Below, one piece after another: positions 1 through 64,000 of a stretch of 64,000 nucleotides of DNA. Under the pieces are notes generated by a model. That model made no database searches and had not been told where the DNA came from. It worked only from the letters and a program-made list of their open reading frames with translations. Both the position numbers and the translations under genes were made by a program. Each line of letters begins with the position of its first letter. Position 1 is the first letter of the stretch. The stretch is taken from the NCBI GenBank assembly GCA_000004985.1, contig GG738882.1; one strand, given 5' to 3'. The stretch is from Naegleria gruberi (lineage: Eukaryota).

Positions 1-420
1 CGTAAACGTTTGTTGGGAAAAAAATTTCAAATTTACAGGTAAATTAACGCTAAATTTTATCGTAAATTATTGACGATTTTTCAATAATGTTTAACGTTAA
101 ATATTATTGAAAAATTGTTATCAAAAAACGTTAATCATTAGCGAAAAATCGTCAATATTTCACAATAAAATTTGACTCATAATTGTCATCAATCATTAAC
201 GAAAAACTGTTAATGATTTACACACAACTCTAATAAAATTCCAAGTCGAGTTGTCGTCAATCCAAGTTCCGAAATTCCGACTAAATCCATCTGAAAAAAA
301 ATATACTCACTCACTTCCTGCTTCCAACTAAAAGCGTTCACTTCCTCTCATCTAATTCATCAGAAATGAAACACCAACAAGCTACTTACCATTAAATTAT
401 TCATCATTATCCAATAAATC

Positions 421-700
421 TATTGCATTTAAATTGAATAACTGTAAATAAATTAAATAAATTAAACAAATTACCATTAAATTATTGTAATACTCGTGAC
501 TCACTCGATTGAATTAAAATCTTCATCAAATCAACCTCTGCAAATACCATTGCTGATTAATTAAACTGTTGAATATCAATTAATATTATTGTATTTAAAT
601 TGAATAATTGTAAATAAATTAAACAAATTAAACAAATTACCATTAAATTATTGTAGTACTCCGACTCACCTATTGCATTAAAATCTTCATCAAATCAACC
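421..700. repeat. Two diverged direct copies of a ~110-bp AT-rich unit in intergenic DNA
   Basis: The copy at ~421-530 ('attgcatttaaattgaataactgtaaataaattaaataaattaaacaaattaccattaaattattgtaatactcgtgactcac') recurs at ~585-700 ('attgtatttaaattgaataattgtaaataaattaaacaaattaaacaaattaccattaaattattgtagtactccgactcacc'). Both copies are followed by 'tcttcatcaaatcaacct'. Confidence 0.7.
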
Positions 701-929
701 TACATAAATAAATTAAATAACAAATTACCATTACTTTGGGCCCTCTTTACATTCAATTTTACATAATAACAATTACCAACACAATTACATGAAGAAACTA
801 AAATGATGATGAATTCAGAGTGAATAATCTAATAAAACAACTAACCGAAATTGTTGCAAGGAAGTTAAAATGTGTGTCTTCCCATTTTTTTTATTAAATT
901 AAATTCCGAAAGGACGTGATTGTTTACAA

Positions 930-1196
930 TTAATTATCAGAATCAGTAGAACTGTTTGAATCTGTTGAAATTTCCTCTCTAACTCTCTTCTTACTGTTGT
1001 TCTTTTCATTCTTCTTCTTTGATTCATTATCACCTTTCTTCGATTTCTTCTTAGAGATCTCTTCAACTTCATTTACAGTGGATTCACTATTTGAATTCTC
1101 ACCCTCCAATTTTGCTTTAGCTTTGCTCTTGATTGTTCTAAAAACATTCTTGTACTTGGTAAGCTTGTTCTTATTTCTCTCAATACTTTTGCCCAT
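930..1196 (-). CDS. Small lysine/serine-rich basic hypothetical protein (88 aa)
   Basis: The ORF-track ORF reads 'MGKSIERNKNKLTKYKNVFRTIKSKAKAKLEGENSNSES...'. There are no recognisable motifs. The low-complexity charged composition could be spurious. Confidence 0.3.
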   Translation of the reverse strand: MGKSIERNKNKLTKYKNVFRTIKSKAKAKLEGENSNSESTVNEVEEISKKKSKKGDNESKKKNEKNNSKKRVREEISTDSNSSTDSDN

Positions 1197-2056
1197 ACAT
1201 TCGAAAATAATCTTGAATAACGTAATGTTGAATAGTCAAGTGCGATAATCGGATGATATCTTGATTTTGGACTTTGGTGAACCAGCTTAGGTATTATCTG
1301 AATCTGAATCCGAATCTGATCAGGGCATGAAATCAAAATCTCCAATTTTAAATCAAGATTGAAAGGCAACTCTCTCAAATTTGTTGCTATGATAAAGAAC
1401 TGGAATCATGGCCATCCTTCTCCAAAAAGGCAGAATTCATTGCTAAAGGGCAGTACAATCAACAGCATTTTACAAGTTCAGTTCACAGAAAATTTGGAGG
1501 TGCCTTCTTTACGGAAACAAATCTTGCTAATCCTTTAACACCTGCAGAACAAGTTCAATAGAATCCATTACGTATTAAGATACGTGTCAATTATGTGATT
1601 TTCTTGATCTGAATGAACCCTTAAATTCAGGACAATGTATTGCTGGCAACTATGTAGTGAGTAAGAAACGAGATGCTTTGATACAAAAACAAAGAAGGTT
1701 TGTCAGGTTGAGTCCTTTTCTAATGACTTTTATTCAATACAGCTTGCTATTGAAGATCCAAAACGTATCATTGAGATATCAAGGAAAAAAGGTTCCGTGT
1801 GTTATTCTTGACCCTTCCAAACAGGCCTAACAAGTATATTCCAGTTCATTACAACAATCAATACATTTAATATATGACTTGATTAATTTCAAGACTTGGC
1901 GAAATTTCAAATAGTTTCGAAAAAATTTACAAGTCGAGCTTGGGCAATTCTACATTTCGCTCACATCGCAAAAATCCATTAACAAAAAATCGTTAACAGT
2001 CAAGCCAGCATTTGCGAAAAGGGTTTAGCGGGATAATCGGAACTCAAACGAAAAAA

Positions 2057-3127
2057 ATGGAAAAACACTCAACACAACATTTATCGGAATCATTGGAAAC
2101 AAGGAAGAAACAAGATTTTAATGATGATACAATTTATGAAATTTTGTCTTTTTTTAATGATTTTAAATTTATTGTAATGAATTGTGCATTGGTGTCCAAG
2201 CAGTGGTTGAATGTTGTTTTATCATCATGTCGTCATCTTTCATTGGAATGTGGAAGAAAAGTCGAACTGAATGGCCAATTTTTACAAAATATTGCAACTC
2301 TAGAGATTAATACCACTTTTGATAATTACAAAAAACTTGTCTTGATGAAATCACTAACTGAACTTATTGGTTGTAACAATAATATTGGTAATGAAGGAGC
2401 TAAATATATTAGCAAATTGAAACAATTAACTCATCTTTATATTCTTAACAACGAAATTGATGATGAAGGAGCAAAATATATAAGTGAATTGAACCAATTG
2501 GTCAGTCTTGATATTTCTTACAATAATATTGGTGTTGAAGGTGCTAAATACATCAGTGAATTGAAACAATTGACCAATCTTGATATCTCTGTCAATCACA
2601 TTGGTGCTGAAGGAGCTCAACACATAGCAGAAATGAATCAATTAACCATTCTTAATATTTCCACCAATAATATTGGCTATGAAGGAGCTAAATATATTGG
2701 CAAATTGAAACAATTGACATGTCTTACTATTTTTAACAACAATATTGATGTTGAAGGAGCTAAATACATTAGTGAAATGAAACAATTGACCGATCTTAAT
2801 ATTTCTTACAATAATATTGATGTTGAAGGAGCTAAATACATTAGCGAATTGAAACAATTGACCGATCTCGATATTTCTATCAATCAAATTGGTGCTAAAG
2901 GAGTTCAATACATAGCGGAAATGAATCAATTAACCATTCTTTCTGCTTCTCACAATAATATTGGTGATGAAGGAGCTAAATACATTAGTGAAATGAAACA
3001 ATTGACCAATCTTGATATTTCCAACAATAGCATTAGCAATGAAGGAGTAAAATGTATAGAGGAAATGAAACACTTAACAGTTCTAAATATACGTCAGCCA
3101 GTCATGTTTAGTTTTAAAATAGCCTGA
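2057..3127 (+). CDS. F-box-like / RNI-type leucine-rich-repeat protein (about 11 x 24-aa LRRs)
   Basis: First ATG is at 2057 (MEKHSTQH...). The N-terminus has an F-box-like segment, 'IYEILSFFNDFKFIVMNCALVSKQWLNVV'. It is followed by 11 near-identical repeats 'N(N/H)IGxEGAKYISELKQLTxLDIS', a 72-bp DNA periodicity across ~2380-3060. Stop is at 3125-3127. Confidence 0.8.
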   Translation: MEKHSTQHLSESLETRKKQDFNDDTIYEILSFFNDFKFIVMNCALVSKQWLNVVLSSCRHLSLECGRKVELNGQFLQNIATLEINTTFDNYKKLVLMKSLTELIGCNNNIGNEGAKYISKLKQLTHLYILNNEIDDEGAKYISELNQLVSLDISYNNIGVEGAKYISELKQLTNLDISVNHIGAEGAQHIAEMNQLTILNISTNNIGYEGAKYIGKLKQLTCLTIFNNNIDVEGAKYISEMKQLTDLNISYNNIDVEGAKYISELKQLTDLDISINQIGAKGVQYIAEMNQLTILSASHNNIGDEGAKYISEMKQLTNLDISNNSISNEGVKCIEEMKHLTVLNIRQPVMFSFKIA

Positions 3128-3522
3128 AACTGGCCAAGTTGACTTCTAATGATATATAATAACACCACATAAAATTAACAGTACGCGACAGTCTATATAA
3201 AACTACTATTCATGAATTGTAATGTTTTCAAACGGTATTTCACGAGATAATAATCAATGTGCCATTATGAAAAATTACAATTTTAATTACAACAGCTTAA
3301 AAACAACATTTTCTGAATTATTTCACATGGTAATCTATTTTTCGCTGTTGATTACTAAATCTGAATCCTTACTTTAAAAAATGTCAAAACCTTGAAGTAG
3401 GTAAGGTCTTGCTCCTCTAAGTAAAATGCAATCCATTGGCGTTCCATTTCGAATGAAATCTCATAGCACACGACGTAATCTTTAACACAACAAATCCAAA
3501 AATAATCACAAAAAATTGGCCA

Positions 3523-6500
3523 ATGACACGACTCATCCATCAACCTGCTCTGACATGGAGGTTCCAACATCTCCTTCTCCTTTTGTTGTTGCTCAGCTTC
3601 ATTCTACTAGCACATCAGCAAGCAGAAGAAGAATTTCTTGATATTTTCCTTGAATATAGAAACGGAAAGGATTCTCCATCATGTTCTTCATTGCTTCATC
3701 CATGTAGAAGTATTGATTATGCTCTCGATTTATTATCATCATCAAATAATACCAATATTCGAATTAATTTATTGGATGATTATGTTCCTTGTGATTGGAA
3801 ATTTAAAAATTCAAATATTACAAAATTGTTAATATCTTCATCGAATAAGAGAAGTTTTAGTTGTTCTATTGGAGTAGAGGCGACGATTGTGCCATTTGTC
3901 AGATTTCAAAATTTGAATTTGAGGCTTTCAGGAGTTTTTAAAGGAAGTGAATTAGAGGTTGTCGATTGTTTGCTTTATTATTTTTATGCTATATATAATG
4001 GTAGTTTGACTCTGGATAATGTTACTGTTGGAAGTGAATTTATATTGAATGCTTTGCAACAGTCAACTGTATTGACTAGTTCAGAAACTATTGAAAAATG
4101 GGGAACAAAGATACATATTAATTCTGGTGCTATTGAAAAAAGAGAGGGTAAGATTTTGATTAGGAATTCTAGATTTATGGGAGTGGCTATGAGTGCACTT
4201 TACTATTGGGATGGTAATTTGCAAATTGAGAATTGTTCATTTGATTATTCTTTAATTCAATTCGAGTCTGGCCAAATCTATGCAACAGGAAATAATGACC
4301 TTGGAAGACCTGATTTTGTAGTTAGTAGATCTAATTTCTCAAAATCATCTTTTCAATTCGTTGAAGCCAAAAGTGTTACCATTTCGAATAGTCTTTTCAC
4401 CAACAATCTTCCAACTCATATTGGAAAGGTATTTGCAACCTTTAACGCTAAAACAGAATATCCTGCCCTGTATTTATCATCTCTATCTATTCTCAATGTA
4501 AAGATTGATGAAAGCAAATTTACAGGATGTGACATTGTTGGAGCTTTATATTTGGAAGGTGTAGGAATTTATGCAAATATTCAAAATACAATATTTAGTG
4601 GAAACTCAAACAGAAGGGGAGGATCTGCAATAACTGTAAAAGATATTTACAAGTTACATGTTCGTGCAACATTATTCGAAAACAATAATCAGTTATTCGA
4701 ATCGAACAATCTAAAACCAGATGAAGGTGTGGGTGGTGGTTCTATTTTTCAATATCAATCCATGCTTCAGGTTGTTCGGTGCTATTTTTTTAATAATTCA
4801 GCATTAATAGGTGGTGCTATTTTTTCTCAATACGCAAAACAATTTCAATCTTCAAGCAATGTGAGTATTACCAAGTTTTAATTGAAAATTCTAATGCCCA
4901 AAGATGTTTGAAAATAATACAGCTGTTTATGGAGGTGCCTATGCTGCCATTGATTCATTATATACAACAAATATAAAGCTGGAATATTCTTATTTTAATT
5001 GGAATAAGGCCAGCAAATATGGTGGTGCGATTTTCACACTGAAATCTTCACTTTTTTTAGGGCTAGAAAGTTCAGTTTCTGAAAATTATGCTTCCATATT
5101 GGGAGGTGGATTATATACTATTGGAACTAGATCTACAACAACAGGCAATGCCTACTCGAATAACTATTGTGGAAATGGAACACTTTCAAATTATGCATCC
5201 TTTCCAGAGTTTATTTCTTTAACAATTCCAGAAAAACAATTGAATTACACTAATCATATGGGAAATACTAGTATTCCACAATTCGAAATATCATTCGGTG
5301 AGAAAGTTACCCTAAATATTGATATATTTGATCAAATAATTGATCCAACTGTCAATTCATTGACAGAATATGATATTGAAGTCTTTGTCTCAAATAGTAA
5401 CCATGTAGTAGAGTTTCAGAAAATTTCTTCCAATGTTTTGAATGGAATTCTATATTCCAGATCTGAAAAGGAACTATCTGATAGAAATTCCACTTTAACC
5501 TTTACGATCAAAACAACATTATTTACTAAAGAAAGTTATTCTTCAAGTATTTCCATTCCAATTAGAGCAACTCGGTGTAGACCTTGGTTTAGTTTGCAAC
5601 GTGAACAAAAGATTGTAAAAGGAGATTTTGCATATTCATGCCAATTTAACACTCCTCTTATTATTCCATTTATATTTATTGCTTTCTTTATCATTAGTTG
5701 TTTGGCTTGCATTGTAATCACATTTGGTTGTGTTAAATTTCAAGGAATGAGGAGTAAGATTAAAATTCTCCATAAGAAAGAACAAGCAGAAGTGGAATTA
5801 ACTCAAAAATTGTTAGATTTGCAATCTCTGTATGCTTCAGAATTGGAGAGTAAACACTCAATCAAGAATTGGTTAATCAAGCTTGAAGATATTAAGGTTA
5901 TAAAGAAAATTGGAGAAGGAGGCATGGGTGTTGTCTATTTAGCATAGTAAGTTTTAGTATTTCATTTAAAGAGTGATTTCTGACATATCAAAGTTGGAAG
6001 AATGTTGAAGTTGCTTTGAAGAGTATCAAAATAGACGATGATGAAATGGATACTACTGAATTTGAACATGAATCTTCAATGCTTTCATCAATGAGACATC
6101 CAAATATTGTAAACTTTTATGGAGTTGTTCTTTCTGAACAATCCAAATTTATGGTAACTGAATATATGAATGGAGGTTGTTTGGAAAAGTTGATATACGA
6201 ATGTAAAATGAAGAAGAAGCATCTCACTTTGAAACAAAAAATTTCAATTCTTATTGGAATTTCAAATGGAATGAGTTATTTACATGGAGGAAAGGATAAT
6301 TGTATGATTATTCATAGGTGAGTTATTGAAAATGTAAATTATACTAATAGAAGTGATTCAGAGATTTAAAACCTGGAAATATTTTACTTTCTAATGATTT
6401 ATCACCAAAAGTTTGCGATTTTGGATTATCAAAACTTTCCAATGAGAGTTCAAACACTACCAAAACAGGACACGTTGGCACATTGCTTTTCATGAGTCCA

Positions 6501-6992
6501 GAAATTCTATTAGGTAAACATTACAATGAAAAATCAGATGTCTATAGTTTTGCAATCATCATGTGGCAATTAATGTTTGATGAGAATTTATTATTCCAAC
6601 ACAATTATGGAACTAATCAAAAGTTTTCCACAATCATGTCAAAACAGGAAATTGACACATTTGCTCAACTTGCCAATCAGACTTCTCTCCTACTAGTTCC
6701 AAAACTAATATCTGAAGGATTACGTTTGCCTCTTCCTACATTGCCAATTAATTCTCATTCACAAATAATGAAAATGTGGATTAGAGAATATTTCGTTATG
6801 GATGATTTGAAATATTCGAATCAAAATATGAGAATGAGTATTGCACAAGTCGATCCATTTGATAAGTATTTAACAGCTCTTAATTCAGTATTTTCATTGA
6901 TAAGCTCTTCGTGGCGTGAAGATTTTGAAAAAAGACCTTCATTTACAAATCTTGCTGAAGAATTATTAGAGATTAGAAATAAATTAGATTAA
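3523..6992 (+). CDS. Receptor-like protein kinase (TKL-like) with a parallel beta-helix-type ectodomain; 4 exons
   Basis: Exons are 3523..4860, 4904..5946, 5994..6317 and 6362..6992, derived by hand. Donors are GTGAGT(4861), GTAAGT(5947) and GTGAGT(6318). Acceptors are caaAG|(4903), caaAG|(5993) and tcAG|(6361). Introns are 43, 47 and 44 nt, and the frames join. The protein has a signal peptide (MTRLIHQPALTWRFQHLLLLLLLLSFILLA). The ectodomain carries repeated 'GGAIF/GGGLY/NxxxxGGAxY' motifs. The TM helix is 'LIIPFIFIAFFIISCLACIVITFGCV'. The kinase domain spans the introns: G-loop 'IGEGGMGVVYLAY|WKNVEVALK' (VAIK-like Lys), 'HRDLKPGNILLS', 'VCDFGLSK' and 'GTLLFMSPE'. Confidence 0.8.
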
Positions 6993-7312
6993 ATGTTGTT
7001 CTATCAAAGATTCCTTATGAGTAGAATGTTCAGACAAACAACACTCAATACTTTTCCACCAAATCCAACACTAGCAACGAATTATACCTTTCCAGCAGAG
7101 AAATTTACTTGACAGGTTCAGTACCTGATCTCCAAAATGCAATGACAACAATATGGGAATGAATATCTATTCGAAAGAGAATTTGCCTCAACAGAATTGG
7201 CAAATCTTTTCAATCATAGTGGAAATATCGACGAAGCCTTGTTAATATTGGAAGCAAGCTTACAAAGATGAAAAAGCACAAGATTAGAACTTGACAAAAA
7301 GTAAAATGAACC

Positions 7313-7384
7313 CTCCCGTGCCGGGAATTGAACCCGGATCTCCTGGGTGAGAGCCAGGTATCTTAGCCATTGGACCACACGGGA
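7313..7384 (-). tRNA. tRNA-Glu (anticodon CUC)
   Basis: Reverse complement: TCCCGTGTGGTCCAATGGCTAAGATACCTGGCTCTCACCCAGGAGATCCGGGTTCAATTCCCGGCACGGGAG. The acceptor stem TCCCGTG/CACGGGA and T8 are present. The anticodon stem is CCTGG/CCAGG with loop CTCTCAC, giving U33, anticodon CTC and A37. The T-arm is CCGGG-TTCAATT-CCCGG. It is very similar to canonical eukaryotic tRNA-Glu(CUC). Confidence 0.9.
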
Positions 7385-7618
7385 TTCTTGTGTATTTTCA
7401 AAAATTGTTTATGTATGAGGGAAACAACAGTTACATTTTGTTATATTAGTGTATTTATTATTTATTAACTATTAATACTCTTACCCAAACAAGACACCAG
7501 CGAGTTTAGCTTGCAAGGGTAGAGACCAAAAGTGAGTACCAAAACTTTTCATCAATCTTGTTCGCGCCAATGATAACCAGTACCACAAAACCAAACAAAA
7601 AAATGGATTAAAGCAATT

Positions 7619-10600
7619 TTATTTAAACTTGATTTTCTGAAGCATCTCCTTCATCAACCGTATCAACATTACCACTATTATCATTATCATCTGCACTAAC
7701 AACTTGGTCAGCAGATTTTTCATCCTTTGATTCTTCTTCAACCACTTGCTTTTCATTGTTTTCAATTTTGTAGTGGCGGATTCTTCCAATTCAATTTCAT
7801 CAGAAGTGATAATATTTTCGGCTGGTTTTTCAATTTCTGGAGGAGAAACTATTGTTGGTACTTCTTCAACTGGTTGTTCAATAGTAACCAAAGGCTCGGA
7901 AGAAGGTTCAAGTGTAGTTTCTTGTGGTTGTTGATCATCTAAAGTAGGGGTTACCTCTTCCATTTCAATATCCTTAGCAGCTTGCTCTGCAACTACTTCT
8001 TTAATTAGTTTATCTTCTTTCTTCTTTCGTATAGCAACTATTACAACTACACCAGCAGTGGCTATTAAAACAAGTACCACCAAAGTAACTGATACACCAA
8101 TAGCAACGTCATCATTCATTATAGCAATTAAGCCACTTGATTTTGTTGGATGACTAATTGTGCTTGTATCTGTATTTGGAATTGAGCTGTGATTTGGATT
8201 GACAGTAGAATTAGTAGGTGAGGTAGTATTTGTAGTTGAAGTATTATTACTAACTGTGGTAGTATTGGTGACAGAGGTATTATTGCTAACTGTTGTGGTA
8301 TTAGTAACTGTTGTAGTATTAGTGACAGAAGTGGTATTAGTAATCTCAGTTGTGTTCTTAACTTGTTCAACAGTATCTTGTTCAACAGTGGAGAACAAAC
8401 CAATAGTGAAAGTACCAGTACGTTTAACTTGAACAGAGAATGTACTTGTATCATTTGAGGCAATAGTACAATCAGATGATTCAACATAGGTAGTTCCATT
8501 CAATTCCATACACTTATAGGATTGGACAATCTTTCTAGTTTGTGGAGTTCTTTCAATTGACAATGTAGCCAAAGTTTCATTTGAGACAATATTCAATGAA
8601 TTTGTGGAATCGAAAACGTAGAATTCAAATGATTTAGAGGCAGCTGTAAGATTGTAACCTGATGTTGGTGTAGAAACCTTCATATAAAGCTTGACATTTT
8701 CAATTTCAGCTAGTTCAGGAAGTGAAGTAACTGCTTCATTAATCTTGAATGAGGATTTATCATTGACAAATTCATTCAATCCAGAGAGAGTAGGAACACT
8801 GACTAATCTGGCATAAGAATAAGATCCAATACCTTCACCTCTAATAGCAGGCATGTCAGAAACAACATTCTTAATTTCACATTCAACCAAATTGGCGAAA
8901 ACATTATCTAACTTGGCCAAATCACTTGTTGTAAGTTTACGAGACTTGGTTGATCTAAGCCTCATCAAATTACGAGCTTGAGAAAGTGAGGAAGTTACAC
9001 GACTTTCTAAAACACCTGCTGAACCCTTGGTAGAATCAATTTGATCGGCTCCCATCTTTACAGAACCACTTGAAGAAGCTCCTGAAATTGTATTATCCAA
9101 ATTATCGACAACCTTTGAAACAGTGTCATCATTCAAAGTACCAACACAACCACTGATGGATGAAATTACGGAAATCTTTGAATTGGTGGATTCAGTGCTT
9201 TGTTCAGTGAGAGATTCCTCAGTAGATGTTTGATCAAAGTATTTGTTAACAAAGTTAGAAGCAGCTTCTTGGAATTGTTGAGCTTGCTCAGCATTTGTTG
9301 GAGAAACAGAACCAATAACACTCATGACAGATGCCATTGATGAAACAGAGACAGATCCTTGATCAGAAGAGAGTGTATCGAGAGCACTGATAGCATCTGG
9401 AAGAGAGACAACTACTTGTTGAGTTGTTTCTGATGCAGCACCCATAGAGTCATAGACAATGACCTTAATATCCAATTCACCAGCTGGGAGTGTAACAGAG
9501 ATTGACTTGGTTTCTGACTTTTGTGAGAGAATATTCCATGTAGAATCGTTTTGTTTCTTATATTGGAATTCGTAGAAGAGTGGTGATTGTGGATCAGACC
9601 AACCATTACCACATTTAATCTTGAATTCATCCTTCAATGCAACACCTGTGGATGGAGAAACTTCAAATTCACCCAAAGTTGGAGGAGAGTTAACAGTGAA
9701 TTGAATAGAGGCAGAACCCTTCTTCTTACCATCTACAATTGTAACATCAACCTTATAAGTAGCACCAGGAGCAAGTAGAGATTTTGGAATTGTGATATAC
9801 TTCTTGGAAACAACAATTGAAGAATCAAATTCCATATCTGATGATGACCATGTGAAAACTCTTTGATTTGTCAAACTATCCAATACAGAAGTTTGCAAGA
9901 CCAAATCAACAGATGGATCTAATGAGGTTAAATCTGTATCTTTTGGTGGTTGAATTTGGACACGAATCAATCTAGATTTTGGTTCATCCAAGATTGTTAT
10001 TTGGAGAGAAGCTTGAGCCTTTCTTGTTCCTTTAACAAAGCTAGCTGTGAAGAGATACAAACCAGGTTCCATTTGATTGACAAACTGAAGACTTGTTTGA
10101 TCAATATTATTTTCATTAGCTTGGAAACCATTACACATTTCTGCTGTATCAGTATTCATACATGTCAATGAGACAATACCATCAGTTGAGCTTGGAGCAC
10201 TTGGATCAGACTTGTAGACAGAGAATTTAACATCGTTTTCAAATGATTGAGACAAGTCTTTAACACTGAATGCAACCTTCAATGGTAATGCCTTTGCAAC
10301 AACCTTGAAATGAACAACAGTGTCTGAGGCACCTTCTTGAGAAACAGTCAAGACAAAGTAGTAATCACCTTCTTCAGTAATCTTGGTAAAGTCATTACCA
10401 AATACTAACAATTCATTTTGAGTCTTAATTTCAACAGCAGTTTGAGGATAGCCAGGATCTTGTTGATAATTGTAAGTGATTGGACCTGTACCCTTATAAC
10501 ATTTTGGAGTCGAAATCATTGGAGTAATGACAGCCTTGCTACCAATTGTGAATGTAGATTCAAGACCATCCTTAAGTGTAACAAATGGTGCAGTATTTTC

Positions 10601-13600
10601 TGTAACTTCAAATTTGACTGTCTTGACAGTTTGCTCTTGAGAGAATGAGCTCTTTACTGTAACTTGAACCAAATAAGAACCAACACTAAGAGTTTCTGCT
10701 GTGAATGAAACACCAGAGCTAGTAACTGAAGCGAGGAGATTATCAACCTTTTCATCATCATCTGGGGTTGGAGCTTCAATGTTTGTCCAAGAGAAGAGAA
10801 GCTTTCTTCTATCCAAAGATACAGAACCAGATGCATCCAAATAGATACTACCACAAGCCTTTGAGATGGATGCCTTGTCAGTAGTCAATACAGCAGCAGG
10901 AGCAATACTTTGATATTCCTTCTTATTAACAAGAACATCTTCTGTTTCTTCACTATCAAGATAACTTCTGAACTTTAAGGTATCTCCAATATTAATTGTA
11001 GCCATAGAACCGAGGACAATTTGGAATACATTCTTTTCGTTAAAGATACAAACAGGATTGGATCCCAATGAATCAACATTGGCAATAACACTAGAACACT
11101 TGATTCTCTTCTTGATTGGTGTGAAAATTGTACCAACAATAGAGTCACCCTTTTCAGTGAAACCAAATGTTGTTTCATCAACCTTATAATCACACTTATC
11201 ACCGTACCAACCTGGTAAACAAGATTCACAGCTGGCACCAATTGAATTACCTTGACATGAGCATGTACCATCCTTATTACAAGTACCCTTTGAATTACAA
11301 TTAACTGAAGCAGAACAAGCAATTTGACAATTATCACCAACATAACCATCCTTACAAGTATTACAGAATTCTCCTACCCAATTGCTACCAGCACTACAGA
11401 CACACTTGAATTCAGAATTACAAGTACCATGACTATTACAAGTAAATTCATCAGAACATGTTCTTTCTAAACATCCTTCACCAGTGTATGCAGGAGTACA
11501 AATTGAACAATACTTTTGAGGGTCATAATTTCCACTACATGAACAAACACCGGATGAAATACATTTACCCTTAGAAGAACAAACAAATGAAGTGTTGGAA
11601 CGGTCAATACCATCACACTTAAAGTTTTGACAACTTGATCCATCATAACCATCATTACATTTACAAACTGGAACACCATTTTCAGCAACACAACTACCTC
11701 TACCACCACAAACACTCTTATCAGTTGCGGTAATACCATTACAAATTGCAATATCACATGTTGGACCAGTAAATCCATTCTTACATTTATCACAATAAGT
11801 ACCAGCAAAATTACCCAAACAAGAACAAGTATTTGGTGAAACACATTGACCACGGAATGAACAGCCACCTTCAGTTTCAGTCTTACCATTACAAGTTGGT
11901 GTAGAACAGTCATAACCTGAATAACCATTTTGACATTTACACAAGTTAGGAGAATCACAGGTACCCTTTGATGAACAAGCATCAGAAGCAGTACTTTCCT
12001 TTCCGTAACAGATTGGAGATTGACAATAACTTCCTGTATAACCTTGCTTACATGAACAAGTATCTTGATCAACACATGAACCCTTACCAGAACAAACTCC
12101 AGTTGCAGAGTATTCCTTTCCAAAACATGTAGTATTTGGTGGTAAATAACTGCCATAGTAACAATTTGAGGTTGGCAATGTGGAACAATCAGTTGTGAAC
12201 AAGTCAGGATGAGTAACTTCATTGTTGAGAATAATAGAGCAAACACCTGAACACCATTGCTTTTCTTCTGGAACACCCAAAGCTGAAGGATTACATGGAG
12301 TGAATGATTGATAGCACAAGAATTTCTTAATGGCTGCTTTACAATCGTCTCCACATTCAAGACCTCTACTCTCAACTTGTTTCAATACTTCAGAGTAGTT
12401 AGTACTGGTAGTTTGATCCAATTTCAACAAATTAGCAACAATCATGGTCTTGGCTTCAACGGCATTAGTGGCACCTACTGCAAAATTAGTATTCTTAATA
12501 CTGTACTTGACATGAGCCTTACAGAATGGAACGGATACAGATGGAGCAGAAATACAAGCTGGAGTGAGTGTGTAAATATTACATTCATCACCATAGTATT
12601 CTGGAGGACAAACACGCTTACATTTACCACTTGTCATTGAATAACCAGAAATACAAGATGAACATGGTTGACTAGTATTAGTAGTGAGATAGCCAGTGTT
12701 ACAGATACAAGTTGTAGTTGATGATGTAGTATCAACATATTGACATACACCTTGTCCACAACCATTCTTACAAACTGGATCAGTTCTTACACAGGTACCA
12801 AACTTGTTGACATAACCTGCTGATGTAGAACAAGAGCAACCAGTGGTTGCCTTGGAGAAACCTAACAATGAATTACAAACACAAACACCTGCCTTGGAAA
12901 GATAACCTTGAGTGGTATCACAATAGCATGATCCTTCATTGTCTGGCAAGTAACCCAAATCAGCATTACAGACACAAGCGTTTGAAACATTGACCAAACC
13001 AACTGGACAAGCAGTACATGGATTTGTACTGTCAACAGTGATAAACTTATTTCTACATTCACAATATCCAATAGTGGTATTAGTCTTGAAGAAACAATCA
13101 CCATTTGATCCACAATTCAAATCACACTTGACAAGAGGAGTAATACATTGACCATCCTTTAGAGTTAATCCTTCTTTACAGACACATCCTCCGGAAACTT
13201 CATCAGAAACAAATCCAAGTGAGCTATCACAGACACATTTTCCATCAGAGAGAACAAATCCAGATTTACACTTTTGACAATTTGAGCCAGCAAAGTTATT
13301 GAAACAATTACAGAGTTGGTTACCCTTAGCGTCCTTAGTACATTCACCATTAGCACCACAATTCAAAACGCATGGTTTAACTTCACAGAGTGAACCGCTA
13401 TAATTATCAGTACAATTACAATAGGCAGTTCCTGTTGTGTTGACACAAGTACCATGTTGACAATCGAGAGTACATGGAGCAATGGTACATTGAGTTCCCT
13501 TGAATCCTTGATAACAAGTGCAAGTATCAATTCCACTACAGCTTCCCATTCCTGAACAAACTGAAACATTATTCATTGAAATTCCGTAGCAGGTANNNNN

Positions 13601-16600
13601 NNNNNNNNNNNNNNNNNNNNNNNNNNNNNNNNNNNNNNNNNNNNNNNNNNNNNNNNNNNNNNNNNNNNNNNNNNNNNNNNNNNNNNNNNNNNNNNNNNNN
13701 NNNNNNNNNNNNNNNNNNNNNNNNNNNNNNNNNNNNNNNNNNNNNNNNNNNNNNNNNNNNNNNNNNNNNNNNNNNNNNNNNNNNNNNNNNNNNNNNNNNN
13801 NNNNNNNNNNNNNNNNNNNNNNNNNNNNNNNNNNNNNNNNNNNNNNNNNNNNNNNNNNNNNNNNNNNNNNNNNNNNNNNNNNNNNNNNNNNNNNNNNNNN
13901 NNNNNNNNNNNNNNNNNNNNNNNNNNNNNNNNNNNNNNNNNNNNNNNNNNNNNNNNNNNNNNNNNNNNNNNNNNNNNNNNNNNNNNNNNNNNNNNNNNNN
14001 NNNNNNNNNNNNNNNNNNNNNNNNNNNNNNNNNNNNNNNNNNNNNNNNNNNNNNNNNNNNNNNNNNNNNNNNNNNNNNNNNNNNNNNNNNNNNNNNNNNN
14101 NNNNNNNNNNNNNNNNNNNNNNNNNNNNNNNNNNNNNNNNNNNNNNNNNNNNNNNNNNNNNNNNNNNNNNNNNNNNNNNNNNNNNNNNNNNNNNNNNNNN
14201 NNNNNNNNNNNNNNNNNNNNNNNNNNNNNNNNNNNNNNNNNNNNNNNNNNNNNNNNNNNNNNNNNNNNNNNNNNNNNNNNNNNNNNNNNNNNNNNNNNNN
14301 NNNNNNNNNNNNNNNNNNNNNNNNNNNNNNNNNNNNNNNNNNNNNNNNNNNNNNNNNNNNNNNNNNNNNNNNNNNNNNNNNNNNNNNNNNNNNNNNNNNN
14401 NNNNNNNNNNNNNNNNNNNNNNNNNNNNNNNNNNNNNNNNNNNNNNNNNNNNNNNNNNNNNNNNNNNNNNNNNNNNNNNNNNNNNNNNNNNNNNNNNNNN
14501 NNNNNNNNNNNNNNNNNNNNNNNNNNNNNNNNNNNNNNNNNNNNNNNNNNNNNNNNNNNNNNNNNNNNNNNNNNNNNNNNNNNNNNNNNNNNNNNNNNNN
14601 NNNNNNNNNNNNNNNNNNNNNNNNNNNNNNNNNNNNNNNNNTTTGACAAGTACAATTATTTGGGGATGAGCAAAAACCTTTTCCTGAACAAACATTTCGA
14701 TCATTGTAGAGAGAAATTGAACAGTTGTGGAATTGACAATTCTCACCATAATATCCATCTTGACATGTACAATTATTTGGAAGTGCACATAAACCATGAC
14801 CACTACAAACCAATGAAGAAGTTGATGGAATAGAGGAACAGTTAAATAATTTACAAGTTTCTCCATAATAGTCCAATTGACATTCACACTTATTTGGTTG
14901 AGAACATTTACCATTACCAGAACAAGCTGATGAATCATCATAACGTACAGATGAACAATTATACAATTCACAATTATTTCCATAATAGCCTGCATTACAT
15001 TTACAAGTATCTAAATCAACACATGAACCATGGCTGGAACAAACATCTCTTGAATCAGCATAGGTGTTATCACAACTTGGAATTTCACAATTATTTCCCT
15101 TAAATCCACCGTTACACTCACAAACATCAATATCAGTACATTTACCATTACCACTACAAACCATAGTAGAATTTGATGGAACAGATTTACAATTATACAC
15201 TTCACATGACTTTCCATAATAACCACCCTCACAAGAACATTGATTTGGAGCAATACAAGGACCTCTTGATGAACATACAGAATTTTCATTCTTGTAAGTG
15301 CCATAACAATCAAATTGAGAACAATCCTTGCCATAGTATCCTTCTTTACATGAACATTGATCTGGAGCAATGCAGCTTCCCAAACCAGAACATACAAGTT
15401 TGTCATCTGAAACAATGCCGAAACACTTTGGTTTTTCACAAGCAGTACCAGAGTAGATTGCTTCAAAGGTAGAATTTCCAGATTGGAAGCAAACCTTTCC
15501 AGCATAATTGAACAATGCTAATACACCATCATTTTCAAGAACCAAAGTAAATGGATGACTAATTCCAGAGTCAGAACATGTTACAAATTTGTTAGGAGAG
15601 TATCTAACATCAGATCCATCTTTTGGTGATTCACCAATGAACAATAATTGACCAAGAGCTGAGACTTCAATACGAACATTATTAGCCTCAACATTCCATT
15701 CACTAACAACTTCTCCAGTTGAAACCTTCTTAATCTTGATGTAGGTTAATTCAACAAGGAGTACATATTGTCCATTATTAGAAACCAATGAAGAATTTCC
15801 ATTCACAGCCACAACATTCAAAGCACTTGAAATGAATGAATTGCTTGAATTGAAACCACCACAAGAACAAGTACTTGGTGAAACGCAGAAACCTTGTCCA
15901 GAGCAAACTTGGGCATCATTATTGAAAACGCCAGAACATGTAAAGACTGCACAGGATTCACCTTCAAAACCAGCTTTACAGGAACAATTGTTATGGGAAA
16001 GACACTTGCCATTTCCGCTACATGCAGAATTATCGAGTGAATTGACATTGAAACAGTCGAACTTTTCACATTGTTCACCATATTCATTGTTCAAACATTT
16101 ACAACTGTTCGGAGCTGTACAAACACCTTTACCTGAAGTACAAGCTTTGGAATCATCAAAGGAAAGACCGAAACATTCGTATTTTTCACATTTAACACCA
16201 TAATATCCTTCAGGGCAAGAACAATTATCTGGTGAAATACATGAACCAACTCTGGAGCATGGTGATTCACTGACAGAAATATTGTAACAATAGTAATTTT
16301 CACAACGATCTCCAGAATATCCTGGTTGACAAAGACACGAGTTAGGACTATCGCACACTCCATGGCCTGAACAAACAGTGCTATTGGAGCTTGAAAGAGC
16401 GTAACAATCATGGAATTGGCATTCAGGTCCATAATATCCGTCTAAACATTCACATTTTCCAGGTTGAGTACAGTTACCATTTCTAGAACAAGCATTGACA
16501 TCACCAGCAGCAAAGTTGTAACATTGTGGAATATTACAATTCGATCCACTATAATGCAAAGAGTCAGTTGAGTTGAATTCTACACTGGCAAAACAAACTG

Positions 16601-19600
16601 AACCCATAATATTGTAAACAACTAGGGAACCATCGTTTTGCAATACCATCCTGAATGGAGCAGTAGAAGAGCTACAAACAGGAACAAAATCTGGAACATA
16701 TTTGACAGCACTAGTAGTGTTATCCTTTTCTAAAATTCCGTTGAATGTAACGATGCCACTATTTGAAATTTCAATAGTGATATTATTGAATAGGAAATCC
16801 CACTTCTTAGCAACCACACCAGACATGGCATTTTCGATAGAAACAAAGTTAGTTCCAATCGAAAGCAAATACTTTCCATTGGCTGACTTTAAGGTTTGAC
16901 CTTCTTCCAAGACAATGCTGGAATGATTGGTTGAAATACTGTTATCAGCAGAGAGATCCAAACACAAACAAGTATCAATATCTTTACACAAACCTCTTCC
17001 TTCACAAACATTTGGATCACTATTCAAAACACCATTACACTTGTAATTATTACACATTTCGCCTTCATAAGATTTCTTACATTGACAAACGTTTGGAGAA
17101 ATACATTGACCAAAACCACTGCAAGTAGAAGGACTCTTTGAATCGACACCAAAGCAATCATATTTTTCACATTCAACACCATAGTATCCACTCTTGCATT
17201 TACAATTATTTGGACTCTTACATTCACCATTTAATGAACATGATTCATTGCTTGATTTACCATAACAGTAATAGGTTTCACACATCTGGCCAGAGTATCC
17301 TTCATGGCAAGAGCAATTATCATGAGCAATGCATTTACCAGACGAAGAGCAAACTGTTCCCTGCTCAGCATCAATATCAAAACAAGAGTAAATGGAACAA
17401 TCACTGCCTCCATATCCACTTTCACAAGAACAGTTATTAGGAGAAATACATGATCCTCTGGAGGAACATACAGAGCTGTCACTCATTAAAATACCATTAC
17501 AGTCATAGTGCTGACAATATGCTCCATAATATCCTTCTTCACATGAGCAATTATTAGATGAAGAGCACACACCATGTGATGAGCAAGCCATTGAGCTGTT
17601 AGAAAGTACTCCATAGCAAACTGGAATTTCACAAACAGCACCTCCATAGAGTTGACTGAATTGAGTTTGATTACTTGATTGATAACAAATATCACCTCTA
17701 GAATTGAACAATAACAATGTTCCTAAATCATCAAGAACCAATTTGTAATAAGAAGAAACTTTCCAATTCTTGCATTCTTCTGATTGGAATTGTCCAATAA
17801 TCAGAACGCCCCTATCACTAACATAAATGCTAGAAGCTTCCCAAGAGGAAATGACAGCACCATTACTAGTATCAACAATGATTGTAGAGTTTTCAGTGAT
17901 ATTCAATTGGAATTTTCCATTGGAAGAAATCAAAACTGATTCAAAAACTGATGTTGCATTATTTAGCAAGTAACTATTAGAGGAAGAAAGCCAATTACAT
18001 GAACATTCATCTTGAGCAACACAGAAGCCATGTCCAGAGCAAATATTACTATCATTATTAGCGATTCCACCACAAGAATATATTTCACAATTTTCACCAT
18101 AATAACCTGGTTGACATTTACAACTATTAGGGGCAGCACATTGTCCACGAGCTCCACAAACATCAGCCATTGATTTTTCAATACCACCACAATCATAGAA
18201 TTGACAATTATTTCCATAGTAACCATCTGCACATTCNNNNNNNNNNNNNNNNNNNNNNNNNNNNNNNNNNNNNNNNNNNNNNNNNNNNNNNNNNNNNNNN
18301 NNNNNNNNNNNNNNNNNNNNNNNNNNNNNNNNNNNNNNNNNNNNNNNNNNNNNNNNNNNNNNNNNNNNNNNNNNNNNNNNNNNNNNNNNNNNNNNNNNNN
18401 NNNNNNNNNNNNNNNNNNNNNNNNNNNNNNNNNNNNNNNNNNNNNNNNNNNNNNNNNNNNNNNNNNNNNNNNNNNNNNNNNNNNNNNNNNNNNNNNNACT
18501 TGTGGTACAGTAATAGAGTTCACAATTCAAACCTTGGTATCCATCTTTACATTTACATACATTTGGTTCAGAACAGTTACCCATTCCAGAACAAACACTT
18601 GGTTTCAATCTAGAAATACCATCACAATCAAAGATGTTACATTCATCTCCATAGTAGGATTGAGAACAAACACAGGTATCTGGAGCAACACATGAACCAC
18701 TTCCTGAACAAACCTTCGAATCATTGAATTCAATGCCATAACAGAGAGGAGTATTACAAATTTCACCACCATATTGAATCGTGAATTTTACATTTTCATC
18801 AGCATTGGTTTCAAAACAAATATCACCTACAGGTCCGTAAGTAATAAGTTTACCATTATTTTGAAGAACAAATCTATATGGATGACCAATTTGACTATTT
18901 GCACATTCTTGATTGAGGGTAACATTATCACCAAGAGAAAGAATACCCAAATCAGAAATTAGTAAAGCCAGTGAATCAGAACTATTTGTCTTGAATTCAT
19001 AAACAATAGAACCAGTAAGAGTATTTTCAACTCTTAAGGAATCAGTAGTGATGAAAGCTCTATAATTTCCATTATTGGAAACAATTGAAGTATTCATTGA
19101 GAGAACAAGATTGTTTTCCAATGATGAAATAATAGTATTGTTCTCAGAAGCATCAATGCAGGTACATGTGTCAATTGCAGAACAAATACCTCTTCTTGAA
19201 CAAACAGATGAATCAGTGTTTGGTAGTCCTTGACAGGTGAACGTCAAACATTGATCTCCAGTGTATCCAGCAGTGCAATTACAAGTATTTGGTGAAACAC
19301 ATGAACCGTGACGTCCACAGACTTCACTAGAGTTAAAGGCTATACCATAACAATCGTGGTTTTCACAATTATTGCCATAGTAACCATTTTGGCATTTACA
19401 ATTATTTGGAGCCACACATGATCCCATTCCAGAGCAAACATTTGATTCATTCTTGTGAATTCCGTCACATTCAAAATGTTCACACTCATTTCCGTAATAT
19501 CCATTCAAGCATGAACAATTGTTTGGAGCAGAACATGATCCAAATGAAGAACAAACTGTCGAAGCTTTCAAAATCTTTCCATAACAATCATAATTTTCAC

Positions 19601-22600
19601 AATTTTCACCATAATATCCATTTTGACATTGGCACTTATTTGGTTGAGAACATGAACCTTTTCCAGAACAAACTGAGGCATCTGAGAAGACAACTCCTGA
19701 ACATTTGTGATATTGACATTCAGCACCATAGTAACCTTCTTGGCATTCACAAGTGTTTGGAGCAACACAAGAACCAAATCCTGAACAAACATTTGTATCA
19801 TTTGGAAGTTTAGAATAACAAACTTGAGCATTACATTTTTCTCCACCATAGTATTGTGTAATATTTACACTTTCACCAGTACTTTCGAAACATTTAATAC
19901 CACTAGCAGAGTACAAAACCAAAGAACCATCATCAACCAATTGTAATCTGAAAGGATGATCAAAGATATTGCACTTTGTGTTATCATTCAAAGTGAATGA
20001 GGCTCCCTTAGATTCGTAGGTACGATTACCATAGACAGTAATGACACCTTGAGTTGAAATTTCCAATGTTTGATTAATCAAGGAAGTTCTCCATTGTGAA
20101 ACAATTCTTCCACTAACATGTTCAACTCTAAGGAATTCATAACCGAAGGATAATGCGTATTTTCCATTAGCTGAGGTGAGAGTGCTAATACCTTCCTCAA
20201 TAGCAACATTGGATTTAGCAGAACTCATAAATGTACTGTTTTCTGTAAAGTCTTTACAAGAACAAGTATTAATTGAGGAACATATACCACTTCCAGAACA
20301 AACCTCAGAGTCAATATTTTGAACACCAAAGCATTCATAAGCTTGACAAGCATTTCCAGAGTATCCGTTATTACATTGACAATTGTCAGGAGAAGTACAT
20401 TTACCAAAACCGCTACAAGCATCAGTAGAATTGAAAACTTGATTGAAACACTTGTACCATTCACAATTATTTCCATAGTACCCCTTATCACAAGTACAAG
20501 AATCTGGTTTCAAACATGAGCCCTTTCTTTTACAAACTGAGGATTCATTGAATGCAACTCCATAACATTCAAAATAGTCACAATTTACACCACTATAGCC
20601 ACTATTACATGAACATTTGTTTGCAGAATCACATGAACCGTTTCCAGAACAAGCTGATGTTTCGTTATATAATACTCCAAAACATTCATAGAGTTCACAA
20701 TTTGCTCCACTATATCCTTGTTGACAAGTGCAGTTATTGAGAGAAACACAATCACCTCTTCCAGAGCATACTGATGAATTGACATTAATAATTCCAGAAC
20801 AAGTGTGATATTGACATTTATCACCAGTAAATCCTTCAGCACAGTTACACTTATTGACTGCAATACAAGAACCACTTGAGCTACACACATACGGATTTGT
20901 AGCCATCAAACCATGGCAAACTGGAGCATCACAATTGATGCCTCTATAACCAGCATTGGCTGCATTAGAAATGGATGATTCACTATTGTTAGTAGACCAA
21001 CAAAGTCCACTTTCTGAAATCAGTTCTAAACCAAAATCACTCAAGAATAGTCTGACTGTGCCAGATTCAGTACAACTGGCAATTGTATCTGTTTTTTGAC
21101 TAGTTACAATAATGAGAGAGTTACCACTTAATCTTAAATTTGGTTGGGAATTGTATGACCATTGTTTTCTAACTTCCATAGTAGCTGTTTCAATAACAGA
21201 AACGTTATATTTACCAACAAGTAATTGTAAGATTTGGTTTGGTGATCTTAATGTGCTGTTTTCACTCAAAACAACATTGTCATTACTAGTAATAATTGAT
21301 TCAGGAGTAATGTCCATACAAACACAAGAATCTGGTGCTGAACATACACCCCTACCTCCACAAACACTTGTGGTATTACTCTTATTGATTCCATTACAAT
21401 AATAGGTATTACAATTGCTACCACTATATCCTTGTTGGCAGTTACATGTATCTGGAGAATTACATGAACCATGATTACTGCAAACTCCATTCGTATTATA
21501 AGGAATATTGAAGCAATTATAGCTTGAACATTGCTGACCATAATAATTATTATTACATTGACATTTTTCTGGAGATTGACATGCACCCCTACCTGAACAA
21601 ACAGTAGCAGTATTCTTGAAACTAGTTCCAAAGCAATTATAATTTTCACATTGTAAGCCATAATATCCTTGTTGACATACACAGTTATCAGGACTAGAAC
21701 AAGTACCCCTTGATGAACAAGCTGAAGAAGAAGAATGGGAAACACCATAACAGGAGAAAGTTTCACAATTAGGACCAGAATATCCAGTATTACAAGTGCA
21801 GTTATCTGGTGAAGTACATGATCCTTTTCCTGAACACACAGATGCATTAGTATATAACACTCCATTGCATGTGTATTTTTCGCAATCAATACCAGTGTAT
21901 CCTGTATTACATATACAGTTGGCATTTTTACATGATCCATGTTTAGAACACACTCCTATATTATTTTCTCCTAGTGTATTACAATAGAAATTGGTACACT
22001 CTGCCCCACCTACTGAGCTAAGCAAATTTTGGTATAAGGCAGTACAAATATTACCTAGAGGATTTGCTATAACCAAGTTACCAGTATTGTCAATTACTAG
22101 ATAGAATATAGATTTATCCTTGCAAGAATATACACTTGGAGCTGATGATGTAATTGCCACAGTTTCGTGATGTCTTAAAACGCTAGGATAATTATCCAAG
22201 TAGAGGTAACCATCATAGCTGTCTATTTGAAGTGCAATGCTTCCAAATTTTTCAAGAATTAATGCACCATTAGAGGTATATAATTTGTGTCTTCCATTAG
22301 GAGATATTAAGGAAATATCAGGTTTGCTAATTCTTCCTGGGTTAATTACGAATGAATTGGTTGAAGTAATCTTTGCTTTTGAACAGTCACATTCACCAGG
22401 AGAGACACAAAATCCATTTGAGCTACAAGAAGTATTTGAAGTGGACAATTCATTGTAACAATAATAGTCAGCACAAGTACTTCCACTATATCCAGCCTTA
22501 CAAACACAGTTATCTGGTGAAGTACAAGAACCATGGCCGGAACACACAGATGCATCACTGTTTAAAACGCCATCACATGTGAACTTTTCGCAATTAGTTC

Positions 22601-25600
22601 CAAAATAACCACCGCTACAAGTACAAGCTCCTTCTGAACAATTACCTTGACCTGAACAGACACTACGACTGGTCTCCAGTACTCCATTACATTTAGTCAA
22701 TTCACAATCTGTACCTGCATATACATTTAACACTGCAAGGTTGATTGCAGAACAAATATAAGATCCTTGATAAACAACCAAGTTTCCAGTATTTTCTAGT
22801 ACAAGCGTATATTGAGAATTACGATCACAAGAATAAGAAGTAGAAGTAAGAGAGGTAATAGTTAACTGTTGATGAACATCGGACAACACAAGCAAATGAT
22901 CAGAAACATATAAATATTTGTTGTCTGTAGCCTGCTTGAAAAGAAATTGTTGAATTGTTTCACCTTTTCGTTTCAAGTCAAAGGATTGAGTTCCTGATTG
23001 GAATTTGTATTTTTCATTTGTGGAAGTGAGTGCAAAATCTGAATACTGGTTACCATGGCTCATTTTGTAATGGTTTTGATTGACGCCACCTATTAGCTTT
23101 AGTGTGCTACATTCACATTTATCAATATCATAACATTGGCCATTACCTGAACATGAAAGAGGAGATGAGTAGAGAACTCCACTACAGTGGTAATCAGAAC
23201 ACCATGTGCCACTGTATCCTGTTTTACATGAACATGTATTCTTATCAATGCAAGAACCATGTCCTGAACACACACTAGTAGAGGTATTTAAAATGTTATT
23301 ACAAGTGTACAAGTGACATTCAATACCTCCTAACCCAGTTGGACAAGTGCAACTTTCTGTACTGTCACATTTTCCAATACCACCACAGACAGTAGGGTCT
23401 GAATGGTTCTTTCCATTGCAGTACCAATTGTCACAAGTAGGTCCCGAATATCCATATTGACAATGACAAGTATCAGGAGCAAAACAGTAACCTTTGCGAC
23501 TGCAAACAGAACTATCGCTGTTTGCCTTTCCGTGACAATAATAGGTTCCACAGGTGGTTCCAGTATAGTTTGCCTTACATGTACACACATTTGGAGTTAA
23601 GCATTCTCCATTTCCATTGCAGGCATTACCATTTGTATCGAGTGGACATTTTGTAATTTCACAATAATCTCCAAAATAGCCATCCTCACACTTGCAAGAA
23701 TTTACGCCAATGCAAGTACCACGCGAACTACAAACGGATGAATTTGTTGGAGAAATTCCATTGCATGTAAATGTTTCACAGTTTGATCCATTAACCAAAG
23801 ATTGTGTGGTACTTTCTGCAACGTAATAACTATCTTTTGTTGATGCATAACATTTACTTCCATATCTATCTCTTGTAACCAATTGACCATTATTTTCAAG
23901 ATTCACCGTAAATGGATATCCATAACATGGATAAGTTTCCACCGTGTAAGGCATGTTTCCATAATCACCCTCAAAAGTAGGTTTTCCCAAAGCATCCAAA
24001 AAAAGTTTTGTTGAATAGTAATTATTATATATCGCCCAAATAACAGATCCTGTTTTGAGATTATAAACAAATGCGTTAGAATAATTTGGGAAACTGAATT
24101 TGTATTTTCCATTTGGTGAATACAAGGCAACACCAGAAGAATCAACTTGGAAAAAGGAATCTGACTTTGACAATGCGTAAGTTCGGGATTTAGTAGGTAC
24201 ATCAGCACATTTACATGTATCATAGCTAGTACAATAACCTTGTCCAGAACAGACTGCAGATAAATTGGTAGCACTTACTCCAAAACATGTGTAATTTTCA
24301 CATGCAATTCCTGAATGACCAAAGTTGCATTGACAATTATTTGGAGAAACACATTTACCATTATAAGAACACGAAATTGGCAATGAACTGTCATAGCCGT
24401 TACAAGCAAACTTTTCACATCTAGTGCCACTATAACCAGCTGTACAATTACAAGTATTTGGAGCAATACATTGACCTCCAGATGAACAAACTGTTGAGGA
24501 ATTCCAAGCAATACCAAAACATGCTTGTATTTCACAAGATTCTCCAATGTGACCATCTTTACATTGACATGTGTTTGGTTTAGTACATGAACCTAATCCA
24601 GAACAAACTGAACTATCGTTATGCTCGTATCCAAAACAGTCAAAATATTCACAAACATCTCCATAGTAACCTGGCAAACATGAACAATTGTTTGGTGATG
24701 TACATTGTCCATGTGCTGAACATACCGAACTATTGGTAGAGAAAATATTATTACACTCATACTTTTCACATGTAATTCCATAATATCCAGGTTGACATTG
24801 GCAATTATCAGGTTCAACACAAGTACCATGAGATGAGCAAACCAAAGATGAATCAAATGGAGTACCATAACAATTTGAAAGTTGGCAATTATTTCCAAAA
24901 TAGGAGGAATTAAATGTACTGTTTGAACCAGTTGAGTAACAAACATGTCCAAGATGATAATTAACTAGCAAGAGATCACCATTATTAGTGAGAACAATTC
25001 TGAATGATCCTCCAGCACAGTCTATTTCTCCAAAGAGTTTAGAAGCACTTTCTTCAGTTGCATTTATGGAAATATAACCATAAACCAAAACAGTACCATT
25101 GGAATCAACTTCAATTCTTTGATTCCAAAGACCAGTTGACCAAGTTTTCATAATACTGTTTCCAGAAGTTATCATAATTTTGTTGTCTTGAATAATGAAT
25201 TGATATTTTCCATTAAGGGAATACAATTCACTGCCGTTCATCATTACAGTAGAATTACCATCAAAATAGAATGAATTTCTCGATACAAAATCAAAACAGG
25301 TACACTTATTTGGAGAAATGCAAACACCCTTTCCAGAACAAACATTTTCATCGTTTCTATTCAAACCATCACATTCGAATTCAGTGCAATTATCTCCGTA
25401 ATATCCTGTATTACATTGACAAGTATCAACTGCAATACATGAGGCAAAAGCTGGACAAGCATCAGGTGAGAATCTCGAAATACCGTTACATGCCCATTCT
25501 TGACAATTACTACCAGAATATCCTGGCTTACATTCACAGTTATCAACATGAGTACAATTACCAAAACCAGAACAAACCATACTCGAATTTGCACTCACTC

Positions 25601-28600
25601 CAAAACAAGTATCAAATTCACAAAAGTTTCCAGTGCGATTACTGAAACAATTACATTCATTCGGTCCAACACATTCACCATTTGAAGAACAATTTCCAGA
25701 GCAGGTAAATTGGTCACAATTCAATCCAGTCCATCCTTCCTTACATTCACATGTTGGTGGAGATTGAGTACCCTCATTGGTGAGACATTTGCCATTACCA
25801 GAACAAACTCGAGGAGAATTGAAAGTAATTCCAAAACAGCCTAAAACTGCACACTCCTCGCCAGCATAATATCCTTTACATTGACAGGTGTTTGGTGAAG
25901 TACAAGAGCCATTTCCTGAACAAACACTTGAATTATCGTGAGCAATACCAAAGCATTCAAACATTTCACAAATGTGTCCCCTGTATTCTGAATTACATTT
26001 ACATGTATTTGGTGAAACACATTTACCTTTTCCAGAACAAACACTTGAATCGCTCTTATAAATCCCATAACAAGCAAACTTTTCACAAAGGTCTCCATAA
26101 TAGGTTGAATTACATTGACACTTCTTTGGACCAACACAAATTCCCTGTTGATTACATTCAGATGTAAATTGAGCAGAATCAAAACATTCAAATTTTTCAC
26201 AATTAGAACCAAAAGCTCCTTCAACACATGAACAAGTTTCAGGGGCTACACAATTTCCATTGCCACTACACACACTAGAATTTGAGGAAAGAATACCATT
26301 ACACTTAAACTCATTACAAGCACCAAACAGATACTTGTAAGTGCTATTGACAGAGATGGTATAACAGAGCACATTGGCTGATGTGTAAACTGCCAAATCA
26401 CCTGTATCTTGGAGAACGACAGTAAATTGGCCTCCTTCACAAGTTTGATCAGTAATTGGTGTTGATATGACATTGACTGTGGAATTTCCATCTTCTTCAA
26501 TGGTAACATTTGAAAAAGTCAATTCTAATTGACCATTGGCAGATATTTTCAATTCTGCTTCGGAACTTTCAGAATTTACTTGATACAACAATTCATTGGT
26601 CTTGACATTCATAATGGAAAAGTTGCCTTGATTCATTGTTGCCTTATAAATTCCATAGGTTGAGGAGAGTGAACTGTTTGAAGAAAGAACAATTCCTCCT
26701 GTAGTGGCAATCTTGAAATTATCAGAACTAATCTCTCCAATACATTGACATTCATCAACGCCCACACAAATTCCCTTTCCAGAACACACCTTCTTGTTAT
26801 TACTCAAAATACCATAGCATGTGAAATCTGAACAATTATCACCAGTGAACCCAGTATTGCATTGACACTTATTTGGACCAATACATTTACCATTCCCACT
26901 ACAAACGTTGGAAGAAGAAGGATCGATATCATTACATGCAATATATTCACAATTTGTACCATTAGCTCCAGCAGCACAATGACATGTATCATTTGCGACA
27001 CAAACACCATTACCAGAACAGACCAAAGAAATGTTTGCGCTTGGAATACCTGCACAGTAAATAGGTGGTTCTTCACTTTGGGTAGAATTGGATGTATCTA
27101 TGAAGGTGGAATTATCAGTTGATGTTCCATTGTTTTCAGAACTAGTTGAATTATTATCAATCAAAGTACTGTTATCAACGAGTGTGCCATTTTCAACTTT
27201 TGTACTATTATCAGAGATAGTACTGTTATCAACAAGCGTGGAATTATCAGTCAAAGTACTATTGTCTGTTAAGGTACTGTTATTATCATCACTAGGTAAA
27301 GTTTCATTACCACCAGGTACAGTACTATTGTTATCAACTTGTGTACTATTATCATTTGTAAGAGTACTATTATCAAAAATAGTGGAATTTTCATTCAAGG
27401 TACTGTTATCACTAATGACTGTTTCATTACCACTTGGTAATGTACTGTTATTAATGAGTGTGACATTTTCAACTTGTGTGCTGTTATCAACAGTTGTTTC
27501 GTTAGCATCTGATACTGTACTATTATCAACTTGTGTACTATTATCAGAGATAGTACTGTTATCAACCAGAGTGGAATTATCAGTCAAAGTGCTATTATCT
27601 ATCAAAGTACTATTATCAACTTGTGTACTATTATCATTTGTAAGAGTACTATTATCATAAATAGTGGTGTTTTCATTCAAGGTACTGTTATCACTAATGA
27701 CTGTTTCATTACCGCTTGGTAATGTACTGTTATCAATTAAAGTACTGTTTTCAGCAAGAGTTGAATTTTCTCCTTTTGGCAAAGTTTCATTATCAAAGGA
27801 AGTAGTATTATCAACAGTTGTTTCATTACCACTTGGTAAAGTACTGTTATCAACGAGAGTGCCATTTTCAACTTTTGTGCTATTATCAGAGATAGTACTG
27901 TTATCAACCAGAGTGGAATTATCAATCAAACTACTATTGTCTGCTAAGGTACTGTTGTCTGCAAGCGTAGAATTATCCTCAGTTGGCAAAGTTTCATTAT
28001 CAAAAGAAGTGCTATTTTCAGCAATTGTTTCATTAGGCATTTGATGCTGTACTATTATCTATCAAAGTACTGTTATCAATGAGTGTGCCATTTTCAACTT
28101 GTGTGCTGTTATCAATTAAAGTGCTGTTATCAACAAGAGTTGAATTATCTCCCTTTGACAAAGTTTCATTACCAAATGAAGTGCTGTTATCAACAGTTGT
28201 TTCGTTAGCATCTGATGCTGTATTATTGTCAATCAAAGTACTGTTATTTTCAACGAGTGTACTATTATCACCAGGTAAAGTCTCATTACCATCTGGTAAT
28301 GTACTATTATCAGCCAAAGTACTGTTATTTTCAACTTGTGTACTATTATCAGAGATTGTACTATTATCAACAAAAGTTGAATTATCAATCAAAGTACTAT
28401 TATCTATCAAAGTACTGTTATTATCATCACTAGGTAAAGTTTCATTACCACCAGGTACAGTACTATTGTTATCAATTAAAGTACTGTTTTCTGCTAGAGT
28501 GGAATTTTCTCCTTTTGGCAATGTTTCATTATCAAAGGAAGTAGTATTATCAACCGTTGTTTCAATACCTCCTGGTAAGGTACTATTATCAACAATTGTT

Positions 28601-29691
28601 TCATTACCGCTTGGTATAGTTTCATTTGCATCTGATGCTGTACTATTATCCATAACTGTAGTATTAGAATCGTTTGATCCTTCAACAGTTGAGTTCTTTT
28701 CATCTGAGGATACACCGTTATCATTTAAGGTACTATTATCAGCAAGAGTGGAATTATCAATTAAAGTAGTGTTATCAAGCAGCGTACTATTGTCAAATTG
28801 TGTGCTATTATCAGAGATAGTACTGTTATCAACCAGAGTGGAATTATCAGTCAAAGTACTGTTGTCTGCTATGGTACTGTTGTCTGCAAGCGTAGAATTT
28901 TCCTCAGTTGGCAAAGTTGCATTATCAAAAGAAGTACTATTATCAACCAAAGTACTGTTATTTTCAGCAATTGTTTCATTAGCATTTGATGTTGTATTAT
29001 TATCCATAACCGAAGTAGTATTATTGGAATCGTTTGATCCCTCAATGGTAGAGTTCTTTTCATCTGAGGATACACCATTATCAACCAAAGTACTGTTATC
29101 AACGAGTGTGCCATTATTGTCATAGAGAGTACTGTTATCAAGAGTTGAATTATCAATCAATGTACTATTATCTATCAGAGTACTGTTATCAGCAAGTGTA
29201 GAATTTTCCTCAGTTGGCAAAGTTGCATTATCAAAAGAAGTACTATTATCAACCAAAGTACTGTTATCAACAAGCGTGCTGTTGTCAACAACAGAAAGAG
29301 TACTATTGTCCTCTTGTGTGATATTATTGGAAGAATCAACAGAAGGTGAATTAACAACAAGCAAATCACTACAAGTTGGACCTCCATATCCATCGTTACA
29401 TGTCTCACATATTCCAGTCTCGACGTTACAACTGCCATGCTCACATATTCCATTCACATCTGTACAATTCTCTTGGCAATAAGTAGAGTTGTAAGCATAG
29501 TAAGACTCTGCACAAGCGCAATTTGCAGCTCCGCAATCACCCTTACACAATGGGTCAGTAGGGCATGAACTTAATGCAACATCATTGTCAGCCTTAATAA
29601 AAGTAATCAAGGCAAAGAAGAAGAGCAAAACTACAAGCAAAACTGCTCTCTTCTCCAGCAAGATGGTTAATTTCATTTTTTTTACAGTCAA
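7619..29691 (-). CDS. Giant surface glycoprotein gene (~22 kb, ~7,000 aa) interrupted by assembly gaps and two apparent 1-bp frameshifts
   Basis: Three minus-strand ORFs are contiguous: 28033..29691, 13569..28040 and 7619..14995. (1) Signal peptide 'MKLTILLEKRAVLLVVLLFFFALITFIKA'. (2) Cys-rich N-terminal module 'CPTDPLCKGDCGAANCACAESYY...CETCNDGYGGPTC'. (3) About 750 aa of 'DNSTL/V/I' NxS/T pentapeptide repeats (27080-29340). (4) At least 11 units of a ~110-aa bulb-type (B_lectin/comitin-like) module followed by 5-9 EGF repeats of ~32 aa ('C.G......VCSG.G.C..PN.C.C..GY.G..CE.F.C'). Example lectin module: '...LYSLNGKYQFIIQDNKIMITSGN...IVLTNNGDLLLVNY'. This part spans ~14642-27075. (5) After the gap: EGF/Cys-rich region, a Cys-rich 'LECGDDCKAAIKKFLCYQSFTPCNP...' module, and ~600 aa of beta-rich repeats resembling PKD/REJ modules. 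(6) Thr-rich stalk 'TNTTSVTNTTTVTNTTTVSNNTS'. (7) TM helix 'IGVSVTLVVLVLIATAGVVVIVAI' followed by 'RKKK'. (8) Acidic tail. The ORFs join through a 1-bp indel at ~28035 and are split by N-runs. Confidence 0.8.
13597..14641. other. Assembly gap (N-run, ~1045 nt) inside the giant gene
   Basis: Run of n. ORFs 13573..14655(-) and 13576..14646(+), translated as X, are gap artefacts. Confidence 0.99.
14642..27075 (-). repeat. Tandem coding array of tenascin-type EGF repeats (~96 bp) punctuated by bulb-lectin-like modules
   Basis: Regular Cys spacing in the translation. At least 11 lectin-like modules each carry 'NGKY' and 'NNG(D/N)L(V/L)' motifs typical of beta-prism II lectins. The array is interrupted by the N-run at 18237-18497. 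Confidence 0.75.
18237..18497. other. Assembly gap (N-run, 261 nt) inside the giant gene, in frame as sized
   Basis: Run of n. It is 87 codons, so the ORF continues through it. Confidence 0.99.
27080..29340 (-). repeat. Coding minisatellite: 15-bp (pentapeptide 'DNSTL') N-glycosylation-sequon repeat array, ~2.2 kb
   Basis: On the plus strand, 'agtact(a/g)tt(a/g)tcaac'-type 15-mers are reiterated about 150 times. The translation is '...DNSTLVDNSTLIDNSTLTDNSTISDNSTQVDNSTL...' with occasional 'PSGNETL'. Confidence 0.85.
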
Positions 29692-30431
29692 AACTTGTGC
29701 AAGTGTATAAATACTTTTATTCCATTAAGAATACTTGTTTTTAAATAAGGACCTTAGAGGAGATCGCGTGAATCAATAGCAAATAGCATCGCCCAACACT
29801 AGTGTTGTTGAATATTTACTGGTAAGTGTGCACCTAGAGGATTTGCTTTAAATTTATCACTCGTATGTTGGTTTTCAAGATGCATAAACCACAAACAAAA
29901 ATATTGTTAGGGGCACTGTATGCAGCCTTGACCTTTCAACAATAATCCCAATTCCATGTTAATCCTTCAGTTCCTTATTTATCTATTAGAAAAGTCCAAA
30001 ACAAAGTTTGCTTTGAGTTTAATTACCAAGGCAATGAACCTCATCCATGTTACATCTATGTTTGTGCAAAATATGTGACACTCGATTATGTGCATCTTGT
30101 GTCCTTTTCGAGACATTTTCTGGTTCAACAAGGGCGTATTTGCTCAATAGAATGGAAATAAGGATGAATATGAACAATTTTAATTGGGGTTGCAACATGA
30201 CAATCCCAATGATCAACAATTCTCATCAACTTTGTTTCAGAATAGTTGAACATATATTAGAGATTAATTTTCAATGTAATTCTTATCAAACTATCGCAAA
30301 ACAACCATCCCAACACTCTTCTGAGATTTAATGAACTTATCATGGAGAAACGCCGAATCAATCAAACAACAACTTTCAATCTCCCTAATTGAAAGATTCG
30401 CTCAACAATTTCCGATCCTTCTATGGAATAT

Positions 30432-31112
30432 TTATTGTCTATTGTAAGAAATTACAGACACCAAATACATAATCGGTCTCCAATCAAATTCAGGTAGTTC
30501 AGCCTTAACTGTTATTTCCCAAGTTTCCATCAAATTAACAAATGGTTTTGTTGCAAGTTTAGCATAAACAAGACTTCCATCTGCTGACTTTATATCGATA
30601 TCAATAGTAGCAAATGAAAGGTTTTCTTCTGCATGAGCTACTTGTTCATTAGCACTGTTAAAGATCTTGTATTTTCGTAAAAGGAATGTAAATTCCTGTT
30701 CAATTTTTCCCAATGTCTGGAATGGCACTTCGGTATCGTTTTGACAGACTGCAATATCAACCTTCTGACCCAAAGAGAAGATGGTTCCTCTGCCCTCACA
30801 ACTTCCCAAATCCTCTGGGGTCATCAAATCAATACGATAAGGAACAGCCCAAGATCTAAACTTCATCTTGCCCATCCTATTCGCATCCTCAACAGTTTCA
30901 TTAAATATACCAAATCTTGATAAGCCAAACTCCTTTTGCATTGTTATTTTTGATCCTATAGGGAAGTACTTTAAGTTATCTGTGCTGTAACAATATTGAG
31001 GAGGAATACTGTTGATGATACCAATCGGAAGAAGAATTGCCAATGTCATAATTACTACACAGCAAAAAAAAGCACATCCACATAGTGAGAAGAAGACATT
31101 ACTCTTGGACAT
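30432..31112 (-). CDS. Membrane-anchored hypothetical protein, possibly Tubby-C-like / LURP-one-related / scramblase-fold
   Basis: The N-terminal hydrophobic anchor is 'FFSLCGCAFFCCVVIMTLAILLPIGII'. The C-terminus 'ETWEITVKAELPEFDWRPIMYLVSVISYN' resembles LOR/DUF567 endings. The assignment is weak. Confidence 0.4.
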   Translation of the reverse strand: MSKSNVFFSLCGCAFFCCVVIMTLAILLPIGIINSIPPQYCYSTDNLKYFPIGSKITMQKEFGLSRFGIFNETVEDANRMGKMKFRSWAVPYRIDLMTPEDLGSCEGRGTIFSLGQKVDIAVCQNDTEVPFQTLGKIEQEFTFLLRKYKIFNSANEQVAHAEENLSFATIDIDIKSADGSLVYAKLATKPFVNLMETWEITVKAELPEFDWRPIMYLVSVISYNRQ

Positions 31113-31299
31113 TGCTTAATAATAATAATTTACAGGTATTGCGTTGTCTTGTTGTTGAGAGAATTTCGACGCAACTGTGTTGAGTCTTTTTTTGATAATT
31201 GAAAACTGCCTGTAATTGCTCAAGGTTCATTACAGCGAGTAGAGGCAATGTAGTAGTATTAGTATTCAACTCAACATTTTAAAAGGAATAAGTAGTTAA

Positions 31300-33201
31300 T
31301 TAAATTGACAAGTTGATAGGTCCATTCTCGATCATTAATTCAAAGGGTGTGTTTACCCCATTTTGCTTCCATCCATTCTTTTCACTCTTTTTCAAAAATT
31401 CCAAAACGTCCTTTGCATAATTATTGGCTCTGAATTTCATCAATTGATGTATGACTTTCACAGGTATCTTACCTTTAAAGTCTATACCTATCAGCTGATA
31501 ATATTTACATGTATTTTCGTCAATATGTTTGAATGCCCAGCCAACTAGTGATAATCCCTTAATAGAATCCTTAATTGGTTTTTCCTTTGGATGGTTTACT
31601 GACTTGACACACAGAAAATAGGTATCACTACTAGGGTCGTAGATTGATGAAGCACAATACATAAAGACTCGATCCTTTGCAGGCCATTTCATTCTGTAAA
31701 CTTCTTGCGTAAATTCACATGCTAGGGTGGTATCTGTTTTTAGAATCCTATCAAGTTGCTCAGAGGATTTCAAAAGCTTGTCATATAATTTTCTATTTTC
31801 TGTATCTAGTAAGCATTTCATCACTTTTTTACAATTGAAAGGAAATAGTATCTCATATTTGAAAAAGTTAATCTTGCTGTCTTCTGTGGACTCCATTCTA
31901 TAATTTTCAGTCGATGTGAATACTTCATAGTTTTTTCCCTTCTTGATCCTGGACCAAAATTCCTCATTCCATAAGTAGTATTTGAGTAGAGAAAAGTGTT
32001 CAACAGTAATAGATGTTACATTCAAATTTTGAATGAATGCAATAAAATTTTGATGTGTTACTGGCTTGAGTGTTGCAACCTTGTCAAGGAGTTGCTCAAT
32101 AGACTCTTCCTTTTGCTTCAATTCTAGAAACCTTTGGAAACGATCACATTTTAGAAATAAGGGAAAACACAACTCCTTCAGTGTATAGGTCACGCATGCT
32201 TCTATTTCATTGAATACATTGAAATAATCTCTAAAAAACTCATCCACCGAAATGGAGTCTACATTAGAAATATGAGTGCAAACATTAATAGACGGAATAT
32301 CATTATCTTCACAAATTAAATCCCCCACAAACAAATCGCCTTCATCAATAGAAGTACGTCCTCTATCACTCGTTGAAACGTCAATAGCAGTTGCATTAGA
32401 ATCTCCTCTTTTTCTACTGCTTTCCAATGCTTGAGAAGGAACAGAGGAAGTTGATACATTACTATTGTTTCTACTCCTTGAAGCTTCAATCAGAGAAGTG
32501 GCTAGCTTTGTAACATCCTTAGGAGTTGATGAAAGAGAGACTCTCCGTGGACACACGTATTCATTGTCATCATTTACAAGTCTAGAAAAGATTTGTATTG
32601 ACTTTTCTCTAATTGAGTGAGGTACATCAAGAAGAGTATCCTGATTCTTCCAATTTCCATCATTGATATAATCATTGTAAATTTCAATAGCAAAGTTTAG
32701 TTTGTTTGTGTTGGACTTTTTAATTTTCATCCATCCAATCTTCTCCAAACAATAATAATAATTAGAAGGTAGTGTATGATATTTGGATTCTCCGTAGGAA
32801 GATTGTGATAATGAAACCTTTCCCTTTGTATTCAGACTTGTTGTACCACTACCAGTACTACAAATATCCTCATCATCATCAAGATTACTATCCATTCGGT
32901 GGGCCATCATTGATAAACTCTCACTCGTTAAATCATTCCTCAAATATTCAACAAAACAAGTTTTAGTTTCCTCCTCATCCAAAACATCCTCAAACGAAAA
33001 TACATAATCATTGACATTAAAAGTCAAGAGTGGTTGTGATTTTTCATCGGCTGATGAGACTGAACTGCTTCGTCTACCTGCTCCTCCTGATGAAGAAGCA
33101 ACTTCAAAGTTTTCCTTGGTACCACTCCTTGATGAACTGCTCGCTCCATACAATGATGATGACATGTTTTTTGTGATTAGTAATGATGATTCCATCTCCA
33201 C
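31300..33201 (-). CDS. START (StAR-related lipid-transfer) domain protein with a possible N-terminal RGS-like domain
   Basis: The C-terminus 'DRVFMYCASSIYD...ENTCKYYQLIGIDFKGKIPVKVIHQLMKFRANNYAKDVLEFLKK' matches the START C-terminal signature (DxKGxIP). The N-terminal 'FEDVLDEEETKTCFVEYLRNDLTSESL' is RGS-like. The Ser-rich N-terminus is low complexity. Confidence 0.55.
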   Translation of the reverse strand: MEMESSLLITKNMSSSLYGASSSSRSGTKENFEVASSSGGAGRRSSSVSSADEKSQPLLTFNVNDYVFSFEDVLDEEETKTCFVEYLRNDLTSESLSMMAHRMDSNLDDDEDICSTGSGTTSLNTKGKVSLSQSSYGESKYHTLPSNYYYCLEKIGWMKIKKSNTNKLNFAIEIYNDYINDGNWKNQDTLLDVPHSIREKSIQIFSRLVNDDNEYVCPRRVSLSSTPKDVTKLATSLIEASRSRNNSNVSTSSVPSQALESSRKRGDSNATAIDVSTSDRGRTSIDEGDLFVGDLICEDNDIPSINVCTHISNVDSISVDEFFRDYFNVFNEIEACVTYTLKELCFPLFLKCDRFQRFLELKQKEESIEQLLDKVATLKPVTHQNFIAFIQNLNVTSITVEHFSLLKYYLWNEEFWSRIKKGKNYEVFTSTENYRMESTEDSKINFFKYEILFPFNCKKVMKCLLDTENRKLYDKLLKSSEQLDRILKTDTTLACEFTQEVYRMKWPAKDRVFMYCASSIYDPSSDTYFLCVKSVNHPKEKPIKDSIKGLSLVGWAFKHIDENTCKYYQLIGIDFKGKIPVKVIHQLMKFRANNYAKDVLEFLKKSEKNGWKQNGVNTPFELMIENGPINLSI

Positions 33202-33419
33202 TCATCAAGTGTTTTTCCTTATGAGCATCCATGAATCTTTTGGAAGAAGATATGTTGAATAAAGCAAGTAATATTCATTATTCAGAAAATATATTCCTAA
33301 CATTTTCATTCTCACCATGAACGGATTAAAGTAGGCCAATTAGTTGTTCGTCGACAACAATAATAATCTTCACATGCTGGTTGTATATTAACACCTAATA
33401 ATTTTCTTTTTTTAAAAAA

Positions 33420-33953
33420 ATGAAACTCTTGTCAATTATGTTGTTGGTGCTCTTGATGAGTACTCTTGTTGTTGTTTTTGGACAACAATCAAATATTAAT
33501 AATTCAACAGGTGTTGGCATTCATGTTGATGAATTGGTTGAATATTATTTAGGAGATCCATCCGATCGTCTCTCAAAGGAAGCAAAAATTTTAACTCCTC
33601 TTGATGAACGTTGTGTAGGCACACAAAAATCATGGACAACAGCTTCTATCTTGTCATTGATTCTAGGAGGTCTAGGAATTGATAGATTATATATTGGACA
33701 TGTAGGAATTGGTCTTTTAAAATTGTTTCTTGGTTTGGCCTTGTTTGGATTTTCCATCTTCAGATGCTGCTTTACCTTTGCTTTTGATACCCAAAAATTC
33801 AATAGAAAGAACAGTATGATGTGGTTGAGTTTTGTTAGCTTGGTGACAATATTCTCATTTGTTCAATTCTTATTGTGGATAATTGATTTGGTTCGTATCA
33901 TGACCAACTCTGTATTGGACGGAAACAATTGTCCCCTCAGTTACTCTAGCTAG
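33420..33953 (+). CDS. TM2 domain-containing protein
   Basis: A signal peptide is followed by 'SILSLILGGLGIDRLYIGHVGIGLLKLF' and 'LWIIDLVRIMTNSVLDGNNCPL'. Both are characteristic TM2-domain motifs (GxxGxDRFYLG...W.IDxxxI...DG). Confidence 0.75.
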   Translation: MKLLSIMLLVLLMSTLVVVFGQQSNINNSTGVGIHVDELVEYYLGDPSDRLSKEAKILTPLDERCVGTQKSWTTASILSLILGGLGIDRLYIGHVGIGLLKLFLGLALFGFSIFRCCFTFAFDTQKFNRKNSMMWLSFVSLVTIFSFVQFLLWIIDLVRIMTNSVLDGNNCPLSYSS

Positions 33954-34221
33954 GAATTTTGAATCTTACATTCCAATAGAACATGAAAAGACAAAGGAAG
34001 TCCAACTCCAATGGATGCACAAATTACAAATTATTGTTTGTAATTTATAATTTATTCGTACGTGGAGTTGAAAAGTTTAACCTCAATATTTCCACTCCAA
34101 TCTCCTCGGGGCTCAGATCAGAACTGTGAAGTTCCAGCACGTATTGTAAGTGTATACAACTGTTGCAGTAAACAATTGCTCTTCAAGTTGCGTTTATACA
34201 GTAACTTGATGATGGGTGGTT

Positions 34222-35044
34222 TTATTTTACAATGAGTGAAATCTCTGAAACAACCTCATCAAAATTATCGGCTTTTCTCTGAGAAGAATCTGTTTTGAAC
34301 AGTTCGAAGGGGTGTATCTGAGCTGTACAACCATTCTCCTTAAATAAATTGTAAACCTTCTCCTGTTGATCTTTTAGCAACGTATTTCTAACTGCAAACA
34401 ACCAAATTATGTCACTGTTTACATATTGAGAAACAAGCTTGGATACGAGAGGCCAGTGTCTGATAGATTCAATTGTCCCATTTAATGAACGTGAATTTCA
34501 AATGAAATAATTCAAACAATACGTACCCTTTTCCTTCCATTTCAAGCCATCCCAATTCATCCACTACTAGGAGAATTTTCTCTCCAACTCTATTTTCCTT
34601 CATTAAGCTTTGAAGTTTCTCCTCCAATAATTGGCTAATCTGACCAAAAACTTCATTATTGAAAATCCAACGAGGTTGCTTTGGTTTCTTTGCCTTCATA
34701 TTTTCAGACATGATTGAAACTGTATCCTCAGGATTGAATTCTGGATTGAGAGTTGCCAATTTAAAAATCTTCTTCTCCTCATTCTCTCCAATTAATTTGG
34801 TAAGGAAATGAATTTCTATTGCCGTACGATGTTGTTCAATATTTACAATTTTAATTTGCTGACTATTATGAGAAGACTTTTCTTGATTCACTTGATCGCC
34901 TTGTTTCTGATCATAGATAGAAGGTTGCACAAAACCAATTACATTCACTGAGGACACCTCTCCAATAACACGTTCCAATGCTGTAGTTTTTCCAAATCCA
35001 ATTTCCCCTCCAACTAGGACGACACTATGCAATTTTTCGACCAT
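34222..35044 (-). CDS. NTPCR/THEP1-family P-loop nucleoside triphosphatase; 2 exons
   Basis: Exons are 35044..34527 and 34459..34222, intron 34460-34526 with donor GTACGT and acceptor atctatCAG. The Walker A is 'VVLVGGEIGFGKTT'. 'LLVVDELGWLEMEGKG' parallels NTPCR 'VIDEIGKMELF'. Exon 2 adds '...HWPLVSKLVSQYVNSDIIWLFAVRNTLLKDQQEKVYNLFKENGC...' ending in TAA at 34222-34224. Confidence 0.65.
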
Positions 35045-36042
35045 TTTTAATAATTGATTAGGATCCGATGATTCGTAATTTGAAGCCTTGCTGATTGTTG
35101 TATCGTTGCCCGATTAATGATGAAGAATCTCCCTGCCAGTGTGGTTTCAATATTTTTTTATATTTTATTAAATCATTGGAATTTTGTACAAAGGTCTCAT
35201 TTGGTTTCCAGTTTTCTATTCTTCTTCATGATGTGTAAAAGATTGAAGTGATCACATGAAGAATTATTAGAAACGAAACAAGTATTGTTCATTTAAGGAC
35301 TTTGCAAGGCATGATTGAGACTTTTAATTTGGTTTAGGCGCCCTCAGCATGCTTTGTAACAATTTGCAAGATTCAACTACTGTACGAATCTCATTCAACC
35401 TCAATGTATTTACAGTAAAATGAGAAGAAACAAAACGAAAGTATCATCCCAAAAGGAATCAACACAAAATATCAACTTATAAATAACTCATTACGTTCCG
35501 TTTCCGAGACAATAAATCATCAACACTTACTAAAATCATCTTTTTTTACAACCTAAAGTCTCTTTTAGGGTCTTCCGAATCCGAGGAATTTATTTCCTCT
35601 CCGGTTTCCTCTCCGAAATACGGAGTTCTTAACTGTAAGGCAAAGCAAGGACCACAAATAGTCGTTGAAAATCATGAGTGACCTCAGCAGGAGACAAATT
35701 ATTTGACTCGCAACACGACAAGCATTTTCTACCCTTCAAAAATAATAATCAAGCATTTTCTTCCCAACAACACAGACCCACTTCAAAATGCCGATCCACA
35801 CAGCTGTGCAAATCATACGGGCTTTGAGGTACCACGAACATTAAACACTTAGAAAAAAAACTCTCAACCGACACTCCACAAAATCCTCCTTGGACTCCTC
35901 TTCACTTCTTCAAAGGCTTTAACTCCTTTGATTTTCCAATTACCTTCCAATAACAACAACAACGAGAAGATTTTGTACACATCCAATAATTAGTGGTGCT
36001 GCATCTATTATAACGTTTGTGTCTTGACAACTGTTTAACTAT

Positions 36043-36052
36043 ATATAATTGA
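36043..36052 (+). promoter_or_regulatory. TATA-like element upstream of the Myb gene
   Basis: 'tatatataat' lies ~200 bp upstream of the ATG at 36252. The ~1 kb leader region (35.3-36.25 kb) is C-rich and not typical AT-rich spacer. Confidence 0.3.
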
Positions 36053-36251
36053 CACAATTCTAAACTCTCTCAAGTTACTGTATCTATCTGAGAATCATTC
36101 CTTTGCAATAAGCAAAACAACAACAATCAACTACTATTATCACATTGACTCAATTGGACGTTGATCCTTTGTTTCTGAAAACTCCCTCTCTCTTGTAAAT
36201 ATATACATTACACTCACATACTTTGACAACAAACCCAGTTAGTTTGTAAAT

Positions 36252-37836
36252 ATGGTCTCAAAGAATCAAGCCAACATTGAAACAAGTGACTCTGCTTGTT
36301 CTTCACCTCAAAAGATTAAAAAGAGCAAAAAGACAAGTCAACTGACTAATTCCCCACCAAGCATTCCACTCACTCTTACCCAAGTTCTGCCAAAGCAACG
36401 TAAAGAGTACACCATCCAGCAGAAACGTGAGAAATGGAGTGATGAAGAACACGACAAGTTTATCGAAGCCATTAGGTTGCACGGCAGAGATTGGAAGAAG
36501 GTTGAAGAATTTATTGGAACCAAGACAAGAAAGCAAATTAGATCCCATGCTCAAAAGCATTTCGAAAAGATGAAAAAGACTGGTGAAGAATTTCCAGCTC
36601 CAAGAGCAAAGAAAAAGAGTTCCAAACCTTATCCATCCAAGTAAGTATATTTTTTCACATGCATTCTAATTTTATTCACAATTTATTTAAAATTCCATCC
36701 ATCCACCTTAATGAACTCTTAACAGGAAAACAAATGAGATTTACAATGCCTTGTCCAATGAACAAATTGTCTCCAACTTGAAGAACATCCCTAATGAATT
36801 TTTTGAAAAGTTGATTGCTCAACATGATGTCACTGATGCTATCCGATTGATTCACTTGTTGGTAACGACAGACTCTGCCAAGACTTTCTCTGAACAAGAA
36901 AGAGCACTCATAAAGACTATTATACACAATGCTAACATTCTTTCTGAGAAGCAAAGACAATCATCCATGAGTAGCGAGTCCACCAATCACTTGGTGTTTT
37001 TATTATCGATTTTTACTAATTTTGCTGATTTGTTTGATTCTAACGATAGGTCAAACAAGGTATCTAGTCCAACAAGCCAAGCTGCTGCTAGCACTCAATC
37101 ACCAAAACCTAAGCATGCTTCTGAAAAGAAGGAGTCAACCCCAGTTGTTAAAACAGAATCCGTTGATGATTGGAATTCCTCTGTTAATGCACTTGTTGTC
37201 GAGGAAGAGCTTGCAGATTTTAATCAAGTTCTCAACAATCAAAAGCATCAACAACAACAACACCAATTATTGCAACAACAAATGGAATCCAACCAAGCCC
37301 TCAATCCTAATGCTTTGTCTTCGATATTCCCACATCTTATGCTCATGAACTCAAAGGCAAACATGTCTACCAACCAACAAATGCCATCCACATCTACTGT
37401 CGATGTCATGAATGCAATGATGAGCTCAGATGCTGATCAATACACTCAATACTACAATGTTATTGATAATGTGAGTAGTGCCTCATCATTCTCTGGTGAG
37501 GAAAGAGATTCATTCTCACAGACCTTTGATGATGGTACTTTTGGTATGATGTCCAATCCTCACACTACTACAATGCTTAATCCAATTGCACTTTGTAATC
37601 CTATTACAGTTTGTCCACCTCAACAATTCATGTATATTCCAACCATTTTGCTTCAACAACCAGCTCCAGAGCATTTTTGTAATTTCCAAATTCCAACCAA
37701 TACCTTGTACATAGCGCAACAACCTTCGACGAATCCTCAAAATTTTGACCAATCTATCTTGTCCTTCTTTGATCAAAAGGACAATGAAGAGCAATCTGAT
37801 TCATTCAATGTAAATACCATTTTTGACACTTATTAA
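36252..37836 (+). CDS. SHAQKYF-class Myb-like DNA-binding protein; 2 exons
   Basis: Exons are 36252..36640 and 36726..37836, donor GTAAGT at 36641, acceptor aacAG| at 36725, intron 85 nt, and the frame joins (...PYPSK|KTNEIYNALSNEQ...). The Myb/SANT domain is 'WSDEEHDKFIEAIRLHGRDWKKVEEFIGTKTRKQIRSHAQKHFEK'. The C-terminal half has a poly-Q tract, 'QQQQHQLLQQQ'. Confidence 0.8.
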
Positions 37837-38244
37837 AGTACTTGTAAATATTCCCATTTCTAATAATTATTCATGTGTTCCATTCTTATTTTTCAACTTC
37901 ATCAATCTTAGTTTCCATCATTACTTGAACTGTCTCTCAACCAATTTCCCAATGGTTGTGTTCTGTAACTTGGTAAATGGGAAAGACACAGGAAAGACCT
38001 GTCATGCCATTTGTTTTTAATTTGATTTGTTTGAGAATCTTTGAGATTTATTTAAATGGGGATAGGAAAAATCGAACCGAAAAATCATTCCGTAGATTAC
38101 AAAACTTACAAAAAATCTATTTGAAATCCCAGCCAATTCAGAAAGTCTTCTTTTTCAATTAGAAAAACATCCATTTTCGTATTAAAAGAAGGAAAATTAG
38201 AGAAAAATTCTTGATTTTTTACCACTTCAAATTATTGAATGAAT

Positions 38245-38796
38245 TTACATCATTGCCATGTACTTTTTAACATCTTGTAAATAGGTTGTATAATATTCAA
38301 TATAGCCAGTCCATTCATGCCACAATCGAACCACAGGTGTATTCAATCCAGTAATCATTTCTCTGTGAACCAATTTGGTATTTCTCTTATCCAAATCCTC
38401 AGCAACCACAAAGTAATGATCCCCACTGAAAATATACTTGTGTACCATGACTCCAACCCATCCAAATTGATATGGATATTGCTTTGGAGACCAATGAGAA
38501 AGAACAACATCAGTTTTACCCAATTTTTCCAAATCCACTTTAAACTTGGTTTTTCCAACTATCATACTGTTTGTTGGAGCATTGGCAGGATCAATTTCAT
38601 ACAATCCTTTCACCATTCCGAGAGGATAATTCCTCTTATCAATAATATATTTAAATACTTGATCAGGTGTTTTGTTTTCAATCACTATTGAACGATCGAT
38701 CAGGAATGATAATTTAAAATCATTATGGTACAATGCATAGGAATAGAAAAGTCCCCAAGCTGCAGCCAAACTAATAGCAATCTCCTTGTAGTACAT
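38245..38796 (-). CDS. Hypothetical protein with an N-terminal TM anchor (183 aa)
   Basis: It starts 'MYYKEIAISLAAAWGLFYSYALY' (hydrophobic). No confident family assignment from sequence alone. Confidence 0.45.
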   Translation of the reverse strand: MYYKEIAISLAAAWGLFYSYALYHNDFKLSFLIDRSIVIENKTPDQVFKYIIDKRNYPLGMVKGLYEIDPANAPTNSMIVGKTKFKVDLEKLGKTDVVLSHWSPKQYPYQFGWVGVMVHKYIFSGDHYFVVAEDLDKRNTKLVHREMITGLNTPVVRLWHEWTGYIEYYTTYLQDVKKYMAMM

Positions 38797-39162
38797 TTTT
38801 TAATTAAATTGAAATATGATGATTCTTCGACTGGCGATGCTGATGAAATATTGCGAGTCAATCAAAATGCTGTATGGAATGAAACTTCCTCTTCAATTTG
38901 AACTCGGATATGAAATAGCTTCAGCCACAATATTGAATTTAAATTGATTAACAATAACCCATGCAAATTTACACCAAAAACTAGAATATTCGATGAGAAT
39001 TTTTATTTTGTTTTGAATTTTAAAAAAATGTTCGTTAGATAGCGCGGCAATTTGTTGCTAGTATTCAATTATGCTTCTTGAATCATCAAGTGGAGACACA
39101 ATTAATAGGAAAATCACATAAAACATAAAACATCACATGACTGCAAAAACAATTAGAACAAG

Positions 39163-40272
39163 ATGAAGATAGGCTACGTTGGTATGAATAGGGCACTCAA
39201 ATTAACAACCTCCAATACAACCCGATTGAATAATGTTTCTCCAAAGAAGATTAAAGAAAAATTGCTAGTTAATATTGATCACTTGAAAAAGATGCTCAAG
39301 TGGAATGTTCAGAAGAATTTGCTCTTCTTTAGAATTGGAAGTGAATTTGTGCCATTTGCTAGTCATGAAAAGGTTCGGGATGAAGAATTCAAGCAAGAAT
39401 TTAATTGGATTGAGGAATGCGAAGATGATCTAAAGGAGATTGGAAAGTTTGTAAAGGAAAATAATATTAGAATTAGCATGCACCCTGATCAATTTGTATT
39501 GATTAATTCACCTGATATGGAAATATTCAATAGATCCTATGAAGAATTGAACTATCACGCTCAATTGATGAATACTATGGGATTAGATACCACTCATAAA
39601 TTCCAAATACATTTGGGTGGAAAGTATGATGACAAGAGAAAGTCAATGCAAAGATTTGTTGATCGATACAAGAATAATTTGAATGATGCTATCAGGGCTC
39701 GATGTGTATTGGAAAATGATGATAGAATTTATAGTTTGGAAGATGTGTATTGGATACATCAACAATGTGGCATTCCAATTCTCTTTGATACATTGCATCA
39801 TGAATGTTTGAATTCAAATGGTGACTCTTTAGAAGTGGCATTCAAGAAAGCTGCTAGTACTTGGGATCCGGTTAAGGATGGTGTTCCTCTTATTGACTAT
39901 TCAGATCAAGAACCAGGTGCACGTATTGGAAATCATAGAAAGAGCATTGAATTGAAGCATTTCAAGAAGGTAATTTGTGACAAGTTAATGAAATGCAAGA
40001 ACGATGATGGAGAATTTATTGAATTTGATGTCATGTTGGAAATCAAGGATAAGGACGCTAGTGCCATTAAGATCTTACCAGTCTTTTTAAAAGGTGTTGA
40101 GGATAGAGAAAAGGATCCAGAACCAACTGAGGATGACAATCAAGAAGATTTAAAAGTCCAAGTATTAGAGGAAGATGAGGACGAAGCAGTATCGAGTGAG
40201 GAAGAAAAACCAAAGAAGAGAAAGAAGGCACCAACCAAGAAGGCATCCACTACCAAGAGAAAGAAAAAATAA
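39163..40272 (+). CDS. uvdE: UV damage endonuclease (UvdE/Uve1 family) with a Lys-rich, NLS-like C-terminal tail
   Basis: 'MKIGYVGMNRAL...NLLFFRIGSEFVPFASH...IRISMHPDQFVLINSP...LNYHAQLM...FQIHLGGKYDDK...RCVLENDDRIYSLEDV...CGIPILFDTLHH' matches conserved UvdE blocks. These are GyvsiN, fRisSdlfPfash, iRlSmHPdqF, LeyHa, vviHlGG and LvLENDDk. The tail is '...KPKKRKKAPTKKASTTKRKKK'. Confidence 0.85.
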   Translation: MKIGYVGMNRALKLTTSNTTRLNNVSPKKIKEKLLVNIDHLKKMLKWNVQKNLLFFRIGSEFVPFASHEKVRDEEFKQEFNWIEECEDDLKEIGKFVKENNIRISMHPDQFVLINSPDMEIFNRSYEELNYHAQLMNTMGLDTTHKFQIHLGGKYDDKRKSMQRFVDRYKNNLNDAIRARCVLENDDRIYSLEDVYWIHQQCGIPILFDTLHHECLNSNGDSLEVAFKKAASTWDPVKDGVPLIDYSDQEPGARIGNHRKSIELKHFKKVICDKLMKCKNDDGEFIEFDVMLEIKDKDASAIKILPVFLKGVEDREKDPEPTEDDNQEDLKVQVLEEDEDEAVSSEEEKPKKRKKAPTKKASTTKRKKK

Positions 40273-40400
40273 ACCAACACTCAATATTTCAATAACAAGG
40301 ATTTCTCACGTTCTTATTTGGTGGTTGTGTAAAGATAGGGGTGTTTGACATGATATGGACACGATGCCCTTTTGATCTGTTGAGTGAACCGACAGAAAAA

Positions 40401-42131
40401 ATGCAAACAACGATTCTTATTCACCTTCTGCTGACATTTCTATGTTTCAATCTTGTGAGACAAACAAGAGCAGCATTCCAGTATAATAACTCACTCACAC
40501 AAGTTCTTCATCCAACACAGGAATGTCTACTAAATCCACCTGTTAATAATTTCTATTATTCATTCCTGTACACAATTGACTCACCACTACAGGATTATTG
40601 TGGAATGAATTATAGTGAATCATGCTCCTCGATTTGTGGAAATACCATCATTATGAATGTCAAGTCAACATCAAATCTTGATGAAATGACAGGATTGATT
40701 AATTATTGTTTGTATTGTGATAGTTCAGAGTCTTTGGAATTTAGGAAGAAATTGGTGGACGGAGAATGTGCTAGTTTTGCAATAGGAAATGCAAATGTTG
40801 GACCGAAACTATACGAAATGATGGAATATCACTGTGGAGAAAATAACATTCCTTTGGTTGATCTGAGTTTCGTCAATACGGATTATTTTAGTCGAAATCT
40901 CTACACATCCAAGAATAGTACTCTTGATTGGAAAACGATTATTTCTCTCTTTTTTTCCAAATATTACCCTTCATCACAATATTCGAAACCTCCACCATTG
41001 GAAATTCCTGTGCTTTGTTGGTGTAATTATCAAAATGCAGATTCTCAAACATTCTCCCACCAATGCTTTGATGTGAATTCCAACTTTCTAATGTACAGCT
41101 ATAGAGTAAGTCCTCTCATTCTGACAATAGTTTTCTTTCTGCTATTCATTCTTCATTTCATCTTTCTGGTAATTCCTAAATTTACAGAGAGAATCATCAA
41201 GCTCAAGAAGGCCCTCTCATTTGACCACGAATTCAAACCAACCTCCTTCAAAATCAAATACACCATCCTCCATTTCATTCACATTTCCATTCATCCACCA
41301 GTTTTATTTTCCATTACTTTGTTTTTACCATTCATTGAGAATTTGATCAGAGTTTTGAGTAATTATGCATTTTTCTATTCATATTATATGAATTATTTTG
41401 TTGGGATATTTAGAGGATTGGGAGGATTGTGTGGATTGTGTGCGTATAGTTCTTTAGTCATATTGTGGTCTCACTCAATTGACTTGGCGAATACGAAGAA
41501 GGAACAACCAATGTTTCTTTCAAAGATTAATATGGTCATTCTGGGATTGGTATATATTGGAGTGGCCATTACACTGATTACACTATTTGCTCTCTTTCTT
41601 ACCATTGATCAAAATAGTGCCTATATAGTTGTGTCAGTTTCGGCTCTCATTTACACATTGAGTTTCGTATTGGGATTTATAATATACGGCTTTAAAATGA
41701 TTCACAAACTCAGAGCTAGTAATATTTGGGAGTACAAATTTACCAAATTCATACTTTCCATCTCAATCATCTCCACAATAGTTTGGATATTATCAATCCT
41801 AATCTTTATCACTTACTCATTTGGATTTGACATTTTTGGAAATTTCTTTGGAAATGCAAGAAATATCATTTTGGATTTATGTATAATTTCAATGACCATT
41901 CTCTCCTCCTACATTACTATCAATGAGGAGGGTTTCAAGAGATTATATGGTGAGAAAGTGTATCTCTTGATTAGTCTTTCATGTTTCTCATTGAAGAATC
42001 ATGATTCAAAGACTGGTACAATGATGAATTCGAATAATTATTTGAATACTGCTGGTGGAAACAATAGAAATAAGGAAGATTTCAAAACGAGTCAGGAATT
42101 GGAATCAAAAGAAGTAATCGATCAAGTCTAG
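40401..42131 (+). CDS. Seven-transmembrane receptor-like protein with a Cys-containing N-terminal ectodomain (possibly LUSTR/GPR107-like)
   Basis: A signal peptide 'MQTTILIHLLLTFLCFNLVRQTRA' is followed by a ~230-aa ectodomain and seven hydrophobic helices (LILTIVFFLLFILHFIFLVIP ... IILDLCIISMTILSSYITI). The ORF-track ORF extends to 40341, but 40401 is the more plausible start. Family placement is tentative. Confidence 0.55.
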   Translation: MQTTILIHLLLTFLCFNLVRQTRAAFQYNNSLTQVLHPTQECLLNPPVNNFYYSFLYTIDSPLQDYCGMNYSESCSSICGNTIIMNVKSTSNLDEMTGLINYCLYCDSSESLEFRKKLVDGECASFAIGNANVGPKLYEMMEYHCGENNIPLVDLSFVNTDYFSRNLYTSKNSTLDWKTIISLFFSKYYPSSQYSKPPPLEIPVLCWCNYQNADSQTFSHQCFDVNSNFLMYSYRVSPLILTIVFFLLFILHFIFLVIPKFTERIIKLKKALSFDHEFKPTSFKIKYTILHFIHISIHPPVLFSITLFLPFIENLIRVLSNYAFFYSYYMNYFVGIFRGLGGLCGLCAYSSLVILWSHSIDLANTKKEQPMFLSKINMVILGLVYIGVAITLITLFALFLTIDQNSAYIVVSVSALIYTLSFVLGFIIYGFKMIHKLRASNIWEYKFTKFILSISIISTIVWILSILIFITYSFGFDIFGNFFGNARNIILDLCIISMTILSSYITINEEGFKRLYGEKVYLLISLSCFSLKNHDSKTGTMMNSNNYLNTAGGNNRNKEDFKTSQELESKEVIDQV

Positions 42132-42446
42132 CACTTTTACTAACTTTGACTTGTTGAACAATGAAAAAGGATGAAATTATTATTGGAAACTACAATAATT
42201 GTAAAGGTCAATTAGAAAGATAATTGAATATTTAACATGCCTTCCATTGAAATGAGTACTTGGTATAGAATTACAACATTCCATCCAATGGAAAGATTAG
42301 TTTAAAAATAATTCTAATCTCATTGAGGTCGTACTTGGCAATATCAATTAAATTAGTGATTACATGACTATTGTGGCGTCTTTTTTTATTCCCAATAAAG
42401 CTAACGCTCCAATGTAACGAAACCTTTCGTGTAATTCAAAAAAAAA

Positions 42447-45032
42447 ATGCAGAAAGTTATTTTCCTATTGCTGGTTCTGATATTTATGCTTGTGAAAGAG
42501 CAAGCTCACGCGTATTCGAATGTTTATTCTGTCAAGAATACTGTGCAATCATTTTGTTTCTCTCCCAACGGACTTTCTCTCTATCTAGCATCGCAAGATA
42601 ACGCTATTCGAAAGATGGACGAAATTCACCATAATCACATTCAAGCAGTTGCTTGTGATCCTATGGCACATTCTGGTTACAGCGGTGATGACAGCGATGC
42701 CATGTTGGCTGGCTGCCATCTGTCAAACAAGCAAGGAAGCTTGCAAGTTTTGTATGGAAAAGTTTATTTTGTTAATGGCTTGGCGTTGAGAATGGTTGAT
42801 GAACAAGAAGGTATCATGAAGACTATTCTTGAAGATGACATTTCATCCATGTATGTGAATGACTATGAAGAAATTATTTATGCCTCTGGTAATTCGATTA
42901 AGAAACTTTCGGATGGTTTCGTCCAAGTTTTAGCAGGTGGATCAGAATGTATTGGTGATCAAGATGGATTATTCATGAAGGAAAGTTGCGTTTCACCAAC
43001 ACATGTTGTTCAAGACGAAAGATCTGAAGGAGTAATTTACTTTTACGATGAAAAGTTAAAAGTCATTAGAAAAATCAAAGACGAAATTGTTACCACAGTT
43101 CCAGGAAGTAAGTTTACAATTAATTTTTGAGAATTTAATGAAAATGAATCAATAGCCAGTGGATTTTCAATCTTTGACGTAAAACATGGAATGGTCTATT
43201 GTTCAAATGGTAAATTGATCAAGAAAATTCAACATGATGGAACTTTCCAAATTTTGAATGGAATTCCAACAAAGTCTACAATTTCCATGCTTAAAATTTC
43301 ACCGGAATGGAGTGAAGATGAAGTTTATTTCATTTCTCAAAATGGAGATCTCCAAAAAATCAATTATCTTGGAAAATTGGAAACAATTATTTCCAAATCA
43401 GTTTTCAAACCTAAATTTTATAGAACTAGAACAATTTTACAACAATTTGAATATAAGGGAAATAATAATACTTGTTTCTATTATTGTAATGGAACAACCA
43501 ATGGTACTGTTAATGGAAATAGTTCAAACTTTGGAAACAATACTTTTGGTAATAACACATTTGGTAATAATACATTTGGTAATAATACTAATGGAAATGA
43601 AACAAAGCCAAATAATGACAGAATTGACTATTATCCAACTCCAATTCTTCAATCACAGGTTTCTGAAGATGGATCTGGTGTTAGATTTGTAATTACATTT
43701 GGTAAATCGGCTGCGTACACTCATCGTTTATTCTATGTCCAGGATTCGAAATATGACACGAAACTTTGTAAGAATACCTATTTAGAAAGAGCCATTCCAA
43801 TGACTCGGTTAGAATCTTCAGATATTACACTAACTCAAAACTATTCTACCAATTACATTCCATTAGCTAATTTAATTAACAATACTTCAGTTGATAAGAA
43901 ATTGACAGCTGACTATTTACAATTAACTATTAATTTGGCTTTGGAATATATTGACAATGAGGGTGAATTTAATGGAGGATTCTGTAGAGCTTATATTTAC
44001 AAAACTTCACAAGTTATTAATGTGTTTTATTCCACCAACATTATTTCATCACTTTCTGTCAATAAGTTACTGGACTATTCCTATAATATTTATCCTCAAC
44101 TTGTTACAACAGATAGTAACAGTGGTGCTGGTAGTTTAATTGTTGAGCTCATGTTAGAAACTAGCAATCTCTCACTTATTCAATTCACATTCCAAAACTC
44201 TACAAATCCAAACAGCAATTTCATAATCAATAATGTCGAATATCAATTCCAATCAAAATCATTCAAATATTGGAAGATTTCCATGAAAACTGCTTCAAAG
44301 GCTTTTGATTTCACAGGAACCTCACTCTTCTACTCTAAATTTGAATCAACCAGAGGATATATTTTCAATGATTACATTCCACTCGTCATTAATTATCAAA
44401 TTGCAATTCCTCCAGAAGAAAAAAACACAACTGTGAAATATTCGCTATCTCTCTCTGGAAATGACTTGGTACCAAAGTCTTCATTCGCCCTTGGTGATTC
44501 AATCTTTGTAAGAATGACAGCTCAATTCAGTTATGGAACTTACAAGTTGAGAGCCAAGTCAGCTGTCTTGTGTTGCATGAAGGAGTTTAGTCCTGCACCA
44601 ATTTATGATCCTTCCAAAAATTTATTTGGATGCTCCACCTATGATTCTAACACAATGGATGTTTGGAAATCTCTCTATTCAGGATTTGTTTCAAATTCTC
44701 AAATGGAAATTGTAGAATTCCCATCTCCAGAAAGTACTCACATTTTCAATTTCAAACTCAAATATGATTATTTCCCTGTGAGAAGTAGTTCTTACACTGC
44801 TGCTTGTTATATTCAAACAACTGGTGGATTAAAGGAACCTAATTCTAGAGAGATTCATTCTGAAAGTTATCCAGAAACTGAAGTTCATCCATTGAGTGTC
44901 ATTATTCCAGAAAGTACTCAACCAAAACCTATTACTTCTACCAAGACTGTATCATCTGTCAATTCTTTGCACAGTTTCAATTTGATGATGGTTTTATTAT
45001 CACTTTTAATTGGTCTCTTTATCATTTATTAA
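42447..45032 (+). CDS. Type-I membrane glycoprotein, hypothetical; 2 exons
   Basis: Exons are 42447..43107 and 43156..45032, donor GTAAGT at 43108, acceptor aatAG| at 43155, and the frame joins (VTTVPG|T SGFSIFDVKHGMVYCSNGK). Signal peptide is 'MQKVIFLLLVLIFMLVKEQAHA'. There is a 'GNNTFGNNTFGNNTFGNNTNGNET' repeat. The C-terminal TM helix is 'FNLMMVLLSLLIGLFIIY'. Confidence 0.65.
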
Positions 45033-45126
45033 GAATAATGAATAAATAATCTTTGAATTATTCTAATTGATTAGTTTCAATTTCTTTTTCTAAGTTTCAT
45101 TTTACAATTAATATACATTATTTTCA

Positions 45127-45510
45127 CTAATTCTCTCCAATAAATCTAATAATTTCCTTATAAATATGTTCTCTCACAGCCGTATCATGTACTTCATCAA
45201 ATCCTTCCACAAGATCATCATCATCATATTTATTCGGATTGACTTGTCCCTTTCCACTCTCCCAAACCAACCCTTGAATTTCATAAATAATATTCATAAT
45301 TTCATCTTGATCAGCATTGGAGGCAATTGTTGTTGGTAATTTATTGTCGGTTTTCAATTTTTCCAATACTTTCCTTGTGTTCTCTTCTACTGCCTTCCCA
45401 CCAGCAATTGTAAACATTCCGAAAGTGTTGGGTGTTTTTTTGAATAACATTCTCTTCATTTTGGAAGCAAAGTTTGTGAGGTTCTGTTCTGCTTCTTCAT
45501 GTTGCGACAT
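45127..45510 (-). CDS. Hypothetical soluble protein (~127 aa)
   Basis: ORF 45127..45543. The likely start is MSQHEEAEQNL at 45510. No family recognised. Confidence 0.4.
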   Translation of the reverse strand: MSQHEEAEQNLTNFASKMKRMLFKKTPNTFGMFTIAGGKAVEENTRKVLEKLKTDNKLPTTIASNADQDEIMNIIYEIQGLVWESGKGQVNPNKYDDDDLVEGFDEVHDTAVREHIYKEIIRFIGEN

Positions 45511-45808
45511 TTTTTTTCCAGTAAAATAAAGAAATTCGAACAATTCCCAAGTTCCATTTAATTTATTGTAAATTCAACACGTGTTTTTAATACAACACAA
45601 AGTTCAACCATTTATGACATTCAATCTTCATTCCAAAATTCATTAAGATTGCACGCCTACACTTTTGGAAAAACAATCCTTTTTGGAAAATGTGCTCATG
45701 TTAAATTTCTTTCATTAAGAGTTATGTATCTTGAATTTCGAGAGTATGTAAGAATAAGAAGAAGAGTATTATTAAACCAACTATTCAAAAAAACAACACA
45801 ACAACAAC

Positions 45809-46375
45809 ATGATGATAATAACTTCGGAAGCAGCACTTGATAAAATCAAATCTTCATCATCATCACAACATATTGCACAAAAGCAAGTGAGGTTTCACCC
45901 AAGTACATCATCGGACCCTCTTCATAAAGAAGAAGAAATCATAATACAAGATGAAATTGAACTGTTTGAACAATCTGCTGCCGTAACAACAACAGTTACA
46001 AGACTGAATGAAGAAGTGCCACCATTAAGTACTGTTTGCAAATCTTCATCAGTAGTATTTCATCTTCCCTCATTAGAATCATTGGCACAAGATATCAAAA
46101 ACTCACCTCCTTCTGAAGTAACTCAATTAGTGTTACCATCACCACTAGTTGGCAATGTTAAGTATCCTGTGATTACAATTCCACTTTTGGTGGGAATTAT
46201 TTGTTTACCTGTAGTTGGAACTGTTATAGGTTTGATTGCTTTTTTGAAATTTAAAAAGACATTTGAAAGTGTCAGAATTTGGATAATTGTGAGCATTGTG
46301 ATCAATTTGATGATTTGTTTGCTTACTGCCATAATCATTATACAAGTAATTATCATATTAAATCTCAGTAAATAA
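45809..46375 (+). CDS. Hypothetical protein with two C-terminal TM helices
   Basis: ORF 188 aa with hydrophobic segments 'VITIPLLVGIICLPVVGTVIGLIAFL' and 'IWIIVSIVINLMICLLTAIIIIQVIIIL'. Confidence 0.35.
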   Translation: MMIITSEAALDKIKSSSSSQHIAQKQVRFHPSTSSDPLHKEEEIIIQDEIELFEQSAAVTTTVTRLNEEVPPLSTVCKSSSVVFHLPSLESLAQDIKNSPPSEVTQLVLPSPLVGNVKYPVITIPLLVGIICLPVVGTVIGLIAFLKFKKTFESVRIWIIVSIVINLMICLLTAIIIIQVIIILNLSK

Positions 46376-46406
46376 GTTCTCAAATGTTGTTCGTTTCATG
46401 GTTGAA

Positions 46407-46412
46407 TAAAAA
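46407..46412 (-). terminator. Pol III T-run terminator immediately 3' of the 5S gene
   Basis: Plus-strand 'aaaaa' at 46408-46412 gives TTTTT on the minus strand directly after ...GTAGTC. Confidence 0.6.
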
Positions 46413-46530
46413 GACTACAGCACCACAGGTTCCCAAGTTGTCTCCAACCTCAGTACTGATGTGGCTCGACGATGCTTAACTTCTCAAATCGGACGGGATG
46501 AGGTGCATTCATCGTGATATGGCCGTAGCC
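46411..46530 (-). rRNA. 5S ribosomal RNA gene (solitary)
   Basis: Reverse complement: GGCTACGGCCATATCACGATGAATGCACCTCATCCCGTCCGATTTGAGAAGTTAAGCATCGTCGAGCCACATCAGTACTGAGGTTGGAGACAACTTGGGAACCTGTGGTGCTGTAGTCTT, 120 nt. It carries canonical 5S blocks (GGCCATA, CATCCCGTCCGAT, AGTACT, GGTTGGAGACAAC, GGGAAC, GGTGCTGTAG). As I recall the Dictyostelium 5S rRNA, it also has 'GGTTGGAGACAAC'. Confidence 0.9.
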
Positions 46531-46669
46531 ATTCAATATCTTAAAATGTGAATAATAAATCATAGCCATTCATTTCCTTAAATTAAGGTTTATCAACCAA
46601 CCCTTTTTGGTAAAGATCGATAAGAAAAGTACAAATTGGAGAGATGTTTATTAGAAATTACTTTTGAAA

Positions 46670-47165
46670 TTATTCAGCTTTCTTTTTAGATAAATCCAAC
46701 CATCCTAATCCAAACTGATTCAATAAATCATCAATAACTTTCTCTCTACTGGACATGAATGGTTCAATGTAACAATTATAAACAAAGTGAGCTCCACCTA
46801 AATGATGATTAATATTTAAATAATTCGAATAATATTATTACAAAATTTTCGAATAAATTTACTTACCAAAGTTTGTATTAACTTTAAAGATCAACCACAA
46901 CAAGAAGAGAATTTTAACTTCAAAATAGAAAGGAATCCAATAAATTAACCATTCGAAAAAGCATTCGAAAGTGATCACAAAAGCATAAACTGACCAATAA
47001 GTCAACTAATTCCGATCATTAAATAATTAAATAATTTAATTTACTTACCCATTGCTTATCATCTTCTTCTTCCTTTGTTTTCAAAGCTTGGAATGATCTA
47101 AAAGCAGGATACAATGCTCCGAGAAGATTAGAAATTGATCGAGAGATTAAAAATCCAAACAACAT
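46670..47165 (-). CDS. HVA22/REEP/Yop1 (TB2/DP1) family protein; 3 exons, missed by the ORF track
   Basis: Exons are 47165..47049, 47005..46867 and 46797..46670. Introns are 47006-47048 (GTAAGT...aatTAG) and 46798-46866 (GTAAGT...catttAG), and the frames join. The protein reads 'MLFGFLISRSISNLLGALYPAFRSFQALKTKEEEDDKQW|LTYWSVYAFVITFECFFEWLIYWIPFYFEVKILFLLWLIFKVNTNF|GGAHFVYNCYIEPFMSSREKVIDDLLNQFGLGWLDLSKKKAE'. It aligns block by block with REEP5 (...[65 protein letters not shown]...) and with the plant HVA22 N-terminus. Confidence 0.75.
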
Positions 47166-47203
47166 TTTTTTTAATTTATTGATGTGTTTGAAAGGTGAAA
47201 GGT

Positions 47204-49206
47204 TTAGAATAAATCACTGTATGCTGATGGAGTTGTTACAACTTGTGCTGCAGCTTGATAATTTTCATAAGAACCTGCGTCAAAAGAATTGTTTGGGAAT
47301 TGATCATAGGTTGGTGGTGGTTGTTGTTTCATATTCTTTGTGACACCTTCTAGATAGCTTAACAGAGCTGATAGGACAGCATCATTTTGAGAGACTGGAG
47401 AGCTATTGGCTGATGCATTACTATTTCTATCGGTTACTATCATTTCTTTTTGAGGAAGTGGGAAGTTGTTTTGTGGCATTAGATTTCTTTGAATTACTGC
47501 TTCCATTTCGTCAATTAGTGGTTTATATGCAGTAGATAGCCGCACATATCGTTTGGCAAGTGTTGTAATTGCTCGGTAATCCTTCTCCAAGAATGTAAAA
47601 TAATCCACAGTAATAACCTTTTTAGATGATGTGGTAATTGAGGAAATCCTAGGTCTTAATCCTCTCTCAATTAATTTACAAATGTCCAAATGATATTGAC
47701 AAGTTGTGGTAATACTAGCTAGTATTGTAGAGAGAGAATATCTGTAATTTCACAAGTCATTAAGAACTTGGTATTGAAAAATACTTACGGAAATAGTTCA
47801 TGTTCAGTCATTAACGTAATTTTGAGTGCAATCTCTTCCACAGCACTTGGAGAAATATCAGGTATTCTACTCAAGAATAATAATTTGAATCCCTCCACAA
47901 TAATGAATGAATGCATATGTTGAGATTTGAAAAATGTCTCCGAGTGACAATCAACCATCATTTTGATTAAACGTTGACGATAGCTAGAAACTGCATTGAA
48001 CACTGCTTCAATAACTTGTTTGAAAAGCATGAAATTTTCAGTTGTGACAACAGCGTTTTTCAAATAGTCCCATGTACCAGGCAACAATATCTCAGAAATT
48101 GACTTGTCCAGAGAAACTTCCAAAATCTTTGGTAACCCCTTGATGAAAATGGCAAACTCATTTGGGGAATGTTGCTCAGCTCCACCCACAACAAAAGCTC
48201 TATGTTTCTCTAAATTCTTCTCATATAAATCCAAAGTTCTGTTTTGATTCTCCGAAAAGTAGAAATCTCCAAATAATAAATAGTATCTAGACCTTGGTAA
48301 ATCTCCATATCCAATAAAGTATGCTCCCATATTGTGACAAGCTCCAACAAAGTAAAAGTTTGAAAAGTAATCTGTCGAGAGTTTGGCAATTTCCAATTCA
48401 CATCTCTTGGCTGTGACTTGAGCAAAGCTCAACTGAGCAGTAATTTGTTCAGATAAAGCCAATGCTGACAAGTAAAAGGCAAATAAACACTTCATCTCAG
48501 CCTCTGTTGTGATAAATTCATTGGGAGGAACAATAATTTGTGGTGAACCATTCAAAAATTGTTGTAAACATGTCTTTACAAAAAATTCAAATTTGACCCT
48601 TTTCAAAACGGGATGTCCACTACAAAGGAAAGTATAATACAATTCTACCACATTCATTGGTGAAACTGTACTTGACATTGTTTGTGGAAATTGTGGTGAC
48701 TGACCGTTTATGTGAGTTGGTGAAGTGTACGGAAGAGATGATGATGGGATGGTGGTTGGTAAATTTAGAGGCATGCTATTGAGTAATTGATGTTGTAGTT
48801 GATTGTCAATTGAGGGAGTACTATTTGATTTGTCAGTATTATTGGACGATGATGACTTTTTCCTTCTCTCCGTTTTGGTTGGATAAGCGTCCGAGCCTTT
48901 TCCTCGTTTTCTTGGTGTATTGTACTATTTGTATGAGATTGAAGAAATGATGATTATGATGAATACTTACTGTACATTTGAGTCCTCTGGCTGAACATTT
49001 AGAGCATTCAGGAAGCTTTTTATCACACTTATATAAAACGTGTAATCAATGATATGTTGTAACTACTACTAGACACCTACCTTTTTGTGTAGAGATCGAC
49101 ATTGAATGCAGGCTATTGGGTGAAAGCCTTCCGGAGCAGTTAATCCATCTCCAATATTATAATCTTCATCCTCTGATAATGAAGCTTGACTTTCGGTTTT
49201 CTTCAT
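47204..49206 (-). CDS. Zn(II)2Cys6 (Gal4-type) binuclear-cluster transcription factor; 4 exons
   Basis: Exons are 49206..49081, 49027..48971, 48924..47789 and 47741..47204. Introns are 49028-49080 (GTAGGT...tataAG), 48925-48970 (GTAAGT...aaaTAG) and 47742-47788 (GTAAGT...ttaCAG), and the frames join. The zinc cluster spans exons 1-2: 'ACIQCRSLHKK|CDKKLPECSKCSARGLKCT|YNTPRKRGKG'. This merges ORFs 47785..48774 and 47204..47689 and adds two short 5' exons. Confidence 0.65.
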
Positions 49207-50028
49207 CTTGCTATTCTTGTTGTTGTATTCGTTTTATGTGATATGTCTCTTGTTGCTATCTTTTTACTATTAGAGAGAATTAATACTTGTTCTTCTTGTG
49301 ATGTTGAGCATCATACACAGGATTAAAAAAACGTTCCTCTTCTTCTTATTGTTATTTTGTTGTTGTTGTTGTTCCTATTGTTGTTCTTATTGTTGTTACT
49401 TCTCTCACAAGAAAGCACCTTGCTGGTTATAACGGCTGGTCAGAGATTTCAGCTGTTTTTTTCTCTCTTAAATAACAGTATAAAACCAGATGATACACAA
49501 ACCTCGGTCTCCTTCCTAATAAAACAATTGCTTGCATCCTTCCATCATCATCTCTCAACACTTTTATCTTTGCATTCCATCATTTTTTCGATATTGTCAT
49601 CATATTCTATCAAGCAGTGAGCCATTCTACTTGTTCAACTCCTCTCTTTTGAAAAAAAAGTGTCGGTGTTATTTTACGCTTCTGTTTGAGGCAGCATTAA
49701 ATAAAGTCCTCGCTCTCTGCCTATCGGATGATTGACACAATTAAGGATAATGTAAAATGTGTCCTCGTTGATTGCTTGTTAGGAAGTTACTGTCCTTCTT
49801 GGATTTCATTTGCTAGTTACTGTAAAGTTCAAGAGATGGTGGGATGGTTGTAAATTTAAATACAGGAAATAAGAAGTATTATGAAAACAACCTAAAATAA
49901 TAATGAAATCAATCACTTGTTGAAAGATGTATGAATTACACCTTCAGTGAAAAGTCACTTGAACTGGCTTACTGATGTTTGAAAGCTGTCAAAAGTTAAA
50001 AAATCAATCAAAAAAAATAGACATCAAA

Positions 50029-50489
50029 ATGGTTCTTTGTGCTGGTGATGAAATTCAATTAACTCTTGTCAGAGGAAAAAACTTGAAAGCTGCAGATTCG
50101 AACAATCTCAGTGATCCATTTGTGACTTTTGAATCAAGCACTGGACAAAAATCCAAATCAAAAACCATCAAGGATACATTGAATCCGGAATGGAATGAAA
50201 AATTCACATTTAAATTGGATAAAAGTGAAAATTTCATGCTTGTTATGCAAGTTTTTGATTTTGATTTAATCAAAAATGTATGTAAAGATTAATTAATTAT
50301 ATTAGAAATATTATTCGAAACTTTGTGAAAATATTTGAATTGACTTTCCAATAGGATTTTCTCGGATCAACAACAATTACAATTTCTGATGAAAAGTATG
50401 ATATTGGAAAGGAACATGAAACTGAATTACCACTCCATGCAACAACCACTGGATCATTGGTCATTCGTTTCACCATTGTCAGGAAATAG
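50029..50489 (+). CDS. Small single-C2-domain protein; 2 exons
   Basis: Exons are 50029..50277 and 50355..50489, donor GTATGT at 50278, acceptor aaTAG| at 50354. The C2 signature is 'IQLTLVRGKNLKAADSNNLSDPFVTFES...KTIKDTLNPEWNEKFTFKL...LVMQVFDFDLIKN|DFLGSTTITISD...'. Confidence 0.7.
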
Positions 50490-50530
50490 ACAATTTCTTG
50501 TACACACATTTAATAATTGAATAAAATTAT

Positions 50531-52441
50531 TTAATAAAAATATGCTTGCTTCTTTGAATTATAAGTTTCTTCATCTAGACAGACCAGTGAACAGTCTCTA
50601 CATTTAGTAAAGCATGCAACAATATCCTCTGGATTAGTGACAAGTACAGGAATTGAATCACTAAGAGGAACTCCCTTTTTGAATGCTTCTGGTGCGTACT
50701 TGACTAAAAGCTCTTTGTTTAATCTGTAAAAGAAATAGGTTGAGACAGGAGTTGGGTTAACAAGGAACCATTGCAAAACTTCTTCTTGCTGTTTCACATC
50801 AAATAAGGAGACAATTTCCATTGCTCTACTGTGTCCAATATTTTGTGAATTATGAGCAATTCCTTCTTTTAAGAATGTCCTACACCACTTTTTCCTTACT
50901 TCCATATCACAATAATTACTTAAGATTTGTGATCCCAATACAAATGCATAAATGTCTGGTTGTTTTCTTGCTAGTTCCAAAATCTTTTCCATATTTTCCT
51001 CATAGTTTTGATAGGTAAAAGGTGGTAATCCCCATGCCTGTAACACCTTTGATTGTATTGAATTATTCTCATCCCTAAATTGTAAAAATAAAGATGGTTT
51101 GGTATCGGCTATCATTTTTACTATTCTTGGATCTTCAGTCACCTTGGTTGAAAAGTTAACTATTGATTGAGGATTGATTGCAAAAAGTTTCTTTGCAAGA
51201 GGTCTGCAATCTTTCCAGAAGGCCGGCAAATAAGTGATGAGGCTTGGATTTTTCATCAATATCATTTCAACAATTTCCTTGTCTTGTAATAGTTCTTCTT
51301 GATTCAAAAATGCAGGGAAAGATGTCATATCTTCAATTTGATTGATTCCTTTGATTACCAATTTGCGGAAACCAGGGGTAGAGTAGGGAATATATTCCAA
51401 AGAGTAAGGTTTGGAAGAAACAGCAATTTCTAATAATTCTTGATGATTTCTCAGAAAATTAGAACTGAGATATTTGATAGCAAATCCATTTTGTTTTACA
51501 GCTTGAGTGACAACCTGCTTATCTTGCAAAAACTTGGTGCAATATTTTAACATTTTACCATGTGAGTTGACCAATCGAAGGCAAAAATCTCTATCTTCCA
51601 AGAAGGATTGAGGTATTTCCTTACCAATCTTGTAGTAAATTTTTGCAGCCTTTACAAGAAAATCTGGATCATTGAATTTTGGAGAGATTGCACTAATGGT
51701 CTTGGCAATTTGTTGAGGAGAAAGATCACGAGCTGTAAAATGTTTCAATAAACAAAGAGCTAATGGAGTGGATGTCACACCTGCAGGTAGTCGATTAAAT
51801 ATTTGTCTTCCACAAGCAATTTTACAATACTTTTGGAAACTATCTGCCTCAATTGTAAACATTGATGAAGGTGGATCGAATAGAGCATCCCATATATTAG
51901 TTTTTGTATTGTAATGGCCACTTGTACTAATAACAAGGTTATTATATTTCCCATTCGGAACTAGGACAATGTTATCACTAATACTAACAAGGTTATTCGT
52001 CTTTTCCCATAACTTGATTGGATATATCCAGTGTGCAGGATACGAATAATATGAATAGCTGGCAACATTCATATCTTCATCGAAATGTCTCGTCATCATC
52101 AGTAACTCTTTAATAATAAATGGAATTTTACAATTTAATTCAGTTTCAACTCTTTCAAATTCCTGTTGATATCGTTCTCTATATTCATCATCACAATCAA
52201 TTAATTGAAATTTATCAATCAAATGTTCATTATAAATAGTCAAATACTCCCGAAACACTCTACGAAAATAATTTAAAAAGGTGGCAACAAGTTGTCGATT
52301 CGTCACTCTAAAATTGCTCGATTCTCTGAATGGAATAAAACTGAATAATAATTCTAAAATTTCCGATGGTAAATCAAGTAATTTATAAAGATGATTGGAG
52401 GTGGTGGAAATTGTTGTGATCATAGTTTGATCGTGTTGCAT
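50531..52441 (-). CDS. F-box-like protein with DUF4116-type repeats
   Basis: The N-terminal F-box motif is 'LLDLPSEILELLFSFIPF'. The C-terminal half contains 'DKQVVTQAVKQNGFAIKYLSSNFLRNHQELLEIAV'-type DUF4116 repeats. Confidence 0.55.
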   Translation of the reverse strand: MQHDQTMITTISTTSNHLYKLLDLPSEILELLFSFIPFRESSNFRVTNRQLVATFLNYFRRVFREYLTIYNEHLIDKFQLIDCDDEYRERYQQEFERVETELNCKIPFIIKELLMMTRHFDEDMNVASYSYYSYPAHWIYPIKLWEKTNNLVSISDNIVLVPNGKYNNLVISTSGHYNTKTNIWDALFDPPSSMFTIEADSFQKYCKIACGRQIFNRLPAGVTSTPLALCLLKHFTARDLSPQQIAKTISAISPKFNDPDFLVKAAKIYYKIGKEIPQSFLEDRDFCLRLVNSHGKMLKYCTKFLQDKQVVTQAVKQNGFAIKYLSSNFLRNHQELLEIAVSSKPYSLEYIPYSTPGFRKLVIKGINQIEDMTSFPAFLNQEELLQDKEIVEMILMKNPSLITYLPAFWKDCRPLAKKLFAINPQSIVNFSTKVTEDPRIVKMIADTKPSLFLQFRDENNSIQSKVLQAWGLPPFTYQNYEENMEKILELARKQPDIYAFVLGSQILSNYCDMEVRKKWCRTFLKEGIAHNSQNIGHSRAMEIVSLFDVKQQEEVLQWFLVNPTPVSTYFFYRLNKELLVKYAPEAFKKGVPLSDSIPVLVTNPEDIVACFTKCRDCSLVCLDEETYNSKKQAYFY

Positions 52442-52585
52442 TTTTTTTGATCTTGAAAATTCAATTTTTTAGAGATGAACTTTTTGTAAATTTCAAAAAT
52501 GCAATGGAACTTGGAAATTTGCTAAAAATCGTGTTTCTTGAATGTCAATTAGAAAATTGAAAAATCAAGAATAATTGAAAGTTTA

Positions 52586-54295
52586 TTAGAGTTTTGTCTT
52601 TTTGTACATGGACTTGAGTGCCTTTTGTCTAAGATCTTCCATTTCTTCAACGGATCGTTTGTTTTCTCCTCTATCAACTTTGATTCGGTCAGTTTCGTAA
52701 ATGGAGGCAAGATTTTTCTTTACTTCATCCTTTCTAAAGTTCTTTTCATAGGTTGCTAGATTGTGGACCTTAGCTCCTAAGGCAGTGGTACAATTTCTTG
52801 AAACCAAATTAGAAAGTTCAGCAATTTGTTTCAACAATTCACTTTCGTTTTCAATTTTTTTGTACTTTTTCAAATATTGTTCAAGAATGAAAACTTCAGA
52901 TCTGCAATCATAACAATGATCCATTCCTTCAACTTGCACGTTGTGTGGATAATAGTGAACTCTTGTTCTGGTATTGAAATAAAACATTTGACTTTCGTAT
53001 TTTGCAGTATCGTATGGAATAGTTCCACAATCTTTTGAACATACTAATCTTGTTTCGGTTGTTGTTTGAGGTCCCCATACTGGCAAGTAAATATCTCCCT
53101 TCAAATATTCATAGCTCTTCTCAGATTGTGTATCATAAGGTAGACGAAACTTGAGCATGGACATTTTTGGTTTAATTGTCAAATGCCAATTCATTTGTGC
53201 TTGATTATCCCACTTGACACACTTTTCAATCTCCTCACGGTGCTCTACTGTTTGATTTTCATTTCCCTTCTCTGGTTGAGCTGTTCTAATATCACTAATA
53301 AACAACACATTTTTATCAGCATACTTTGCAGCCAACTCATCAGTAAAGAAATCATTCACAATTGTAATCTTATCTGTTGGTTTACAAACAAATGGACTTG
53401 GATCTACAAGTACGAAACTCAAATCAGGAAATAAATCACTCAAAAAGTTTGTGTGGTGGCCAGGAGCAGCACCTGCATAAACAACAATTGCACCAGGATA
53501 ACCAAATTCAGTTAAGAATTCAATTTCTGACATGAGTAATTTACGTTGACCCCAGTGAATGACACTCTTCAACTCTGACTTTCTTCTACGGTAAGTTTCT
53601 TGAGGATCGTGTGGTTGGAGTATACGATTGGTTCTATCGAATGGTTTCTCTTCAATGTGTGGATCATTGTAGTGCAATATTTGTTCACAATGTGGATTTG
53701 ATTTCTTATCTGGCCATTCGTAATTTTCATATTGTTTCTTTCGGTAGGAGAGAACGAATTGATTGGGAGCTCTGTTGAATTGATGGTAGAATCGAACTCT
53801 TCCTTGCGGTTGTTGATAGGAAGATGTATAGGAATGTGGAGGAGAATATCTATCCTCATCCCTTTTTCTGAATCCTGCTTGTCTGATATAAGAAGAAGAA
53901 GAAGCAGAAGCATGATAATATTCTTGTCTACCATATGAAGGCCGTTCTTCTCTTTCTTGATAATGAACATGAGAAGAATGGAAAGGCCTTATGTTGCCAG
54001 CATTTCGTGCCTTAATTGGTTTTCTATCCTGATAAGGGGACGCAGAGGAACCAACACTGAAGCGTTCTTCTTCCTCATGATATTGGTGTTGGTAATTTCG
54101 TTGTTTATTATCTGAACGATAAGAAGAATTATCAACAACAAAATTATCCCTTCTGGAAGAAATGTATTGCCTATTGCTGGAGCTGCTAAAAGTTGAACGA
54201 GTTCCATCTGGTTGTTGAGGAGTATCACATTGTCGAGAACGTTGGAGGTTGTTGTTGTGATTATTGTTGGTTTGAGGGTGGCCACGATTGTTCAT
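52586..54295 (-). CDS. Poxvirus VP39-like mRNA cap (nucleoside-2'-O)-methyltransferase homologue with an RS/RY-rich N-terminal region
   Basis: The catalytic domain aligns with vaccinia VP39. 'HWGQRKLLMSEIEFLTEF..GAIVVYAGAAPGHHTNFLSDLF' matches 'YQGQLKLLLGELFFLSKLQ...[22 protein letters not shown]'. 'VLFISDIRT' matches 'IILISDVRS'. 'FRLPYDTQ...YLPVWGPQTTTETRLV' matches '[34 protein letters not shown]'. Residues ~1-230 are low-complexity R/S/Y/Q-rich, e.g. '...RSDNKQRNYQHQYHEEEER...YRRRKS'. Confidence 0.7.
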   Translation of the reverse strand: MNNRGHPQTNNNHNNNLQRSRQCDTPQQPDGTRSTFSSSSNRQYISSRRDNFVVDNSSYRSDNKQRNYQHQYHEEEERFSVGSSASPYQDRKPIKARNAGNIRPFHSSHVHYQEREERPSYGRQEYYHASASSSSYIRQAGFRKRDEDRYSPPHSYTSSYQQPQGRVRFYHQFNRAPNQFVLSYRKKQYENYEWPDKKSNPHCEQILHYNDPHIEEKPFDRTNRILQPHDPQETYRRRKSELKSVIHWGQRKLLMSEIEFLTEFGYPGAIVVYAGAAPGHHTNFLSDLFPDLSFVLVDPSPFVCKPTDKITIVNDFFTDELAAKYADKNVLFISDIRTAQPEKGNENQTVEHREEIEKCVKWDNQAQMNWHLTIKPKMSMLKFRLPYDTQSEKSYEYLKGDIYLPVWGPQTTTETRLVCSKDCGTIPYDTAKYESQMFYFNTRTRVHYYPHNVQVEGMDHCYDCRSEVFILEQYLKKYKKIENESELLKQIAELSNLVSRNCTTALGAKVHNLATYEKNFRKDEVKKNLASIYETDRIKVDRGENKRSVEEMEDLRQKALKSMYKKTKL

Positions 54296-54529
54296 TTTTC
54301 GAAAGACGAAATCAATAAATATTTGATTGAGGCGCCACCTTACATGTTTTTTGTCTAAGGATGTTGAAAGATATTCAAGATGGTAAATAGTTGGGCATTA
54401 TGATTATCGTGTTGATTTAAATTCTAATAATTTTGGATGATATTTTCGCACAGCTTTGTTTCGTAATATATTTTCATAATAATTTCACACTAATTTTCCT
54501 TCTATTGAAAAATGTTGATGAATTAACTA

Positions 54530-56266
54530 CTACTTGGAAGATAATCCGTAATTCATGTTGAATAGTTCTTGTATTTCAGTCGAATCCAAGAAGGGTTCCA
54601 AATCTGTTTCCACTTCCGAGCCAGCTGAGAAACTATCCAAAAAGCTGTTTAAACTTTCTTCATATTCCTTCATTCGGTGTTGAACTAGATTTTCATCCTC
54701 CCTTTCTGTTGTTGGAGTCAGGTCATTAAGATTGGAGATGTATTGGAAAAACTCATTGGCAGATTCAATTTTTGATAAATCCACAGTTGGGGGAGAAAAG
54801 CTCTGATTGGTAATGCATTCATTGAGGGCGTTATAGAATTGTTTCCTCTCAATTATTGTTTCAATTTCCTTAATCATATTGTGGTGGAAGAGTTGAACAC
54901 CCTTGTATCGTTTAGAGAGAATTTGAAGAGCTCTCAAATCTTTTGAAAGCACCTGATAGTAATCAATGGCACCTAGAGGAGAAGAAACGTCACAATTCTT
55001 GCGATCTCCCTTTTCAATGAGTTTAACAATTTGCAAATGGATTTTACAAGCAGCAGCAATTGGAGCAATCAAAAAGGAAGGAGAAAATGATAATTGGCCT
55101 GATTCAGTTGTGGTGGTTATTTTCAAAGCGCATTCTTCAATTTTATCCTTTCCTCTATTCATTTCAGTATAAATTCTAATCTTGAGTCCATTTCCAACAA
55201 TTTCTGCAATATCATTAAGAGTTCCAGAAACCCTCTGATTCTTCATCATCATTCCTTTACAAATACTAATTACAGCATCCAACATTTGAATGAAAATCAC
55301 ATAGGTACTCTCTGTTAATTTCTGGTCCAAAATCATACTCCACTCCTTTGGGAACTTGACGCCAATATGTTTTTCAGCAATTTCATGCCAATCTTTTAGC
55401 ATTCCCATAGCCGTATTCTCACTCTTGGCTTCACAGGTAAGAACTTGCTTGAATTTTTTCAAATTTATCTGATACTTTGTTGCTTTTAAATCGTCAATTG
55501 GGTTTTCATCTAAATAAAATTCAACAAATTTAAGGTAAAATCTAGCAGTTTTCAATTTTCCACATCCAATTTCATAACATGCCAAGTATGCATAGGCACT
55601 TGCTACATAAAAATTAGAGTGTTCATCGAAAATCTTGCTGAGAGCATCTCTGGCTTTACGTGCTGATTCATCTGCTGTTGGTGATGCAAGAGTTTCCTGC
55701 TCAATTTGTGCCTTAATAGCCATAAACATGGCCTTGACCTCTTTACAATTCGGTAATGAATCATCCTTACTCAATAAATAAGTTTCCAATTCCTTCGGAT
55801 TAATAACCCAAATCTCAGACATCATTTCTTCATAAATATCCAAATATTTCCTCATCTCTGCAAACTCATTAATTGTCTGATAAAGATTTCCTCCAACTCC
55901 AACTCCAGCACTAATATTACTTCCATTACCACCAATAGAAGAATTTGTAATAATACTTCCTGAATTAATTGTCAAATTATTAATCGAAATTAAATTATTA
56001 CAAGTTTCATTGAACGATGAATTTTCCATCTGGAATGTAATCTTTCCATCATTATTTGATTTCTTCTTCTTCCGAATCCTAGAGGCTCCCTTCTTTGCCT
56101 CTTCATAAACACATTCAACCTTCCTCCATTTACATCCACTACATGATGGCAATGCCCGATCGCAACATTTATGAAGACGTTTACAATTATTGCATGCTAT
56201 TGGATGGAATTGTGGTTTTTCTTCATCTATTGTGCCTGGTGATGGTGAGGATAATGGTTGTTGCAT
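54530..56266 (-). CDS. Zn(II)2Cys6 binuclear-cluster transcription factor (second copy of the class in the window)
   Basis: The N-terminus carries 'ACNNCKRLHKCCDRALPSCSGCKWRKVECVY' followed by a basic stretch 'RIRKKKK'. It is a single continuous ORF. Confidence 0.7.
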   Translation of the reverse strand: MQQPLSSPSPGTIDEEKPQFHPIACNNCKRLHKCCDRALPSCSGCKWRKVECVYEEAKKGASRIRKKKKSNNDGKITFQMENSSFNETCNNLISINNLTINSGSIITNSSIGGNGSNISAGVGVGGNLYQTINEFAEMRKYLDIYEEMMSEIWVINPKELETYLLSKDDSLPNCKEVKAMFMAIKAQIEQETLASPTADESARKARDALSKIFDEHSNFYVASAYAYLACYEIGCGKLKTARFYLKFVEFYLDENPIDDLKATKYQINLKKFKQVLTCEAKSENTAMGMLKDWHEIAEKHIGVKFPKEWSMILDQKLTESTYVIFIQMLDAVISICKGMMMKNQRVSGTLNDIAEIVGNGLKIRIYTEMNRGKDKIEECALKITTTTESGQLSFSPSFLIAPIAAACKIHLQIVKLIEKGDRKNCDVSSPLGAIDYYQVLSKDLRALQILSKRYKGVQLFHHNMIKEIETIIERKQFYNALNECITNQSFSPPTVDLSKIESANEFFQYISNLNDLTPTTEREDENLVQHRMKEYEESLNSFLDSFSAGSEVETDLEPFLDSTEIQELFNMNYGLSSK

Positions 56267-57003
56267 TTTTTTGTTTGAGGTAATTGAAAGTCCGAAACAA
56301 ATATGGAGAGGAATTTGTTTTCCTTCCTAAATATGAAACGGAAAGGTGTTTTTAAAAACTGCGCTCAATCAACAACCTTAATCATCATTCTATCTGAAAT
56401 CTAACTAATTGTATCATCAAGGAAATTGAAAATTTTATGGAGAATTGAAAGAAATCCAACAGTTGTTGCGGTGTTATCCAGGGGGGACCAATGTTGATGT
56501 CCGCGTGTTACTGAAAATTAAATTAATAAAAATTATGGGTCAGAAAACGCCTTTGCTCCAGCCAATTTCAAAAAATATTCTTCTCCTTTCTTTTACGAAG
56601 ATTTTAAATTACTTGGCTACTGTGGAATGGATCTGGCTTATTACTTTGTTACATTAAATGATCGCTTTCATTATGGTGCTATATATCATTTTCTATCTAT
56701 AGGATGAATCTTGTCTTATTAGAATAAGTGCATTGGAAGTCTGAAAGTGGAGTTCCTAATTTATTGTTTTCCTCAGAGGAAAAATGTTGGCTTGTTTCCA
56801 CTACCACTATTCGACGCCTTGTTATTCAACAAATATATGAAATAAAGATTCGATAGTTTAGTATAGAAAAGAATAACATCTATAGATGGTTTTCTGAAAT
56901 CAAGGAAGATGGATACAGTACATATCTCAGATAATAAGCTTTGGATTGATTTTATTTTTTTAATAACGGCATGGTTGGAGAAATTGATAATAATTTTATT
57001 ATA

Positions 57004-58319
57004 TTATAGTGATTTGGCAATTATTTTATCCAATGAATCTTTCATCTCATTTCCATTCGAATCAACCATTAAAAAAGATTTTTTCAAATCCTTAATGAGC
57101 TTAAAATGATTTTTCACATTTCGAATAACAGATTCCTTGCCGAACACATGTTCTAATATTTCTTTCAAAGCAATAACATCAGCAGCAGCTGTATGCTGAT
57201 TTTCAATTGATTTTCTAAATAACTGTTGATAAATGTTACCTAATTTACATTGATTTTTCTCTAATTTCAACGCTTTCTTCAAAATTGGAATTGTATCTAA
57301 GAAAATGATATGACTATTTTTCAAACCATCTATTGTCTTTGAATTATTCATTCTCCAGTAATTGAAAGCACGATGTAGAACACTTTTGTCGAATGGTGCA
57401 TTATGAGCAAGAATTAAGGATTTCTTTGGTAAGAAATCAACAATTAATTTAACTGCTTCCATTTCCTTAGTTCCATTTTGCACCAATTCATTTGTGATTC
57501 CTGTTAATTTTTCAGCATCTCGTAAAATTTTCACTCTAGGAAGGATATATTTTGGAAATGATAAAAATCTATCTTTTGAAATATTATAAATATAACAATC
57601 AGTTGGAGCTCTTGTTTGAAGATCAGTTGTTTCAAAGTCCAAAATCAATACATCATATTCCTCAATAGATTCAATAAGACTACATTTGAATTGATGAGTA
57701 GTGCAGCCACCATTATTAAGACAACATTGTCTACATGATTTACAAGGTGCTTTTGTTGCTTTCCTTTTGTTACCACATTGGCACATTTCAATTCTAATTG
57801 AATTACACTTAGTTGATTTCTTTGGAGGAGGGTTTGTATTTGTATTTTGAGAGTTATTAGGTTGTGGTGTTTTTTGTGTATTACATTCAAACATTACTTC
57901 ATCCTCTTCCTTTTCCATTTTGAATTTTTCTAATCTAATCTTCCTACATAATTCTTGCTGAAGAGCATTTGTTAAATAGCAAGAATTCACCATACAATCG
58001 GATATTACTTTAGCCTTATCAGTTGAGCAATCATGTTTGGTCTGTAAATGATTTGACAAACTCTTTCCAATCACATAATTTTTTTGACATAAAGGACAAA
58101 CAATTGGATCGTTCTTGTTGCTGACTACATCAGTATCTTTCCGTAATGGAATTGAGTTTTGTTTCATATTAATGCTCTTAATTATTGTTTGCACATTGCC
58201 AATTACATCTTTTGGAACAACAATTTTTTTTACAAAATTATCTGGCAATGGAGGAATATCATATTCCAATATGAATCTTCCAATTGTAATGGTTGACTCT
58301 GCGTGAATTCCATAGCCTG
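57004..58319 (-). CDS. DEDD-family 3'-5' exonuclease (DnaQ/RNase T-like) with C2H2 zinc finger and Cys-cluster; 5' end unresolved because of an assembly gap
   Basis: Exonuclease motifs are 'VLILDFETTDL' (Exo I), 'ILAHNAPFDKSVLHRAF' (Exo II) and 'HTAAADVIALKEIL' (Exo III). The C2H2 finger is 'CPLCQKNYVIGKSLSNHLQTKH'. The Cys cluster is 'CQCGNKRKATKAPCKSCRQCC'. The track's N-terminus 'MLKKXXXX' lies across the 50-N gap (58320-58369), so it is an artefact. Confidence 0.65.
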
Positions 58320-58369
58320 NNNNNNNNNNNNNNNNNNNNNNNNNNNNNNNNNNNNNNNNNNNNNNNNNN
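58320..58369. other. Assembly gap (50 N)
   Basis: Run of n. Confidence 0.99.
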
Positions 58370-58455
58370 ATTTTTTTGAGCATAAAATTTTTATCAACTC
58401 AATTTTATTGTTTACAATTTGTCGAAATACTAACGTTGCATCGTTCCTCGCAACT

Positions 58456-59301
58456 CTACACAATATTAAGTCTGGCATAATGATCAGATATTTTAAATTT
58501 TGGTAATGAAAATATCCTGGCAGATTCTGAAACGTGATGAATATGTTTGATTTCAATAACTTTCCTTAATTGTTGGAATAATTCTAAATCATTCATATTT
58601 GGAACTTTATGTCTCAAAATACTAAACAATAATTCTAATCCATTAGTTGAAATGGTTGAGGTCATAACTTGATAATCAAAACTACTATCAAAATCACATT
58701 CTTCATATAAATATTCTTCATCTTGACAATTACACATCACATTAAACACAGAACTAACCTGACTACAATCAGAAAGTGAATCAGAATCATTCTGTTCATA
58801 ATCTATACATTTCTTCAACATTACCCAAAATCTTAAAATTGAAGCAACTCCTATTTTTGTTTGATCTGATATAAATGTCGTACTATTTACATATCTGATA
58901 ACCTTTTTCATATAATATATTTTATCTATTAATCCATAGTTATCTTCATCATGACATAAATTATAAAAAAGTGACATATATTTTAAATGTCTATAGAGAT
59001 TTGAAACTAATTGTAACTCTTCAGATGGCAATAAACGTTTCAGACGTATTTGATTTGCTAAATGATGTTTAAGAGTTTCTGTATTAGATGACTTTTCAAT
59101 AATATCAACAATATTTTCAAAATCTAATTGTGCATCCAGTATTTGGTAAACATCTTCACCCTTAGTCATCAAATATCCTTCTGATATTTTAGAAATTGGA
59201 GGAACACTTTCAATTAAGTTTTTTTTTAGATCATTTTTGATCTTTTGTAATGCAGATATTAATTTTGGATCTATCAAGTGTAAAACAGCATCCAAATTCA
59301 T
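58456..59301 (-). CDS. Hypothetical protein (281 aa); possibly the 5' portion of the downstream exonuclease gene
   Basis: It is a long ORF on the same strand immediately upstream of the gap. There are no recognisable motifs. Linkage to the exonuclease cannot be resolved across the gap. Confidence 0.4.
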   Translation of the reverse strand: MNLDAVLHLIDPKLISALQKIKNDLKKNLIESVPPISKISEGYLMTKGEDVYQILDAQLDFENIVDIIEKSSNTETLKHHLANQIRLKRLLPSEELQLVSNLYRHLKYMSLFYNLCHDEDNYGLIDKIYYMKKVIRYVNSTTFISDQTKIGVASILRFWVMLKKCIDYEQNDSDSLSDCSQVSSVFNVMCNCQDEEYLYEECDFDSSFDYQVMTSTISTNGLELLFSILRHKVPNMNDLELFQQLRKVIEIKHIHHVSESARIFSLPKFKISDHYARLNIV

Positions 59302-59325
59302 TTCATCTCTAACAACAACATCACT

Positions 59326-59425
59326 TTTTGGAGTGAGTATTCAACTCACTAAAGTTTATTGTAAACAATACACCAAGAAATAGGAAAATTTGTCTAAAAA
59401 ATTTTCAACATTGAGCAAGCTTAAT
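59326..59425. repeat. Dispersed ~100-bp direct repeat 'B', copy 1
   Basis: 'ttggagtgagtattcaactcactaaagtttattgtaaacaatacaccaagaaataggaaaatttgtctaaaaaattttcaacattgagcaagcttaatactttgattc' is nearly identical to 60306-60405. Confidence 0.85.
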
Positions 59426-60305
59426 ACTTTGATTCAAGGAGAGTAATTTTTTCAACCAGAGCAAGAAACAGCACGATAAACCTAGCACCAATTCTCTTCC
59501 GACCAGACATCCGGTTCCTTCATCTTCAACATTCGGACTGTTTATAATAATTGTTAAGTCAACAGAACACATTAACACTTTCAAAACAGTTGTTCTTCTT
59601 CGGAAAGCTCATATAGTCAAGGTGATACACAACAACAAGTATCCTTTTTCTTGATGGTTGCAAAAGTGAACGCTAAAGGATAGAGTTCAACCATACGCAA
59701 GTAGATAAGATTATTTCCCAAGAATACTTACTTCGGAATAAGTGGAGACAACTCATCACTTCCACCTTAGGCTCTCTAGTCTTTTATGAAATTCATGAAC
59801 CTTAAGACTGATGAACCAGCAAGTCTCCATCTCACCTAATAACAGTAACTTGATTGCTAACAAAGGATTCAGGGCTTCAATCAATCCTTCCGAATATATT
59901 GGACATAATGAGTTATGGGCTAGATGTTTTAAATTTGAAAATATTATCAGCCAAGCATATAATCTTGAACACACACCGCCACTTCCACATGTTATTAATA
60001 TTCCTGTTGACCTCCAAAATTGAATACCCTTAATGATCCATTCACAGCGAAACCTATTTATTCATCACGATTAGTAATCATTGACTTGATGTTCTCCAGA
60101 GAGGTGATGTTTTGATTTAAGCTAATGCATGGATTCAGGCTCCTTGAAGGCACATTCTCCATTTATATGGAATAATTAGCTTGTATGGTTTATCTAGATA
60201 GTTGAGTTTGTGGTTAAGTTTTAGCCAATCACGTATCAAAAGAATTAGGTTGCTAGTATGGGCTCATAATTTCCGAATTTATTGGTGTATTGTTGGATAA
60301 ATTGG

Positions 60306-60405
60306 AGTAAGTATTCAACTCACTAAAGTTTATTGTAAACAATACACCAAGAAATAGGAAAATTTGTCTAAAAAATTTTCAACATTGAGCAAGCTTAATA
60401 CTTTG
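60306..60405. repeat. Dispersed ~100-bp direct repeat 'B', copy 2, preceded by repeat 'A'
   Basis: It is the same sequence as 59326-59425 with one mismatch (gtaagt vs gtgagt). Immediately upstream is 'gctcataatttccgaatttattggtgtattgttggataaatt' (repeat A, 60262-60305), which recurs at ~60902-60945. Confidence 0.85.
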
Positions 60406-60508
60406 ATTCCCCACCACCCACCCCAACACTCGGTGAGTATATTAATTCTTTTGATACGTCTTTATTGTTATTTTATTAGTGGTGTTATCAAGGACTTTGT
60501 GGTGCTTA

Positions 60509-60665
60509 AAAATCTGCGCTCAATAGGCCAACATAGAACTGGGTTTTAGGGTTGGTGAGGGGATTTTTAGGTGTTATAGAGGTGATCAAATTTGATGCTT
60601 GATGAAGATCTGCGCTCAATAGGTCAACATAGAACTGGGTTCTAGGGTTGGTGAGGGGATTTTTT
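60509..60665. repeat. Tandem duplication (~97-bp unit x2)
   Basis: 'atctgcgctcaataggccaacatagaactgggttttagggttggtgaggggattttt' at ~60513-60570 is repeated at ~60610-60668 ('...ggtcaacatagaactgggttctagggttggtgaggggatttttt'). Confidence 0.8.
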
Positions 60666-61123
60666 GGAGTGTCAAAGACTCTGTGGGTGTTTGAATAATG
60701 GTTGTAGTATTGGACGAGGTAATTGTAATGGAATTGATTCTATTACAATTAGGCAAGATTTTCTTGAAAATTAATTTTCAAGTTTTTCATCTTGTCAACC
60801 ATTATTCGGTTTGCTAGTATTTCAAGGGTAATAGATTAGTAGAAATTGGTTTTGTGGTTGTTCAGTGTTGAAAATAATCTATTACGTGCGTGTAGTAGAA
60901 TAAAGCTCATAATTTCCGAATTTATTGGTGTATTGTTGGATAAATTCGAATTAATTCGAAAATGGTGTTATAATAGCAAGATAGATAATTCCTCGCAAAG
61001 ATACAACTTCATTATCCATCATTGGATTCCTTAATCTTTTGAGAATGTGTATATAATCTTCAACATGTTACATTGCAAATTAATAAAAACAAGATTGAGA
61101 ACAAGTAATTATACTAATGGGTA

Positions 61124-61909
61124 TTAAAGCTCAGGGACTGTTTCACCTTTAAGGTGATTCAGCCTTGAGACCTGCTTTAATGGATATAAATCTTTATTAG
61201 CATCAACATGATACCACTCAGTATAATATTGTTTCATATAATTTTCGACTGTATCAATTTTAAATTCTCCATCCGCGCAACTACCAACTATTTCAATGTC
61301 ATTCCTATTCCATTTCTGAGTTATTTCTTGCAAATATTTCAATACCTCAGCCTGAGCATTCTTTCCTGGTAAATTAAATGCAGCTACAGGAAGAGAGAAA
61401 TAACCAGCTGTATCTATCAATTCAAAAACTACCACTTTTCCACATAAATCAATATTATCTATTTCTAATTGTAATAATTCTAAAAATGATTTAGGACCAT
61501 TTTCAAATCCAAAAATATTTCCCTTCACACATGTCAATAAAGATCGCACGGTAACAATATCCCAACTAATTAAACTAAACGAAGTTTGATTTTTCTTAGA
61601 TGTGAATTCTTTGGTCAGTTTCTCGATACTCTCTTCAGTATAAAGATGGCCATATAATAGTCCCTTGTTCCAGGTTTTAAGTGTGTTCTTATGAGGAGCT
61701 TGTATATTGCAACCATTGGATCCCCTGAAAATATCTATTAGTTTTTCTGATGAATAAAATCTAGCAAACTTCCAAAAATTCTTTACACATTGTGGATACT
61801 CTTTAGTTGTGTTGGGATGTATAATTCGTTCCATTTCATCTTTAATTCTAATGAGGTGAAAATCAAGATCATTTCCATTTTTTGAATAATTGTCAATTAA
61901 ATTCACCAT
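61124..61909 (-). CDS. Hypothetical protein (261 aa)
   Basis: A long ORF with ordinary composition and no recognisable motif. An in-frame upstream extension is open to a stop at ~62010 without an ATG. Confidence 0.45.
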   Translation of the reverse strand: MVNLIDNYSKNGNDLDFHLIRIKDEMERIIHPNTTKEYPQCVKNFWKFARFYSSEKLIDIFRGSNGCNIQAPHKNTLKTWNKGLLYGHLYTEESIEKLTKEFTSKKNQTSFSLISWDIVTVRSLLTCVKGNIFGFENGPKSFLELLQLEIDNIDLCGKVVVFELIDTAGYFSLPVAAFNLPGKNAQAEVLKYLQEITQKWNRNDIEIVGSCADGEFKIDTVENYMKQYYTEWYHVDANKDLYPLKQVSRLNHLKGETVPEL

Positions 61910-63337
61910 TTGTTGGTACAGTTCAGATTTGCTTTCAGCTTCTTCAACTTTTAGTTTTTTAATTTTTTTGTCTAACTCCTTTTTTGTGACCCAAGTTGCA
62001 AACAGAACAGAATTTTACAACCATGTCAGCCGTGAGAAGTTTGTTGATTTTTTCTTGATGTCATCTTGAAACGTCATTAATGATGATGATGATGTTTCGT
62101 GAGTTATTTTTTTTTTGAAATATTAAACAAAAAAATAGAGGGTAATTTTACTAATATATTCAAGAATTATTTTCTCAATGAATATATGGAGAAAACAATC
62201 TAAGTACTCAGATATTTCTATAAAACATGTATTGATCAATATATTCTAAAATTGTTATTTTGAATACTATGAATTCATAGTAAATTGGTGATTGGAAATT
62301 TTTAGTTTTTCAGAAGAAGTAAATTTAAGCCACTTTCCGAAAGAACAATAAAAAACCTTCTTTCCAAATGAATATATTAATTGACCTCACCTCCAGTCAA
62401 AAAGAGAGATGTAATTACCAATAGATTCTATAGTGAATTGATGAAAAAGCGAAATCCTTGTGTAAGGTTGTATTGTTTGTTGCCTTAAGGATGTAATTTT
62501 TTTGAAAAGTATTTGTAGCCAAACTTGGTATCGTTCTGTTAGTCATGTTCATTCCTAGTAAATACCATTGTGGCACTGTTCAACGTTTCACATAATATGT
62601 AAAACAATGTAGACTACAAACTCTAAATATTAGAAGACTTGAAACGATTGTGCAATATATTTATTTTTTGTTAGAAATGAATGTGAAATTTCTCTGCTGA
62701 TAAATTGCTGGTCAAAACAAGCCTACCCTTCAGGCAAGCTCTTTTTCATACATCCTTTATCTGGCACCAGAGAAATTTTTAAAACAACAGAAGGATGATG
62801 TAGAGACCCTATTGTGAAATGTTTATATGTTTAAGTCATTATACACGACCTCTGTTAATATAGTAATCGTTTTCAAAAAATTTCCATAATAGAAATTCCT
62901 GCCAAAAATATGAGTGGTAATTTCCAAATACTCAATATTCCAAACTATAGAAGTGGCACCAACAAGCTCTTTACAATACGTAGTAAACCACCTATTCAAC
63001 ATATATTGAGTAGATGAGGTTCTGAGTTGGTTGTGCAACATGTTAATTTGTTATTGGAAACTTTATTTATTAATATCATTATAAATACAAAACATAACAC
63101 CTTCTAAATTTCAAAGGAAGGTGCACCAAACGTGAATATGAAGGGCTCTTCAGATGAAGGTGTGAAGTTAAATGTACATGAATTCCGAGAGCAAAGTCTG
63201 GTACCTTTGGTAAGTAACACGAGTTTCAGGCCATTTATGATCTCTATGTTCCCCCCTGTGTTATCATGTTAAAGATTGAAAAGACTAATTTGGATGACTA
63301 ATAAATAACCGAAATAGAGCAGAAAAAAATTGGCTAC

Positions 63338-63979
63338 ATGATGCTGTATCCACGAGTATTGAATCATCCTCTATGCATTGTACTCTTCCTATTGTCCTTG
63401 TTTCTAACTGTGACTCTTGTCCATACCATTTCCTCCGAACCAAATTCCAACATTGAAATGTTAATTTTCACACCAAAAGAACCTTTCACAACAGTTGACA
63501 TTAGAGGTTCTGTCTCTTGCACACAAGCCAATGATTATGGATTTGAAATACCGAGTGATTATACTGTGGATAGCATGGAAGTCACATACATGTTTACAAA
63601 ATTTTATCCATTCAGTTCAGATCGTCAAGATATTACAATTTATGTAAAGATTGGAAGTGTGGCTAATTCTACTCATTATGATGCAAAAAAAGAGTCCATT
63701 TCCACACCACTTGTAATTGAGAGCTCATCTCAGGAAATACCCATTCGAAACACAACTGTTTATTTCCAAGTATTAGGAACAGGAATGTGCAAAGATAAAT
63801 TGGAGAATTATTACAAGGTTACCTTCAAGATTTATCCAACAAGATTTCCTTGGTGGGCAACCTTACTGATAGTTTTGGGAGGAATGATTGGATTATTTAG
63901 TGTGTTTGCATTATTGACCATTATTGGACACAAGTATAAAGAATGGAAACGTAGGCAGCAATATACTGAGAATATTTGA
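63338..63979 (+). CDS. Hypothetical type-I membrane protein (213 aa)
   Basis: The N-terminal signal/anchor is 'LCIVLFLLSLFLTVTLVHT'. The C-terminal TM helix 'WWATLLIVLGGMIGLFSVFALLTIIG' is followed by a basic 'HKYKEWKRRQQY'. Confidence 0.5.
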   Translation: MMLYPRVLNHPLCIVLFLLSLFLTVTLVHTISSEPNSNIEMLIFTPKEPFTTVDIRGSVSCTQANDYGFEIPSDYTVDSMEVTYMFTKFYPFSSDRQDITIYVKIGSVANSTHYDAKKESISTPLVIESSSQEIPIRNTTVYFQVLGTGMCKDKLENYYKVTFKIYPTRFPWWATLLIVLGGMIGLFSVFALLTIIGHKYKEWKRRQQYTENI

Positions 63980-64000
63980 TAGTTTAAACAATTTTGGGAG

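What the first reader, a model, noticed from the sequence alone, without database searches (positions are those of the whole stretch)
3523..6992. Receptor kinase with a pectate-lyase/PbH1-like beta-helix ectodomain
A four-exon gene encodes signal peptide, ~700-aa ectodomain with repeated GGAIF/GGGLY beta-helix-type motifs, a TM helix and a TKL-like kinase. The motifs include HRDLKPGN and DFG, with SPE in place of APE. Receptor kinases with beta-helix (Pmp-repeat-like) ectodomains are not a well-known architecture. The ligand may be a carbohydrate.
Basis: partly seen in the sequence, partly recalled or inferred. Interest (0 to 1): 0.6.

Follow-up and report, generated by a model that had tools for sequence, protein, structure and literature searches.

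The report
Amoeba receptor kinase with beta-helix ectodomain
This is a real Naegleria gruberi gene for a single-pass membrane receptor kinase with a bacterial-adhesin-like beta-helix on the outside; the reference genome already lists it as an uncharacterised protein, and relatives occur in other amoebae, so it is an understudied receptor type and not a new kind of system.

Summary
Window 3523-6992 (+) holds a four-exon gene with GT..AG introns of 43, 47 and 44 nt. It encodes 1111 aa: signal peptide, about 665-aa ectodomain, one TM helix (aa 698-723), a highly conserved juxtamembrane helix, and a complete Ser/Thr-type, TKL-like kinase (HRDLKPGN, DFG, SPE). The window is Naegleria gruberi.

The gene is already annotated as hypothetical protein NAEGRDRAFT_80536 / "FM172" (EFC41988.1). 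An intronless homologue and the N. lovaniensis homologue are collinear across all three joins.

The same architecture exists in a Naegleria family and, with tyrosine-kinase-like domains, in Protostelium and Planoprotostelium. I found no paper describing it.

The most likely function is surface sensing or adhesion, with a polysaccharide or particle ligand coupled to dimerisation-driven kinase signalling. The ligand is entirely inferred. I rate it a new variant of a known kind, of moderate interest.

The parts
3523..4860 (+). Exon 1 (aa 1-446): signal peptide and most of the beta-helix
   Evidence: ORF and GTGAGT donor at 4861. The reference model EFC41988.1 ends this exon at 4770 instead.
3523..3615 (+). 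Signal peptide coding region (aa 1-31, poly-Leu core)
   Evidence: N-terminal hydrophobic segment. A 3-nt Leu-codon indel between strains lies here. The intronless homologue L003 also has an N-terminal hydrophobic leader.
3616..4860 (+). Ectodomain part 1 (aa 32-446): N-terminal cap and right-handed parallel beta-helix
4591..4860 (+). Pmp-type FxxN...GG(A/S/G)(I/L/Y) repeats, first part (aa 357-446)
   Evidence: Motif listing. This is the region hit in Chlam_PMP-repeat proteins.
4771..4860 (+). 30 codons (aa 417-446) treated as intron in the reference annotation but coding in this model
   Evidence: Contains C420, F422, N425 and G430-A432, invariant in the 5-member family alignment that includes an intronless homologue. 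Model pLDDT here is 83-95.
4861..4903 (+). Intron 1 (43 nt, phase 0)
   Evidence: GTGAGT..AAAG. The paralogue's ORF P0103 breaks at the same place.
4904..5946 (+). Exon 2 (aa 447-794): end of the beta-helix, stalk, TM, juxtamembrane region and kinase G-loop in one ORF
   Evidence: Single 347-codon ORF. This shows that ectodomain and kinase belong to one gene.
4904..5125 (+). Pmp-type repeats, second part (aa 447-520)
   Evidence: FENN..GGAY, FNWN..GGAI and SENY..GGGLY.
5198..5650 (+). Membrane-proximal all-beta (Ig-like sandwich) stalk domain (aa 545-695) with the conserved Cys pair C671/C692
5657..5734 (+). Transmembrane helix (aa 698-723), followed by a basic stretch (KFQGMRSKIKILHKK)
   Evidence: Kyte-Doolittle maximum of 2.99. 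It is the only internal hydrophobic segment.
5774..5890 (+). Highly conserved juxtamembrane amphipathic helix (aa 737-775, KKEQAEVELTQKLLDLQSLYASELESKHSIKNWLIKLED)
   Evidence: The most densely invariant part of the A1 family alignment, which ends at the kinase G-loop.
5891..6971 (+). Protein kinase domain (aa 776-1105; spans introns 2 and 3), with C-lobe insertions
   Evidence: Pfam PK_Tyr_Ser-Thr 1.2e-51 and Pkinase 1.1e-50, with 324 residues covering a 263-position profile. All catalytic motifs are present. Best PDB match is CTR1.
5947..5993 (+). Intron 2 (47 nt, phase 2, inside the Tyr795 codon)
   Evidence: GTAAGT..AAAG. N. lovaniensis has an intron at the same position. The paralogue models P0102 and P0106 break off there.
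5994..6317 (+). Exon 3 (aa 795-902)
6318..6361 (+). Intron 3 (44 nt, phase 2, inside the Arg902 codon of HRD)
   Evidence: GTGAGT..TCAG. The join restores IIHRDLKPGN, as in the intronless P0105.
6362..6992 (+). Exon 4 (aa 902-1111 and the TAA stop)

Best explanation
The locus encodes a type I transmembrane receptor Ser/Thr (TKL-like) kinase of the amoeboflagellate Naegleria gruberi. Its extracellular part is a non-enzymatic right-handed parallel beta-helix built partly from Pmp-type (FxxN/GGAI) coils. This sits on an Ig-like stalk closed by a conserved Cys pair. A single TM helix and a highly conserved amphipathic juxtamembrane helix link it to a catalytically complete kinase. Proposed mechanism (inferred): the long beta-helix face binds an extracellular polymer or particle surface, such as a bacterial or environmental polysaccharide or glycoprotein. 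Engagement clusters or dimerises receptors, the juxtamembrane helices pair, and the kinase domains trans-phosphorylate and signal to the cytoskeletal, feeding or differentiation machinery. Shown here: gene structure, topology, fold, intact catalytic motifs, family conservation. Inferred: ligand class, dimerisation, downstream output. The confidence given (0.55) is for the whole statement including the inferred sensing mechanism; confidence that this is a beta-helix-ectodomain receptor kinase gene is about 0.9.
Against: No transcript, protein or phosphorylation data were available. No ligand evidence of any kind exists. This protein's own Pfam Chlam_PMP score is sub-threshold (11.2 bits, E 0.53). 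The stalk model is only moderate (pLDDT 67). The family alignment has only five sequences, so 'no catalytic cluster' is weak negative evidence. The strain comparison gives about 6 non-synonymous and 4 synonymous changes in the ectodomain, too few to show diversifying selection. The gene name FM172 may mean the genome authors placed it in a flagellar-motility-associated set. This is my recollection of the naming scheme and is unverified. If correct, it would point to a role in the flagellate stage rather than in feeding.
Confidence: 0.55

Rival explanations
1. The ectodomain is a surface-tethered polysaccharide-degrading enzyme (lyase, glycosidase or epimerase) and the kinase reports on or regulates that activity.
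Against: Sequence identity to these matches is 8-16% (mostly 8-13%), so the match is to the fold only. No acidic or basic residue in the beta-helix is invariant in the family, and the few partly conserved ones are scattered over different coils. Sequence similarity is to Pmp-type repeat proteins, which are adhesins, and not to CAZyme families. Neither Pfam nor PDB sequence searches hit any enzyme family.
Confidence: 0.08
2. It is chiefly an adhesion molecule for substrate or cell-cell contact, as with Trichomonas Pmp proteins. On this reading the kinase mediates outside-in adhesion signalling and the protein does not detect a soluble or prey-derived ligand.
Against: Nothing here separates adhesion from ligand sensing, and the two overlap mechanistically with the main explanation.
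Confidence: 0.3
3. The locus is a decaying or mis-assembled gene, a pseudogene or a chimera of a surface protein and a kinase, with no function as a receptor.
For: No transcript evidence was available. The reference annotation differs in one splice site. The paralogue's reference model is chimeric and truncated.
Against: The reading frame is intact over 1111 codons in an AT-rich genome. Exon 2 alone spans helix, stalk, TM and kinase G-loop. All catalytic residues are intact. Exons diverge ten times less than the 5' flank between strains, with only an in-frame indel. The same architecture sits in a single uninterrupted ORF in L003 and in N. lovaniensis.
Confidence: 0.04

Closest known systems
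Naegleria family members: N. lovaniensis KAG2379569.1 (C9374_006686), N. gruberi paralogue EFC44993.1 (NAEGRDRAFT_48784), and metagenome ORFs P0105 and P0106
   Same: They share the signal peptide, degenerate beta-helix with Pmp coils, stalk with Cys pair, TM, near-identical juxtamembrane helix and HRDLKP(G/A)N kinase with the same C-lobe insertions. Identity is 37% over the N-terminal ectodomain (aa 32-446) to the N. gruberi paralogue, 26-45% over the ectodomain-to-G-loop alignment to the four relatives, and 50-51% in the kinase.
   Different: The N-terminal caps differ, as do the number of coils and the intron content (none in P0105). None has been characterised.
Protostelium nocturnum (EukProt EP01117) and Planoprotostelium fungivorum PROFUN_10621 Pmp-repeat receptor kinases
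   Same: They have a signal peptide, a long Chlam_PMP/Beta_helix ectodomain, a Cys pair near the membrane, a single TM and a cytoplasmic kinase.
   Different: They carry many more, canonical Pmp repeats (ectodomains of 950-1470 aa). They have no detectable counterpart of the Naegleria juxtamembrane helix. Their kinases carry tyrosine-kinase-type motifs (HRDLAARN/HRDLSARN, PxxWxAPE) and share only 29-38% identity with this one, about the same as plant RLKs. Whether the fusion is shared or convergent is unresolved.
Chlamydial polymorphic membrane proteins (Pmp autotransporters)
   Same: FxxN and GGA(I/L/V) tetrapeptides mark the coils of a beta-helix on the cell surface (PMC11166332, PMC10715098).
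   Different: Those are bacterial type V autotransporters with a C-terminal beta-barrel. This protein has a eukaryotic signal peptide, an alpha-helical TM and a kinase, only about 6 recognisable repeats, and a sub-threshold Pfam score.
Trichomonad Pmp-like surface proteins
   Same: They are eukaryotic type I membrane proteins with Pmp-repeat ectodomains and are implicated in adhesion (PMC6701047).
   Different: As described in that paper, they have short cytoplasmic tails and no kinase domain. I did not compare sequences.
Plant and protist receptor-like kinases (LRR-RLKs, malectin-like RLKs such as HERK1, oomycete LRR-TMKs) and Entamoeba TMKs
   Same: They share the overall logic of a variable sensory ectodomain, one TM and a TKL/Pelle-like Ser/Thr kinase. 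Plant RLK kinase domains are among the best non-family sequence hits.
   Different: The ectodomain fold differs: beta-helix here, versus LRR solenoid, malectin or Cys-rich repeats there. A survey of protist TMKs reports that about 40% of protist TMK ectodomains lack Pfam annotation, and its main text does not mention beta-helix or Pmp types (PMC10463195).

Membership tests
Type I transmembrane receptor protein kinase | N-terminal signal peptide, exactly one internal TM helix, kinase domain on the cytoplasmic side | tested here: met
   Hydropathy shows only aa ~9-32 and 698-723. A basic stretch follows the TM. The kinase lies at aa 776-1105. No dedicated SignalP or TMHMM run was possible.
Type I transmembrane receptor protein kinase | Catalytically competent kinase (G-loop, VAIK Lys, HRD Asp, DFG Asp) | tested here: met
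   GEGGMGVV 783, K803, HRDLKPGN 901 and DFG 921. Enzymatic activity itself cannot be tested here.
Type I transmembrane receptor protein kinase | Ligand-dependent activation | not testable with these tools
   This needs biochemistry or cell biology.
TKL (tyrosine-kinase-like) Ser/Thr kinase group | Closest sequence relatives are TKL kinases; Ser/Thr-type catalytic loop | tested here: inconclusive
   The best PDB hits are CTR1 (8.5e-39), MLK1 and TAK1, but also the Tec/Src tyrosine kinases. The Pfam PK_Tyr_Ser-Thr and Pkinase scores are about equal. No kinome-wide phylogeny was run.
Tyrosine kinase (RTK sensu stricto) | HRDL(A/R)A(A/R)N catalytic loop and P(I/V)(K/R)W(T/M)APE in the activation segment | tested here: not met
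   This protein has HRDLKPGN and GTLLFMSPE. The Protostelium receptors do carry the tyrosine-kinase-type motifs.
Chlam_PMP (PF02415) repeat proteins | Repeated FxxN and GGA(I/L/V) motifs | tested here: met
   Four non-overlapping FxxN-x(3-22)-GG units pass the strict pattern and about six are visible by eye at aa 357-520. The shuffled expectation is 0.03, with 0 of 5000 shuffles reaching the observed count.
Chlam_PMP (PF02415) repeat proteins | Pfam gathering threshold (20.6 bits) | tested here: not met
   This protein scores 11.2 bits, E 0.53. The family members P0107 (26.0 bits) and P0106 (24.4 bits) pass.
Chlamydial Pmp autotransporters | C-terminal autotransporter beta-barrel; bacterial outer-membrane location | tested here: not met
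   The C-terminal part is an alpha-helical TM plus a kinase in a spliced eukaryotic gene.
Pectin-lyase-like right-handed parallel beta-helix fold | Three-stranded coils stacked into a right-handed helix | tested here: met
Pectate/polysaccharide lyases and GH28-type hydrolases | Conserved catalytic acidic/basic residues in the groove | tested here: not met
   No invariant D, E, K, R or H in the helix across five family members. No Pfam or PDB sequence hit to enzyme families. The sample is small, so this is weak.

The most novel reading that the evidence does not exclude
Phagotrophic amoebae from two very distant eukaryotic supergroups, Heterolobosea (Naegleria) and Amoebozoa (Protostelium and Planoprotostelium), independently fused Pmp-type beta-helix adhesin modules to kinases. 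Naegleria used a Ser/Thr TKL-like kinase and the protostelids a tyrosine-kinase-like one. This would create a class of pattern-recognition receptors for bacterial or fungal surface polysaccharides, a protist analogue of plant carbohydrate-sensing receptor kinases. The helix module might have been acquired from bacteria.
Probability: 0.2. Interest if true: 0.65.

Novelty: new variant of a known kind. Interest (0 to 1): 0.35.

Why it matters
Little is known about how free-living amoebae sense prey, surfaces and each other. About 40% of protist transmembrane-kinase ectodomains carry no domain annotation (PMC10463195). This locus gives a concrete, structurally interpretable example: a beta-helix of the kind that binds polysaccharides or host surfaces, wired directly to a kinase and conserved within Naegleria, a genus that includes the pathogen N. 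fowleri. It offers a testable candidate receptor through ectodomain glycan or particle binding and kinase activation. It also corrects the reference gene model, and it flags two N. gruberi reference models whose architecture is hidden from domain searches. The gain is incremental: a new ectodomain class for a familiar receptor logic, already present unnoticed in databases.

Tried and rejected
(1) The word-indexed protein search failed three times to return the gene's own annotated protein or the family members used as query. I first thought the gene was unannotated. An exact cluster look-up then showed EFC41988.1 in the same 90% cluster as the metagenome ORF P0100.

(2) The spliced protein could not be submitted to the HMMER representative search or to structure prediction. 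I used contiguous exon translations instead.

(3) Exact look-ups of neighbouring ORFs, tried as a way to view the reference annotation, failed.

(4) A PDB sequence search with the ectodomain gave nothing up to E=10.

(5) There is no paralogue within the window.

(6) The AlphaFold-database fold library was unavailable, so I could not survey beta-helix-kinase fusions structurally.

(7) Ten literature searches found no description of Pmp/beta-helix receptor kinases and no mention of NAEGRDRAFT_80536 or FM172. The N. gruberi genome paper is not held. The supplements of PMC10463195 and PMC5804921 are not held.

(8) I considered common origin versus convergence with the Protostelium receptors. Kinase identity of 29-38% is hardly above that to plant RLKs. 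The shared membrane-proximal Cys pair is too weak to decide, so the question is unresolved.

(9) I rejected the enzyme hypothesis for the helix because no conserved charged residues exist.
Full report
**Source and gene model**

Four neighbouring ORFs are exact matches to Naegleria gruberi proteins EFC42061-63 and EFC41991 on a 381,539-bp scaffold. Composition is about 30-36% G+C.

Reading the sequence and joining 3523-4860, 4904-5946, 5994-6317 and 6362-6992 gives an uninterrupted 3336-nt CDS of 1111 codons plus stop. The three short introns are 43, 47 and 44 nt, with GTGAGT or GTAAGT donors and AG acceptors. Exon 2 is decisive for the architecture. One 347-codon ORF runs from Pmp-type repeats through the stalk, the TM helix and the juxtamembrane region into the kinase glycine loop. 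Ectodomain and kinase therefore belong to one gene.

**Support for the joins without transcripts**

Several lines of evidence support the three joins.

- A metagenome ORF, P0105 on contig L003, encodes the whole architecture in a single uninterrupted reading frame. It includes an upstream hydrophobic leader and is collinear with this protein across all three junctions.
- N. lovaniensis KAG2379569.1 (P0107) is also collinear. It has an intron at exactly the position of intron 2, inside the codon after VYLA.
- The prokaryote-style ORFs or models of the N. gruberi paralogue (P0102, P0103) and of P0106 break off exactly at introns 1 and 2.
- A 99%-identical metagenome contig (L001) differs at 22 of 396 positions in the 5' flank but at only 16 of about 2,900 exon positions. 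Its one exonic indel is a 3-nt Leu codon in the signal peptide.

**The gene is already annotated**

My first searches suggested otherwise, because the word-indexed search never returned the self protein. The exact cluster look-up then listed EFC41988.1 / XP_002674732.1 / D2VMG6, 'hypothetical protein NAEGRDRAFT_80536', gene name FM172, 1081 aa.

Its sequence is identical to the present model except that aa 417-446 are missing. The reference model uses a GTTGTT donor at 4771, giving a 133-nt intron, instead of GTGAGT at 4861. The skipped 30 codons are in frame and encode a complete Pmp coil (VVRCYFFNNSALIGGAIFSQ...). Their C, F, N and GGA positions are invariant in all five family members, including the intronless one. 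They are modelled with pLDDT 83-95.

**Topology and kinase**

Hydropathy finds only the N-terminal leader and aa 698-723. The TM is followed by KFQGMRSKIKILHKK.

Pfam gives PK_Tyr_Ser-Thr at 1.2e-51 and Pkinase at 1.1e-50 over aa 776-1100. That is 324 residues for a 263-position profile, so the C-lobe carries insertions. These insertions are conserved in P0105 and P0107.

All catalytic motifs are present: GEGGMGVV, K803, HRDLKPGN, DFG, SPE, DVYSF and KRPSF. The catalytic loop and GTLLFMSPE are of the Ser/Thr type. The closest solved kinases are CTR1 (8.5e-39), followed by Tec/Src tyrosine kinases, MLK1 and TAK1. This pattern is typical of TKL kinases, but no kinome phylogeny was run.

**Ectodomain**

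FxxN...GG(A/S/G)(I/L/Y) units occur at aa 357-520 and are far above shuffled expectation. Local HMMER comparison shows that similarity to Chlam_PMP-repeat proteins is confined to about aa 320-556.

This protein's own Pfam Chlam_PMP score is sub-threshold, at 11.2 bits against a cut-off of 20.6. The relatives P0107 and P0106 pass for Chlam_PMP, and P0106 also passes for Beta_helix.

- AlgE4 and AlgG epimerases, PL6 lyases
- the adhesins PfbA and EtpA, and the autotransporter passengers Vag8 and UpaB

Identity to these is 7-16%. The refutation criterion 'no beta-helix prediction' is therefore not met.

Within the beta-helix the only family-invariant residues are G, A, F, N, C, S, V and L. No conserved charged cluster is present. 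This argues for a binding scaffold and against an enzyme.

**Family and distribution**

An exhaustive HMMER search with aa 32-446 found only 40 proteins at E<=1e-3. The strong hits are:

- the N. gruberi paralogue EFC44993.1, at 37% identity. Its reference model is fused to an unrelated 5' part, truncated at intron 2 and has no Pfam hit at all.
- N. lovaniensis KAG2379569.1, which has the full architecture.
- several metagenome ORFs.

In the family alignment, which ends at the kinase G-loop, the most conserved segment is the juxtamembrane helix KEKAExELTQKLLDLQSLYxSELESKHSxKNWLIKxED. It is nearly invariant, while the four relatives share only 26-45% identity with this protein over the same alignment.

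The combination of Pmp or beta-helix, TM and kinase also occurs in Protostelium nocturnum transcripts and in Planoprotostelium fungivorum PROFUN_10621. Those proteins have far more repeats and tyrosine-kinase-type motifs (HRDLAARN, PxxWxAPE). Their kinase identity to this protein is only 29-38%, close to that of plant RLKs. Whether the two lineages share the fusion or evolved it independently remains open.

**Literature**

Chlamydial Pmp repeats are known to form beta-helix coils (PMC11166332, PMC10715098). Trichomonads have single-pass Pmp proteins implicated in adhesion (PMC6701047). [quoted passage not shown] A cross-kingdom survey reports that about 40% of protist TMK non-kinase domains are unannotated, and its main text does not mention beta-helix or Pmp types (PMC10463195). 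No paper found names this gene or describes this architecture.

**Mechanism**

Shown here: a secreted-type leader, a long beta-helix and Ig-like stalk outside, one TM, a conserved amphipathic helix, and an intact Ser/Thr-type kinase inside.

Inferred: the helix face binds a polymeric or surface ligand, either polysaccharide or glycoprotein. Ligand-induced clustering is transmitted through TM and juxtamembrane helix pairing to kinase trans-activation. All eight amino-acid differences between the two strains lie in the signal peptide or ectodomain, and none in the cytoplasmic codons compared. This fits a faster-evolving recognition surface, but the numbers are too small for a selection test.

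**Verdict**

The object is an already annotated but uncharacterised gene with a slightly mis-annotated intron. It belongs to a small family of Naegleria receptor kinases with a beta-helix ectodomain, a new variant of the receptor-kinase theme that is present in databases but apparently undescribed. Interest is moderate, at 0.35.

Noticed in passing
window 4771-4860: The reference annotation (EFC41988.1, NAEGRDRAFT_80536) splices out 30 in-frame codons by using a weak GTTGTT donor. The segment encodes a conserved Pmp coil present in all relatives, so the reference model is probably wrong at intron 1.
   Followed up: yes
window 3523-6992 (gene name in UniProt D2VMG6): The gene carries the name 'FM172'. 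As I recall, FM numbers in the N. gruberi genome paper mark families associated by phylogenetic profile with flagellar motility. I could not verify this because the paper is not held. If true, it is an odd assignment for a receptor kinase and hints at expression or function in the flagellate stage.
   Followed up: partly
N. gruberi paralogue P0102 = EFC44993.1 (another scaffold): The reference model of the paralogue is fused at its 5' end to about 285 unrelated residues and stops at the kinase G-loop, where intron 2 lies. It therefore has no Pfam hit at all, and its receptor-kinase nature is invisible in databases.
   Followed up: partly
window 7313-7384 (-): A tRNA-Glu (anticodon CTC) gene lies about 320 nt downstream of the kinase gene's stop codon, on the opposite strand.
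   Followed up: no
window 7619-28040 (-): A giant cell-surface gene: ORFs of 2458 and 4823 codons, separated only by an assembly gap of Ns. It has dozens of EGF/teneurin-type EGF repeats, a REJ domain (4.2e-39) and a C-terminal TM segment, making it a polycystin/REJ-like giant adhesion or receptor protein next to the receptor kinase.
   Followed up: partly
window 2012-3127 (+): An upstream gene encodes a ribonuclease-inhibitor-type leucine-rich repeat protein (LRR_6, 1.5e-40) with about ten near-identical 'NNIGxEGAKYISELKQLTxLDIS' repeats.
   Followed up: no
protein aa 671-692 (window 5576-5641); also P0001, P0002, P0003 and P0034: Both the Naegleria (C-x19-21-C) and the Protostelium/Planoprotostelium (C-x14-15-C) Pmp-kinases have a Cys pair just outside the membrane. 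This is a possible shared membrane-proximal module or a coincidence.
   Followed up: partly
L001 (ENA ERZ929261 contig k127_40540) versus window 3127-6551: An environmental metagenome contains a second N. gruberi-like haplotype of this locus at 99% identity. All eight amino-acid changes lie in the signal peptide or ectodomain, and none in the cytoplasmic part covered.
   Followed up: yes
protein aa ~975-1085 (window ~6580-6910): The kinase C-lobe carries about 60 extra residues, split around the conserved EGLRLP(L/I)P motif. These insertions are conserved in P0105 and P0107 and are thus a family hallmark of unknown role.
   Followed up: no

What the first reader, a model, noticed from the sequence alone, without database searches (positions are those of the whole stretch)
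28025..28045. 1-bp frameshift joins the signal-peptide ORF to the 4,823-aa ORF: sequencing indel or a disabled gene
ORF 28033..29691 ends '...IDNSTASNA*'. ORF 13569..28040 begins 'MPNETIAEN' in the +1 frame at the same place. The repeat consensus elsewhere is '...ASDANETIAEN...'. Removing one base in 'AATGCCTAATGAAAC' restores '...ASNANETIAEN...'. So the two ORFs are one CDS broken by a single-nucleotide indel.
Basis: seen in the sequence. Interest (0 to 1): 0.5.

Follow-up and report, generated by a model that had tools for sequence, protein, structure and literature searches.

The report
One-base frameshift splits giant amoeba gene
A single extra C in the draft Naegleria gruberi genome splits one very large (about 7,350 codon) surface-protein gene into two reading frames; this is an ordinary sequencing error or a very recent knockout, not a new mechanism.

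Summary
On the minus strand, ORF 28033..29691 (true ATG at 29676, signal peptide) ends ...TASNA-TAA. The +1 frame then continues the same N-x-S/T repeat as ...NETIAEN. The nearest paralogous repeat copy, about 945 nt upstream, reads TCAAATGCTAATGAAACAATTGCTGAAAAT. The junction reads TCAAATGCCTAATGAAACAATTGCTGAAAAT, which is exactly one extra C (28037/28036).

The window is Naegleria gruberi NEG-M, a Sanger draft scaffold. The "4,823-aa ORF" is partly an artefact. It contains two runs of N (261 and 1,046 nt), and the gene really continues to 7619. The result is one CDS of about 7,350 codons: signal peptide, 127-sequon N-glycosylation stalk, EGF arrays with 11 bulb-lectin-like modules, REJ domain and one TM helix. 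This gene is missing from the protein databases searched.

An intron is not supported: there is no consensus donor. Programmed +1 frameshifting is not supported either: there is no downstream structure, the paralogous copies are in frame, and no precedent was found.

I could not reach independent reads, so the cause stays open. I estimate assembly or base-call error at about 0.5 and a genuine recent frameshift (a disabled gene or allele) at about 0.42. A second probable 1-nt break lies in the cytoplasmic tail (about 7766-7769). Interest is low.

The parts
29590..29676 (-). Start codon (ATG 29676-29674) and predicted signal peptide MKLTILLEKRAVLLVVLLFFFALITFIKA of the giant gene.
   Evidence: Translation. 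Mean Kyte-Doolittle hydropathy is 2.8 over residues 10-27. No signal-peptide predictor was available, so the cleavage site is inferred.
28036..29589 (-). Upstream frame of the CDS: a small Cys-rich EGF-like N-terminal domain, then the first about 440 residues of the N-x-S/T-rich repeat region.
   Evidence: Codon log-odds are positive only in this frame.
28036..28037 (-). The frameshift itself: the CC dinucleotide, one C of which is extra relative to the paralogous repeat copies (GCT -> GCCT).
   Evidence: Motif listing, alignment A1, and stop-codon bracketing of the shift to 28058..28036.
28030..28035 (-). Tandem stops TAA TGA met by the upstream frame. They are by-products of reading AAT GAA one base out of register.
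27076..28034 (-). Continuation of the same N-x-S/T repeat region in the +1 frame (NETIAENSTSFDNETL...), up to the first EGF array.
   Evidence: There are 127 sequons in the first 870 residues of the joined protein.
18498..27075 (-). EGF arrays alternating with bulb-lectin-like modules, same frame as the previous part.
   Evidence: Pfam EGF_2 1.6e-57 and EGF_TEN 1.4e-44. A profile of the 11 modules hits pyocin L1/L2, putidacin L1 and monocot lectins in the PDB at E 2.6e-6 to 1e-3.
18237..18497 (.). Assembly gap (261 N) inside the CDS.
14642..18236 (-). Further EGF and lectin-like super-repeats, same frame.
13596..14641 (.). Assembly gap (1,046 N, not a multiple of 3) inside the CDS. The apparent end of the '4,823-aa ORF' at 13569 is an artefact of this gap.
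7769..13594 (-). C-terminal third of the CDS: EGF and Cys-rich modules, REJ domain (about 9347-10153), TM helix (8030-8107) and an acidic cytoplasmic tail.
   Evidence: Pfam REJ 4.2e-39. 42-48% identity to N. gruberi paralogs. TM coordinates.
7766..7769 (-). A4 run where a second 1-nt frame break (a missing A) probably lies.
   Evidence: After ..EESATT the assembled frame scores -38.9 bits over 54 codons. The -1 frame scores +36.6 bits over 53 codons and reads KIENNEKQVVEEESKDEKSADQVV...ENQV*.
7622..7768 (-). Probable true C-terminal coding frame (stop TAA 7624-7622). The assembled frame stops at 7621-7619.

Best explanation
Shown: ORF 28033..29691 and ORF 13569..28040 are two pieces of one minus-strand protein-coding gene of Naegleria gruberi NEG-M. 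The gene spans 7619..29676, about 7,350 codons of which 6,915 are sequenced. The reading frame is interrupted by one extra C in the codon that should read GCT (Ala), at 28037/28036.

The joined protein is a type I surface protein. It has a signal peptide, a small Cys-rich domain and an N-glycosylation-sequon stalk of about 850 residues. Then come EGF arrays interspersed with at least 11 bulb-lectin-like modules, a REJ domain, one TM helix and an acidic tail.

Inferred: the extra C is most likely a base-call or consensus error of the 2010 Sanger draft. It sits in a gene the assembler clearly struggled with, since two gaps lie inside it. On this reading the amoeba makes the full-length protein by ordinary translation.
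For: - One-base gap against two paralogous repeat copies, with near-identical flanks.
- The shift is bracketed to 23 nt by stops in both frames.
- Coding statistics switch frame exactly there and nowhere else, apart from the gaps and the extreme 3' tail.
- About 4,380 sequenced codons stay open downstream, whereas the abandoned frame has 0.31 stops per codon.
- Only the upstream piece has a signal peptide. The downstream piece has none, and its ATG is created by the shift.
- The domain content is extracellular up to one C-terminal TM helix.
- N. gruberi and N. fowleri paralogs carry an N-x-S/T-rich stretch directly ahead of EGF arrays within single ORFs.
- The source is the N. gruberi NEG-M scaffold. 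Six window ORFs are identical to NAEGRDRAFT proteins. That assembly was made by Sanger sequencing (PMC9928731 Table 1).
- Two N gaps lie in the same gene.
- The extra base doubles a C, and the second break shortens an A run. Both are typical miscalls in low-quality read ends (my own knowledge).
Against: - No read-level or independent sequence of the site could be obtained.
- There are two probable 1-nt breaks in this gene and none in the other roughly 25 kb of coding sequence in the window. That clustering fits a gene-specific cause such as decay at least as well as random error.
- Neither break is close to an assembly gap (9.5 kb and 5.8 kb away).
- A related strain loses synteny 616 nt upstream of this gene, and no fragment of the gene from that strain is in the protein databases. 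The gene may therefore be dispensable.
- Indels are common between N. gruberi lineages: 36 indels against 47 SNPs in 7.8 kb.
Confidence: 0.5

Rival explanations
1. The extra C is real. A recent one-base duplication has disabled the gene in strain NEG-M, either on one haplotype or fixed. Translation stops after 547 residues and yields at most a secreted glycosylated N-terminal fragment. The downstream 6,800 codons are a very young pseudogene that has had no time to collect stops. NEG-M is a long-kept axenic laboratory strain, so a prey- or substrate-binding surface receptor could be dispensable.
For: - A second probable frame break lies in the same gene, and none in the rest of the window.
- Indels are nearly as frequent as SNPs between N. 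gruberi lineages, and most are not multiples of 3. With two frameshifts, only about 0.2 nonsense changes would be expected. An otherwise clean ORF is therefore compatible with recent decay (my estimate).
- A related strain differs structurally just upstream of the gene, and no orthologous fragments were found.
- The gene belongs to a fast-evolving paralogous family whose best relatives are only 42-48% identical.
Against: - Codon usage and repeat structure are perfectly preserved on both sides.
- The site doubles a single base, which is also a common base-call error.
- The same gene has two unresolved assembly gaps, which indicates poor local assembly.
- Rough rates favour an error: one draft indel in 20 kb is not rare, whereas a fixed loss-of-function mutation in a particular gene is (my estimate, not measured here).
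Confidence: 0.42
2. Programmed +1 ribosomal frameshifting. The ribosome decodes GCC, meets UAA in the A site, skips the U and continues with AAU GAA. It makes the full-length protein from the sequence as assembled, in the manner of antizyme (UCC-UGA-U), Euplotes (AAA-UAA) or Ty3 (GCG-AGU-U).
For: The site has the formal layout of a stop-codon-stimulated +1 shift: sense codon, 0-frame stop, open +1 frame. The downstream ORF is intact for thousands of codons.
Against: - The paralogous repeat copies in the same gene read the homologous sequence in frame without the extra base, so the site is not a conserved feature.
- The 98 nt downstream fold no better than shuffles (z = +0.85, 164 of 200 shuffles fold as well).
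- The P-site codon GCC cannot re-pair with CCU.
- The 0 frame has tandem stops (TAA TGA).
- No paper in the library links Naegleria with programmed frameshifting.
- Paralogous family members are single ORFs.
Confidence: 0.03
3. The two ORFs are joined by a spliceosomal intron, or they are two separate genes: a secreted 547-aa glycoprotein and an independently initiated downstream protein.
For: The genome does have short GT-AG introns, for example 4861-4903 (GTGAGT...AAAG) and 43108-43155 (GTAAGT...ATAG), which restore frames in neighbouring genes. An ATG lies at 28040.
Against: - There is no GT[AG]AGT donor anywhere in the repeat region on this strand. The 76 GT..AG pairs of length 3n+1 that could bridge the frames match the donor consensus at only 4 of 6 positions, and they would remove repeat-coding sequence.
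- The similarity to the paralogous unit runs straight through the junction with one base extra.
- The downstream protein would lack a signal peptide although it is all EGF, lectin-like and REJ ectodomain plus a TM helix.
- The ATG is an out-of-frame by-product of the shift.
Confidence: 0.02

Closest known systems
Single-base indel artefacts and young frameshift pseudogenes in draft eukaryotic assemblies
   Same: Two adjacent ORFs in frames 0 and +1 continue the same protein. There is one base extra relative to the paralogous sequence. Coding statistics are intact on both sides.
   Different: Nothing differs in kind. It is unusual only in the size of the gene affected (about 22 kb, intronless as far as seen) and in that the gene is absent from the deposited proteome.
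Naegleria EGF-REJ-TM surface protein family (N. gruberi 'predicted protein' P0002 and P0004, 'basal body protein' P0005, P0006; N. fowleri FDP41_001861 P0001)
   Same: Teneurin-type EGF arrays, a Cys-rich region, a REJ domain, a single C-terminal TM helix, and an N-x-S/T-rich stretch ahead of the EGF arrays. Identity is 42-48% over the C-terminal 1,200 residues.
   Different: This gene is 3.5-5 times longer. It has a sequon stalk of about 850 residues and at least 11 bulb-lectin-like modules between EGF arrays. It has no subtilase domain, which P0001 and P0002 have. It is broken by a frameshift as assembled.
Polycystin-1 / sea-urchin REJ receptor family
   Same: A REJ domain (PF02010, E 4e-39) in a large extracellular region that also carries lectin and EGF-type modules.
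   Different: One TM helix instead of the polycystin 11-TM/PLAT module. The lectin modules are bulb-type-like rather than C-type. A GPS/GAIN cleavage motif was not examined.
Stop-codon-stimulated +1 programmed frameshift sites (antizyme UCC-UGA-U, prfB CUU-UGA-C, Euplotes AAA-UAA/UAG, Ty3 GCG-AGU-U; from my own knowledge)
   Same: Layout: a sense codon, then a 0-frame stop, with the +1 frame open.
   Different: The site is not conserved among the paralogous copies. There is no stimulatory structure, no re-pairing potential and no known precedent in Heterolobosea.

Membership tests
One CDS broken by a 1-nt indel (error or mutation) | Homologous sequence without the indel aligns across the break with exactly one base of difference | tested here: met
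   Alignment A1 with two paralogous repeat units has a single-C gap at column 80.
One CDS broken by a 1-nt indel (error or mutation) | The coding signal continues in the shifted frame directly at the break, with no non-coding spacer | tested here: met
   Codon log-odds are +44.8 bits upstream and +40.8 bits downstream in the respective frames. The frame scan is, and the stops bracket 23 nt.
Sequencing/assembly artefact | Independent reads or assemblies of the same strain lack the extra base | not testable with these tools
   No copy of the site was found: protein searches, exact look-ups, metagenome DNA scan. The related-strain assembly ERZ929261 stops short of the gene.
Genuine frameshift pseudogene | Further disabling lesions or relaxed constraint downstream | tested here: inconclusive
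   There are no in-frame stops in 6,915 sequenced codons. A second probable 1-nt break lies at about 7766-7769. Both facts fit either very recent decay or errors.
Programmed +1 ribosomal frameshifting | The shift site is conserved in homologous sequences | tested here: not met
   Paralogous copies of the repeat are in frame. Paralogous proteins are single ORFs. True orthologues were not available.
Programmed +1 ribosomal frameshifting | Stimulatory RNA structure or a known shift-prone heptamer | tested here: not met
   The downstream 98 nt fold at z = +0.85 against shuffles. GCC-UAA-U is not one of the characterised motifs, and GCC cannot re-pair in +1 (from the sequence and my own knowledge).
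Spliceosomal intron | GT..AG boundaries with the local donor consensus GT[AG]AGT and a length that restores the frame | tested here: not met
   There is no consensus donor in 26900-29700 on the minus strand. The best candidates match 4 of 6 positions. Local introns used for comparison are 4861-4903 and 43108-43155.
REJ-domain receptors (PF02010) | REJ domain above the Pfam gathering score | tested here: met
   134.8 bits against a cut-off of 25, E 4.2e-39.
Polycystin-1 proper | GPS motif, PLAT domain and 11 TM segments after the REJ domain | tested here: not met
   Only one hydrophobic helix (8030-8107) was seen, followed by an acidic tail. Pfam gave no PLAT or PKD-channel hit. The GPS motif was not specifically searched.
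Bulb-type (GNA-like, PF01453) lectin domain | Significant profile match to B_lectin or solved monocot-lectin folds | tested here: inconclusive
   A profile of the 11 modules hits pyocin L2, pyocin L1, putidacin L1 and garlic/snowdrop-type lectins at E 2.6e-6 to 1e-3. Single modules reach only E 0.064 against PF01453. No structure was predicted for them.
Hexapeptide-repeat left-handed beta-helix | A folded LbH, not only the [LIV]-[GAED]-x2-[STAV]-x periodicity | tested here: inconclusive
   Hexapep scores 33.1 bits (cut-off 27), and LbH_EIF2B scores 42.9 bits, below its cut-off of 54. AlphaFold2 without an alignment gives mean pLDDT 35 and no helix of strands. The best database relatives are unrelated low-complexity proteins.

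The most novel reading that the evidence does not exclude
The extra C is genuinely in the genome and in the mRNA, and Naegleria ribosomes bypass the GCC-UAA site by a +1 shift to make the full-length 7,350-residue receptor. This would be the first programmed frameshift reported in Heterolobosea. It would occur at a site with no slippery re-pairing and no downstream structure.
Probability: 0.02. Interest if true: 0.6.

Novelty: already known. Interest (0 to 1): 0.1.

Why it matters
The main value is for annotation. Joining the pieces gives one gene model of about 7,350 codons, apparently the largest in this region and absent from the deposited N. gruberi proteome. No protein with more than 48% identity turned up in two word-indexed searches and one exhaustive search.

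The gene encodes a lectin-EGF-REJ surface protein that could be a prey- or substrate-recognition receptor. If the frameshift is real, it would be an example of loss of such a receptor in an axenic laboratory strain. If it is an error, it is a reminder that giant repetitive genes are lost from draft proteomes because of single-base errors and gaps. Neither outcome changes what is known about mechanisms.

Tried and rejected
- **Independent copy of the junction: not found.** A junction-corrected 1,245-aa query, a C-terminal 1,178-aa query and an exhaustive phmmer search of ORF A against 1.84 billion representatives found only distant paralogs or low-complexity look-alikes.
- **Exact look-ups: not on record.** This applies to ORF A and to two antisense ORFs, one of which spans the site.
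- **JGI metagenome contigs: no hits.** I scanned for the junction with or without the extra C.
- **Related-strain assembly: does not reach the gene.** This is ENA ERZ929261, run ERR1078381. One contig covers window 31124-38903. The next covers 31139-30292 and then diverges. No paper mentions PRJEB11402.
- **Intron hypothesis: rejected**.
- **Frameshift-stimulating RNA structure: rejected**. The literature search for Naegleria with programmed frameshifting was empty.
- **Folded hexapeptide beta-helix for the repeat region: not supported** by AlphaFold2.
- **First guess at the organism: wrong.** I first suspected a dictyostelid or a giant virus. The UvdE neighbour showed the window is N. gruberi NEG-M.
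- **Original genome paper: not available.** The Cell paper is not in the searchable library.

Full report
**1. What is in the sequence**

On the minus strand an ORF runs from 29691 to a TAA at 28035-28033, and it ends ...LIDNSTASNA. Its listed start is TTG; the first ATG is at 29676. A second ORF starts at ATG 28040-28038 in the +1 frame and reads MPNETIAENSTSFDNETL....

The downstream frame has stops at 28064 and 28061, and the upstream frame stops at 28035. Any frame change must therefore lie within 28058..28036.

Listing every AATGAAAC motif in the repeat region shows a paralogous copy about 945 nt upstream. It reads TCAAATGCTAATGAAACAATTGCTGAAAAT, whereas the junction reads TCAAATGCCTAATGAAACAATTGCTGAAAAT. 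A MAFFT alignment of the junction unit with two paralogous units places a single one-base gap at the second C (28037/28036). The flanks are near-identical against the closer copy.

Codon-usage log-odds, trained on confident coding sequence of the window, are +44.8 bits for the 59 codons before the site in the first frame. They are +40.8 bits for the 61 codons after it in the second frame. All other frames are strongly negative.

The abandoned frame accumulates 106 stops in the next 345 codons.

**2. Where the window comes from**

The neighbouring ORFs encode eukaryotic domains: START, scramblase-like, Zn2Cys6, UvdE, TM2, DUF4116 and a cap methyltransferase.

The UvdE ORF (39163-40272) is 100% identical to 'predicted protein [Naegleria gruberi]' on a 381,539-bp scaffold. 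Five more window ORFs are exact matches to NAEGRDRAFT_80537, _70132, _70134, _70139 and _70140.

The window is therefore the N. gruberi NEG-M draft assembly. That assembly was made by Sanger sequencing (PMC9928731, Table 1).

It contains three runs of N: 13596-14641, 18237-18497 and 58320-58369.

**3. What the gene really is**

The '4,823-aa ORF' contains 436 X codons from two of those N runs. Its last 8 codons, after the 1,046-N gap, are an out-of-frame artefact.

The coding signal resumes after that gap in the frame of ORF 7619..14995. The gene therefore spans 29676 to 7619. That is about 7,350 codons using the gap estimates, of which 6,915 are sequenced.

The architecture, from N- to C-terminus, is:
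- a signal peptide (hydropathy 2.8 over residues 10-27);
- a small Cys-rich EGF-like domain;
- about 850 residues of N/S/T/D-rich hexapeptide-like repeats carrying 127 N-x-S/T sequons;
- long EGF arrays (EGF_2 1.6e-57, teneurin-type EGF 1.4e-44), interspersed with at least 11 modules of about 120 residues;
- a REJ domain (4.2e-39);
- one TM helix (8030-8107) and an acidic tail.

A profile of the 11 modules matches lectin-like bacteriocins and monocot mannose-binding lectins in the PDB, at E 2.6e-6 to 1e-3. Single modules reach only E 0.064 against Pfam B_lectin.

The closest proteins found are N. gruberi paralogs, at 42-48% identity over the C-terminal part. They also place N-x-S/T-rich stretches directly ahead of EGF arrays in single ORFs.

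No protein in the databases matches this gene closely. ORF A is not in the 15-billion-protein collection. The regions I searched are therefore unannotated.

**4. Alternatives to a plain indel**

*Intron.* The genome has short GT-AG introns with GT[AG]AGT donors, for example 4861-4903 and 43108-43155. No such donor exists in the repeat region. The 76 frame-restoring GT..AG pairs match the donor consensus at only 4 of 6 positions. The paralog alignment also runs straight through the site.

*Two genes.* The downstream product would be an ectodomain without a signal peptide. Its maximum 15-residue hydropathy in the first 300 residues is 0.27. Its ATG exists only because of the shift.

*Programmed +1 frameshifting.* The layout GCC-UAA-U resembles stop-stimulated +1 sites, but several points count against it:
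- the paralogous copies are in frame;
- the 98 nt downstream fold no better than shuffles (z = +0.85);
- GCC cannot re-pair in the +1 frame;
- two stops follow in tandem;
- no paper links Naegleria with programmed frameshifting.

I give this about 0.03.

**5. Error or real mutation?**

This is the open point, and the tools could not settle it. No independent copy of the position could be reached.

An independent MEGAHIT assembly of a related strain exists (ENA ERZ929261, run ERR1078381). One contig covers window 31124-38903 at about 98% identity. The next contig covers 31139-30292 and then continues for 139 nt that match nothing in the window. Synteny therefore ends 616 nt upstream of the giant gene, and no fragment of the gene from that strain was found.

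For an error:
- the source is a Sanger draft;
- two gaps lie in this very gene;
- the change doubles a single base;
- rough base rates favour it (one consensus indel in about 20 kb is not unusual).

For a real lesion:
- A frame scan shows a second probable 1-nt break in the same gene. After ...EESATT (7771-7769) the assembled frame scores -38.9 bits. The -1 frame scores +36.6 bits and continues the acidic tail as KIENNEKQVVEEESKDEK...ENQV*. One more A in the A4 run 7769-7766 would join the two.
- No other seamless frame switch exists in the window.
- Between the two N. gruberi lineages, indels are almost as common as SNPs (36 against 47 in 7.8 kb) and mostly not multiples of 3. A young pseudogene with two frameshifts would therefore be expected to show hardly any nonsense codon yet (my estimate).
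- The gene may be dispensable or strain-specific.

My estimates are: error 0.50, real recent frameshift 0.42, programmed frameshift 0.03, intron or two genes 0.02.

**6. Side result on the repeat region**

The repeats match the Hexapep profile (33 bits against a cut-off of 27). AlphaFold2 on 417 residues, run without an alignment, gives mean pLDDT 35. The best database 'relatives' are unrelated low-complexity proteins. I read the region as a heavily N-glycosylated, probably extended stalk, not as a demonstrated beta-helix.

**7. Verdict**

This is one CDS broken by a single-base insertion, due either to an assembly error or to a disabled gene. The ORF length was wrong: the gaps and the true 3' end were missed. 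The phenomenon is ordinary, so interest is low. The practical gain is a corrected model for a giant lectin-EGF-REJ surface-protein gene of N. gruberi that was not found in the protein databases searched, plus a short list of read-level checks that would settle the cause.

Noticed in passing
window 7622-7790, minus strand: A second probable 1-nt frame break lies in the same gene. After ..DEIELEESATT the assembled frame reads KLKTMKSKWLKKNQRMKNLL... (-38.9 bits). The -1 frame reads KIENNEKQVVEEESKDEKSADQVVSADDNDNSGNVDTVDEGDASENQV* (+36.6 bits). An extra A in the A4 run 7769-7766 would join them.
   Followed up: partly
window 13596-14641 and 18237-18497: Two runs of N lie inside the giant CDS. 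The 1,046-N run is not a multiple of 3, so the frame appears to change across it, and the '4,823-aa ORF' ends in an artefactual YLLRNFNE*.
   Followed up: yes
window 7619-29676, minus strand: The gene of about 7,350 codons appears absent from the deposited N. gruberi proteome and from metagenome-derived proteins. The best hits to its N- and C-terminal parts are paralogs at 48% identity or less, although six neighbouring ORFs are exact NAEGRDRAFT proteins. The middle of the gene was not searched.
   Followed up: partly
window about 14700-26730, minus strand (11 modules; alignment A2): Modules of about 120 residues between the EGF arrays carry an L.S.NGKY...W...L.L.N.G.LV.Y...C pattern. As a profile they hit pyocin L1/L2, putidacin L1 and monocot mannose-binding lectins (E 2.6e-6 to 1e-3). 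They look like divergent bulb-type lectin domains.
   Followed up: partly
window 27076-29358, minus strand: The repeat region is 64% N/T/S/D with 127 N-x-S/T sequons in the first 870 residues (which include the short signal peptide and Cys-rich domain). It has the hexapeptide periodicity [LIV]-D-N-S-T-L that scores above the Pfam Hexapep cut-off, but AlphaFold2 gives pLDDT 35.
   Followed up: partly
L004 positions 849-987 versus window 30292: In a related N. gruberi-like strain (ENA ERZ929261 / ERR1078381) the sequence matches the window at 99.5% from 31139 to 30292. It then continues with 139 nt found nowhere in the window. Synteny therefore breaks 616 nt upstream of the giant gene's ATG, so the locus may be structurally polymorphic.
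   Followed up: partly
L002 versus window 31124-38903: The related strain is about 98% identical, with 36 indels against 47 SNPs. Indels inside ORFs are multiples of 3, except a 1-nt difference at window 34488, in the last codons of the NTPase-like ORF (191 aa in the window, 187 aa in the related strain).
   Followed up: partly
window 3523-6992, plus strand: A multi-exon gene for a receptor-like protein. It has a signal peptide, an ectodomain and a TM helix, then a protein-kinase motif (IGEGGMGVVYLA) cut by a stop at 5945-5947, and kinase C-lobe sequence resumes at about 6370-6992. It has a 43-nt GTGAGT...AAAG intron at 4861-4903. A second short intron (48 nt, GTAAGT...ATAG) at 43108-43155 joins ORFs 42447-43130 and 43191-45032.
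   Followed up: partly
window 7313-7384, minus strand: A tRNA-Glu(CTC) gene lies 235 nt downstream of the giant gene's stop codon.
   Followed up: no
window 39163-40272, plus strand: For the UvdE UV-damage endonuclease, beyond other heteroloboseans (Naegleria, Willaertia, Acrasis; 51-62% identity), almost all listed relatives are bacterial or archaeal UvsE proteins and unnamed metagenome sequences at about 45-50% identity. One rotifer (Adineta steineri) protein at 44% is also listed.
   Followed up: no

What the first reader, a model, noticed from the sequence alone, without database searches (positions are those of the whole stretch)
27080..29340. About 2.2 kb coding minisatellite of 'DNSTL' pentapeptides: roughly 150 consecutive N-glycosylation sequons
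The extracellular N-terminal region of the giant protein is almost entirely a 15-bp repeat encoding NxS/T sequons ('DNSTLVDNSTLIDNST...'). Such a dense N-glycan array is unusual and should be hypervariable in length between strains by replication slippage.
Basis: seen in the sequence. Interest (0 to 1): 0.6.

Follow-up and report, generated by a model that had tools for sequence, protein, structure and literature searches.

The report
Dense N-glycosylation-site array in Naegleria giant protein
A 2.3-kb stretch near the start of an unannotated, roughly 7,300-residue surface-protein gene of the amoeba Naegleria gruberi encodes about 114 closely spaced N-glycosylation sites, most likely a sugar-coated spacer; it is unusual in size but not a new principle.

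Summary
The repeat is real, coding (minus strand, 27075-29358) and far beyond chance, but the description needs correction. The unit is 18 bp, a hexapeptide L-x-D-N-S-T, not 15 bp. There are 114 distinct sequons (125 counting overlaps), not about 150. The units are degenerate: adjacent units are about 50% identical in DNA. A one-base insertion at 28036/28037 breaks the reading frame in this draft assembly.

The window is Naegleria gruberi. The array follows a signal peptide and a small Cys-rich cap. It precedes about 68 EGF-like motifs, 11 beta-prism-II lectin-like modules, a REJ domain, one transmembrane helix and a tail. This is a type I protein of about 7,300 residues with no public gene model.

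Asn and the +2 Thr are the best-kept positions (113 NxT against 12 NxS; shuffles give 24 and 22). Synonymous codon variation is abundant. Selection therefore acts on the sequon, and the best reading is a heavily N-glycosylated, acidic, mucin-like stalk.

Hypervariability by slippage is not supported. A minority rival is a left-handed beta-helix (Pfam Hexapep hit above threshold; low-confidence AlphaFold model). Glycosylation and expression are untested.

The parts
7619..29676 (-). Inferred single giant gene: about 7,350 codons including about 436 codons hidden in two N-gaps. It encodes a type I membrane protein. No public gene model was found.
   Evidence: Open frames run on both sides of the gaps with continuous EGF architecture. 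Three homology searches gave best identities of 49%, 43% and weak low-complexity hits only. That the gene is one unit across the gaps is an inference.
29590..29676 (-). Signal peptide MKLTILLEKRAVLLVVLLFFFALITFIKA.
   Evidence: Read directly from the sequence. The Kyte-Doolittle 15-residue mean reaches 3.25. No dedicated signal-peptide predictor was available.
29359..29589 (-). N-terminal Cys-rich cap domain of about 77 aa, with 14 Cys.
   Evidence: Translation. No Pfam hit to this segment.
27075..29358 (-). Sequon array: 761 aa of degenerate L-x-D-N-S-T hexapeptides with 114 distinct N-x-S/T sites. It is acidic (131 D+E against 7 K+R) and contains no Cys, Trp, His or Arg.
28036..28037 (-). 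One-base insertion: an extra C on the coding strand, GG on the + strand. It shifts the frame and creates TAA and TGA stops at 28030-28035.
   Evidence: Three-frame translation. Alignment with four paralogous copies, all of which lack the base. No 3n+1 intron with a canonical donor spans it.
14642..27074 (-). Ectodomain body: at least 56 teneurin- or tenascin-type EGF motifs interrupted by 11 modules of about 140 aa. An assembly gap lies at 18237-18497.
   Evidence: Pfam EGF_2, EGF_TEN and EGF_Teneurin, with E-values down to 2e-104. Motif count. Module list.
16530..16970 (-). Example of the 11 inter-EGF modules, predicted to have a beta-prism II (GNA or bulb-lectin-like) fold.
   Evidence: AlphaFold2 on the alignment of the 11 copies gave pLDDT 82.4 and pTM 0.76. 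Foldseek against PDB hit mannose lectins 4pdt (E 1.9e-4) and 1xd6 (TMt 0.72). Pfam B_lectin scored only 15 bits against a cut-off of 32.4.
13596..14641 (.). Assembly gap (1046 N) inside the gene. The frame differs on the two sides, as expected for an arbitrary gap length.
9347..10153 (-). REJ domain (best Pfam stretch).
   Evidence: PF02010, E 4.2e-39, 134.8 bits. Coordinates.
8201..8356 (-). Second, short hexapeptide sequon array next to the membrane (TNTTxV units, about 11 sequons).
   Evidence: TRF period 18. Translation.
8030..8101 (-). Single transmembrane helix IGVSVTLVVLVLIATAGVVVIVAI, followed by RKKK and a cytoplasmic tail of about 135 aa that ends at the stop codon at 7619.
   Evidence: Translation.

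Best explanation
The array is the membrane-distal stalk of a giant type I surface glycoprotein of Naegleria gruberi.

Proposed mechanism:
1. As the chain enters the ER, oligosaccharyltransferase meets an N-x-T site every 6-8 residues and loads most of them with N-glycans.
2. The resulting 761-residue segment is acidic, Cys-free and glycan-crowded. It behaves like a mucin domain built on N-linked rather than O-linked sugars: extended, hydrated and protease-shielded.
3. It holds the small N-terminal Cys-rich cap away from the EGF and lectin-like body, and contributes to the cell's glycocalyx and to adhesion or anti-adhesion.

Shown here: the anatomy, the topology signals, the excess and NxT bias of sequons, and protein-level selection on the sequon.

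Inferred: occupancy by glycans, the extended conformation, the function, and that the frameshift is a sequencing error or a single-allele lesion.
For: Topology:
- Signal peptide, then array, then EGF arrays, REJ domain, one TM helix and a tail.

Sequon excess and bias:
- 125 sequons against 46 +/- 5 in shuffles.
- NxT 113 against 24 +/- 4 expected, while NxS is depleted (12 against 22 +/- 4), although Ser and Thr are equally abundant.
- The rest of the same protein has 2.3 sequons per 100 aa with NxT:NxS of 43:52. The bias is therefore specific to the array.
- 125 of 139 Asn lie in sequons.

Conservation profile:
- In in-phase hexads, the +2 Thr (3.97 bits) and the -1 Asp/Glu (2.8 bits) are far better conserved than the hydrophobic positions (1.48 and 1.09 bits). 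Asn is the anchor used to define the hexads.
- The sequon's middle residue varies (S, E, N, T, G, A) and is never Pro.

Protein-level selection:
- Synonymous diversity is high. Asn uses AAT 83 and AAC 38. Thr uses ACT 59, ACA 37, ACC 9 and ACG 5. The middle Ser uses both AGY (60) and TCN (17). Leu uses TTR 38 and CTN 24.

Literature:
- N. gruberi has an essentially complete Alg/OST pathway (PMC4973528).
- In human cells the STT3A complex can modify even adjacent NXT sites, while closely spaced NXS sites are incompletely modified; yeast OST handles closely spaced sites less well (PMC6761772, citing Shrimal and Gilmore 2013).

Structure and parallels:
- AlphaFold2 gives no confident fold for 318 aa of the array (pLDDT 42).
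- Shorter tandem sequon linkers occur in unrelated surface proteins: Haliotis 'mucin-12-like' (PGNTTFV)n and a Thaumarchaeota MAG protein (PGGNQT[IV])n.

Assembly:
- The longest exact internal repeat is 70 nt. From my own knowledge, the published N. gruberi assembly is Sanger-based with much longer reads; if so, the array is not a collapse artefact.
Against: - There are no expression, proteomic or glycan data.
- The assembled gene carries a frameshift inside the array and has no gene model in public databases.
- OST occupancy at 6-residue spacing over more than 100 sites has never been shown. N. gruberi OST preferences are unknown.
- The repeat also matches the hexapeptide motif of left-handed beta-helices, with Pfam Hexapep at 33.1 and 29.8 bits against a cut-off of 27. 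Its best library and PDB matches are such proteins.
- Single-sequence AlphaFold is a weak test of disorder.
Confidence: 0.6

Rival explanations
1. The array folds, at least in segments, as a left-handed parallel beta-helix. This is the hexapeptide-repeat fold, with 18 residues per turn. Leu would sit at the interior position i and Ser at the interior position i+4. Asp, Asn and Thr would sit at corners or outer faces. The result would be a rigid rod about 20 nm long, with or without glycans on the exposed Asn ladder.
For: - Pfam Hexapep PF00132 scores above its gathering threshold in both halves: 33.1 and 29.8 bits against 27. LbH_EIF2B scores 42.9 bits, below its cut-off of 54.
- The top hits among 1.84 billion representatives (best E 5e-12) are bacterial Hexapep or YdcK-solenoid proteins with xDNSx hexads.
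- The best four of the nine PDB sequence hits are LbH proteins or ubiquitin; six of the nine are LbH proteins (LpxA 4r36, LpxD 4e75, gamma-carbonic anhydrases, an acyltransferase, YdcK). None is significant, at E 0.05-0.8.
- The consensus L-x-D-N-S-T differs from the common bacterial hexad I-G-D-N-S-T mainly at i+1.
- The AlphaFold model, although low-confidence, places short strands about 18-19 residues apart.
Against: - pLDDT is 42 and pTM 0.36. No Foldseek hit reaches E<=0.001.
- Position i is aliphatic in only about 55-60% of units, and Gly at i+1 is absent.
- Glu occupies the would-be interior i+4 position in 15 units (14 GAA + 1 GAG, in N-E-T).
- 43 of 113 inter-sequon intervals depart from the 6-residue phase, 35 of them at 7-8 residues. 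The longest in-phase run is 10 hexads. 16 units carry Pro.
- The best-conserved positions are those of the sequon, not those of the helix core.
- Stacking about 130 acidic side chains at 4.8 A would be strongly repulsive (inference).
Confidence: 0.17
2. The locus is a recently inactivated pseudogene or a null allele. The frameshift is real, translation stops after residue 547, and the array as a 761-aa unit is not made in this strain.
For: - There is a one-base insertion relative to four paralogous copies, followed directly by TAA and TGA.
- No intron with a canonical donor can restore the frame.
- No gene model or near-identical protein fragment for any of three parts of the gene exists in a collection of 5.8 billion clusters. 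The neighbouring UvdE gene is present in that collection from NCBI, Logan and ENA.
Against: - Downstream of the shift the frame stays open to the assembly gap at 14641, about 4,200 determined codons plus one 87-codon N-gap, in a 34% GC genome. Intact EGF, lectin-like, REJ and TM features follow. Any inactivation is therefore very recent, or the base is an error.
- This is a draft assembly with three N-gaps in the window.
- Missing gene models are expected when a gene spans gaps and a frameshift.
Confidence: 0.15
3. The array is an assembly artefact, a mis-joined or mis-sized repeat.
For: - This is a draft assembly with gaps.
- The region is repetitive and contains an apparent indel.
Against: - Units are divergent. 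The longest exact internal repeat is 70 nt, and higher-order copies are 80-91% identical, so long reads can place them uniquely.
- The reading frame, codon usage and higher-order structure are coherent across 2.3 kb.
Confidence: 0.03

Closest known systems
Mucin (PTS) tandem-repeat domains of metazoan and protist surface proteins
   Same: Both are extracellular, low-complexity tandem repeats packed with glycan acceptor residues (34% Ser+Thr here). The presumed role is an extended, hydrated, protease-resistant stalk or brush on a very large membrane protein.
   Different: - The acceptor logic here is the N-x-T sequon (N-linked) with a strict 6-8 residue spacing.
- Pro is scarce (17 of 761).
- The segment is strongly acidic.
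- There is no sequence homology.
Chlamydomonas FMG1B/FMG1A ciliary glycocalyx protein
   Same: It is a giant (4,389 aa) membrane-anchored protist surface protein forming the outer coat. [quoted passage not shown]
   Different: - FMG1B is a chain of 34 folded Ig-like repeats with 25 confirmed N-glycosites.
- The Naegleria array has about 114 sequons in 761 aa of low-complexity sequence.
- The domain content differs: EGF, beta-prism II and REJ here.
- Homology between the two was not tested.
Short tandem sequon linkers seen in database proteins: Haliotis asinina 'mucin-12-like' XP_067660319.1 (PGNTTFV)n and Thaumarchaeota MAG MBI2938153.1 (PGGNQT[IV])n
   Same: Both use the same design principle, one N-x-T per short repeat unit between folded extracellular domains.
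   Different: - These are heptapeptide, Pro/Gly-containing, near-neutral units.
- They carry 34-40 sequons per protein against 114 here.
- The sequences are unrelated, so the resemblance is convergent.
Hexapeptide-repeat left-handed beta-helix proteins (Pfam PF00132; LpxA, LpxD, gamma-carbonic anhydrase, YdcK)
   Same: They share the six-residue period, a hexad close to I-G-D-N-S-T, and a Pfam hit above threshold.
   Different: - Those proteins are cytoplasmic bacterial or organellar enzymes with invariant aliphatic and Gly positions and an unbroken phase.
- Here the sequon positions are the conserved ones, the phase breaks often, and no confident fold is predicted.
Polycystin-1 / sea-urchin REJ family (for the whole protein)
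   Same: Both are very large ectodomains with a REJ domain close to the membrane.
   Different: - No GPS/GAIN or PLAT hit was found, and there is a single TM helix.
- The closest relatives are Naegleria EGF+REJ paralogues at 40-49% identity. In their annotated parts these lack the sequon array.

Membership tests
Coding minisatellite, hypervariable by replication slippage | Head-to-tail units of 10-60 bp | tested here: met
   The period is 18 bp (not 15). Self-identity is 0.50 at lag 18.
Coding minisatellite, hypervariable by replication slippage | High identity between neighbouring units, which provides the substrate for slippage | tested here: not met
   Mean identity to the next unit is 0.50. 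The longest exact run at lag 18 is 14 nt. TRF reports only short sub-arrays at 67-83% matches.
Coding minisatellite, hypervariable by replication slippage | Length polymorphism between isolates | not testable with these tools
   No second assembly of this locus could be retrieved. Exact-protein look-ups failed.
Mucin-like glycodomain (functional class) | Secretory-pathway or extracellular location | tested here: met
   N-terminal signal peptide, single C-terminal TM helix, EGF and REJ ectodomain.
Mucin-like glycodomain (functional class) | Tandem repeats saturated with glycan acceptor sites | tested here: met
   114 distinct sequons in 761 aa, 2.7 times the shuffle expectation.
Mucin-like glycodomain (functional class) | Pro/Thr/Ser-rich O-glycosylation repeats | tested here: not met
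   Pro is 2.2% of residues. The conserved motif is N-x-T, not a PTS repeat.
Mucin-like glycodomain (functional class) | Demonstrated dense glycosylation | not testable with these tools
   This needs PNGase F or Endo H treatment, lectin blots or glycoproteomics.
Left-handed beta-helix hexapeptide repeat (PF00132) | Profile match above the curated threshold | tested here: met
   33.1 and 29.8 bits against a cut-off of 27.
Left-handed beta-helix hexapeptide repeat (PF00132) | Conserved aliphatic residue at i and Gly or a small residue at i+1 | tested here: not met
   Position i is L/I/V in about 55-60% of units. Position i+1 is V, I, A, S or P and never a conserved Gly.
Left-handed beta-helix hexapeptide repeat (PF00132) | Long uninterrupted 6-residue phase | tested here: inconclusive
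   The longest run is 10 hexads. 43 of 113 intervals depart from 6 residues, 35 of them at 7-8 residues.
Left-handed beta-helix hexapeptide repeat (PF00132) | Beta-helix fold | tested here: inconclusive
   Single-sequence AlphaFold2 gave pLDDT 42 and pTM 0.36. Foldseek found no hit at E<=0.001.
Polycystin-1 / REJ family (whole protein) | REJ domain | tested here: met
   PF02010, E 4.2e-39.
Polycystin-1 / REJ family (whole protein) | GPS/GAIN cleavage module, PLAT domain and multi-pass membrane region | tested here: not met
   No such Pfam hits at E<=0.01. One hydrophobic helix is visible.
Bulb-type (GNA) mannose-binding lectin, beta-prism II (the 11 inter-EGF modules) | Beta-prism II fold | tested here: met
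   The model has pLDDT 82. Foldseek hit 4pdt at E 1.9e-4 and 1xd6 at TMt 0.72, probability 1.0.
Bulb-type (GNA) mannose-binding lectin, beta-prism II (the 11 inter-EGF modules) | Pfam B_lectin match and intact QxDxNxVxY mannose-binding motifs | tested here: not met
   B_lectin scores 15.2 bits against a cut-off of 32.4. The motifs are degenerate, for example QNDGSLVVY and ENTGNLVVY.

The most novel reading that the evidence does not exclude
The array is a secreted, N-glycosylated left-handed beta-helix. The L-x-D-N-S-T hexads would stack three per turn, so that Asn-linked glycans form three continuous ladders along a rigid rod. A eukaryotic 'glyco-rod' of this kind has no described precedent. 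A metagenomic ORF found in passing combines invariant I-G core positions with a kept N-x-T and a signal-like N-terminus (L045, I-G-x-N-[STC]-T hexads, 91 sequons). It hints that such a combination may exist.

A second unexcluded idea: the high-mannose glycans of the array could be ligands for the protein's own 11 GNA-like modules, giving homotypic cross-linking of the coat.
Probability: 0.08. Interest if true: 0.8.

Novelty: new variant of a known kind. Interest (0 to 1): 0.4.

Why it matters
If it is glycosylated as predicted, this would be one of the longest and densest natural arrays of N-glycosylation sites. It would carry about 15 sites per 100 residues over 761 residues.

- It would serve as a natural test substrate for how oligosaccharyltransferase copes with sites 6 residues apart.
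- It would be a clear case of a mucin-like stalk built from N-linked rather than O-linked sugars in a free-living amoeba.
- It flags an unannotated surface-protein gene of about 22 kb in the N. gruberi reference. The gene has lectin-like and REJ modules and may matter for prey or substrate adhesion.

The practical correction is that the array is old and degenerate. It should not be expected to behave as a hypervariable typing marker.

Tried and rejected
1. 15-bp pentapeptide period. Rejected by autocorrelation and TRF. The only 15-bp array, FGNNT x4, is in a different gene.
2. Plus-strand ORFs 27088-27660 and 28079-29125. These are antisense by-products of the repeat. The minus frame is continuous with the signal peptide and with Pfam EGF domains.
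3. Intron bypass of the frameshift. There are 56 GT..AG pairs of length 3n+1, none with a canonical donor.
4. Exact-protein look-ups of the upstream ORF and of neighbouring ORFs, to find a second copy of the locus. Nothing was on record except UvdE.
5. Charge-hydropathy (Uversky) classification. It misclassified the control LbH and sequon repeats, so it was not used.
6. Foldseek on the low-confidence model of the array. No hit reached E<=0.001. The best non-significant matches were right-handed beta-helices, including hyperglycosylated TibA 4q1q.
7. Metagenome scans.
   - A strict pattern, DNSTLx x3 with AGY Ser codons, gave 0 hits.
   - A looser pattern, D-N-x-T-x-x x4, gave 119 stretches. 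Most are short arrays, and the longest ORFs carry 91 and 50 sequons. None was a relative of the Naegleria protein.
8. Literature searches for Naegleria N-glycans, REJ domains and tandem sequon repeats found nothing specific to this protein.


Full report
**1. What is in the sequence**

The region reads as a repeat only on the minus strand. An ORF starts at the ATG at 29676 with MKLTILLEKRAVLLVVLLFFFALITFIKA. It continues through a 14-Cys domain of about 77 aa and then enters a long run of ...DNSTLVDNSTLVDNSTSFDNATLPTEENSTLADNSTLIDNST....

At about 28037 this frame hits TAA TGA. The same repeat continues without interruption in the +1 frame and runs on into EGF-like domains. I aligned the junction with four paralogous copies of the same higher-order unit. 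The assembled sequence has one extra C on the coding strand: GCATCAAATGCCTAATGAAACA against ...ATG-CTAATGAAACA.

With that base removed, the array spans residues 107-867, which is 761 aa at window 27075-29358.

**2. Period, count and chance**

*Period.* Tandem Repeats Finder reports only periods of 18, 21 and 39 bp inside the region, as short sub-arrays with 67-83% matches. The sole 15-bp array of the window is in another gene, at 43530-43588. DNA self-identity peaks at lag 18 (0.50). It is 0.44 at lag 36 and 0.37 at lag 15. An EGF-coding control gives 0.33 at lag 18. The unit is therefore a hexapeptide.

*Count.* There are 125 N-x-S/T matches. This falls to 114 when overlapping NNST sites are merged. 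Spacing is 6 residues 70 times, 7 residues 26 times and 8 residues 9 times. The longest strictly in-phase run is 10 units.

*Composition.* The array has N 139, T 134, S 124, D 89 and L 64. There are 131 acidic residues against 7 basic ones. Cys, Trp, His and Arg are absent.

*Chance.* Shuffling the residues gives 46 +/- 5 sequons, with a maximum of 65 in 5000 shuffles. It gives equal numbers of NxT (24) and NxS (22). The observed values are 113 and 12.

**3. Evidence that the sequon is the selected feature**

- 125 of 139 Asn residues lie in sequons.
- In in-phase hexads, the +2 Thr carries 3.97 bits and the -1 Asp/Glu 2.8 bits. The two hydrophobic positions carry only 1.48 and 1.09 bits. Asn is the anchor used to define the hexads, so its own score is not informative.
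- The middle residue of the sequon varies (S, E, N, T, G, A) and is never Pro.
- Synonymous variation is abundant. Asn uses AAT 83 and AAC 38. Thr uses four codons. The middle Ser uses both the AGY (60) and TCN (17) families. Leu uses TTR 38 and CTN 24.
- The rest of the same protein has 2.3 sequons per 100 aa with no NxT preference (43:52).

Together these show an old, protein-coding array under purifying selection for N-x-T. In human cells, NXT sites are modified even when adjacent, whereas closely spaced NXS sites are incompletely modified (PMC6761772). N. gruberi encodes an essentially complete Alg/OST pathway (PMC4973528).

**4. DNA-level structure and the slippage claim**

Adjacent 18-bp units are on average 50% identical. 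The longest exact match at lag 18 is 14 nt.

On top of this sit segmental duplications of 100-184 bp at 80-91% identity, at spacings such as 282, 306 and 360 bp. The longest exact internal repeat is 70 nt, at lag 306.

This is a poor substrate for replication slippage. Only occasional unequal recombination between higher-order copies is plausible. The same divergence makes an assembly collapse unlikely.

**5. Organism and gene**

*Organism.* The neighbouring UvdE ORF (39163-40272) is identical to N. gruberi XP_002674735.1 / EFC41991.1. An independent Logan contig from ERR1078381 matches 39003-40346 with 2 mismatches. The window is a draft assembly with N-gaps at 13596-14641, 18237-18497 and 58320-58369.

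*Gene architecture.* Downstream of the array the frame stays open to the assembly gap at 14641, about 4,200 determined codons plus one 87-codon N-gap. It resumes after the 1046-N gap in another frame, as expected for an arbitrary gap size. In order, the protein has:

- at least 56 plus 12 EGF-like motifs, with Pfam EGF_2, EGF_TEN and EGF_Teneurin hits down to E 2e-104;
- a REJ domain (E 4.2e-39);
- a second short sequon array, TNTTxV, at 8201-8356;
- one TM helix at 8030-8101;
- a tail of about 135 aa.

*Lectin-like modules.* Eleven inter-EGF modules of about 140 aa, aligned with each other, give a confident AlphaFold model (pLDDT 82.4). It matches beta-prism II mannose lectins: 4pdt at E 1.9e-4 and 1xd6 at TMt 0.72. 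Pfam B_lectin stays below threshold, and the QxDxNxVxY motifs are degenerate.

*Size and annotation.* The inferred protein is about 7,350 codons including about 436 hidden in gaps. That it is one gene across the gaps is an inference. None of three searches with different parts of it found a near-identical protein in 5.8 billion clusters. The best hits were 49% identity to an N. gruberi paralogue, 43% to Acrasis kona, and only weak low-complexity hits for the N-terminus. The gene therefore appears to be unannotated. The paralogues lack the array in their annotated parts.

**6. How unusual is it?**

HMMER against 1.84 billion representatives found 89 proteins at E<=1e-3. The best was 5.3e-12, and none fell below 1e-30. 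They fall into two kinds.

- Bacterial or phage hexapeptide-repeat (Hexapep or YdcK-solenoid) proteins with xDNSx hexads.
- A handful of sequon-rich linkers, such as Haliotis 'mucin-12-like' (PGNTTFV)n, a Thaumarchaeota MAG protein (PGGNQT[IV])n, and metagenomic proteins with 49-67 sequons.

A DNA pattern scan of 241 million metagenome records gave no match to three DNSTLx units with AGY Ser codons. A looser four-unit pattern gave 119 stretches, mostly short arrays.

Tandem sequon arrays are thus a recurrent, convergent device. The Naegleria array is about twice as rich as the sequon-rich linkers I inspected.

**7. The beta-helix alternative**

*For.*
- Pfam Hexapep scores above its gathering threshold in both halves of the array: 33.1 and 29.8 bits against 27.
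- Six of the nine best PDB sequence hits, all non-significant, are left-handed beta-helix proteins.
- The consensus L-x-D-N-S-T is one position away from the bacterial I-G-D-N-S-T.

*Against.*
- Single-sequence AlphaFold gives pLDDT 42 and pTM 0.36. Foldseek finds no hit at E<=0.001.
- The core positions are the least conserved.
- Glu sits at the would-be interior position in 15 units.
- The phase breaks in 43 of 113 intervals.
- The net charge is about -124.

I keep this rival at about 0.17.

**8. Verdict**

It is wrong about the unit, the count and the expected slippage hypervariability.

The most likely function is a heavily N-glycosylated, acidic, mucin-like stalk on a giant surface protein. 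The nearest described concept is the N-glycosylated 'mucin' FMG1B of Chlamydomonas, which is built quite differently: 34 folded repeats with 25 confirmed sites.

Glycosylation, expression and the reality of the frameshift remain untested.

Noticed in passing
window 8201-8356 (-): The same giant gene has a second, short hexapeptide sequon array (NTTEITNTTSVTNTTTVTNTTTVSNNTSVTNTTTVSNNTSTTNTTSPTNSTV) directly outside the transmembrane helix. Both ends of the ectodomain therefore carry N-x-T repeats.
   Followed up: partly
window 43191-45032 (+), repeat at 43530-43588: A 613-aa ORF with no Pfam hit and a hydrophobic C-terminus carries a 15-bp repeat encoding FGNNT x4, again N-x-T sequons. Short sequon repeats may be a recurring feature of N. 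gruberi surface proteins.
   Followed up: partly
window 15432-26750 (-), e.g. 16530-16970: Eleven modules of about 140 aa between the EGF arrays are predicted to adopt the beta-prism II (snowdrop or GNA mannose-lectin) fold. They fall below the Pfam B_lectin threshold and have degenerate sugar-binding motifs. They might bind the protein's own high-mannose glycans.
   Followed up: partly
window 7619-29676 (-): The whole gene of about 22 kb appears to have no protein model in public collections, although the flanking UvdE gene is annotated. This is probably because the gene spans two assembly gaps and a frameshift.
   Followed up: yes
L045 (metagenome contig JGI24217J29970_1027787), + strand, match at 1539-1603: An 819-aa ORF consists almost entirely of I-G-x-N-[S/T/C]-T hexads, with 91 sequons, after a signal-peptide-like N-terminus. 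It keeps both the beta-helix core positions (I, G) and N-x-T, so it is a candidate for a secreted, possibly glycosylated, left-handed beta-helix.
   Followed up: partly
window 2012-3127 (+): An ORF with RI-type leucine-rich repeats (Pfam LRR_6, E 2.6e-40) and only a weak, sub-threshold F-box hit (14.7 bits against a 20.5 cut-off). It is built from nested 72-, 144- and 288-bp DNA repeats.
   Followed up: no
window 13596-14641, 18237-18497, 58320-58369: There are runs of N (assembly gaps). Two lie inside the giant gene, so its true length and domain count are unknown.
   Followed up: yes

What the first reader, a model, noticed from the sequence alone, without database searches (positions are those of the whole stretch)
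39163..40272. UV-damage endonuclease (UVDE/Uve1) with a nuclear-targeting Lys-rich tail
There is a clear UvdE signature (fRisSdlfPfash, iRlSmHPdqF, viHlGG, LENDD). UVDE provides an alternative excision-repair pathway for CPD and 6-4 photoproducts and is patchily distributed in eukaryotes. It fits a soil amoeba exposed to UV. The C-terminal KKRKK tail suggests nuclear localisation.
Basis: established knowledge. Interest (0 to 1): 0.55.

Follow-up and report, generated by a model that had tools for sequence, protein, structure and literature searches.

The report
Naegleria UV-damage endonuclease with charged tail
This is an ordinary, intact gene of the amoeba Naegleria gruberi for a UV-damage DNA-repair nuclease; it is of the type found in bacteria and archaea rather than fungi, carries an added charged tail that probably sends it to the nucleus, and was already listed as a member of this enzyme family in a 2018 paper's supplement.

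Summary
Window 39163-40272(+) is one uninterrupted 369-aa ORF, 100% identical to Naegleria gruberi "predicted protein". It matches Pfam UvdE (E=1.6e-55) and passes the TIGR00629 equivalog cutoff. An AlphaFold model superimposes on Sulfolobus UVDE (TM 0.96, rmsd 1.1 Å). All metal ligands, the Gln-Phe probing finger and the dipurine pocket are present.

Residues ~318-369 form a disordered tail, acidic then basic (KKRKK-x9-KRKKK). Prokaryotic homologues lack such a tail; heterolobosean orthologues have one of similar composition. It is under purifying selection (dN/dS 0.13; basic block 0.03). A nuclear localisation signal is the best reading but is untested.

One correction: this is not a fungal-Uve1 orthologue. 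It shares 44-50% identity with prokaryotic UvsE and 28-32% with fungal enzymes. It has the Sulfolobus-type M/L-x-D signature, not fungal K-x-H, and falls in a 95%-supported heterolobosean clade marked by two private insertions. That fits ancient horizontal acquisition independent of fungi.

The protein (XP_002674735.1) is already an OTU in a published UVDE tree (PMC6264785 supplement). Low interest: known family, known gene.

The parts
39163..40272 (+). Complete single-exon CDS (369 aa + TAA) of N. gruberi UV-damage endonuclease
   Evidence: ORF list and sequence; 100% identical to P0001 'predicted protein [Naegleria gruberi]'
39163..40113 (+). Catalytic TIM-barrel domain, residues 1-317
   Evidence: Pfam UvdE covers residues 13-267 and TIGR00629 covers 9-304. 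AF2 pLDDT is mostly >90 up to about residue 317. Foldseek: 3tc3 TM 0.96, rmsd 1.1-1.2 Å
39325..39366 (+). FFRIGSEFVPFASH (res 55-68): contains dipurine-pocket residues F65 and S67, plus H68
   Evidence: Aligned to SacUVDE L65/S67/H68; roles from PMC3553973
39379..39399 (+). Heterolobosea-specific insertion 1 (about 7 aa, res 73-79) after the FASH strand
   Evidence: Alignment blocks: present in Naegleria, Willaertia, Acrasis and u6; absent from prokaryotic, giant-virus, rotifer and fungal proteins
39466..39495 (+). IRISMHPDQF (res 102-111): metal ligand H107 and probing finger Q110-F111
   Evidence: Equivalent to Tth H101/Q104/Y105 and Sac H100/Q103/Y104
39604..39621 (+). QIHLGG (res 148-153): metal ligand H150
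   Evidence: Equivalent to Tth H143; invariant column in 119-sequence alignment
39709..39723 (+). LENDD (res 183-187): metal ligand E184
   Evidence: Equivalent to Tth E175 (mutated in PDB 3c0q); invariant E184/N185/D186
39784..39801 (+). FDTLHH (res 208-213): metal ligands D209 and H212
   Evidence: Equivalent to Tth D200/H203; invariant
39889..39903 (+). LIDYS (res 243-247): subtype signature L243-x-D245 replacing Thermus/fungal K229-x-H231
   Evidence: M/L/I-x-D in Sulfolobus and all heterolobosean and top prokaryotic hits; K-x-H in Thermus and 12/12 fungi
39934..39936 (+). Codon for H258, metal ligand
   Evidence: Equivalent to Tth H244; invariant
39982..40011 (+). Heterolobosea-specific insertion 2 (about 10 aa, res ~274-283)
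   Evidence: Alignment blocks
40033..40053 (+). MLEIKDK (res 291-297): metal ligand E293 and conserved K295/K297
   Evidence: Motif search and invariant columns; aligned to Sac MLEVKDK
40093..40206 (+). Acidic segment, res 311-348 (VEDREKDPEPTEDDNQEDLKVQVLEEDEDEAVSSEEE); from about res 318 it forms the first half of the disordered tail
   Evidence: pLDDT 39-55. The 58 residues after the core are 33% D+E. Indel-tolerant but in frame versus close relative L001
40207..40269 (+). Basic C-terminal block, res 349-369 (KPKKRKKAPTKKASTTKRKKK): putative bipartite NLS
   Evidence: Pattern match; dN/dS 0.033 over residues 346-369 versus L001; unique among the window's ORFs, shuffle P about 0.002

Best explanation
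The ORF encodes a catalytically competent UV-damage endonuclease (UVDE/UvsE family, Sulfolobus-like subtype) of Naegleria gruberi. Residues 1-317 form a TIM barrel with a three-metal (Mn2+-type) active site. By analogy with SacUVDE and TthUVDE, the Gln110-Phe111 finger flips the pyrimidine dimer and the two opposite purines into separate pockets (purine pocket F65/S67). A metal-activated hydroxide then nicks the strand immediately 5' of a CPD or 6-4 photoproduct, without ATP. That nick starts alternative excision repair, which host flap-endonuclease, polymerase and ligase complete. Residues ~318-369 are a eukaryote-specific disordered tail, acidic then basic. Its terminal bipartite K/R cluster most likely acts as a nuclear localisation signal, and it may also help non-specific DNA binding. 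The gene was probably acquired once from a prokaryotic-type lineage by an ancestor of Heterolobosea, independently of fungal Uve1. It then gained the tail and two small insertions. Shown here: family, fold, active-site residues, tail features, selection and clade structure. Inferred: enzymatic activity, substrate range, nuclear import and direction of transfer.
For: Family: PF03851 E=1.6e-55; TIGR00629 at 154 bits exceeds its 124.45 equivalog cutoff; SacUVDE 3tc3 E=7e-63 over residues 1-308.
Fold: AF2 pLDDT 88.5, pTM 0.83; Foldseek 3tc3 TM 0.96, rmsd 1.1-1.2 Å; 2j6v TM 0.93-0.94; next families at E>=7e-8.
Residues: H107, H150, E184, D209, H212, D245, H258 and E293 align with the Tth/Sac metal ligands; Q110-F111 finger; F65/S67 pocket; all ligand columns invariant across 119 homologues.
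Tail: 15 of 120 top hits have a tail of at least 25 aa (the named ones are heterolobosean or rotifer; the rest are unnamed metagenome/SRA proteins); the other 104 measurable proteins have a median of 4 aa. It is disordered. dN/dS is 0.128 for the tail and 0.033 for the basic block, against 0.031 for the core. The double basic cluster is unique in the window, P about 0.002.
No presequence: in-frame stop 3 codons upstream.
Genuine nuclear gene: GC and GC3 match the neighbours; single-exon orthologues sit among eukaryotic genes on 0.5-0.7 Mb contigs of N. lovaniensis and Willaertia.
Origin: 44-50% identity to prokaryotic UvsE versus 28-32% to fungi. The K-x-H (fungi+Thermus) versus M/L-x-D split has 100% bootstrap and the heterolobosean clade 95%, with two private insertions.
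Against: There is no biochemical, expression or localisation data for any heterolobosean UVDE.
The Thermus carboxylated Lys229 is replaced by Leu. The active Sulfolobus enzyme also lacks it (Met), so this is not disqualifying.
SacUVDE, the closest solved relative, prefers 6-4PP and barely cuts AP sites (PMC3553973), so the substrate range here is uncertain.
Some orthologues vary at recognition positions: N9 is Cys in N. lovaniensis and N. fowleri, and finger Gln is His in Willaertia and Acrasis.
NLS regexes are unspecific. One bipartite 'match' lies inside a barrel helix at residue 28.
The tree is neighbour-joining on 290 columns with limited eukaryote sampling. The position of the heterolobosean clade within the prokaryotic radiation is unresolved, so the donor and even the direction of transfer are inferred.
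Confidence: 0.8

Rival explanations
1. The enzyme identification is right, but the tail is not primarily an import signal. It would instead be a chromatin- or DNA-interaction module: a basic block for non-specific DNA sliding, an acidic block for autoinhibition or histone contact, or a nucleolar retention or partner-docking segment.
For: The tail is bipolar, with about 38 acidic-rich residues before the basic block, more than a minimal NLS needs. Tails in Acrasis-group proteins reach 108-187 aa. The acidic part is retained in all heterolobosean orthologues. Disorder fits an interaction segment.
Against: The strongest constraint falls on the terminal K/R block (dN/dS 0.033), not on the acidic part, which tolerates a 7-aa indel. 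Prokaryotic UVDEs work on DNA without any tail (PMC3553973). The two functions are not mutually exclusive.
Confidence: 0.2
2. The protein acts mainly in mitochondria. This follows reports, recalled from the literature and not read here, that fungal Uve1 also acts in mitochondria (S. pombe, Cryptococcus). The basic tail would then be irrelevant to nuclear import.
Against: The protein starts directly with the first barrel strand (MKIGY aligns with Met1 of SacUVDE). An in-frame TAG sits 3 codons upstream, so there is no room for an N-terminal presequence. All five named heterolobosean orthologues likewise start 0-1 residue before the conserved strand.
Confidence: 0.05
3. It is a different TIM-barrel enzyme (endonuclease IV/AP endonuclease or a sugar epimerase/isomerase) that only resembles UVDE.
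For: There is a weak sub-threshold Pfam AP_endonuc_2 hit of 20.3 bits. Nfo and epimerase structures appear in the fold search at E 1e-7 to 1e-5. This is expected, because UVDE and Nfo share a superfamily.
Against: AP_endonuc_2 is below its 31.1-bit cutoff, while UvdE is 165 bits above its own. TM to Nfo is 0.67-0.68 with rmsd 5.7-5.8 Å and 15-16% identity, against 0.96, 1.1 Å and 38% for UVDE. UVDE-specific finger and pocket residues are present.
Confidence: 0.01
4. The gene is an ancestral eukaryotic UVDE inherited vertically and lost in most lineages. The similarity to prokaryotic UvsE would then reflect slow evolution rather than horizontal transfer, and fungi would hold the divergent or separately acquired copy.
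For: The gene is fully ameliorated and present across Heterolobosea. Support for nesting the clade inside any particular prokaryotic group is weak. Other protists (Tetrahymena, Volvox, Monoraphidium) also have UVDE according to the OTU list of PMC6264785, and they could not be sampled here.
Against: The closest non-heterolobosean sequences are spread over many bacterial and archaeal phyla at 44-50% identity. The rotifer copy does not group with Heterolobosea (3.5% bootstrap). The fungal clade is separated by a 100% split and a different active-site signature. The very patchy eukaryotic distribution would require many losses.
Confidence: 0.2

Closest known systems
Sulfolobus acidocaldarius UVDE (SacUVDE; PDB 3tc3, 4gle)
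   Same: Best solved relative: E=7e-63, 38-40% identity, and the model superimposes at TM 0.96 and rmsd 1.1 Å. It has the same M/L-x-D signature at Tth 229/231, the same metal ligands, a Gln-aromatic finger and the Ser67 purine pocket.
   Different: The Naegleria protein lacks the Cys14-Cys40 disulfide (it has L14 and H40) and Tyr10 (it has R10). It has Phe for finger Tyr104 and Phe for Leu65. It carries two extra insertions and a tail of about 52 aa. It comes from a mesophilic eukaryote, not a thermoacidophile.
Prokaryotic UvsE of the M-x-D type (DPANN archaea, Methanomicrobia, WOR-3, Babeliales, Weeksellaceae and others)
   Same: These are the closest non-heterolobosean sequences, at 44-50% identity over the full barrel. 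The finger (Q-F), pocket (F65/S67) and ligands are identical.
   Different: They are about 290-300 aa with a median of 4 residues after the last helix. They have no acidic/basic tail and neither heterolobosean insertion.
Fungal Uve1/UVDE (S. pombe Uve1, N. crassa Mus-18 family; sampled here from Tuber, Fusarium, Umbelopsis, Tulasnella and others)
   Same: Same Pfam family and the same presumed reaction and pathway role. Like this protein, they carry eukaryote-type extensions with basic clusters beyond the barrel.
   Different: Identity is only 28-32%. All 12 fungi have K-x-H, not M/L-x-D. They are separated by a 100% bootstrap split. The sampled fungal proteins are longer overall (386-537 aa). 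This protein is therefore not a Uve1 orthologue.
Bdelloid rotifer UVDE (Adineta; reported as HGT from an archaeon, PMC6264785)
   Same: A eukaryotic M-x-D-type UVDE at 44% identity with added basic extensions. It is a parallel case of a prokaryote-type UVDE domesticated in a eukaryote.
   Different: It does not group with Heterolobosea, lacks their two insertions, and has both N- and C-terminal extensions. The acquisition was probably independent.
Endonuclease IV (Nfo/Apn1)
   Same: Same TIM-barrel superfamily with a trinuclear metal site; it nicks DNA 5' of lesions.
   Different: Sequence identity is 15-16%, TM 0.67-0.68, and Pfam AP_endonuc_2 is sub-threshold. It lacks the UVDE finger and dipurine pocket.

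Membership tests
UVDE/UvsE (Pfam PF03851; TIGR00629) | Profile-HMM score above the curated family threshold | tested here: met
   PF03851 188.7 bits versus 24; TIGR00629 equivalog 154 bits versus 124.45. The Bacillus-type model NF002640 is not met (111 versus 456), as expected for a different subtype.
UVDE/UvsE (Pfam PF03851; TIGR00629) | TIM-barrel fold superimposable on solved UVDE structures | tested here: met
   AF2 pLDDT 88.5; 3tc3 TM 0.96, rmsd 1.1 Å; 2j6v TM 0.93-0.94
UVDE/UvsE (Pfam PF03851; TIGR00629) | Ligands of the three-metal site (Tth H101, H143, E175, D200, H203, H231, H244, E269; residue list recalled from the TthUVDE literature, numbering checked against PDB mutant names K229L/E175A) | tested here: met
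   H107, H150, E184, D209, H212, D245 (Asp as in active SacUVDE), H258, E293; invariant columns
UVDE/UvsE (Pfam PF03851; TIGR00629) | Probing finger Gln-Tyr/Phe, and a dipurine pocket of Leu/Phe plus Ser | tested here: met
   Q110-F111; F65 and S67; roles from PMC3553973
UVDE/UvsE (Pfam PF03851; TIGR00629) | ATP-independent, Mn2+-dependent incision immediately 5' of CPD and 6-4PP | not testable with these tools
   Requires an enzyme assay
Fungal Uve1 orthologue group | Clusters with fungal UvdE and carries the K-x-H active-site signature | tested here: not met
   L243-x-D245; 28-32% identity; opposite side of a 100% bootstrap split
Endonuclease IV / AP_endonuc_2 (PF01261) | Profile score above the gathering threshold; best structural match to Nfo | tested here: not met
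   20.3 bits versus 31.1; Nfo TM 0.67-0.68, E~4e-7 to 8e-7
Classical importin-alpha bipartite NLS | Two basic clusters separated by a linker of about 10-12 residues, in an accessible, disordered region | tested here: met
   KKRKK-APTKKASTT-KRKKK at 351-369; pLDDT about 50-55 for the last two 10-residue blocks. This is only a pattern match.
Classical importin-alpha bipartite NLS | Necessary and sufficient for nuclear import | not testable with these tools
   Needs a reporter fusion or deletion experiment

The most novel reading that the evidence does not exclude
Heterolobosea acquired a prokaryote-type (Sulfolobus-like, M/L-x-D) UVDE once in their common ancestor, independently of fungi and of bdelloid rotifers. 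They then 'eukaryotised' it by adding a disordered acidic-basic tail carrying an NLS and two lineage-specific insertions near the DNA-binding face. UVDE would thus have entered eukaryotes at least three separate times, each time converging on added basic targeting extensions.
Probability: 0.55. Interest if true: 0.35.

Novelty: already known. Interest (0 to 1): 0.2.

Why it matters
It matters modestly. The result confirms that a free-living amoeboflagellate has a one-enzyme shortcut for repairing UV photoproducts, and so do its relatives, including the pathogen N. fowleri. That is relevant to UV disinfection of Naegleria in water. It also corrects review statements that eukaryotic UVDE is restricted to fungi (PMC8307549). 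Finally, it is a clean example of a prokaryote-type repair enzyme being fitted with a eukaryotic targeting tail. It does not open a new mechanism or a new family.

Tried and rejected
1. Foldseek against afdb50 was meant to give named eukaryotic relatives, but the library was not available.
2. An S. pombe Uve1 core recalled from memory served only as bait for a database search. Its best hit was 63% identical, so the recall was imperfect. I did not use the bait in any analysis, only the returned real fungal sequences.
3. Phage collection: homologues are at most 30% identical, so there is no sign of a phage donor.
4. IMG/VR scan: one giant-virus MAG (L004) has an M-x-D-type UVDE at 45% identity. 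It does not join the heterolobosean clade (22% bootstrap), so a viral donor is not supported.
5. Weak PDB hits of residues 31-94 to archaeal PCNA (E 0.015-0.3) and of the tail to Bin2_C (E 0.17) look like compositional or helical noise. Residues 31-94 are confidently part of the barrel.
6. The sigma-70 promoter and terminator scan found fewer sites than shuffles and is irrelevant for a eukaryote.
7. Local synteny: the genes flanking UVDE differ between N. gruberi, N. lovaniensis and Willaertia, so synteny adds nothing beyond showing a eukaryotic context.
8. Literature searches for Naegleria together with UVDE, Uve1, UvsE or 'UV endonuclease' found no main-text mention. The only trace was a supplementary OTU table.

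Full report
**The observation**

Window 39163-40272 (+) is a single uninterrupted ORF of 369 codons, with an ATG start and a TAA stop. An in-frame TAG lies three codons upstream of the ATG, so no longer N-terminus is possible without splicing. The actual strings are FFRIGSEFVPFASH (55-68), IRISMHPDQF (102-111), QIHLGG (148-153) and LENDD (183-187). The C-terminus reads KPKKRKKAPTKKASTTKRKKK (349-369).

**Source organism**

The protein is 100% identical over its full length to 'predicted protein [Naegleria gruberi]' on a 381-kb contig. The window fits an intron-poor eukaryote. It has about 33% GC, long ORFs, a standalone 5S rRNA gene and a tRNA-Glu gene. The gene's GC (0.35) and GC3 (0.34) lie within the range of its neighbours. 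Single-exon orthologues sit among ordinary eukaryotic genes (JmjC, ribosomal L24e, PRA1, PH-domain) on 0.5-0.7 Mb contigs of N. lovaniensis and Willaertia magna. Contamination is therefore excluded.

**Family membership**

- Pfam UvdE scores E=1.6e-55 (188.7 bits, cutoff 24). The related AP_endonuc_2 model stays below its threshold (20.3 versus 31.1 bits).
- The NCBIfam equivalog TIGR00629 is passed (154 versus 124.45 bits).
- The best solved structures are Sulfolobus acidocaldarius UVDE (3tc3/4gle, E=7e-63, aligned from Met1 to residue 308) and Thermus thermophilus UVDE (2j6v, E about 5e-41).
- An AlphaFold2 model built on 119 homologues has mean pLDDT 88.5 and pTM 0.83, with a barrel over residues 1-317.
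- The model superimposes on SacUVDE at TM 0.96 and rmsd 1.1-1.2 Å, and on TthUVDE at TM 0.93-0.94.
- The next structural families are sugar epimerases and endonuclease IV. They start at E about 7e-8 with TM at most 0.68.

**Active site and recognition residues**

I mapped residues through alignment to the two crystallised enzymes. The numbering was checked against the PDB mutant names K229L and E175A. The list of Thermus metal ligands is recalled from the TthUVDE literature, not from a paper read here.

- Metal ligands present in the Naegleria protein: H107, H150, E184, D209, H212, D245, H258 and E293.
- Probing finger: Q110-F111 (Sac Q103-Y104).
- Dipurine pocket: F65 and S67 (roles from PMC3553973).
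- All ligand columns are invariant across 119 homologues.
- At the Thermus K229-x-H231 position the protein has L243-x-D245. This is the same type as the biochemically active Sulfolobus enzyme (M228-x-D230).
- The Sulfolobus Cys14-Cys40 disulfide is absent.

Nothing in the sequence argues against catalytic competence, but activity itself is inferred.

**The tail**

- Residues ~318-369 are predicted to be disordered, with pLDDT 39-55.
- The last barrel helix is followed by an acidic stretch that runs to residue 348. A basic block (349-369) then fits the classical bipartite NLS pattern, KKRKK-x9-KRKKK.
- Among the 120 best database homologues, 15 have at least 25 residues after the core. The named ones are heterolobosean or rotifer proteins; the rest are unnamed metagenome or SRA-assembly proteins. 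The other 104 measurable proteins have a median of 4 residues.
- All five named heterolobosean orthologues have tails of the same acidic-then-basic character, although the sequence itself is not conserved.
- I compared the gene with a relative that is 93% identical in protein sequence (L001). dN/dS is 0.031 for the core, 0.128 for the tail and 0.033 for residues 346-369. Indels in the acidic part stay in frame.
- No other long ORF in the window has a double basic cluster. Shuffling the protein or the tail alone reproduces one in about 0.2% of trials.

The tail is thus a real, selected, eukaryote-specific addition. An NLS is the most economical reading. A DNA- or chromatin-binding role is a live alternative and is not exclusive. 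The lack of any N-terminal extension argues against a mitochondrial presequence.

**Relationship to known UVDEs**

- The protein is 44-50% identical (268-297 bits) to prokaryotic UvsE from many archaeal and bacterial phyla.
- It is 40% identical to SacUVDE and 33% to TthUVDE.
- It is only 28-32% identical (111-162 bits) to real fungal UvdE/Uve1 proteins from four fungal phyla.
- All 12 fungi and Thermus carry K-x-H. All heterolobosean, rotifer and top prokaryotic proteins carry M/L/I-x-D.
- In a neighbour-joining tree (290 columns, 200 bootstraps), the split of fungi plus Thermus from the rest has 100% support.
- Naegleria, Willaertia, the Acrasis group and one unnamed sequence form a clade with 95% support.
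- The rotifer protein does not join that clade (3.5%).
- The heterolobosean clade shares two private insertions, at residues 73-79 and ~274-283.
- A giant-virus MAG encodes the same subtype at 45% identity but does not group with the clade. Phage homologues are at most 30% identical.

The best reading is a single, ancient acquisition of a prokaryote-type UVDE in Heterolobosea, independent of fungal Uve1. The donor and the direction of transfer remain inferred, because the clade's position inside the prokaryotic radiation is unresolved.

**Prior knowledge**

No open-access paper mentions Naegleria together with UVDE, Uve1, UvsE or 'UV endonuclease' in its main text. A 2021 review states that UVDE occurs only in fungi, bacteria and a few archaea (PMC8307549). 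However, the supplementary OTU table of the UVDE tree in Hecox-Lea and Mark Welch 2018 (PMC6264785) lists 'Naegleria, XP_002674735.1, Naegleria gruberi', along with Tetrahymena, Volvox and Monoraphidium. The protein has therefore already been recognised and used as a UVDE homologue, and public databases carry its Pfam assignment. I found no prior description of the subtype assignment, the tail analysis or the clade-specific insertions, but these are incremental.

**Verdict**

The finding is correct and ordinary. It is a well-conserved member of a known DNA-repair family in a sequenced genome. It carries a plausible, untested nuclear-targeting tail and has a probable horizontal origin distinct from fungal Uve1. 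Interest is low (0.2) and the novelty class is 'already known'.

Noticed in passing
window 7619-28040 (-): Two overlapping giant ORFs: 13569-28040 (4823 aa, dozens of EGF/teneurin-type EGF repeats) and 7619-14995 (2458 aa, REJ domain plus EGF). They probably form one surface-protein gene of about 7000 aa, split by an intron or frameshift near 13.6-15.0 kb, where GC drops to 0.24.
   Followed up: partly
window 52586-54295 (-): A 569-aa ORF matches Pfam PF01358 (poxvirus poly(A) polymerase regulatory subunit / VP39-like cap 2'-O-methyltransferase) at 79 bits. This is a virus-type domain in a eukaryotic genome.
   Followed up: no
window 54530-56266 (-) and 50531-52441 (-): A fungal-type Zn2Cys6 binuclear cluster protein and a DUF4116-repeat protein lie next to each other.
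   Followed up: no
window 46412-46530 (-) and 7313-7384 (-): A standalone 5S rRNA gene (105 bits) and a tRNA-Glu(CTC) gene are dispersed among protein-coding genes.
   Followed up: no
window 39137-39166 (+): A nine-codon upstream ORF (MTAKTIRTR*) has a TGA stop that overlaps the UVDE start codon (ATGA). It could be a chance feature or a translational control element.
   Followed up: no
L004 2956-3876 (+) (IMGVR GVMAG-M-3300009084-79): A giant-virus metagenome-assembled genome encodes an M-x-D-type UVDE that is 45% identical to the Naegleria enzyme. It has no tail and does not cluster robustly with Heterolobosea.
   Followed up: partly
P0013 (359 aa) and P0094 (Adineta, 406 aa): These eukaryote-like UVDEs carry N-terminal basic extensions of 63 and 51 aa. 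P0013 has no long C-terminal tail, while Adineta also has a 65-aa one. This suggests convergent addition of targeting segments at different ends.
   Followed up: partly
L001 23-140: The 929-nt SRA-assembly contig carrying P0004 has a 118-nt piece at its 5' end that matches the UVDE gene in inverted orientation. It is likely an assembly chimera, and I did not use it in the dN/dS calculation.
   Followed up: yes
orthologues P0002, P0003, P0005, P0009: Recognition residues vary within Heterolobosea. Asn9 is Cys in N. lovaniensis and N. fowleri, and the probing-finger Gln is His in Willaertia and the Acrasis group. This may shift lesion preference.
   Followed up: no

What the first reader, a model, noticed from the sequence alone, without database searches (positions are those of the whole stretch)
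46411..46530. Solitary 5S rRNA gene embedded between protein-coding genes, ~140 bp downstream of the HVA22 gene
A full-length, canonical 5S rRNA with an immediate T5 terminator sits alone in a Pol II gene-dense region. As I recall, in Dictyostelium discoideum the 5S gene is carried on the extrachromosomal rDNA palindrome. A dispersed chromosomal copy would mean a different 5S organisation in this species (or an orphon or pseudogene copy). The sequence also serves as a taxonomic anchor, since it is dictyostelid-like.
Basis: partly seen in the sequence, partly recalled or inferred. Interest (0 to 1): 0.6.

Follow-up and report, generated by a model that had tools for sequence, protein, structure and literature searches.

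The report
One of Naegleria's many scattered 5S genes
This is a real, intact 5S ribosomal RNA gene, but the DNA comes from the amoeboflagellate Naegleria gruberi, not a slime mould, and that genome was already shown in 2012 to carry about 280 such genes scattered among protein-coding genes, so the finding is ordinary.

Summary
A full-length 5S rRNA gene lies at 46412-46530 on the minus strand (Rfam RF00001, 105.4 bits against a threshold of 38). It ends in a run of five T. It sits 139 nt downstream of a three-exon HVA22/TB2/DP1 gene and is the only 5S gene in the 64-kb window.

The taxonomic reading is wrong. Four window proteins are 100% identical to Naegleria gruberi proteins on one 381,539-bp scaffold. 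In Naegleria the 18S/5.8S/28S genes lie on a roughly 14-kb multicopy circular plasmid for which no 5S gene is reported. Feng et al. 2012 (PMC3369914) already listed 279 putative 5S genes on 117 scaffolds of this assembly. From their coordinates, the median gap between neighbouring copies is 33.8 kb, and 198 of 279 have no other copy within 10 kb. A lone 5S gene between protein genes is therefore the normal arrangement here, not an orphon or a misassembly.

The copy looks functional:
- all helices are intact;
- it has an exact A box, a near-consensus C box and an A/T run at -30 to -21;
- it is 118/119 identical to an environmental copy with unrelated flanks.

Verdict: already known, low interest.

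The parts
46412..46530 (-). 5S rRNA gene, 119 nt, GC 51% in a window that averages about 33% GC
   Evidence: RF00001 at 105.4 bits, model 1-120/120. The MFE fold gives the three-arm 5S shape, -41.5 kcal/mol, z = -2.6. Across 10 related copies, 97.7% of cells are paired and 18 pairs show compensatory changes.
46408..46412 (-). Run of five T at the 3' end of the gene, read as the Pol III terminator; the first T is the last aligned 5S base
   Evidence: Read directly from the sequence. A TTT or TTTT run directly follows the 3' end in 10 of the 12 related full-length metagenome copies; in the other two a longer T run lies a few bases further on.
46467..46481 (-). A box of the internal control region, positions +50 to +64 (AGTTAAGCATCGTCG)
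   Evidence: Exact match to the A-box consensus N(G/C)(C/T)(C/T)AANCNNNNNNN used by Feng et al. 2012.
46434..46451 (-). C-box-like element, positions +80 to +97 (GAGGTTGGAGACAACTTG)
   Evidence: Best match in the gene to the C-box consensus NNG(G/A)TGGGNG(T/A)CCN(C/T)NNG, with 2 mismatches out of 18.
46551..46560 (-). Upstream A/T run ATTTATTATT at -30 to -21, a TATA-like element
   Evidence: Longest A/T run in the 60 nt upstream. An A/T run of 5 nt or more starts between -30 and -21 in 10 of 11 related copies. The A/T fraction across 12 copies peaks at 0.80 in the -30 to -26 bin, against 0.55-0.75 elsewhere. Feng et al. report a TATA box for N. gruberi 5S genes.
46670..47165 (-). Neighbouring Pol II gene of the HVA22/TB2/DP1 family, three exons, stop codon 139 nt upstream of the 5S start (context, not part of the 5S unit)
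   Evidence: Spliced product matches PF03134 at 93.8 bits. Exon coordinates and GT..AG introns come. An AATAAA lies at 46652-46647, 18 nt past the stop.
45809..46375 (+). Neighbouring 188-aa ORF with a hydrophobic C-terminus, convergent with the 5S gene and ending 36 nt from its 3' end (context)
   Evidence: ORF list; no Pfam match. A plus-strand AATAAA at 46405-46410 overlaps the complement of the 5S T-run.

Best explanation
This is one ordinary member of the dispersed, multicopy nuclear 5S rRNA gene family of Naegleria gruberi. In this genus the 18S/5.8S/28S unit is carried on a multicopy circular plasmid, while the 5S genes are scattered through the chromosomes, mostly as single units between protein-coding genes. 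The gene is most likely transcribed on its own by RNA polymerase III. The probable promoter is a type-1 internal control region (A box at +50 to +64, C-box-like element at +80 to +97), helped by a TATA-like A/T run at -30 to -21. Termination would occur at the T5 run at the 3' end, and the 119-nt RNA would enter the large ribosomal subunit. Shown here: the 5S identity, the intact structure, the motifs, the species, the solitary position, and the absence of large rRNA genes in the window. Inferred: that this particular copy is transcribed, and which factors act on it.
For: 5S identity and integrity: RF00001 at 105.4 bits, full length, no non-standard pairs flagged, and the MFE fold reproduces the three-arm structure. 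On an alignment with 9 related environmental copies, 97.7% of cells pair, 18 of 39 pairs have compensatory changes, 0 of 500 shuffles reach these values, and slid controls pair only 33-41%. Species: four window proteins are 100% identical to N. gruberi proteins on one 381,539-bp scaffold, and GC is about 33%, within the 33-37% quoted for Naegleria genomes. Genome organisation: Feng et al. 2012 list 279 putative 5S genes in this assembly, not located with the rDNA units. Parsing their Table S1 gives 264 entries of at least 110 nt on 117 scaffolds, a median gap of 33.8 kb between neighbours on a scaffold, only 2 gaps under 1 kb, and 198 of 279 copies with no listed copy within 10 kb. Descriptions of the Naegleria rDNA plasmid name only 18S, 5.8S and 28S. 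Promoter and terminator: exact A box, C box with 2 mismatches, A/T run at -30 to -21, T5 at the 3' end. Independent copies: 14 metagenome contigs each carry a single 5S gene. L009 is 118/119 identical to the window copy but has unrelated flanks, and ten further contigs share one 75-78% identical 5S type with flanks that all differ. This is the pattern expected for dispersed genes whose promoter lies inside the gene.
Against: Expression of this copy was not tested, and no RNA data could be examined. Feng et al. found no TFIIIA homologue in N. gruberi by BLAST, so the usual factor that reads the internal control region is unconfirmed. The C box departs from the consensus at 2 positions. I could not place the window on the JGI scaffold numbering, so I cannot say which Table S1 entry it is. 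I could not scan the full assembly or the plasmid sequence myself; the genome-wide picture rests on the published table. Feng et al. label the N. gruberi genes 'tandem arrangement: Y' in their Table 1, which conflicts with the spacing I computed from their own coordinates.
Confidence: 0.9

Rival explanations
1. It is a silent copy, a young pseudogene or 'orphon'. It is intact in sequence but not transcribed, for instance because the flanking convergent Pol II genes or the local chromatin exclude Pol III.
For: The gene is squeezed into a 294-bp spacer (46376-46669) between two convergent Pol II genes, and likely poly(A) signals lie on both sides. With about 280 copies in the genome, not all need be active. 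No expression data were available.
Against: The copy has no truncation and no broken helix, and its Rfam score is among the highest of all copies examined. It is 118/119 identical to an independent environmental copy. The A box, TATA-like run and T5 terminator are all present.
Confidence: 0.07
2. It is an assembly artefact: a read from a 5S array, or from the rDNA plasmid, wrongly joined into a chromosomal scaffold.
For: The gene's GC content (51%) differs sharply from its flanks (about 33%). Multicopy sequences are prone to misassembly.
Against: The 119-nt gene is far shorter than a Sanger read and is embedded in unique sequence. An intact HVA22 gene ends 139 nt away on one side and an ORF ends 36 nt away on the other. 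The same solitary layout recurs at about 200 loci in the published table and on 14 independent metagenome contigs. Plasmid descriptions list no 5S gene. Higher GC in the gene than in its flanks is expected for any structured RNA in an AT-rich genome.
Confidence: 0.01
3. It is a retroposed 5S copy or a 5S-derived SINE inserted at this site.
For: Dispersal of hundreds of copies needs some mechanism. A 10-nt string, TGAATGGCTA, occurs at -43 to -34 and again at -5 to +5.
Against: There is no A-rich tail, no extra SINE body after the 5S sequence, and no direct repeats bracketing the gene. The repeats found lie on one side only or are of chance length. The gene ends directly in its own terminator. 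L009 lacks the upstream 10-mer.
Confidence: 0.02

Closest known systems
Dispersed nuclear 5S rRNA genes of Naegleria gruberi (Feng et al. 2012, PLoS One 7:e36878, Table S1)
   Same: Same species and same assembly. The gene body has the same length class: their hits are mostly 117 nt, and this copy is 119 nt by Rfam's ends. It is not linked to the rDNA unit, and it has the internal control region, TATA-like element and T-run they describe.
   Different: Nothing substantive differs. I could not identify which of the 279 entries this copy is. Their Table 1 calls the arrangement 'tandem', whereas their coordinates show scattered, at most loosely clustered, copies.
[quoted passage not shown]
   Same: In both organisms the large rRNA genes are extrachromosomal and multicopy. 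The 5S gene is transcribed by Pol III in D. discoideum, and that is inferred here.
   Different: In D. discoideum the 5S gene rides on the palindrome with the other rRNA genes, about 200 copies per cell (PMC5391098). Here it is chromosomal and separate from the plasmid. The organism is a heterolobosean, not a dictyostelid.
Dispersed 5S genes in other eukaryotes (Schizosaccharomyces pombe, Neurospora crassa and Acanthamoeba from my own recollection, not checked here; Giardia non-tandem per Feng et al. 2012)
   Same: Single 5S units with their own promoter and terminator, scattered among Pol II genes, with gene bodies kept alike while the flanks differ.
   Different: Copy number and lineage differ. 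In Naegleria the partner rRNA genes are on a circular plasmid present in thousands of copies, so the 5S and 18S/28S gene doses are set in completely different ways.

Membership tests
5S rRNA (Rfam RF00001) | Covariance-model score at or above the curated gathering score, over the full model | tested here: met
   105.4 bits against a gathering score of 38, model positions 1-120 of 120, E = 4.4e-22.
5S rRNA (Rfam RF00001) | Three-way junction with five helices formed by standard pairs and supported by covariation | tested here: met
   No non-standard pairs are flagged in the cmscan alignment. The MFE fold gives the same architecture. On 10 related copies, 97.7% of cells are paired and 18 pairs show double changes, against 33-41% paired in the slid controls.
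5S rRNA (Rfam RF00001) | The RNA is made and incorporated into the large ribosomal subunit | not testable with these tools
   No RNA-seq or ribosome data were accessible.
Eukaryotic Pol III type-1 (5S) gene | Internal control region: A box, intermediate element, C box | tested here: inconclusive
   The A box matches exactly at +50 to +64. The C box is the best match at +80 to +97 but has 2 of 18 mismatches. The intermediate-element pattern is too degenerate to be informative, with 11 matches in the gene. No TFIIIA was found in N. gruberi by Feng et al..
Eukaryotic Pol III type-1 (5S) gene | Run of four or more T directly after the mature 3' end | tested here: met
   TTTTT at 46412-46408 on the minus strand. 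A TTT or TTTT run directly follows the gene in 10 of 12 related full-length copies.
Dispersed N. gruberi 5S gene family (Feng et al. 2012) | The sequence comes from the N. gruberi nuclear genome | tested here: met
   Four window ORFs are 100% identical to N. gruberi proteins EFC41991 and EFC42061-63, all on one 381,539-bp scaffold.
Dispersed N. gruberi 5S gene family (Feng et al. 2012) | Not adjacent to 18S/5.8S/28S genes and not part of a head-to-tail 5S array | tested here: met
   The only Rfam hits in the 64 kb are one 5S gene and one tRNA gene. There is no second 5S copy.
Dispersed N. gruberi 5S gene family (Feng et al. 2012) | This locus is one of the 279 entries in Table S1 | not tested
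   The window's JGI scaffold number and offset could not be recovered. 122 of the 279 entries are compatible with a window holding a single copy.
[quoted passage not shown] | Dictyostelid origin and linkage to the 17S/5.8S/26S genes | tested here: not met
   The organism is Naegleria, and the window holds no large rRNA genes.
5S pseudogene or orphon | Truncation, helix-breaking substitutions, or loss of promoter or terminator | tested here: not met
   The copy is full length and fully paired, with its terminator and A box present. It is 118/119 identical to an independent copy.
5S-derived SINE or retroposed copy | A-rich or non-5S tail and flanking target-site duplication | tested here: not met
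   No tail is present and no direct repeat brackets the gene.

The most novel reading that the evidence does not exclude
Naegleria 5S genes might be transcribed without a TFIIIA-type factor, since none was found by BLAST in 2012, relying instead on the upstream TATA-like run together with the internal boxes. Solitary copies wedged between convergent Pol II genes, like this one, might also act as punctuation for those genes. Here the complement of the 5S T-run forms the only AATAAA after the stop codon of the plus-strand gene, and the HVA22 gene's AATAAA lies just before the 5S promoter. The evidence does not exclude either idea and does not positively support either.
Probability: 0.06. Interest if true: 0.35.

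Novelty: already known. Interest (0 to 1): 0.08.

Why it matters
It matters little in itself. The locus is a correct but routine annotation: one of about 280 5S genes already catalogued in Naegleria gruberi. Two small clarifications come out of the check.
[quoted passage not shown] The 5S genes are chromosomal.
- The 2012 survey's label 'tandem arrangement' does not fit its own coordinates, which show scattered copies with a median spacing of 33.8 kb.

For the genome scan, the useful lesson is that the 5S sequence alone misled the taxonomic call, and protein identity settled it.

Tried and rejected
- Synteny: I fetched the UvdE loci of N. lovaniensis (L002), N. fowleri (L003) and Willaertia magna (L004). 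Gene order downstream of UvdE is not conserved with the window, and none of the 53.7 kb holds a 5S gene. This says nothing about the age of this locus.
- Placing the window on a JGI scaffold, to match it to a Table S1 entry: exact-protein look-ups returned only a 1.3-kb Logan contig (L001) or nothing, so this failed.
- Primary sources: Clark & Cross 1987 and the 2010 genome paper, wanted for a direct statement on 5S genes, are not held in the library. Two N. fowleri genome papers do not mention 5S.
- Degenerate or partial 5S copies next to the gene: a permissive Rfam scan of 45800-47300 found only chance-level snoRNA-like hits, all with E above 2.
- Short repeats near the gene: a 37-nt 70% tandem repeat upstream and a 12/13 match at 46373-46385 to an internal 5S segment are of a length expected by chance in AT-rich DNA and are absent from L009.
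- Dictyostelid origin is rejected by 100% protein identity to N. gruberi.
- I ran no further search on HVA22 orthologues, because the verdict would not change.

Full report
Yes. An Rfam scan of all 64 kb gives exactly one 5S_rRNA (RF00001) match, at 46412-46530 on the minus strand. It scores 105.4 bits against a gathering score of 38 (E = 4.4e-22), covers model positions 1-120 of 120, and has no non-standard pairs flagged.

On the minus strand the RNA reads GGCUACGGCCAUA...GCUGUAGUC and runs into TTTTT (46412-46408), followed by ATTCAA. The 'immediate T5 terminator' is therefore correct.

The sequence folds on its own into the three-arm 5S shape (-41.5 kcal/mol, z = -2.6). Three searches found no second copy or fragment in the window:
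- the gathering-score scan;
- a 36-mer search allowing 3 mismatches, with 1 match against 0 expected;
- a permissive scan of 45800-47300.

The only other Rfam hit in the window is a tRNA-Glu(CUC) gene at 7313-7384. There is no 18S, 5.8S or 28S gene.

**2. The surroundings**
Upstream on the same strand is a three-exon gene (47165-47049, 47005-46867, 46797-46670, with GT..AG introns). Its 127-aa product matches PF03134 TB2/DP1/HVA22 at 93.8 bits.

On the other side, a plus-strand 188-aa ORF with no Pfam match ends at 46375, 36 nt from the 5S 3' end. The 119-nt gene thus occupies a 294-bp spacer between two convergent Pol II genes.

A minus-strand AATAAA lies 18 nt after the HVA22 stop (46652-46647). 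A plus-strand AATAAA (46405-46410) overlaps the complement of the 5S T-run. Whether these act as poly(A) signals in this organism is an inference.

**3. Whose genome is this?**
It is not a dictyostelid. The UvdE ORF at 39163-40272 is 100% identical over its full length to a Naegleria gruberi protein on a 381,539-bp scaffold. The next-best hits are N. lovaniensis (61%), N. fowleri (60%) and Willaertia magna (62%).

An exact-sequence look-up shows that three more window ORFs (50531-52441, 52586-54295, 54530-56266) are N. gruberi proteins EFC42061, EFC42062 and EFC42063 on the same scaffold. The window's GC content of about 33% fits the 33-37% quoted for Naegleria genomes (PMC12482156).

It simply concerns a different organism.

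**4. What is known about 5S genes in Naegleria?**
The 18S, 5.8S and 28S genes of Naegleria lie on a circular plasmid of 13-16 kb present in thousands of copies. Descriptions of that plasmid list only these three rRNAs (PMC12482156; PMC5805870; abstracts).

Feng et al. 2012 (PMC3369914) searched this same JGI assembly. They reported 279 putative 5S genes, 'not located with rDNA units', with an internal control region, a TATA box and T-run terminators. They found no TFIIIA homologue.

I parsed their Table S1:

| Measure | Value |
|---|---|
| Entries listed | 279 |
| Entries of at least 110 nt | 264 |
| Scaffolds carrying a copy | 117 |
| Neighbouring pairs on the same scaffold | 162 |
| Median gap between neighbours | 33.8 kb |
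| Gaps under 1 kb | 2 |
| Gaps under 10 kb | 43 |
| Copies with no listed copy within 10 kb | 198 of 279 |

Their Table 1 labels the arrangement 'tandem', but the coordinates describe scattered and at most loosely clustered genes. A solitary 5S gene between protein-coding genes is therefore the normal state in this genome, and it was already on record.

**5. Independent copies**
A scan of metagenome contigs with a 26-mer from the loop C region returned 14 contigs. Each carries exactly one 5S gene at or above the Rfam gathering score.
- L009 is 118/119 identical to the window copy, yet its flanks are unrelated. A 361-aa ORF starts 165 nt upstream of its 5S gene in divergent orientation.
- Ten further contigs share a 75-78% identical 5S type, and their flanks all differ.

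On an alignment of ten distinct copies, the window's own fold is kept in 97.7% of cells. Eighteen of 39 pairs show compensatory double changes, concentrated in helices I, II and IV. None of 500 shuffles reaches these values, and slid controls pair only 33-41%.

Conserved gene bodies with unrelated flanks are what is expected of dispersed genes whose promoter is internal.

**6. How it most likely works**
The gene carries four candidate signals:
- an exact match to the A-box consensus at +50 to +64;
- the best C-box match at +80 to +97, with 2 of 18 mismatches;
- a 10-nt A/T run, ATTTATTATT, at -30 to -21, the position where most related copies also have an A/T run and where A/T content peaks at 0.80;
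- the T5 run at the 3' end.

The most likely mechanism is independent transcription by RNA polymerase III from a type-1 promoter helped by a TATA-like element, with termination in the T-run. This step is inferred, because no expression data could be examined and the factor that reads the internal control region in Naegleria is unidentified.

**7. Rivals**

| Rival | Assessment | Confidence |
|---|---|---|
| Silent or pseudogene copy | Cannot be excluded without expression data. No defect supports it: full length, top-range Rfam score, intact signals, near-identity to an independent copy. | about 0.07 |
| Misassembly | Very unlikely. The gene is shorter than a read, is embedded in unique sequence with intact genes 36 and 139 nt away, and the same layout recurs at about 200 listed loci and on 14 independent contigs. 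| about 0.01 |
| Retroposed copy or SINE | Lacks the defining tail and bracketing duplications. | about 0.02 |

**8. Things that led nowhere**
- The UvdE loci of three related species share no synteny downstream of UvdE and carry no 5S gene.
- The window could not be placed on the JGI scaffold numbering, so the matching Table S1 entry is unknown. 122 entries are compatible.
- Clark & Cross 1987 and the 2010 genome paper are not held in the library.

**9. Verdict**
The finding is already known and of low interest.

Two minor corrections to the literature follow:
- The phrase 'no rRNA genes in the nuclear DNA' of Naegleria ignores the 5S genes.
- The 'tandem' label in the 2012 survey is not borne out by its own table.

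Noticed in passing
window 7619-28040 (-): Two overlapping giant ORFs of 2458 and 4823 aa carry dozens of EGF/teneurin-type EGF repeats plus a REJ domain. They are probably one surface protein of more than 7000 aa, of the polycystin-REJ type, interrupted by an intron or frameshift near 13569-14995. GC content dips to 24% at 14-16 kb.
   Followed up: partly
window 52586-54295 (-): A 569-aa protein (EFC42062) has a poxvirus VP39-like 'PARP_regulatory' domain (PF01358, 79 bits). UniRef names it cap-specific mRNA 2'-O-methyltransferase.
   Followed up: partly
window 39163-40272 (+): This is a UV-damage endonuclease (UvdE). Outside Heterolobosea, nearly all of its best hits are bacterial or archaeal proteins at about 45-50% identity, which suggests an old horizontal acquisition.
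   Followed up: no
window 54530-56266 (-) and 50531-52441 (-): One protein has a fungal-type Zn2Cys6 binuclear cluster domain. A 636-aa neighbour has four DUF4116 repeats and a weak F-box match.
   Followed up: no
window 46526-46599: A 37-nt unit covering the first 5 nt of the 5S gene and its upstream 32 nt is repeated once in tandem at 70% identity. As a result, TGAATGGCTA occurs at -43 to -34 and again at -5 to +5. The near-identical copy L009 lacks it. It is of chance length for AT-rich DNA.
   Followed up: partly
window 46405-46412: The complement of the 5S T5 terminator forms AATAAAAA on the plus strand, 30 nt after the stop codon of the convergent 188-aa ORF. It could serve as that gene's poly(A) signal. 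This is speculative.
   Followed up: no
L005-L008, L010-L014, L016, L017 (metagenome contigs VFQM/VFQO): An unidentified AT-rich organism in these metagenomes carries many solitary 5S genes of one type, 75-78% identical to the Naegleria gene, each with different flanks. This points to the same dispersed organisation in another lineage.
   Followed up: partly
Feng et al. 2012, Table 1 versus Table S1: The paper scores N. gruberi 5S genes as 'tandem arrangement: Y'. Its own coordinates give a median spacing of 33.8 kb and only 2 of 162 gaps under 1 kb.
   Followed up: yes
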